18,430 bases of DNA from an uncultured Fibrobacterales bacterium (GTDB lineage: Bacteria; Fibrobacterota; Fibrobacteria; Fibrobacterales; CAWVXU01). The stretch covers positions 1 through 18,430 of the forward strand of contig CAWVXU010000056.1 of the NCBI GenBank assembly GCA_963934255.1, in the 5' to 3' direction. The position numbers and the translations under genes are program-made. Shown here in pieces: positions 1 to 18,430 of the stretch (its first letter is position 1; every line of letters starts with the position of its first letter). The notes under the pieces were generated by a model, which did not search any database, was not told the DNA's origin, and saw only the letters and a program-made list of their open reading frames with translations.

Positions 1-1
1 A

Positions 2-445
2 TTTAAAGATTTTAGTCTTAATTATCATTTCGCACAAGACAATCACAGCCAATCAGTAAAAAATACTCTGCGAGGCTTACATTTTCAAACTGAACCAGGT
101 CAAGCAAAATTAGTCCGTTGTATCCAAGGCAAAATTTGGGATGTGGCTGTGGATATCCGCCCTGAGTCACCAACCTATAAAAAATGGTTTGGATTAAATC
201 TTAGCGCTGAAAACCACCAAATGTTAATGATACCCGTGGGCTTTGCACACGGCTTCTGCGTACTAAGTGAGACAGCCGAAGTAGTTTACAAGTGCTCTAG
301 TATATATAATGGTGATACAGAGGCTGGGTTTGCTTGGGATGATCCTGAAATTGCTATAGAATGGCCGGTTGATGAACCATTACTTAGTGAACGAGATTTA
401 AATGCTGTTAATTTCATTGAGTATCTGCAATTGGATAATAAATAA
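2..445 (+). CDS. rmlC: dTDP-4-dehydrorhamnose 3,5-epimerase (5'-truncated by window edge)
   Basis: The frame is open from base 2, upstream of the ORF-track start at 143: FKDFSLNYHFAQDNHSQSVKNTLRGLHFQTEPGQAKLVRCIQGKIWDVAVDIRPESPTYKKW...GFAHGF...YKCS...WDDP. QDNHS, LRGLHFQ, DVAVDIR and GFAHGF are hallmark RmlC motifs. Confidence 0.96.
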   Translation, partial: FKDFSLNYHFAQDNHSQSVKNTLRGLHFQTEPGQAKLVRCIQGKIWDVAVDIRPESPTYKKWFGLNLSAENHQMLMIPVGFAHGFCVLSETAEVVYKCSSIYNGDTEAGFAWDDPEIAIEWPVDEPLLSERDLNAVNFIEYLQLDNK

Positions 446-2806
446 ATGTTTTTATTTCACAGTAAAGCTCAAACCCTGAAATATCTTTACGAAAAAGGTT
501 TCCCAACCCCTAAACCTTATTTGATTCAATACTTTAATTGGTTAGAAAACAAACAAGTGGTAATCAAAGAGGTTGCAGACCTTTTTCAAGATAAAACATT
601 AGCAGTTCGTTCGAGTAAGTTAGGCGAAGATTCTGAAGACAGCTCTCAAGCTGGAGCTTTTGATTCATTGCTAAATGTATTGAACGAAGAGGATGAATTT
701 ACTCAAGCGGTAAATGATGTGTTTTCAAGTTATGGAATGATTGAAGGGCAGGATGAAGTACTAGTTCAATCTATGATTAGTAGTGTTGAAATCAGTGGAG
801 TGGTGATGACAAAATCACCTGAAGATGGTGCACCGTATTATGTAATCAATTATGATGATGAAACAGGGAAAACAGATACAGTTACAGGGGGTAAAACTTC
901 CAAAACCGTTTTTGTTTATAGAGACTGTTCTGATTCAAATTTTGATTCTTCAAGAATCAAAAGTATTGTTCATTTAGTTAAGAAACTAGAAGTATTCATC
1001 AATCGCGATGATTTGGATATTGAATTTGCTCAAGACCTAGATAATCAAATTTATTTGTTACAAGTTAGACCAATCACTACCAGTCATAGTTGGAATTTAA
1101 AAATACAAGAAAAAGTAGAACGATATTTACCTGGTGTTTCAGATTTGGTAAACGTTTTTCAGAAACGTCACCCATCATTATTGGGGGATTTTACTTTATT
1201 TGGTGTAATGCCTGATTGGAATCCTGCAGAAATAATTGGATTACACCCGAGGTTATTAGATATTTCATTATACAGATATCTAATCACCAAAAAAACATGG
1301 GCCGAAGCGAGGCAAGAATTGGGTTATTATAAGTTTAACCCAACTGAACTAATGATAGTCTTGGCAGGCAGGCCATATATAGATGTGAGATCTAGTTTTA
1401 ATTCTTTTTTACCCGAGGAATTACCGGAAGAATTAGGCGAAAAAATAATTAACCTTTGGTTGAATCGTCTAAAGCTTCATCCTGAATTTCATGATAAGGT
1501 GGAGTTTGAAATTGCATCCACAGTTTGGAATTTTGATTTAAATAAAACTTTATTAGATCGCTATTCTGACGACCTAATATTTGATGAAATTAATTTATTT
1601 TGTCAAGTTTCATTTGTGCAAGCAAATAAAATGGTAAGATGTCATGATGATTCTTCATTGAATAAGGCTATTAACCAACTCAGAAAATTGGAAATAAAGC
1701 AAAATAAATTTGAGTGCCTAACAAATCCATATGCAATATTAGCACAAACAAAAAGGGTCTTAGATGAGTGTGAAAATTTAGGAACCAAACCATTTTCTGT
1801 AGTGGCAAGGCATGCGTTTATTGCTGAAGATTGGTTGAGGAGTTTGGTGAGAGAAGGGGTTTTAGAACAATCACGAATCGATATTCTAAGAAGTTCAATT
1901 AGAACAGTTTCTAGTGAGATGAGTCATGATTTTTACTTGTTGAAAAAAAAAGAAATGAAAACGAGCAAATTTTATAAAAAATATGGTCATTTAAGACCTG
2001 GTACTTATGATATTCGTTCTCCTCGCTATGATCAACGTAAGGATTTACTAAAAAACTCAATCAACTTTAAAAGTGAATCTCAAGCTAACTTCATTTGGAC
2101 TGCTGATGAGACTATTAAATTAAATAAATTATTTAAAAGACATCACCTAGAAATAAATGCGGACGAGTTTTTAACTTACGTAAAATTATCAATTGAATGG
2201 CGAGAAAAAGGGAAATTCATATTCACTCGATCATTGTCCTTTGTATTAGAAGAATTATGTCGTTGGGGGGAATGTGTTGGCTTAACTAGAGATGATATGA
2301 GTTGGTTGAATATTGAGGAATTATTTACTCTACTAGCTCAACCAGATTTTGGAGATTTGAATCATTGGTTATTGCAAAAAATTAGTCTAGGGAAAGATTG
2401 GTGGGAATCGGGAATTGGTTTAAAATTTGGTTATATCATCAGAAATTCTCGAGATGTTTATGTTGTGCCACAACACAGAAGTACTCCTAACTTTATCACT
2501 CACGAGAAAACTTCAGGCAAATTATATTATTTAAAATCCACAGGTAATATACATATTGATTTAAGTGGTAAAGTTGTTGCAATTGAATCAGCAGATCCGG
2601 GCTATGATTGGTTATTTTCTCAAAACATTAGTGGTTTGATAACTCAATTTGGTGGGACAAATTCACATATGGCAATTCGATGCCGTGAATATAATATACC
2701 GGCTGCGATTGGAGTTGGGGAAGCTCTTTTCTCTAAAGTCATACAGTTTAACAGTGTTTCTATAGATGCAAAATCTTGTATTCTGAAAGAGGGGGAGTTA
2801 TTTTGA
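446..2806 (+). CDS. PEP-synthase/PPDK-like protein, probable L-glutamine kinase (Cj1418-like)
   Basis: 786 aa. N-terminal ATP-grasp motifs (AVRSS...EDS...SQAGAF; DIEFA...LLQVRPI), central MPDWNPAEIIG and YGHLRPGTYDI motifs, C-terminal phosphohistidine swivel domain (ADPGYDW...GGTNSHMAIRCREYNIPAAIGVGE; His codon at 2666-2668). No pyruvate-binding barrel. Neighbours match the MeOPN pathway. Confidence 0.88.
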   Translation: MFLFHSKAQTLKYLYEKGFPTPKPYLIQYFNWLENKQVVIKEVADLFQDKTLAVRSSKLGEDSEDSSQAGAFDSLLNVLNEEDEFTQAVNDVFSSYGMIEGQDEVLVQSMISSVEISGVVMTKSPEDGAPYYVINYDDETGKTDTVTGGKTSKTVFVYRDCSDSNFDSSRIKSIVHLVKKLEVFINRDDLDIEFAQDLDNQIYLLQVRPITTSHSWNLKIQEKVERYLPGVSDLVNVFQKRHPSLLGDFTLFGVMPDWNPAEIIGLHPRLLDISLYRYLITKKTWAEARQELGYYKFNPTELMIVLAGRPYIDVRSSFNSFLPEELPEELGEKIINLWLNRLKLHPEFHDKVEFEIASTVWNFDLNKTLLDRYSDDLIFDEINLFCQVSFVQANKMVRCHDDSSLNKAINQLRKLEIKQNKFECLTNPYAILAQTKRVLDECENLGTKPFSVVARHAFIAEDWLRSLVREGVLEQSRIDILRSSIRTVSSEMSHDFYLLKKKEMKTSKFYKKYGHLRPGTYDIRSPRYDQRKDLLKNSINFKSESQANFIWTADETIKLNKLFKRHHLEINADEFLTYVKLSIEWREKGKFIFTRSLSFVLEELCRWGECVGLTRDDMSWLNIEELFTLLAQPDFGDLNHWLLQKISLGKDWWESGIGLKFGYIIRNSRDVYVVPQHRSTPNFITHEKTSGKLYYLKSTGNIHIDLSGKVVAIESADPGYDWLFSQNISGLITQFGGTNSHMAIRCREYNIPAAIGVGEALFSKVIQFNSVSIDAKSCILKEGELF

Positions 2807-3423
2807 AAAGAATCATAATTTCCCAAAGGATTGATGTCACAGATACTGGAGAGACTAGAGATTCTTTAGATCAAAATTGGTTTTTCTTTCTTCAAGAAAC
2901 TTTTGGCAAAATAGAATTAATACAGGTTTCAAATGTTTGTCGGTCATTGAACTGGTTAGAAAGTATTAAACCAGATTTAATTGTATTGTCTGGTGGGAAT
3001 GATATTGGGCAATACCCTTCACGTGATAATGTTGAACGTCAGTTACTTGAATACTCAAAATTGTTTAACATACCATTACTAGGGTTTTGTCGTGGAGCTC
3101 AATTTATTGCAAGGAATTTTAATGCAGAGTTTGTTGATTTAGATACCAAACACATAGCGCGTAGGCATGAATTAAAATTAAATGCAAAACTTTCAAAATA
3201 TAGAAAAGAAAATTACAACTCCTTTCATCGTTGGGGTATTTCTGAAACAGTTCAGTTTTGTTTAGAAGTTAATATCCTTGGGTTTTCTTTAGAAGGTCAT
3301 GTTGAGGTGTTTAGGGTGAAAAAATATAATGTTTTAGGAGTTATGTGGCATCCTGAGAGAGAGTTACCTTTCCATCAACAAGATATAGATTTAGTAAAAG
3401 ATTTTTTTGGAGGATTAATATGA
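2803..3423 (+). CDS. Class I glutamine amidotransferase-like (peptidase C26) hydrolase, probable gamma-glutamyl-CDP-amidate hydrolase (Cj1417-like)
   Basis: LSGGND, GFCRG (nucleophile Cys), NSFH and MWHPE (His-Glu). Start placed at TTG 2803 (TTGA overlap with the upstream stop, GAGGGGGAG just upstream) rather than 2776. Confidence 0.85.
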   Translation: MKRIIISQRIDVTDTGETRDSLDQNWFFFLQETFGKIELIQVSNVCRSLNWLESIKPDLIVLSGGNDIGQYPSRDNVERQLLEYSKLFNIPLLGFCRGAQFIARNFNAEFVDLDTKHIARRHELKLNAKLSKYRKENYNSFHRWGISETVQFCLEVNILGFSLEGHVEVFRVKKYNVLGVMWHPERELPFHQQDIDLVKDFFGGLI

Positions 3424-4196
3424 AAGCGATCATTTTAGCAGCAGGCCGTGGGTCTAGAATGGAAGATTTAACAGAAGTAAAACCTAAGTGTTTAAGTATA
3501 ATACTAGGTAGAAGCTTGTTAGATTGGCAACTCCAAGCAATTAGGCAAGCATCGATACAAGATATTGTTGTTGTCAGGGGGTATAAAGGAGATTTGATTC
3601 AAGGAAATTTTAAAACTTTAGAGAACCCAGATTGGTCAACCACAAATATGGTTTCCACGCTTGTCTGTGCTGACTCTTATTTACAACAGGAAGAATGTTT
3701 GGTAAGTTATTCAGATATCGTAGTGAAGCCTTCGCATATCAGAGAATTTATCGAAACACCTTGGAATGATGAAGCTTCAATAGCGATAAGTTATGACCTT
3801 GACTGGTTAAAATTATGGTCTTTGAGAAATGAAAACCCTTTGGGTGATGCTGAGAGTTTCAAGGCAAAAGACCATTTTTTGATTGATATTGGGGAAAAAT
3901 GTGAGTCCGTTGATGAAATAGAGGGGCAATACATGGGTATGTTGCGCTTTAAACCTGATGGCTGGAGGCAATTACAAAAATTGAGACTTCATTTACCTGA
4001 ACTTCAACAAAACCAGTTGGATATGACAACAACTTTAAGGTTATTGTTGAAAAATAAGGTGAAAATTCAAGTAGTCGCCCTCAAGGGAGGCTGGATAGAA
4101 GCCGATAACAAGGAAGACTTAGCTTGTTTTGAGGCACAAATTCAAGAATTTGATCAGAACAATCAAAAATGGCTACATGATTGGAGAGATGTATGA
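3420..4196 (+). CDS. LicC-family nucleotidyltransferase, probable CTP:phosphoglutamine cytidylyltransferase (Cj1416-like)
   Basis: MKAIILAAGRGSRM...KPKCL, VRGY, TNMVSTL, SYSDIV, GQYMGM, DMT, WIEAD; directly follows the Cj1418/Cj1417-like genes. Confidence 0.85.
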   Translation: MKAIILAAGRGSRMEDLTEVKPKCLSIILGRSLLDWQLQAIRQASIQDIVVVRGYKGDLIQGNFKTLENPDWSTTNMVSTLVCADSYLQQEECLVSYSDIVVKPSHIREFIETPWNDEASIAISYDLDWLKLWSLRNENPLGDAESFKAKDHFLIDIGEKCESVDEIEGQYMGMLRFKPDGWRQLQKLRLHLPELQQNQLDMTTTLRLLLKNKVKIQVVALKGGWIEADNKEDLACFEAQIQEFDQNNQKWLHDWRDV

Positions 4197-4954
4197 AACA
4201 CGGAGATTTTACTGGTTTAGCTGAAAATTATAGGAAGTATAGACCAGGTTACTCTCATGAAATAGCCAAAATAATCAGTAGAGAAAATCAAAATATAGAT
4301 GATTTTAAAGCTGTGGATGTTGGTGCTGGTACTGGTATTTGGACAAATATATTGAAAGATCACGGAGTTACTGTCATTACAGCAATTGAGCCAAACTCAG
4401 ATATGAAATCGCAAGGTGAAATTGCTTTTCCAGATATAAACTGGATTCAAGCACCTGCAGAAGAAACTACACTAGAGAATAATAGTGTGAACTTAGTGAC
4501 AATGGCTTCTTCTTTTCATTGGCCAGATTTTAACTTGGCAACAAAAGAGTTCCATAGGGTTCTAAAACCAGGTGGCTTATTTGTGGCTTTGTGGAATCCA
4601 AGACTGATTGCAGTAAACCCACTCTTAGTCGAAATTGAAAATAAATTAAAAGAAATAGTGCCTGAGTTAAAAAGAGTATCAAGTGGTAGGTCTAGTTTTA
4701 CTCAAGATTTAACTGAAAAATTATCAGCAACTAAATTATTCAAGGATGTTGTTTATTTAGAATCTACACATGTAGAGAAGCAAAGTAAAGAACGATATAT
4801 TGGCTTGTGGGAATCAGTGAATGACATTCGTGTTCAAGCTGGTGAAGATAGATTTAACAAATTCATAAGCTGGATTCATGAACGCATTGCTGATTTAGAC
4901 TTCATTGAAGCAACCTACTCAACTCGAGCTTGGGTAGCTAGACGTAATGACTAA
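4193..4954 (+). CDS. Class I SAM-dependent methyltransferase (Cj1419/Cj1420-like, candidate phosphoramidate O-methyltransferase)
   Basis: SAM motif VDVGAGTG, IEPN, MASSFHW, RVLKPGG, LWNPR, W-SVNDI. The N-terminus KHGDFT...Y...RPGYS resembles my recollection of Cj1419/1420. Start at ATG 4193 (ATGA overlap, GGAG upstream). Confidence 0.8.
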   Translation: MKHGDFTGLAENYRKYRPGYSHEIAKIISRENQNIDDFKAVDVGAGTGIWTNILKDHGVTVITAIEPNSDMKSQGEIAFPDINWIQAPAEETTLENNSVNLVTMASSFHWPDFNLATKEFHRVLKPGGLFVALWNPRLIAVNPLLVEIENKLKEIVPELKRVSSGRSSFTQDLTEKLSATKLFKDVVYLESTHVEKQSKERYIGLWESVNDIRVQAGEDRFNKFISWIHERIADLDFIEATYSTRAWVARRND

Positions 4955-5486
4955 GGTTCAGTCTACACCTGTGTTTTGGATTACTGGACTTTCTGGGAGC
5001 GGAAAGTCCACTTTTGCTGAAATTCTATTACAAGAAATCCGTAAGCAAACAAAAGTCATTGGTGTTGATGGTGATAAAATGAGAGAAGTTATTGATGACC
5101 CAAGCTACAAGTATACTCGAGAAAGCCGTTTAAATGGAGCTTATCAATATTGTAAGTTTGCTAAATTAATTGCAGAACAAAACGTACCTGTTGTTGTATC
5201 TACCATAAGTTTGTTCCATGAAATACATCAATGGAATAAAGAAAATTTATCATGTTATATTGAGATTTACATTAAATGTGATATGAAAACTTTGATTGCT
5301 AGAGATCCTAAGGGGTTATATAAAAAAGAAAATCAAGCTAACATGCCTGGCCTTGGTCAAGTATACGAAGCCCCCATAAAGCCGGATTACTACTTGTTTG
5401 AACCAAGCATTGATTCTTTAAAAGAACTAGCACAAGAATTGGTGACCACTCATTTTAAACTTAAAGAGAATTATTATGAAAAATGA
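4947..5486 (+). CDS. APS-kinase (CysC)-like P-loop kinase, probable cytidine diphosphoramidate 3'-kinase (Cj1415-like)
   Basis: WITGLSGSGKST P-loop, DGD, VSTISLF, RDPKGLYK, YEAP. No ATP sulfurylase in the window, and the context is the MeOPN block. Confidence 0.8.
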   Translation: MTKVQSTPVFWITGLSGSGKSTFAEILLQEIRKQTKVIGVDGDKMREVIDDPSYKYTRESRLNGAYQYCKFAKLIAEQNVPVVVSTISLFHEIHQWNKENLSCYIEIYIKCDMKTLIARDPKGLYKKENQANMPGLGQVYEAPIKPDYYLFEPSIDSLKELAQELVTTHFKLKENYYEK

Positions 5487-6582
5487 AAAAAATATTCCTG
5501 TGAATAAAGGGAATTATAGTTTAGACACAGAAAAAAGAGAAAAAGCTTTTGAGGGGACTAGAGGAGCGGGTCACCAGGAGGCTTATCTAAGAAATCGTAA
5601 AGAATGGTATGAGTACCCGCAAAATTTAAAGGTGCCAGAATATCCTTTACACCTTGATATTGAGCTTTCATCATTATGCAATTTAAGTTGTCCTATGTGT
5701 TATACAATTACTGATTCATTCAAAAAAAAAGTAAACGCGAAACTAATGGATTTTGAATTGTTTAAAAAAATTATTGATGAGGTAGAGGATAATGTTTTCT
5801 CAATAAGGTTAAGCTTAAGAGGAGAGTCTGCACTCCATCCTAAATTTTTAGAGGCTGTTCATTATGCGAAATCCAAAGGTATCCTAGAAGTGTCAAGCTT
5901 AACAAATGGATCAAAATTAAAGAATAAAAGTTGGTGCAAAAAAGTAGTTGATTCAGGTATTGATTGGTTAACAATTTCATGTGATGGTGTGGGGGAAACA
6001 TATAATAAAATTAGATTTCCCATAAAATTTGAGGAGATGATTCAAGGTTTAAAAAATCTCAAAGAAGAAAAAGAATCTCAAGCAAAAGTAAAGCCTGCTG
6101 TTAAAATTCAAGGGATTTGGCCTGCAATGCAAAATAATCCAGATGAATACTATGAAGCCTACGCTCCTCATTCTGATTTAGTTGCATTTAATCCATTAGT
6201 TGATTACATGAGAGAAATTCCTGAAGATATTCTAGCCTATGAAGATAACTTTGCTTGTTCAATGCTATATCAAAGATTAGTTATTGGTGCTGATGGACAA
6301 GTAATGATTTGCACAAACGATGAAGAGACGGACCATCCAGTTGGGAATTCATATGAAAATACAATACACGAATTATGGCACAGTGAGGCTTTAAATAATT
6401 TCAGAAAAAGGCATTTGAAAAAAGATGGGTTTAAAGAGATAGATATTTGTCGTAGATGCTATATGCCTAGAAAAACAAAAGAAGAGTATTCAAGTGTACA
6501 TGGAAGACCGTTGCTGGTTCAAAACTATTTGAACCAAGAAGACTTTACTACAAGTATTGATCATATCCAGGAGGATTTATGA
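5476..6582 (+). CDS. Radical SAM enzyme with C-terminal Twitch/SPASM-type domain
   Basis: CNLSCPMC (CxxxCxxC), RGES, TNG, SCDG; C-terminal C...LVIGADGQVMIC...VGN...ELW...CRRC. Confidence 0.92.
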   Translation: MKNEKNIPVNKGNYSLDTEKREKAFEGTRGAGHQEAYLRNRKEWYEYPQNLKVPEYPLHLDIELSSLCNLSCPMCYTITDSFKKKVNAKLMDFELFKKIIDEVEDNVFSIRLSLRGESALHPKFLEAVHYAKSKGILEVSSLTNGSKLKNKSWCKKVVDSGIDWLTISCDGVGETYNKIRFPIKFEEMIQGLKNLKEEKESQAKVKPAVKIQGIWPAMQNNPDEYYEAYAPHSDLVAFNPLVDYMREIPEDILAYEDNFACSMLYQRLVIGADGQVMICTNDEETDHPVGNSYENTIHELWHSEALNNFRKRHLKKDGFKEIDICRRCYMPRKTKEEYSSVHGRPLLVQNYLNQEDFTTSIDHIQEDL

Positions 6583-7658
6583 AACCTTTAACAAATCGGT
6601 CTCCTCAACATATTCACTTTGGTGTGAATCAGTCTGAGTTGTTAAGAGAACGGATTGAAATTAGGCGTCAAGCAGTAAATTCTCCTGTAATTTGGTTAGT
6701 AGATTGTTTCTTTAAAGAAAACCCATTGAATATTGATGTGTCTAGAGACGCTGATGATTGTTGGATTTATGTGGATACATCAACCGAACCTTCAATTGAA
6801 CTAGTGGACCAATATGTCAAAGAAACTGACAAAATCAAAGCCCCTTGCGCTGTAGTTGCTATTGGTGGAGGTTCCACTATGGATATTGCTAAGGCTTTGG
6901 CGAATCTGAAGACAAATCCAGGTAAAGCTGAAGATTACCAGGGATGGGACTTAGTTCAAAACGCTGCCCCTTGGAAAATTGCAATTCCAACTTTATCTGG
7001 AACCGGTTCTGAAGGCTCTCGAACTTGTGTGATGGTGAATCAAAAAAAAGGCTTGAAGCTAGGTATGAATTCGCCCCATACGGTATTTGATGAATTAATC
7101 TTAGATCCAAGCTTGAGTAAATCTGTACCTAGATTACAGTATTTTTATACAGGTATGGATACATACATTCATTGTATTGAATCACTGAAAGGTAATTATC
7201 GTCATGCACTTTCCGATGCCTGGTCTAGAGAGGCGTTAGCGCTTTGTAGGGAAGTGTTTACATCAAATGATATGATGAGCGATGACTCTCGAGAAAAAAT
7301 GATGACAGCTTCCTTATTGGGTGGTATGGCTATTGGTAATAGTCTTGTTGGTTTGGTACACCCTTTTTCAGCTGGATTATCTATGGTGCACCACTCAAGG
7401 CATGGAGTGTCAAACTGTGTGGCTCTTAGGGCTCTTGAGGAGTATTACCCCGATGCAGCTAAAGAGATGTTAGAATTTACCAAAATCCAAGGAATTACCT
7501 TGCCAGATTCTATGAATATCGACCTAGATGAAAAAGGCTTTAATCGGCTGCGAGAATCTACTATAATTCATACTAAGCCTTTAGAAAACGCTTTAGGTTC
7601 TGCCTGGAGAGAGATACTTTCAGACACAAAAATCAGACAAATTTTTAAGGGGATTTAA
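6579..7658 (+). CDS. Iron-containing alcohol dehydrogenase, KdnB-like (ulosonic acid terminal-carbon oxidase family)
   Basis: GGGSTMDIAKA and PTLSGTGSE motifs; metal ligands DTYIH, VHPF, RHG. The stretches YQGWDL, KLGMNS..TVFD and FYTGMD.YIHC.ESL.G match Shewanella KdnB as I recall it. Confidence 0.85.
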   Translation: MKPLTNRSPQHIHFGVNQSELLRERIEIRRQAVNSPVIWLVDCFFKENPLNIDVSRDADDCWIYVDTSTEPSIELVDQYVKETDKIKAPCAVVAIGGGSTMDIAKALANLKTNPGKAEDYQGWDLVQNAAPWKIAIPTLSGTGSEGSRTCVMVNQKKGLKLGMNSPHTVFDELILDPSLSKSVPRLQYFYTGMDTYIHCIESLKGNYRHALSDAWSREALALCREVFTSNDMMSDDSREKMMTASLLGGMAIGNSLVGLVHPFSAGLSMVHHSRHGVSNCVALRALEEYYPDAAKEMLEFTKIQGITLPDSMNIDLDEKGFNRLRESTIIHTKPLENALGSAWREILSDTKIRQIFKGI

Positions 7659-8842
7659 TGGACTGGAAGATACCCTTCAGTGGGAGATCGCATCAATATA
7701 CTCATGTCGAAGAACAAGAGGTATTAAGAGTAATGAGGGGTGCAATTCCACTCACTCAAGGCGTAGAAAAATCAAAATTCGAAACAAAATATTGTGAAGT
7801 TCTTGGTGTTCCATATGCCTTTGCGGTTTCAAATGCAACAGCAGGTCTAGAATTAGCTGCTGAATTATGTCAATTAGATTCCGAAGGTGAGGTTCTTATA
7901 CCTACTCATACCTTCACATCCTCTGCATATCCATTTGTAAAACAAGGTGCTCAAATTACTTGGGTAGATATGGATCCTATTACAAGAGTTTCGCAAGTAG
8001 AGCAATATGAATTATGCAGAAGCTCAAAAACAAAAGTGATCGTTGTAGTTCACTTGTATGGTTTTGCGGTTGATATGCTTAGTATTAGAAAATGGGCAGA
8101 TACTCATAATATATTGGTAATTGAAGATAACGCACAAGCACTTGGAGCCAGTAGAGACAATTACAAAACAGGTCAATTAGGTGATTTCTCTGTTGCGTCA
8201 TTCCATTCCCATAAAAACTTAACCACACTAGGTGAAGGTGGAATGTTAAGTGTTAGAGATGCTCAATATGCAGAGATCATCCCATTAATAAGACACAATG
8301 GACATGCGCCTTATTTGGGTGACAGAGAGTGTTATTGGAAGCCTGCGATGGGTGATGTCGTACTCCCAAAGTTAAATGATAAAATAATCTTACCGCATAA
8401 TTTTTGTTTGGGAGAAGTTGAATGCGCCCTAGGGACTTTATTATTAGATCGTTTAAATCAAATGAATCAAGAAAAAAGAACTCGTGCACTTTGGGTGATG
8501 GATCAATTAAAAAACATTGAGGGTCTAAAATTTCACCGAGTTGAGGATGAATCACATACTTACCATTTATTGGTGGCAGAGTTAAGAACAACAAAGTTAA
8601 GAGATCAATTCCTTTCACACTTGTCTAAAAAATATTTAATTCAAGGTGTGGTTCAGTATAACCCACTTCACAGATATCCATTTTATCAGGAATTAGGCCT
8701 AGGCAAAGCTATTTGTCCAAATTCGGATTCTTTTTTTGATACTATGCTTTCCTTTCCATTTCATCATTGTTTGGAAGATACGCAAATTGAGTATTTATCT
8801 GAATCCATTATACAAACTGCTAAGCATTGTGGTCTTGTGTGA
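7658..8842 (+). CDS. DegT/DnrJ/EryC1/StrS family PLP-dependent sugar aminotransferase
   Basis: SNATAGL, TFTSSA, VVHLYG, IEDNAQA, SFHSHKNLTTLGEGGM (PLP lysine). Confidence 0.94.
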   Translation: MDWKIPFSGRSHQYTHVEEQEVLRVMRGAIPLTQGVEKSKFETKYCEVLGVPYAFAVSNATAGLELAAELCQLDSEGEVLIPTHTFTSSAYPFVKQGAQITWVDMDPITRVSQVEQYELCRSSKTKVIVVVHLYGFAVDMLSIRKWADTHNILVIEDNAQALGASRDNYKTGQLGDFSVASFHSHKNLTTLGEGGMLSVRDAQYAEIIPLIRHNGHAPYLGDRECYWKPAMGDVVLPKLNDKIILPHNFCLGEVECALGTLLLDRLNQMNQEKRTRALWVMDQLKNIEGLKFHRVEDESHTYHLLVAELRTTKLRDQFLSHLSKKYLIQGVVQYNPLHRYPFYQELGLGKAICPNSDSFFDTMLSFPFHHCLEDTQIEYLSESIIQTAKHCGLV

Positions 8843-10422
8843 ATCGAATCATTGTTATTCCGGCAGTTAAAAAAGATGTGGCTTTTGATAATGATTTAGT
8901 CAAAAGAATTGCCGGTGTAATGCTGATTCAACGTGCACTAGATTTAGCCTGTACAATTGAGCTGAAAGAAAATATTTGGGTTATTACTGACTCGCAAGAA
9001 ATTGAATTGTTGTGCCAGCGACAAGGAATTTCATGCTATAGAGATTCAATGTTGAAATTAAAAGAGGATGTAATTAAGAATTTAGAGGATATAATCAGTG
9101 GATTACCCTCAAGTGAACACTTAATGCTTCTCTGGCCTTATTGTCCTTTAATAAAAAAAGATACTATTCTTAAAGCTTGGGGTCACTATTTAAAAAGTGG
9201 TGAACACCCAACTATTTCTGTAAGAAAAGTAAAAGTGGATGGTATGGAATCTCCAAAGGGAATTATACAGCTAAGCGATGCTAAGCAATATTACAGAATT
9301 ATGAGAGCTTTTATATTAATCCCTCGAAAAGTAATAAGCAAAGGTCAGGAATCATATCATCCATATGTAATTCATCAACCTTATGCTGAAATAGCTTCTT
9401 TTCATGACTGGTGGGTGGTTGAAAAATTAATAGAAAGAAAAAGAATCTTATTTAGAGTGATAGGGAGTAATAAAATTGGCATGGGTCATATTTATCGTTC
9501 TTTAACCTTAGCTCATGAAGTCACCAACCACGAAGTATTGTTTTTATGTGATAGCGATTCAGATGTAGCCTTAAATAAAATTGCGGGTTATGATTATTAT
9601 TTGAAAAGTTGTTCAAAAGGTGAAGAGATTAAAAATATTCTTGATTTACATCCAGATCTAGTTATTAATGATATTCTAAATACACAAAAAGAAGAAATTT
9701 TGGCTTTGCAAAATGCTAACATAAAAGTGGTCAACTTCGAAGATCTTGGAGAGGGAGCTCAGTTTGCTGATTTAGTGGTAAATGAGTTATATGATCAACC
9801 ACAATACTCTGGAGACCATGTTTGCTGGGGACACCAGTACTCTTTTCTACGGGACGAATTCGTAGGGGCAAAGGTGCACTCATTCCGCGAGAATGTGGGG
9901 AATGTTTTATTAACCTTCGGTGGAAGTGACCCAAGTAATTTAACCTTACGAGTATTAAAAAAAATCACTAATTTTTCTATTCAAAACAAATTAAATGTGA
10001 ATATTGTTTGCGGAACAGGCTATTTATACAAGGAAGAATTAACTTTTTATTTAACCCAAATGAATTACTCTGGCTTTAATTGTACTTTCGAAACAGGCGT
10101 TATTTCAAGAATAATGGAAACTACAGAAGTTGCAATATCTTCAAATGGTAGGACGACTTATGAGTTAGCTCATATGAATATTCCTGCAATTATCTTGGCA
10201 CACCACCCGAGAGAACACACACATCGTTTTACTGTAGAGGAAAATGGCTTTATCAACTTGGGAGTTTATGATGAGCTACAGGATAAAAACAAAGTGGTTC
10301 AACATCTAGAAGAATTAGTTTGCAATACATCGGTGCGTAAGAGCTTATATCAATCTATGGAATCATTTAACTTTTTACAAAATAAAGATAAAGTGATTCA
10401 AAAAATTCTAAGTCTTCTATGA
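8839..10422 (+). CDS. Fusion of a degenerate NeuA/PseF-like cytidylyltransferase domain with a PseG/SpsG-like GT-B NDP-sugar hydrolase domain
   Basis: N-terminal IVIPA...IAGVMLIQRAL...VITDS.EI...LWPYCPL...EIASFHDW (CTP_transf_3-like fold). From ~9440: ILFRV.G...IGMGHIYRSL.LA, LRDEF, LLTFGGSDP, ISSNGRTTYELA...IP. Start at GTG 8839 (GTGA overlap). Confidence 0.8.
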   Translation: MNRIIVIPAVKKDVAFDNDLVKRIAGVMLIQRALDLACTIELKENIWVITDSQEIELLCQRQGISCYRDSMLKLKEDVIKNLEDIISGLPSSEHLMLLWPYCPLIKKDTILKAWGHYLKSGEHPTISVRKVKVDGMESPKGIIQLSDAKQYYRIMRAFILIPRKVISKGQESYHPYVIHQPYAEIASFHDWWVVEKLIERKRILFRVIGSNKIGMGHIYRSLTLAHEVTNHEVLFLCDSDSDVALNKIAGYDYYLKSCSKGEEIKNILDLHPDLVINDILNTQKEEILALQNANIKVVNFEDLGEGAQFADLVVNELYDQPQYSGDHVCWGHQYSFLRDEFVGAKVHSFRENVGNVLLTFGGSDPSNLTLRVLKKITNFSIQNKLNVNIVCGTGYLYKEELTFYLTQMNYSGFNCTFETGVISRIMETTEVAISSNGRTTYELAHMNIPAIILAHHPREHTHRFTVEENGFINLGVYDELQDKNKVVQHLEELVCNTSVRKSLYQSMESFNFLQNKDKVIQKILSLL

Positions 10423-11126
10423 AACACGAAGAAAAAGTTTGGATTATCATACAGGCGAGACTAGGATCTACCCGCTTAAAAAATAAAATGCTATTGCACT
10501 TTAAAGGACAATCTATACTTAGCTGGTCTATTCAACGTTTAATGAAATGTAAAAATGTAGAAGGTGTTGCAATTGCGATACCAAATAATGAATTAGACGC
10601 AAAGGTACTAGCACAATGCATCCCCCAAGAAGTCCGTATCTTTCAAGGGTCTTCAGAAGATTTATGTGAACGCTATTATCATGCCGCTAAAGAATTAGCT
10701 TGTACACAAGTAGTCCGTGTTTGTGCTGATAATCCATTAATTTGCCCAGAATTAGTGGATGAATTAATTGAATTTCATTTAAAAAACTCAGTTGACTATA
10801 GTTGGAATCACATCCCTTTAAATAATCAATTTCCAGATGGACTTGGGGCGGAGATAACAAGTTTCCAAACATTAGAGTGGATTTTTTCAAATGCAAAAGG
10901 TGCGCAACGAGAACATTTGTTCAATGTGCTTCGAGAAAATAAAACATTATTTCATTTCGGAACTTATAACCCAAAAGATTCCAAACTTTGCCGTCCCGAG
11001 TTGAAATTTGACATTGATACATGGGACGATTATATCTATCTAAATAAATTTAACTTTAATGTCACCATGAATGCACGCGAGATAATTCATGAGGTAGACT
11101 CTTATGTAAATGCAGGTAAAAAATGA
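10419..11126 (+). CDS. SpsF-like cytidylyltransferase (candidate CMP-nonulosonate synthetase)
   Basis: IIIQARLGSTRLKNKML, GSSEDL..RY, VVRVCADNPLI.P, PDGLGAE, REH, DIDTWDD. Confidence 0.88.
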   Translation: MKHEEKVWIIIQARLGSTRLKNKMLLHFKGQSILSWSIQRLMKCKNVEGVAIAIPNNELDAKVLAQCIPQEVRIFQGSSEDLCERYYHAAKELACTQVVRVCADNPLICPELVDELIEFHLKNSVDYSWNHIPLNNQFPDGLGAEITSFQTLEWIFSNAKGAQREHLFNVLRENKTLFHFGTYNPKDSKLCRPELKFDIDTWDDYIYLNKFNFNVTMNAREIIHEVDSYVNAGKK

Positions 11127-12178
11127 ATCTAAATGAATATTTCCAAACACCTAGGAATAAATTTCCAGTGAAACACCCCGTCATTATAGCAGAAGCGGGT
11201 GTGAATCATGAGGGCTCAATGGATACTGCGAAACGATTGATAGATGAAGCCAAATTAGGTGGAGCTGATGCAATTAAATTTCAAACCTACAAAGCCTCAA
11301 CTATTGCCTCTAAAGATTCACCTTCTTATTGGGACCTAAACCAAGAGCCTACAACGTCCCAATATGAACTATTTAAGAAGCATGATAAATTTTGGAAAAA
11401 AGAGTATGAAGAATTAGCACGTTATTGTGAAGATGCGGATATAGAATTTATGAGTACTCCTTTTGATGTCGAATCGGTTGAGTTCTTAAACCCTCTGATG
11501 TCTAGTTTCAAAGTTTCTTCATCTGATATCACAAATAGACCGATGATTGAAAAAATGGCAGCGTATGGGAAACCTATGATAGTATCTACTGGAGCAAGTT
11601 TTCTCTATGAAGTACAAGAAGCTGTATCGTGGATAGAGGAATATGAGGTACCCATCTGCCTTTTACATTGTGTATTAAACTACCCCACTCCTGATGAGCA
11701 AGCAAATCTTGGTGGAATATTGTCTCTACGGGAAAGATTCCCTGATATTAGAGTTGGATATTCTGATCACACTTTGCCTAAGGATATGAAAACCTTGCAG
11801 GCCGCATCCTTATTAGGAGCTAGCCTAATAGAAAAACATTTCACTCATGATAAGAGTTTACCTGGCAATGACCATTACCATGCAATGGATTATAAAGATT
11901 TGCAAAAATTCAGAAATGATTGGTCTCATACAATGGCCTTATTGGGAGAAAATCAAATTGTTAGTTCTCCTAAGGAAGAAATAGCAAGACTTAATGCTCG
12001 CCGAAGCTTGGTAATCACAAAGGATTTACCCAAAGGACATAAATTATCCAAGGAAGATTTAACTTGGAAACGACCTGCCTCAGGTATCTCTCCAAGAAAC
12101 TACCATGAAGTTTTAGGTATGACTTTAACTCAGGGCCTATTGGAAGATACTGTCTTAAAGTGGGGATATTTAGAATAA
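11123..12178 (+). CDS. neuB: NeuB-family nonulosonic acid synthase with C-terminal SAF domain
   Basis: IIAEAGVNHEGS, ADAIKFQTY, STPFD, KVSSSD, STGAS, LHCVLNYP, GYSDHT, IEKHFT; C-terminal ARRSL...KRPASGISP. Which nonulosonate it makes cannot be determined from motifs. Confidence 0.95.
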   Translation: MNLNEYFQTPRNKFPVKHPVIIAEAGVNHEGSMDTAKRLIDEAKLGGADAIKFQTYKASTIASKDSPSYWDLNQEPTTSQYELFKKHDKFWKKEYEELARYCEDADIEFMSTPFDVESVEFLNPLMSSFKVSSSDITNRPMIEKMAAYGKPMIVSTGASFLYEVQEAVSWIEEYEVPICLLHCVLNYPTPDEQANLGGILSLRERFPDIRVGYSDHTLPKDMKTLQAASLLGASLIEKHFTHDKSLPGNDHYHAMDYKDLQKFRNDWSHTMALLGENQIVSSPKEEIARLNARRSLVITKDLPKGHKLSKEDLTWKRPASGISPRNYHEVLGMTLTQGLLEDTVLKWGYLE

Positions 12179-13497
12179 TGAGTTCTAAAAAGAAGTTGTC
12201 TTTACAAACAGGCGAAGACTTAAAGGGATGTCTTGAAAGACTATTTCCATTAAGAAGGTGTCTTTCGGGTCCAGATAATCAGCTTACCTTAGAGATTTTA
12301 AGAGAATACATTCCTCAACTTGAAATAAAAAACTTTAAGATACATGAAAAAGTTTGGGATTGGAAAATCCCGGAATATTGGACTTTACACGAAGCCAAAA
12401 TTCTAGATACTCAAGGTAATTTAGTGTTTGATGGTATGGATCATACCTTGAAGGTAGTTAGCCATTCTAATTCTTTTTCTGGTAAAATTAGTGGTCAATA
12501 TTTAAGAAATAAAATACACACGCATGAAAAATTAATTGAGGCGATTCCTTATCGAACCTATTATTATAAGGACGATTGGGGATTTTGTACATCTCAAAGT
12601 GATATAGAATCATGGCTTAGAGATGAAGATGATTACTTGGTGGAGTTAAAAACCAGTCATGAAGCAAAGGACATGCCTTATGGTGAGATTACTTTCCCGG
12701 GTACTTCAGATGAAGAAATATTAGTCTCAACATACATTTGTCACCCTAGTATGGCTAATGATAATTTAAGTGGTGTTGTAATGACATCAGCACTAGCTCA
12801 ATTTTTAGCGCAAAAGAAAACTCTAAAATATACTTGGAAACTAATATGGGTCCCTGAAACAATAGGGGCGTTAGCTTGGTCTTACTATAACCAAAGTCAC
12901 TGGCATAAAATACAAGCTGCTATAATAATGAGTACATGTGCAGGTCCAGGAGAATTCACATATAAAGCACCATTTAAAGAGAACCATTGGCTAGAAACAA
13001 CACTTTGTAAAACAATGGATGAAAATGCTTATAAGTATCAAAAATATAAATTTGATCCTCATGGTAGTGATGAACGACAATACTCTGCACCAGGGTTAAG
13101 AGTTCCAAGTTGTTCTTTACATCAAAGTAAATACTATGACTATGCGGAGTATCACAGCTCTTTAGATAATCTAGAGAATGTCAGTGCTTCTCAACTTGAG
13201 CGCTCATTAAAAGTTCACCAAAAATGGGTTGAATCCATTGAGTCTGAACGTTTCCCAAAACGAAAAGAAACTATCAGTGGAGAGTATATGCTGGGGCCTA
13301 GAAATTTGTACTCAACAGACGGAGGTACATTTTTACCAGGTACAAACCTAAGTGCTTTAGATCTACGATTATGGATATTGTTTTATTGTGATGGATCCTT
13401 TAGTCTATCTCAGATCGCTCAAACTCTCCAAATGCAAAAATCTTTAGTTGAAGCTGAAGTTGAATTTTTAATAAACGAAGGTATGTTAGATGCCTAA
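12178..13497 (+). CDS. DUF4910-family M28 aminopeptidase-like protein with DUF2172 insert and C-terminal winged helix (Cj1295-like)
   Basis: LFPLRRCLSG, VWDWKIP..W, AIPYRTYYY..DWGFC, STYICHPSMANDNLSG, PETIGA, GSDERQY, EYHSSLD; C-terminal WILFYCDG..SL..IA. Start at ATG 12178 (TAATG overlap). Confidence 0.85.
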   Translation: MSSKKKLSLQTGEDLKGCLERLFPLRRCLSGPDNQLTLEILREYIPQLEIKNFKIHEKVWDWKIPEYWTLHEAKILDTQGNLVFDGMDHTLKVVSHSNSFSGKISGQYLRNKIHTHEKLIEAIPYRTYYYKDDWGFCTSQSDIESWLRDEDDYLVELKTSHEAKDMPYGEITFPGTSDEEILVSTYICHPSMANDNLSGVVMTSALAQFLAQKKTLKYTWKLIWVPETIGALAWSYYNQSHWHKIQAAIIMSTCAGPGEFTYKAPFKENHWLETTLCKTMDENAYKYQKYKFDPHGSDERQYSAPGLRVPSCSLHQSKYYDYAEYHSSLDNLENVSASQLERSLKVHQKWVESIESERFPKRKETISGEYMLGPRNLYSTDGGTFLPGTNLSALDLRLWILFYCDGSFSLSQIAQTLQMQKSLVEAEVEFLINEGMLDA

Positions 13498-14473
13498 TTT
13501 TCGAATCAACAAAGTAGAGCCTAGTCAGTGGGATGAACTTGTCAATCAAAGTGAGCAAGGCACAGTTTTTACATCTACCTTTTACCTTGATGCTTTAAAT
13601 ATTCAATACCAAGCTATGGGTGTTTATCGAGGAGATGAATTAACTGGAGGATTATTGTTATTAGACTTAGATGATTCTAAAGAACTTCAGTTACATGATT
13701 TAATTATCCACGGAGGGATTCTTTTCAGAACTACTTCAGGTCTCAAGAAGGCAAAAAGAAATAGTCATGAATATGAAATGAACTGTTTTGTTGTAGAGTG
13801 GTTAACCAAAGAATACCAATCAATTACGATCGCTTTTTCACCTGAGTATAAAGATACTAGAGCGTTTTTGTGGCATGAATACCACAATCCAAACCCTGAG
13901 GCAAAGTTTAAAGTAGATCTAAGATATACCTCTCGATTAGATATTTCTGATTTGGAAGAAAATCAAGATAACTGCCCAATTTGGAAGAACCTCGACATTT
14001 TACGTAAGAGGCACATGAAACAAGCAAAAAGAGAGAGTGCCACTTTTCACGTTGAACCTGATTCTATAGAAAAGTTATTACAGTTTTACAGAGAACTAAT
14101 GAAAAGTCAAGGAATTGAAATAAATACCGATAAAATAGATAGTATGCGAAATTTAATGCAAAAAGCGATTGAGAAAAGTCAAGGAATTTTGACAACCACA
14201 AGAGATCACTTAGGAAATCTTCTTTATACCACATTTTGGGTGTGGGATCAACGTCGCGCGTATTATCTGTTTGGGGCGGGATCAGTCGAGCATAAAGCTA
14301 ATTACCAAGGCACGCATTGTTTTTGGAACAGCTTCTTTTATTTGAAACAAAATTATCAGGTCAATAGTATTGATTTTGAGGGTGTGAATAGCCCAAAGAG
14401 AGGCGTATACAAAATGAGTTTTGGTGGTGATTTAGTTTCCTATTATGAGATATACAAAGGTAAACAGAAGTGA
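13490..14473 (+). CDS. GNAT/FemAB-like tandem-fold acyltransferase
   Basis: WDELV..S.QGTVF, AYYLFGAG, IDFEGVNSPKRGVYKMSFGG.L: a pattern typical of Acetyltransf_6/FemAB-like proteins in glycan loci. Confidence 0.78.
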   Translation: MPNFRINKVEPSQWDELVNQSEQGTVFTSTFYLDALNIQYQAMGVYRGDELTGGLLLLDLDDSKELQLHDLIIHGGILFRTTSGLKKAKRNSHEYEMNCFVVEWLTKEYQSITIAFSPEYKDTRAFLWHEYHNPNPEAKFKVDLRYTSRLDISDLEENQDNCPIWKNLDILRKRHMKQAKRESATFHVEPDSIEKLLQFYRELMKSQGIEINTDKIDSMRNLMQKAIEKSQGILTTTRDHLGNLLYTTFWVWDQRRAYYLFGAGSVEHKANYQGTHCFWNSFFYLKQNYQVNSIDFEGVNSPKRGVYKMSFGGDLVSYYEIYKGKQK

Positions 14474-16227
14474 AAATATTATCAATTTATTGGGGAATTT
14501 GTTCCAGTGTTTCATTAGCAATAGATGGAGTTGTGGTGGCAGCAACTCACGAAGAAAGATTTAGTCGTAAAAAAAATGACGATGCTTTCCCTAGATTAGC
14601 CATAGATGATTGTTTGAAAAGGTTCAATCTTCAGGGGTCAGATTTGGATTATGTAGTAGTTTGTTCTAAACATCAGGATAGATTTCACCAATGGACGCGT
14701 CCAGCACTTTGGAATATTAAAGATTATATCTATGAACAAAAATACTATTGGCTACCAAATTTATTAGAAGGTAAAGAACTAGATTATAATAAAATCATGT
14801 CGCACAAATGCGACTCTAGCCAATATCCAACTGAGTATTGGAGTCTATCTCCAAGGGATGAGTCTATAGATTACGCAACAGACCGAGGTAAAATTTTAGC
14901 GGCCTATCTAAATATTTCCTATAAAAAAGTGAAATACCAGGAACATCATCATGGTCATGCCTTGTATTCCTACCTAGCTTCAGGTTGGAAAAATAAAGAA
15001 GTTTTAGCTTTAACTGTTGATGGCCAAGGAGATGGGTTAAATGCAACTATCTCAAAATTTGATAAAAATGGAAACCATGAAAGAATTTATGCAACTAATC
15101 AATGTAGTATAGCTCGAATATATAGATACATGACATTGTTACTTGGTATGAAACCTAATGAACATGAGTTTAAGGTCATGGGTCTTGCACCCTATGGAAA
15201 ACCCAAATACTCAATGGAAGCATACAATGTCTTTGCTGAAACCTTAGATGTTGAAGGTATCGAGTTTGTTTGGAAAATCAAACCTACAGATAGCTACCAG
15301 TGGTTTAAAGAGAGGCTTGAGGGAATTCGGTTTGACAGTATTGCATGGGGCTTACAAAAATGGGTAGAAGAGCTCTTATGTAAATGGGTAGCCAATGCAA
15401 TTTCCCACACCAAAATCCAGGATGTTGTAATTGCAGGTGGTGTAGCGATGAATATTAAAGCAATGGGGGAGGTCGCTAAAATAGAAAGTTTACAAAATCT
15501 ATTTGTAGGTGGATCAGCTAGCGACGAATCGCTAGTGTTAAGTGCTCCCTTTAGCTTCGAGGATAGTGAAATTTCAAGTCTAGCCCCGATAAACCATTTG
15601 TATCTAGGGCCAAATCATTCAGAGGCAGATGAAAACGAAGCGTTAGCTACGCTTGATTTAGAAAAATATACCATCGAATATGGAAATGAAAATCCAGAAC
15701 GTATTGCACAACTTTTAGTAGAAGGTAAAATTCTTGCACGTAGTGTTGGGCACATGGAATTTGGACAAAGAGCTTTAGGCAATAGAAGTATCTTAGCTGA
15801 TCCAACTTTGCCGCATGTAAAAGAGACTATCAATGCGATGGTTAAAAATCGTGATTTTTGGATGCCTTTTGCGCCAATGGTATTACCGCAGTATGCTGAT
15901 AAATACTTAATAAACCCCAAAGGTCTAAGGTCACCCTATATGACAATTGGTTTTGAAACTACTTCACTTGGATTTGAATCTATGCGATCTGCTTGTCATC
16001 CATCTGATCATAGTGCAAGACCTCAAATCATAGAGAATAACCCTGAATTAATTGAAATTTTAGAAGCCTTTGAAACGTTATCAGGTCGTGGTGCGTTATT
16101 AAATACAAGCTTCAATCTTCATGGATTCCCTATAGTGAATACAGCTCTAGAAGCTTTGTATGTTTTAGATAATTCTGGACTAAATGGTTTAATTTTAAAT
16201 CATGCTTTAGTTATTAAAAAAGGATGA
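14470..16227 (+). CDS. NodU/CmcH/TobZ-family carbamoyltransferase
   Basis: EERFSRKK, EHHHGHA, TVDGQGD, EFKVMGLAPYG, AGGVAMN, MEFGQRALGNRSILADP, VKNRDFWMPFAP, H..D.SARPQ, LLNTSFNLHGFPIV. Confidence 0.95.
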   Translation: MKILSIYWGICSSVSLAIDGVVVAATHEERFSRKKNDDAFPRLAIDDCLKRFNLQGSDLDYVVVCSKHQDRFHQWTRPALWNIKDYIYEQKYYWLPNLLEGKELDYNKIMSHKCDSSQYPTEYWSLSPRDESIDYATDRGKILAAYLNISYKKVKYQEHHHGHALYSYLASGWKNKEVLALTVDGQGDGLNATISKFDKNGNHERIYATNQCSIARIYRYMTLLLGMKPNEHEFKVMGLAPYGKPKYSMEAYNVFAETLDVEGIEFVWKIKPTDSYQWFKERLEGIRFDSIAWGLQKWVEELLCKWVANAISHTKIQDVVIAGGVAMNIKAMGEVAKIESLQNLFVGGSASDESLVLSAPFSFEDSEISSLAPINHLYLGPNHSEADENEALATLDLEKYTIEYGNENPERIAQLLVEGKILARSVGHMEFGQRALGNRSILADPTLPHVKETINAMVKNRDFWMPFAPMVLPQYADKYLINPKGLRSPYMTIGFETTSLGFESMRSACHPSDHSARPQIIENNPELIEILEAFETLSGRGALLNTSFNLHGFPIVNTALEALYVLDNSGLNGLILNHALVIKKG

Positions 16228-16231
16228 ACCA

Positions 16232-17053
16232 TTGAGCTGGATTGTTGAGTATAAACAAAATGGATATTACAGTCACAAAAATTCTGTAAATTCTTTGGTA
16301 TTAAAAATTCAAGAAAGAATTGCTCAAATTTTTGATACCAAAATTGAAGAATTAGATAAATCGGCTTTAGCAGAAAACTTAAATCAACGAATTAGAACAA
16401 ATCCAGAATTAAGAAATGAATTTTATCAAGAATTACAGCAGATTCCTGACTTACAAGAGCTACCTAAAACGGGAGTAGTTCAAAAAATTCTAGAGAATTT
16501 AAGTTTTCAAGAGGCTAAACTATGCGAATTAAAAACCCAAATTTACTTCCCTTGGGAGGCGTGTTTTTTTCAAGGGTGGCATCAGGATATCAACACTTTT
16601 GGTAAAACCAAAAGTGTTACCATGTGGGTTCCAATAACTATTTCACAGCACAAATCTGCAGTAAAGTTTTTATCTGGTAGTCATTTGTTAGGGCCTGTAG
16701 TACATCAAGCACATGAAGACCCTATAAAGGGTATTTGGCATGCGCAGTTGCCTAATCAAGAAAGCTATTTAACTAAAAAAGTTGAAAGCTTAGAGTCTCT
16801 CCCTGGCGATATTGTTTGTTTAAACCGCCTAGTACATCATACGAGTCCTAAGCAAGAAGAGCAAAACTCGCTACGTTTAATTGTAGTGATGAGATTTGAC
16901 TCAAATAATCCTGAACATCAATATACCAAGGTACTAGCCAAAGAAACATATAGTCCATATTCGATGGAATATTATCAAACAAATATCATTCCTCAAGTAA
17001 GAAACTATTTATTAAAAGCGCCTCCAGTTTGGTCGGCACCAATAAGGATCTAA
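16232..17053 (+). CDS. PhyH-family Fe(II)/2-oxoglutarate dioxygenase
   Basis: WHQD (HxD), VTMWVPI, FLSGSH, PGDIV...LVHH (distal His), downstream R. TTG start with AAAGGA just upstream. Confidence 0.82.
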   Translation: MSWIVEYKQNGYYSHKNSVNSLVLKIQERIAQIFDTKIEELDKSALAENLNQRIRTNPELRNEFYQELQQIPDLQELPKTGVVQKILENLSFQEAKLCELKTQIYFPWEACFFQGWHQDINTFGKTKSVTMWVPITISQHKSAVKFLSGSHLLGPVVHQAHEDPIKGIWHAQLPNQESYLTKKVESLESLPGDIVCLNRLVHHTSPKQEEQNSLRLIVVMRFDSNNPEHQYTKVLAKETYSPYSMEYYQTNIIPQVRNYLLKAPPVWSAPIRI

Positions 17054-17054
17054 A

Positions 17055-17768
17055 ATGTCAAATTCACTTTACGAAGAAAATATAGACGCATGTACTCTTG
17101 GTGAAACTGAGAAATTTCACCATTTTGCTCGATTTACTCCACGTCCAGTAGTTGCAAATTTTTTGAATAGATATGAGATTTTCAAACGAGTTACTGGGAT
17201 TCATGGCTCCATAGTAGAAGGTGGAGTTAACTTAGGCCAAGGCCTTTTTAGTTGGTTACATTTTTCGTCTATTCTAGAGCCATATAACCATAGTAGAAGG
17301 GTTATTGGATTTGATACCTTTGATGGCTTTACTCATGTCAATGATAAAGATCAAGGAGGACTATATGAGAACAATCAAGATTGGGTTGACTTTCGAAACA
17401 AGCAATCTATCCTCGAGTTAGAGACAAGCATCAAAGCACATGATAGTCAAAGGGTTTTATCACAAATCCCAAAAGTGGAAATAGTACAAGGGGATGCGAC
17501 AAAAACGATTCCATCGTATATTGAAAAGAACCCTCATATCATTGTGGCATTAATGCACATTGATTTTGATGTTTATGCTCCAACTAAAGCAGCATTAGAG
17601 TATTTTGTACCAAGGATGCCCAAGGGGGCAATCATAGCATTTGATGAAATTAATGATCCAAATGCTCCAGGAGAAACACTAGCTTTAATCGAATCAGTGG
17701 GTCTCAAAATTGGAAAATTAGAAAGACAAGCATTTGATTCTAATCTTTGTTTTGTCACAATTGATTAG
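17055..17768 (+). CDS. TylF/MycF/NovP-family O-methyltransferase
   Basis: GSIVEGGV..G, IGFDTFDGF, VQGD, ALMHIDFDVYAPT, GAIIAFDE, PGET. Confidence 0.88.
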   Translation: MSNSLYEENIDACTLGETEKFHHFARFTPRPVVANFLNRYEIFKRVTGIHGSIVEGGVNLGQGLFSWLHFSSILEPYNHSRRVIGFDTFDGFTHVNDKDQGGLYENNQDWVDFRNKQSILELETSIKAHDSQRVLSQIPKVEIVQGDATKTIPSYIEKNPHIIVALMHIDFDVYAPTKAALEYFVPRMPKGAIIAFDEINDPNAPGETLALIESVGLKIGKLERQAFDSNLCFVTID

Positions 17769-17792
17769 TACATAATTTAATGGGATGAGAAT

Positions 17793-18430
17793 ATGGTAAA
17801 ATATAAGACAGAAAAAAAATTCGATCCGTATTTTGAACTATGGCAAAGAGACACTTTGCTTCACTCAATAGAAAAATCTGACAAAATAAAGTTTCCTTTA
17901 ATTGTTACTGTAGAACCAACAAACCTATGTAATTTAAGTTGCTTATATTGTTCTCGTCAATTAATGGACCGTCCTATCGGATCGATGGACAAAAAAGTAT
18001 TTCAGAAAAATGTTGATGAATGTGCCAAACACAAATCAGCAATACGACAGAGTGATTTTGGTGAGCCGTTACTACACCTTGAGATGATAGGTTTTTTAGA
18101 AATGACTCAAAAAGCTGGGGTGTTGACAACCATCTTTACTAATGGCACAGGTTTTACTGAAAAGATGATGAATGGAGTTGTTGATAAAGAAAAAGATGAA
18201 ATCCGATTTTCATCGTCAGGAATTTCAGAAAAAGAACACAATGAAGTTCGTAAGGGAAGTAATTTTAAAAAAGATTTTGAAGCAAAGGTAGAGCGCCTAG
18301 CACAAATTCGAAAAGACAAAAACCAAACTAAACCCTATATGGTAGTTTATAGCAATGTCTTGAGCTACGAAGAGAAATCTTTTAAAGAAAGTGTAGAAAA
18401 TTACCAAGATCATTTTTTACAGTGGTCAGA
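17793..18430 (+). CDS. Radical SAM enzyme (3'-truncated by window edge; absent from the ORF track)
   Basis: Manual translation from ATG 17793: MVKYKTEKKFDPYFELWQRD...FPLIVTVEPTNLCNLSCLYCSRQLM...FGEPLLH...IFTNG..., open to the end of the window. CxxxCxxC at 17928-17951. Confidence 0.9.
   Translation, partial: MVKYKTEKKFDPYFELWQRDTLLHSIEKSDKIKFPLIVTVEPTNLCNLSCLYCSRQLMDRPIGSMDKKVFQKNVDECAKHKSAIRQSDFGEPLLHLEMIGFLEMTQKAGVLTTIFTNGTGFTEKMMNGVVDKEKDEIRFSSSGISEKEHNEVRKGSNFKKDFEAKVERLAQIRKDKNQTKPYMVVYSNVLSYEEKSFKESVENYQDHFLQWS

What the first reader, a model, noticed from the sequence alone, without database searches (positions are those of the whole stretch)
5476..12178. KdnB-like oxidase plus aminotransferase coupled to a NeuB pathway: candidate terminally aminated nonulosonic acid
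Seen: a KdnB-like Fe-ADH and a DegT aminotransferase overlap by one base (TAATG) and run directly into PseG-like, SpsF-like and NeuB genes. Known: Shewanella KdnB/KdnA oxidise then transaminate the C8 primary alcohol of Kdo to give Kdo8N. Inference: the same chemistry here could act on C9 of a nine-carbon acid (Kdn/Neu type, which retains CH2OH) or on C6 of its hexose precursor, giving a 9-amino-9-deoxy-nonulosonate. No PseB/LegB-type 4,6-dehydratase lies in the window, which fits a non-6-deoxy precursor, although one may lie outside it. This is my best candidate for an undescribed sugar pathway.
Basis: inference. Interest (0 to 1): 0.8.

Follow-up and report, generated by a model that had tools for sequence, protein, structure and literature searches.

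The report
Predicted amino-Kdn sialic-like sugar pathway
Five adjacent genes form a widespread bacterial cassette that likely builds a nine-carbon, sialic-acid-like sugar (probably Kdn) and then swaps its terminal hydroxyl for an amino group, a chemistry so far reported for the eight-carbon sugar Kdo; the product is predicted, not yet detected.

Summary
In detail: KdnB-like Fe-ADH (6579-7658), DegT aminotransferase (TAATG overlap), cytidylyltransferase-PseG fusion, SpsF and NeuB run in one operon; the host shows no KdsA, KdsB or WaaA. All 55 close oxidase relatives with enough flank are tied to a nonulosonate synthase (52 adjacent, same clade; none beside Kdo genes), whereas Shewanella-type KdnB sits with Kdo genes on a separate branch. 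The window's aminotransferase is neither KdnA, PseC nor LegC, but a KdnA sister clade replaces it in 32 loci. Three findings point to amination after condensation, on Kdn: the same synthase clade occurs without the pair (up to 83% identical); the pair also precedes a Kdn-9-phosphate synthase/phosphatase in three Bacteroidota loci; and it accompanies a Serratia-type Kdn synthase architecture in Leptospira. Where the pair is present, the fused cytidylyltransferase motif is lost (39 of 39) and SpsF appears. Likely product: CMP-9-amino-9-deoxy-Kdn or a stereoisomer; carbon position and base sugar are untested. No such natural sugar turned up in my limited searches. This scan noted the same module three times before on other DNA.

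The parts
6579..7658 (+). KdnB-like type III (Fe/Zn-type) alcohol dehydrogenase/oxidase of a NeuB-linked clade; predicted to oxidise a carbinol of a nonulosonic acid
   Evidence: Pfam Fe-ADH; E 4e-73 to KdnB 5K8C; metal-site D194/H198/H261/H275 and GGG motif invariant with Kdo-type KdnB; separate branch from Kdo-context KdnB
7658..8842 (+). DegT-family PLP aminotransferase of its own clade; predicted to aminate the oxo-nonulosonate
   Evidence: PF01041; below PseC, LegC, WecE cut-offs; own clade with 100% SH-aLRT, shared with Leptospira; exclusive with KdnA-like enzyme
8827..10422 (+). Fusion: degenerate cytidylyltransferase-like domain plus PseG-like NDP-sugar hydrolase domain (GxGH kept); predicted to release the free hexose
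   Evidence: slot filled by a GT2-fold protein in 35 other loci, never both
10419..11126 (+). SpsF-type cytidylyltransferase; predicted CMP activation of the aminated acid
   Evidence: PF02348 E 7e-24; present in 51 of 55 oxidase loci; intact N-terminal motif
11123..12178 (+). NeuB-family synthase of a distinct clade ('NeuB-X'); only NeuB in the genome
   Evidence: PF03102+SAF; below TIGR03569 and PseI cut-offs; one clade of 54 rows, 99% SH-aLRT
5476..6582 (+). Radical SAM/SPASM protein; optional neighbour, not core
   Evidence: close relative in 6 of 52 oxidase loci
12160..14473 (+). DUF4910 aminopeptidase-like protein and Acetyltransf_6/GNAT-like protein; frequent optional neighbours, candidate N-acylation of the new amine
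   Evidence: in 15 and 10 of 52 oxidase loci
14470..16227 (+). NodU-like carbamoyltransferase; occasional neighbour, candidate further tailoring
   Evidence: close relative in 2 of 52 loci, and a more distant one between oxidase and aminotransferase in L072

Best explanation
The operon likely makes a CMP-activated 9-amino-9-deoxy-nonulosonic acid of the Kdn type: the PseG-like domain is predicted to free a hexose from a nucleotide sugar, NeuB would condense it with PEP to Kdn or a stereoisomer, the KdnB-like enzyme would oxidise the terminal C9 alcohol, the aminotransferase would aminate it, and SpsF would activate the product. Shown: gene order, families, trees and co-occurrence. Inferred: every reaction, the order (amination after condensation), the base sugar (Kdn by transfer from other synthase types) and the carbon (C9 by analogy with Kdo8N). 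The amine may be further acylated, methylated or carbamoylated by variable neighbours.
For: (1) Of 55 close oxidase loci with at least 6 kb downstream, 52 have NeuB-X adjacent, 50 an aminotransferase, 53 a PseG-fusion or GT2, 51 SpsF; 0 have KdsB or WaaA, 0 a NeuC/WecB-like gene, 2 a PseB-like gene. The three exceptions: two have NeuB-X elsewhere in the genome, one has a different synthase adjacent. (2) Of 30 more distant KdnB-like genes from genome samples, 20 sit by Kdo genes, 4 by a NeuB fusion, 0 by NeuB-X; that group holds the Shewanella orthologue (577 bits) and is cut off by a 100% branch. (3) A sister clade of true KdnA (E 3e-79 to 5K8B; tree) replaces the window-type aminotransferase in 32 loci, never together with it (40 vs 32, 0 both). 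(4) NeuB-X also occurs with only the fusion protein (12 of 33 metagenome loci with enough upstream DNA, against 7 with oxidase plus aminotransferase); synthases of the two kinds are intermixed (monophyly of the minimal kind rejected, p-AU 0.002; up to 83% identical), so the synthase substrate is probably unchanged. (5) The fused cytidylyltransferase motif is intact in 20 of 22 minimal loci and lost in 39 of 39 oxidase loci, 36 of which carry SpsF. (6) In L072, L303 and L305 the window-clade oxidase and aminotransferase precede a NeuB gene and a phosphatase that passes the KDN-9-phosphatase equivalog NF058599 (L072 248 and L305 247 bits, cut-off 180; L303's is 75% identical to L072's); that route starts from Man-6-P (PMC6200933), where C6 is blocked. 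(7) In 4 Leptospira loci the same aminotransferase clade and a KdnB-like gene flank a CBS-NeuB-SAF-AP_endonuc_2 fusion, an architecture and length like the Serratia NeuB required for KDN (PMC9000132). (8) Host has no KdsA over cut-off, no WaaA, no other PF02348.
Against: No product has been detected and no enzyme assayed. The substrate of NeuB-X and of the PseG-like domain is unknown; no precursor gene is consistently linked (manC 1 locus, gmd 3, wecB 2), so Kdn is transferred from other synthase types. The link to Serratia NeuB is by architecture only, and the Bacteroidota synthase is called Kdn-9-P synthase from its neighbour, not from a direct comparison. Sequence cannot tell C9 from C8 or C5. 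Three Chlorobi genomes have the oxidase cassette with no window-type aminotransferase, though two of them carry a KdnA-like gene beside another Fe-ADH elsewhere. 12 of 33 NeuB-X loci show neither partner nearby. Loci were chosen by similarity and include near relatives, so counts overstate independence; the motif loss may be one evolutionary event. Two PF02719 dehydratases exist elsewhere in the host.
Confidence: 0.55

Rival explanations
1. Same post-condensation logic but another carbon: C8 (same position as in Kdo relative to the ring, here a secondary alcohol) or C5, which would convert Kdn to neuraminic acid and give a NeuC-independent route to Neu5Ac.
For: All co-occurrence evidence fits equally. 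L. interrogans carries the window-type aminotransferase (P0131), left unassigned in its cluster, and strain L1-130 makes a sugar with the mass and retention of Neu5Ac (PMC3438082). An 8-amino nonulosonate in a Tenacibaculum O-antigen is recalled, not checked.
Against: KdnB acts on Kdo to give Kdo8N (review passage), whose C8 is a primary alcohol; the nearest Fe-ADH families are aldehyde/primary-alcohol enzymes; the window has no clear N-acetyltransferase in the core, and free neuraminic acid is unstable (recalled).
Confidence: 0.2
2. The product is 9-amino but from a HexNAc-derived base (Neu5Ac or its 5-epimer), or the amine is installed at C6 of the NDP-hexose before hydrolysis.
For: PseG and DegT enzymes normally act on nucleotide sugars; host has two WecB-type epimerases; NeuB-X keeps the SAF-domain arginine (KRP motif). 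An unexplained DMB peak at m/z 407 in Leptospira matches dehydrated 9-amino-Neu5Ac (407.156).
Against: The pair works with a Man-6-P type route where C6 is phosphorylated; NeuB-X does not differ between loci with and without the pair; m/z 407 also fits Neu5Am and sodiated Kdn.
Confidence: 0.13
3. NeuB-X condenses a pentose to an eight-carbon acid, so the cassette is an alternative route to Kdo8N or an isomer in organisms without KdsA.
For: Both tailoring enzymes have Kdo8N enzymes as closest characterised relatives; host lacks KdsA.
Against: The same pair is coupled to KDN-9-phosphatase loci; NeuB-linked oxidases and KdnA-like enzymes form clades apart from the Kdo-linked ones; the activating enzyme is SpsF-type, below KdsB cut-offs.
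Confidence: 0.06
4. An ordinary Pse/Leg-type pathway using a dehydratase encoded elsewhere, with the Fe-ADH doing something else.
For: PseG-like and SpsF-like genes; a PseB-like gene on contig C52 (282 bits, below cut-off 407.75).
Against: Aminotransferase outside PseC and LegC; synthase outside PseI and TIGR03569 clades; PseB-like gene near only 2 of 55 loci; minimal loci lack any aminotransferase; C52 gene has its own neighbour, a UDP-sulfoquinovose synthase-like gene.
Confidence: 0.04

Closest known systems
KdnB/KdnA pathway to Kdo8N, Shewanella oneidensis (PDB 5K8C, 5K8B; Gattis et al. 2013, seen only through review passages in PMC4402001 and PMC5125639)
   Same: Oxidase of the same Fe-ADH subfamily with the same invariant active-site residues; aminotransferase slot filled by a KdnA sister clade in 32 related loci; predicted oxidise-then-transaminate on a free ulosonic acid before CMP activation.
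   Different: Linked to NeuB and SpsF, not KdsB/WaaA; oxidase on a separate branch; window aminotransferase is a different DegT clade; host lacks Kdo genes.
Kdn pathways of Bacteroides thetaiotaomicron (Kdn-9-P synthase, phosphatase, CMP-Kdn synthetase; passages in PMC6200933) and Serratia marcescens KL1/KL2 (neuAB; passages in PMC9000132)
   Same: Both synthase types are found coupled to the window's oxidase/aminotransferase module in other genomes.
   Different: The window uses a third synthase clade (NeuB-X) with an NDP-sugar hydrolase and no phosphatase; its product is not characterised; neither known pathway adds an amine.
Pseudaminic/legionaminic acid pathways (PseB-C-H-G-I-F; LegB-C-H-G-I-F; B. 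subtilis Sps)
   Same: DegT aminotransferase, PseG-like hydrolase, NeuB synthase, SpsF-like CMP transferase.
   Different: No 4,6-dehydratase or acetyltransferase in the core; all family cut-offs missed; separate clades; an alcohol dehydrogenase is core.

Membership tests
Kdo8N pathway (KdnA/KdnB) | KdnB-subfamily type III ADH with intact metal and dinucleotide motifs | tested here: met
Kdo8N pathway (KdnA/KdnB) | Oxidase within the Kdo-linked KdnB clade | tested here: not met
   250 bits to 5K8C against 577 for a Kdo-linked gene; 100% branch between
Kdo8N pathway (KdnA/KdnB) | KdnA orthologue | tested here: not met
   E 4e-20 to 5K8B; separate clade
Kdo8N pathway (KdnA/KdnB) | Kdo biosynthesis and transfer genes in host or locus | tested here: not met
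   no WaaA, KdsA below cut-off, no other PF02348; genome 92% complete
Kdo8N pathway (KdnA/KdnB) | Activity on free Kdo | not testable with these tools
   needs assay
Pseudaminic acid pathway | PseC, PseG, PseI, PseF over NCBIfam cut-offs; linked PseB | tested here: not met
   208.8/423.5, 127.2/153.55, 241.2/340.25, 20.1/205.7; trees
Legionaminic acid pathway | LegC-type aminotransferase, LegG/NeuC epimerase, TIGR03569-clade synthase | tested here: not met
   LegC 130.9/420, TIGR03569 318.8/399.65; no NeuC-like gene in 55 loci
Neu5Ac pathway (NeuC/SiaA + SiaC + NeuA) | Hydrolysing 2-epimerase and SiaC-clade synthase | tested here: not met
   host epimerases score as non-hydrolysing WecB; SiaC-like synthases form another clade
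Kdn pathway (Bacteroides type) | Kdn-9-P synthase plus KDN-9-phosphatase | tested here: not met
   window NeuB 28% to the L072 synthase, no phosphatase hit in host; met in related loci L072 and L305
Kdn-type product of NeuB-X | NeuB-X condenses mannose with PEP | not testable with these tools
   needs assay

The most novel reading that the evidence does not exclude
A natural 9-amino-9-deoxy-Kdn (and N-substituted forms) is made across many bacterial phyla by a mobile oxidase/aminotransferase module that plugs into three unrelated Kdn synthase types; NeuB-X with a PseG-like or GT2-fold hydrolase is an undescribed nucleotide-sugar route to Kdn; and the 'Neu5Ac' reported from Leptospira interrogans could be the isobaric 9-acetamido-Kdn, or Neu5Ac made from Kdn.
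Probability: 0.3. Interest if true: 0.88.

Novelty: new variant of a known kind. Interest (0 to 1): 0.7.

Why it matters
Amino groups in known bacterial nonulosonic acids come in through the hexose precursor (C5, C7). A terminal amine added afterwards would be a new branch of sialic-acid diversity, would make the sugar zwitterionic and so change surface charge, phage and lectin binding, and would supply enzymes for C9-amino sialic acids, which in my searches appeared only as synthetic compounds. The family is large (7,654 of 8,000 scored proteins at E<=1e-50, all KdnB-like kinds together) and its members are often annotated as Kdo 8-oxidase, which is probably wrong for the NeuB-linked clade. 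It gives a testable function for the unassigned Leptospira aminotransferase and a reason to re-examine mass-only Neu5Ac calls, since 9-acetamido-Kdn has the same DMB masses.

Tried and rejected
Kdo-only action: rejected. PseC/LegC identity: rejected. No close oxidase in 60 relatives of the host at E<=1e-40, so no same-lineage synteny; none in plasmids; no aminotransferase relative in viral contigs. A search for a linked precursor gene to name the hexose found none consistent. Only three weakly discriminating NeuB-X positions between loci with and without the pair. Promoter and terminator scans at chance level (32 vs 30.8; 7 vs 5.2). Eight short contigs of one metatranscriptome match parts of the operon: presence only, not shown transcription. 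L064 was labelled 'Kdo' in the oxidase tree through a weak 28% hit and is a mislabel; L199, first taken for a Leptospira-type fusion, is NeuB-NeuC. The m/z 407 peak is not specific and is not counted for the best reading. The oxidase tree's root rests on one long outgroup, so no direction of evolution is claimed. No structure was predicted and the profile search of representatives returned nothing, so no structural view of the pocket and no 50%-cluster count. Literature searches (Creative Commons PMC and bioRxiv only) showed no natural 9-amino nonulosonate and no description of this cassette; one search was swamped by kDNA papers. Subscription papers and bioRxiv supplements (SugarBase lists of unassigned CMP-sugars) were not seen and could hold the answer.
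Full report
Observation. The window is the whole 18.4-kb contig C56 of a 2.67-Mb, 92% complete genome. Eighteen + strand genes run as one block. The finding covers a radical SAM/SPASM gene (5476-6582), an Fe-ADH (6579-7658), a DegT aminotransferase (7658-8842, TAATG overlap), a 531-aa cytidylyltransferase-like/PseG-like fusion (8827-10422), SpsF (10419-11126) and NeuB+SAF (11123-12178). The Fe-ADH matches Shewanella KdnB 5K8C at E 4e-73, far above other Fe-ADHs, with its metal-site and GGG residues invariant. The aminotransferase matches KdnA 5K8B only at E 4e-20. None of the core genes reaches PseC, LegC, PseG, PseI, PseF, KdsB or TIGR03569 cut-offs. A contig of another marine run spans 5000-10230 without differences. 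The nearest homologue named with a taxon is from a Fibrobacteria MAG (64%).

Host. One NeuB only; no WaaA, no PF02348 outside the window, KdsA below cut-off; a weak LpxC match exists. The other DegT lies in a WbpA/B/E-like cluster on C52, which also has a PseB-like gene below cut-off next to a UDP-sulfoquinovose synthase-like gene. So Kdo is an unlikely substrate here, within the limits of an incomplete genome.

The cassette. A scan of GTDB genomes gave 161 relatives of the oxidase, of which the best 80 were kept; two more came from genome samples. Of these 82 loci, 55 have at least 6 kb downstream: 52 carry a NeuB of one clade (NeuB-X), 50 an aminotransferase, 53 a hydrolase-slot gene, 51 SpsF; none has KdsB, WaaA or a NeuC/WecB-like gene; 2 have a PseB-like gene. 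Two exceptions have NeuB-X elsewhere in the genome, the third a different synthase. Two slots are interchangeable and exclusive over all 82 loci: window-type aminotransferase (40) or a KdnA-like one (32; E 3e-79 to 5K8B), and PseG fusion (34) or a 224-aa GT2-fold protein like PDB 6P61 (35). Hosts span Campylobacterota, Desulfovibrionaceae, Bacteroidota, Chlorobi, Proteobacteria, Actinomycetota, Prochlorococcus, Leptospira and others; many loci are near relatives, so the counts are descriptive.

Contrast with Kdo8N. Samples of 41 Leptospira-group, 400 gammaproteobacterial and 301 Bacteroidota genomes gave 5, 8 and 22 oxidase matches; I fetched the 32 that were not the centre genomes. Thirty were under 47% identical: 20 beside kdsB, waaA or kdsA-type genes, 4 beside a NeuB fusion, none beside NeuB-X. 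One (L107: kdnA-kdnB-kdsB-waaA) scores 577 bits to 5K8C. In a 114-row tree these 30 are cut off from the window's group by a 100% SH-aLRT branch (quick search, root unreliable). In a 78-row aminotransferase tree the window type is its own clade with the Leptospira enzymes (100%), apart from 8 PseC and 2 LegC references, and the KdnA-like enzymes of NeuB loci are sister to Kdo-linked KdnA. In a 92-row synthase tree NeuB-X is one clade (99%), apart from PseI, TIGR03569 and SiaC-like groups.

Order of steps. Starting from NeuB-X, 80 metagenome loci were fetched; of 33 with at least 4.5 kb upstream, 12 have only the fusion gene, 7 oxidase plus aminotransferase, 2 aminotransferase without the window-clade oxidase, 12 neither. 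In minimal loci the fused cytidylyltransferase keeps its PARxGSK...KN motif (20 of 22); in oxidase loci it is lost (39 of 39) and 36 of 39 carry SpsF. Synthases of both kinds are intermixed (8 changes on 44 rows; monophyly of the minimal kind rejected, p-AU 0.002; nearest pairs up to 83% identical). I infer a two-gene base pathway from an unmodified nucleotide sugar, onto which oxidase, aminotransferase and a new CMP-transferase are added, acting after condensation, as reported for Kdo8N (review passage, PMC4402001).

Base sugar. In L072, L303 and L305 (one Bacteroidota order; 4 of 191 genomes had the aminotransferase, the fourth at a contig edge) the window-clade oxidase and aminotransferase precede a different NeuB, a HAD phosphatase and an SpsF-type gene. 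The L072 and L305 phosphatases pass the KDN-9-phosphatase equivalog; L072's matches PDB 3E81, whose sequence start agrees with the B. thetaiotaomicron enzyme in the supplement of PMC6200933. That route makes Kdn-9-P from Man-6-P (passages), so the pair cannot act on the hexose C6 there. In four Leptospira loci the same aminotransferase clade, NeuA and a KdnB-like gene flank a CBS-NeuB-SAF-AP_endonuc_2 fusion of about 755 aa; Serratia neuB, a 2241-bp gene with an added COG1082 domain, is needed for KDN (passages, PMC9000132). This second link is by architecture only. L295 has NeuB-X with GT2, SpsF, a class III aminotransferase and an SDR, and L279 has another Fe-ADH, suggesting that the function, not the gene, is conserved. 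NeuB-X's own substrate is unknown; the host has manC- and gmd-like genes, but no precursor gene is consistently linked.

Leptospira lead. L. interrogans has the window-type aminotransferase (P0131, accessions AAN48813/AAS70740, 73% to L103's). Ricaldi 2012 (PMC3438082, parts 1-3 of 5 read) left one aminotransferase unassigned, assigned the fused NeuB2 to an animal-like Neu5Ac route, and noted unexplained DMB masses 407 and 440; Fouts 2016 (passages) lists neuB2, aminotransferase, neuA2 in the order seen in L103. Equating P0131 with LA_1614/YP_002103 rests on recalled accession numbering; I did not fetch that locus. 9-Acetamido-Kdn is isobaric with Neu5Ac, and 407 fits three compounds, so this is a lead only.

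Carbon position. C9 is preferred because Kdo's C8 and Kdn's C9 are the terminal primary alcohols and the nearest Fe-ADH families handle primary alcohols and aldehydes; C8 by ring register and C5 remain open.

Literature. Searches found no description of this cassette or of a natural 9-amino nonulosonate. Kleikamp 2020 (parts 2-3 of 4), SugarBase 2026 (parts 1-5 of 7; supplements closed), Vieira 2021 (parts 2-3 of 7) and passages of PMC11337218, PMC5125639, PMC7522209 and PMC13214540 did not mention one in the parts seen. Gattis 2013, Wang 2008 and the KdnA/B structure paper were not available.

Verdict. A real, widespread, apparently undescribed variant of Kdo8N chemistry on a nine-carbon acid; 9-amino-Kdn-type product about 0.55; interest 0.7.

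Noticed in passing
window 446-5486: Five genes resembling the Campylobacter O-methyl phosphoramidate route (family roles recalled): PRK05849 (869 bits, over cut-off), gamma-glutamyl-CDP-amidate hydrolase-like (below cut-off), nucleotidyltransferase, methyltransferase, PRK05541 kinase (over cut-off). Rarely linked to the cassette elsewhere.
   Followed up: partly
L194:6914-9601, L217:142-2828, L250:3146-5826: Minimal two-gene module, intact CMP-transferase/PseG-like fusion plus NeuB-X, common in Arcobacter-like and marine bacteria; candidate undescribed route from a nucleotide sugar to a 9-hydroxy nonulosonate.
   Followed up: partly
L062:12236-12910: 224-aa GT2-fold protein (close to PDB 6P61) that always stands where the PseG fusion is missing; may be a GT-A-fold nucleotide-sugar hydrolase.
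   Followed up: partly
L295:5391-10616: NeuB-X with GT2, SpsF, class III aminotransferase (PRK06209 over cut-off) and SDR in place of the Fe-ADH/DegT pair.
   Followed up: partly
L299:6202-9232 and L300:4800-7829: Chlorobi loci with a KdnA-like gene, a different Fe-ADH and a NeuA-like gene, apart from the NeuB-X cassette of the same genomes.
   Followed up: no
L113-L131: Many Bacteroidota have KdnB-like genes beside kdsB-like genes, often without adjacent kdnA, suggesting Kdo8N or 8-oxo-Kdo chemistry beyond Shewanella.
   Followed up: no
L072:10777-12525: Fusion of a degenerate NeuB-like domain with an SpsF-type domain following the Kdn-9-phosphatase.
   Followed up: no
L100:8768-10971 (G000:C52): PseB-like dehydratase next to a UDP-sulfoquinovose synthase-like gene, both below cut-off; possible sulfonated sugar.
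   Followed up: no
window 16232-18428: PhyH-type dioxygenase, TylF-type methyltransferase and a second radical SAM gene at the contig end; further glycan tailoring likely.
   Followed up: no
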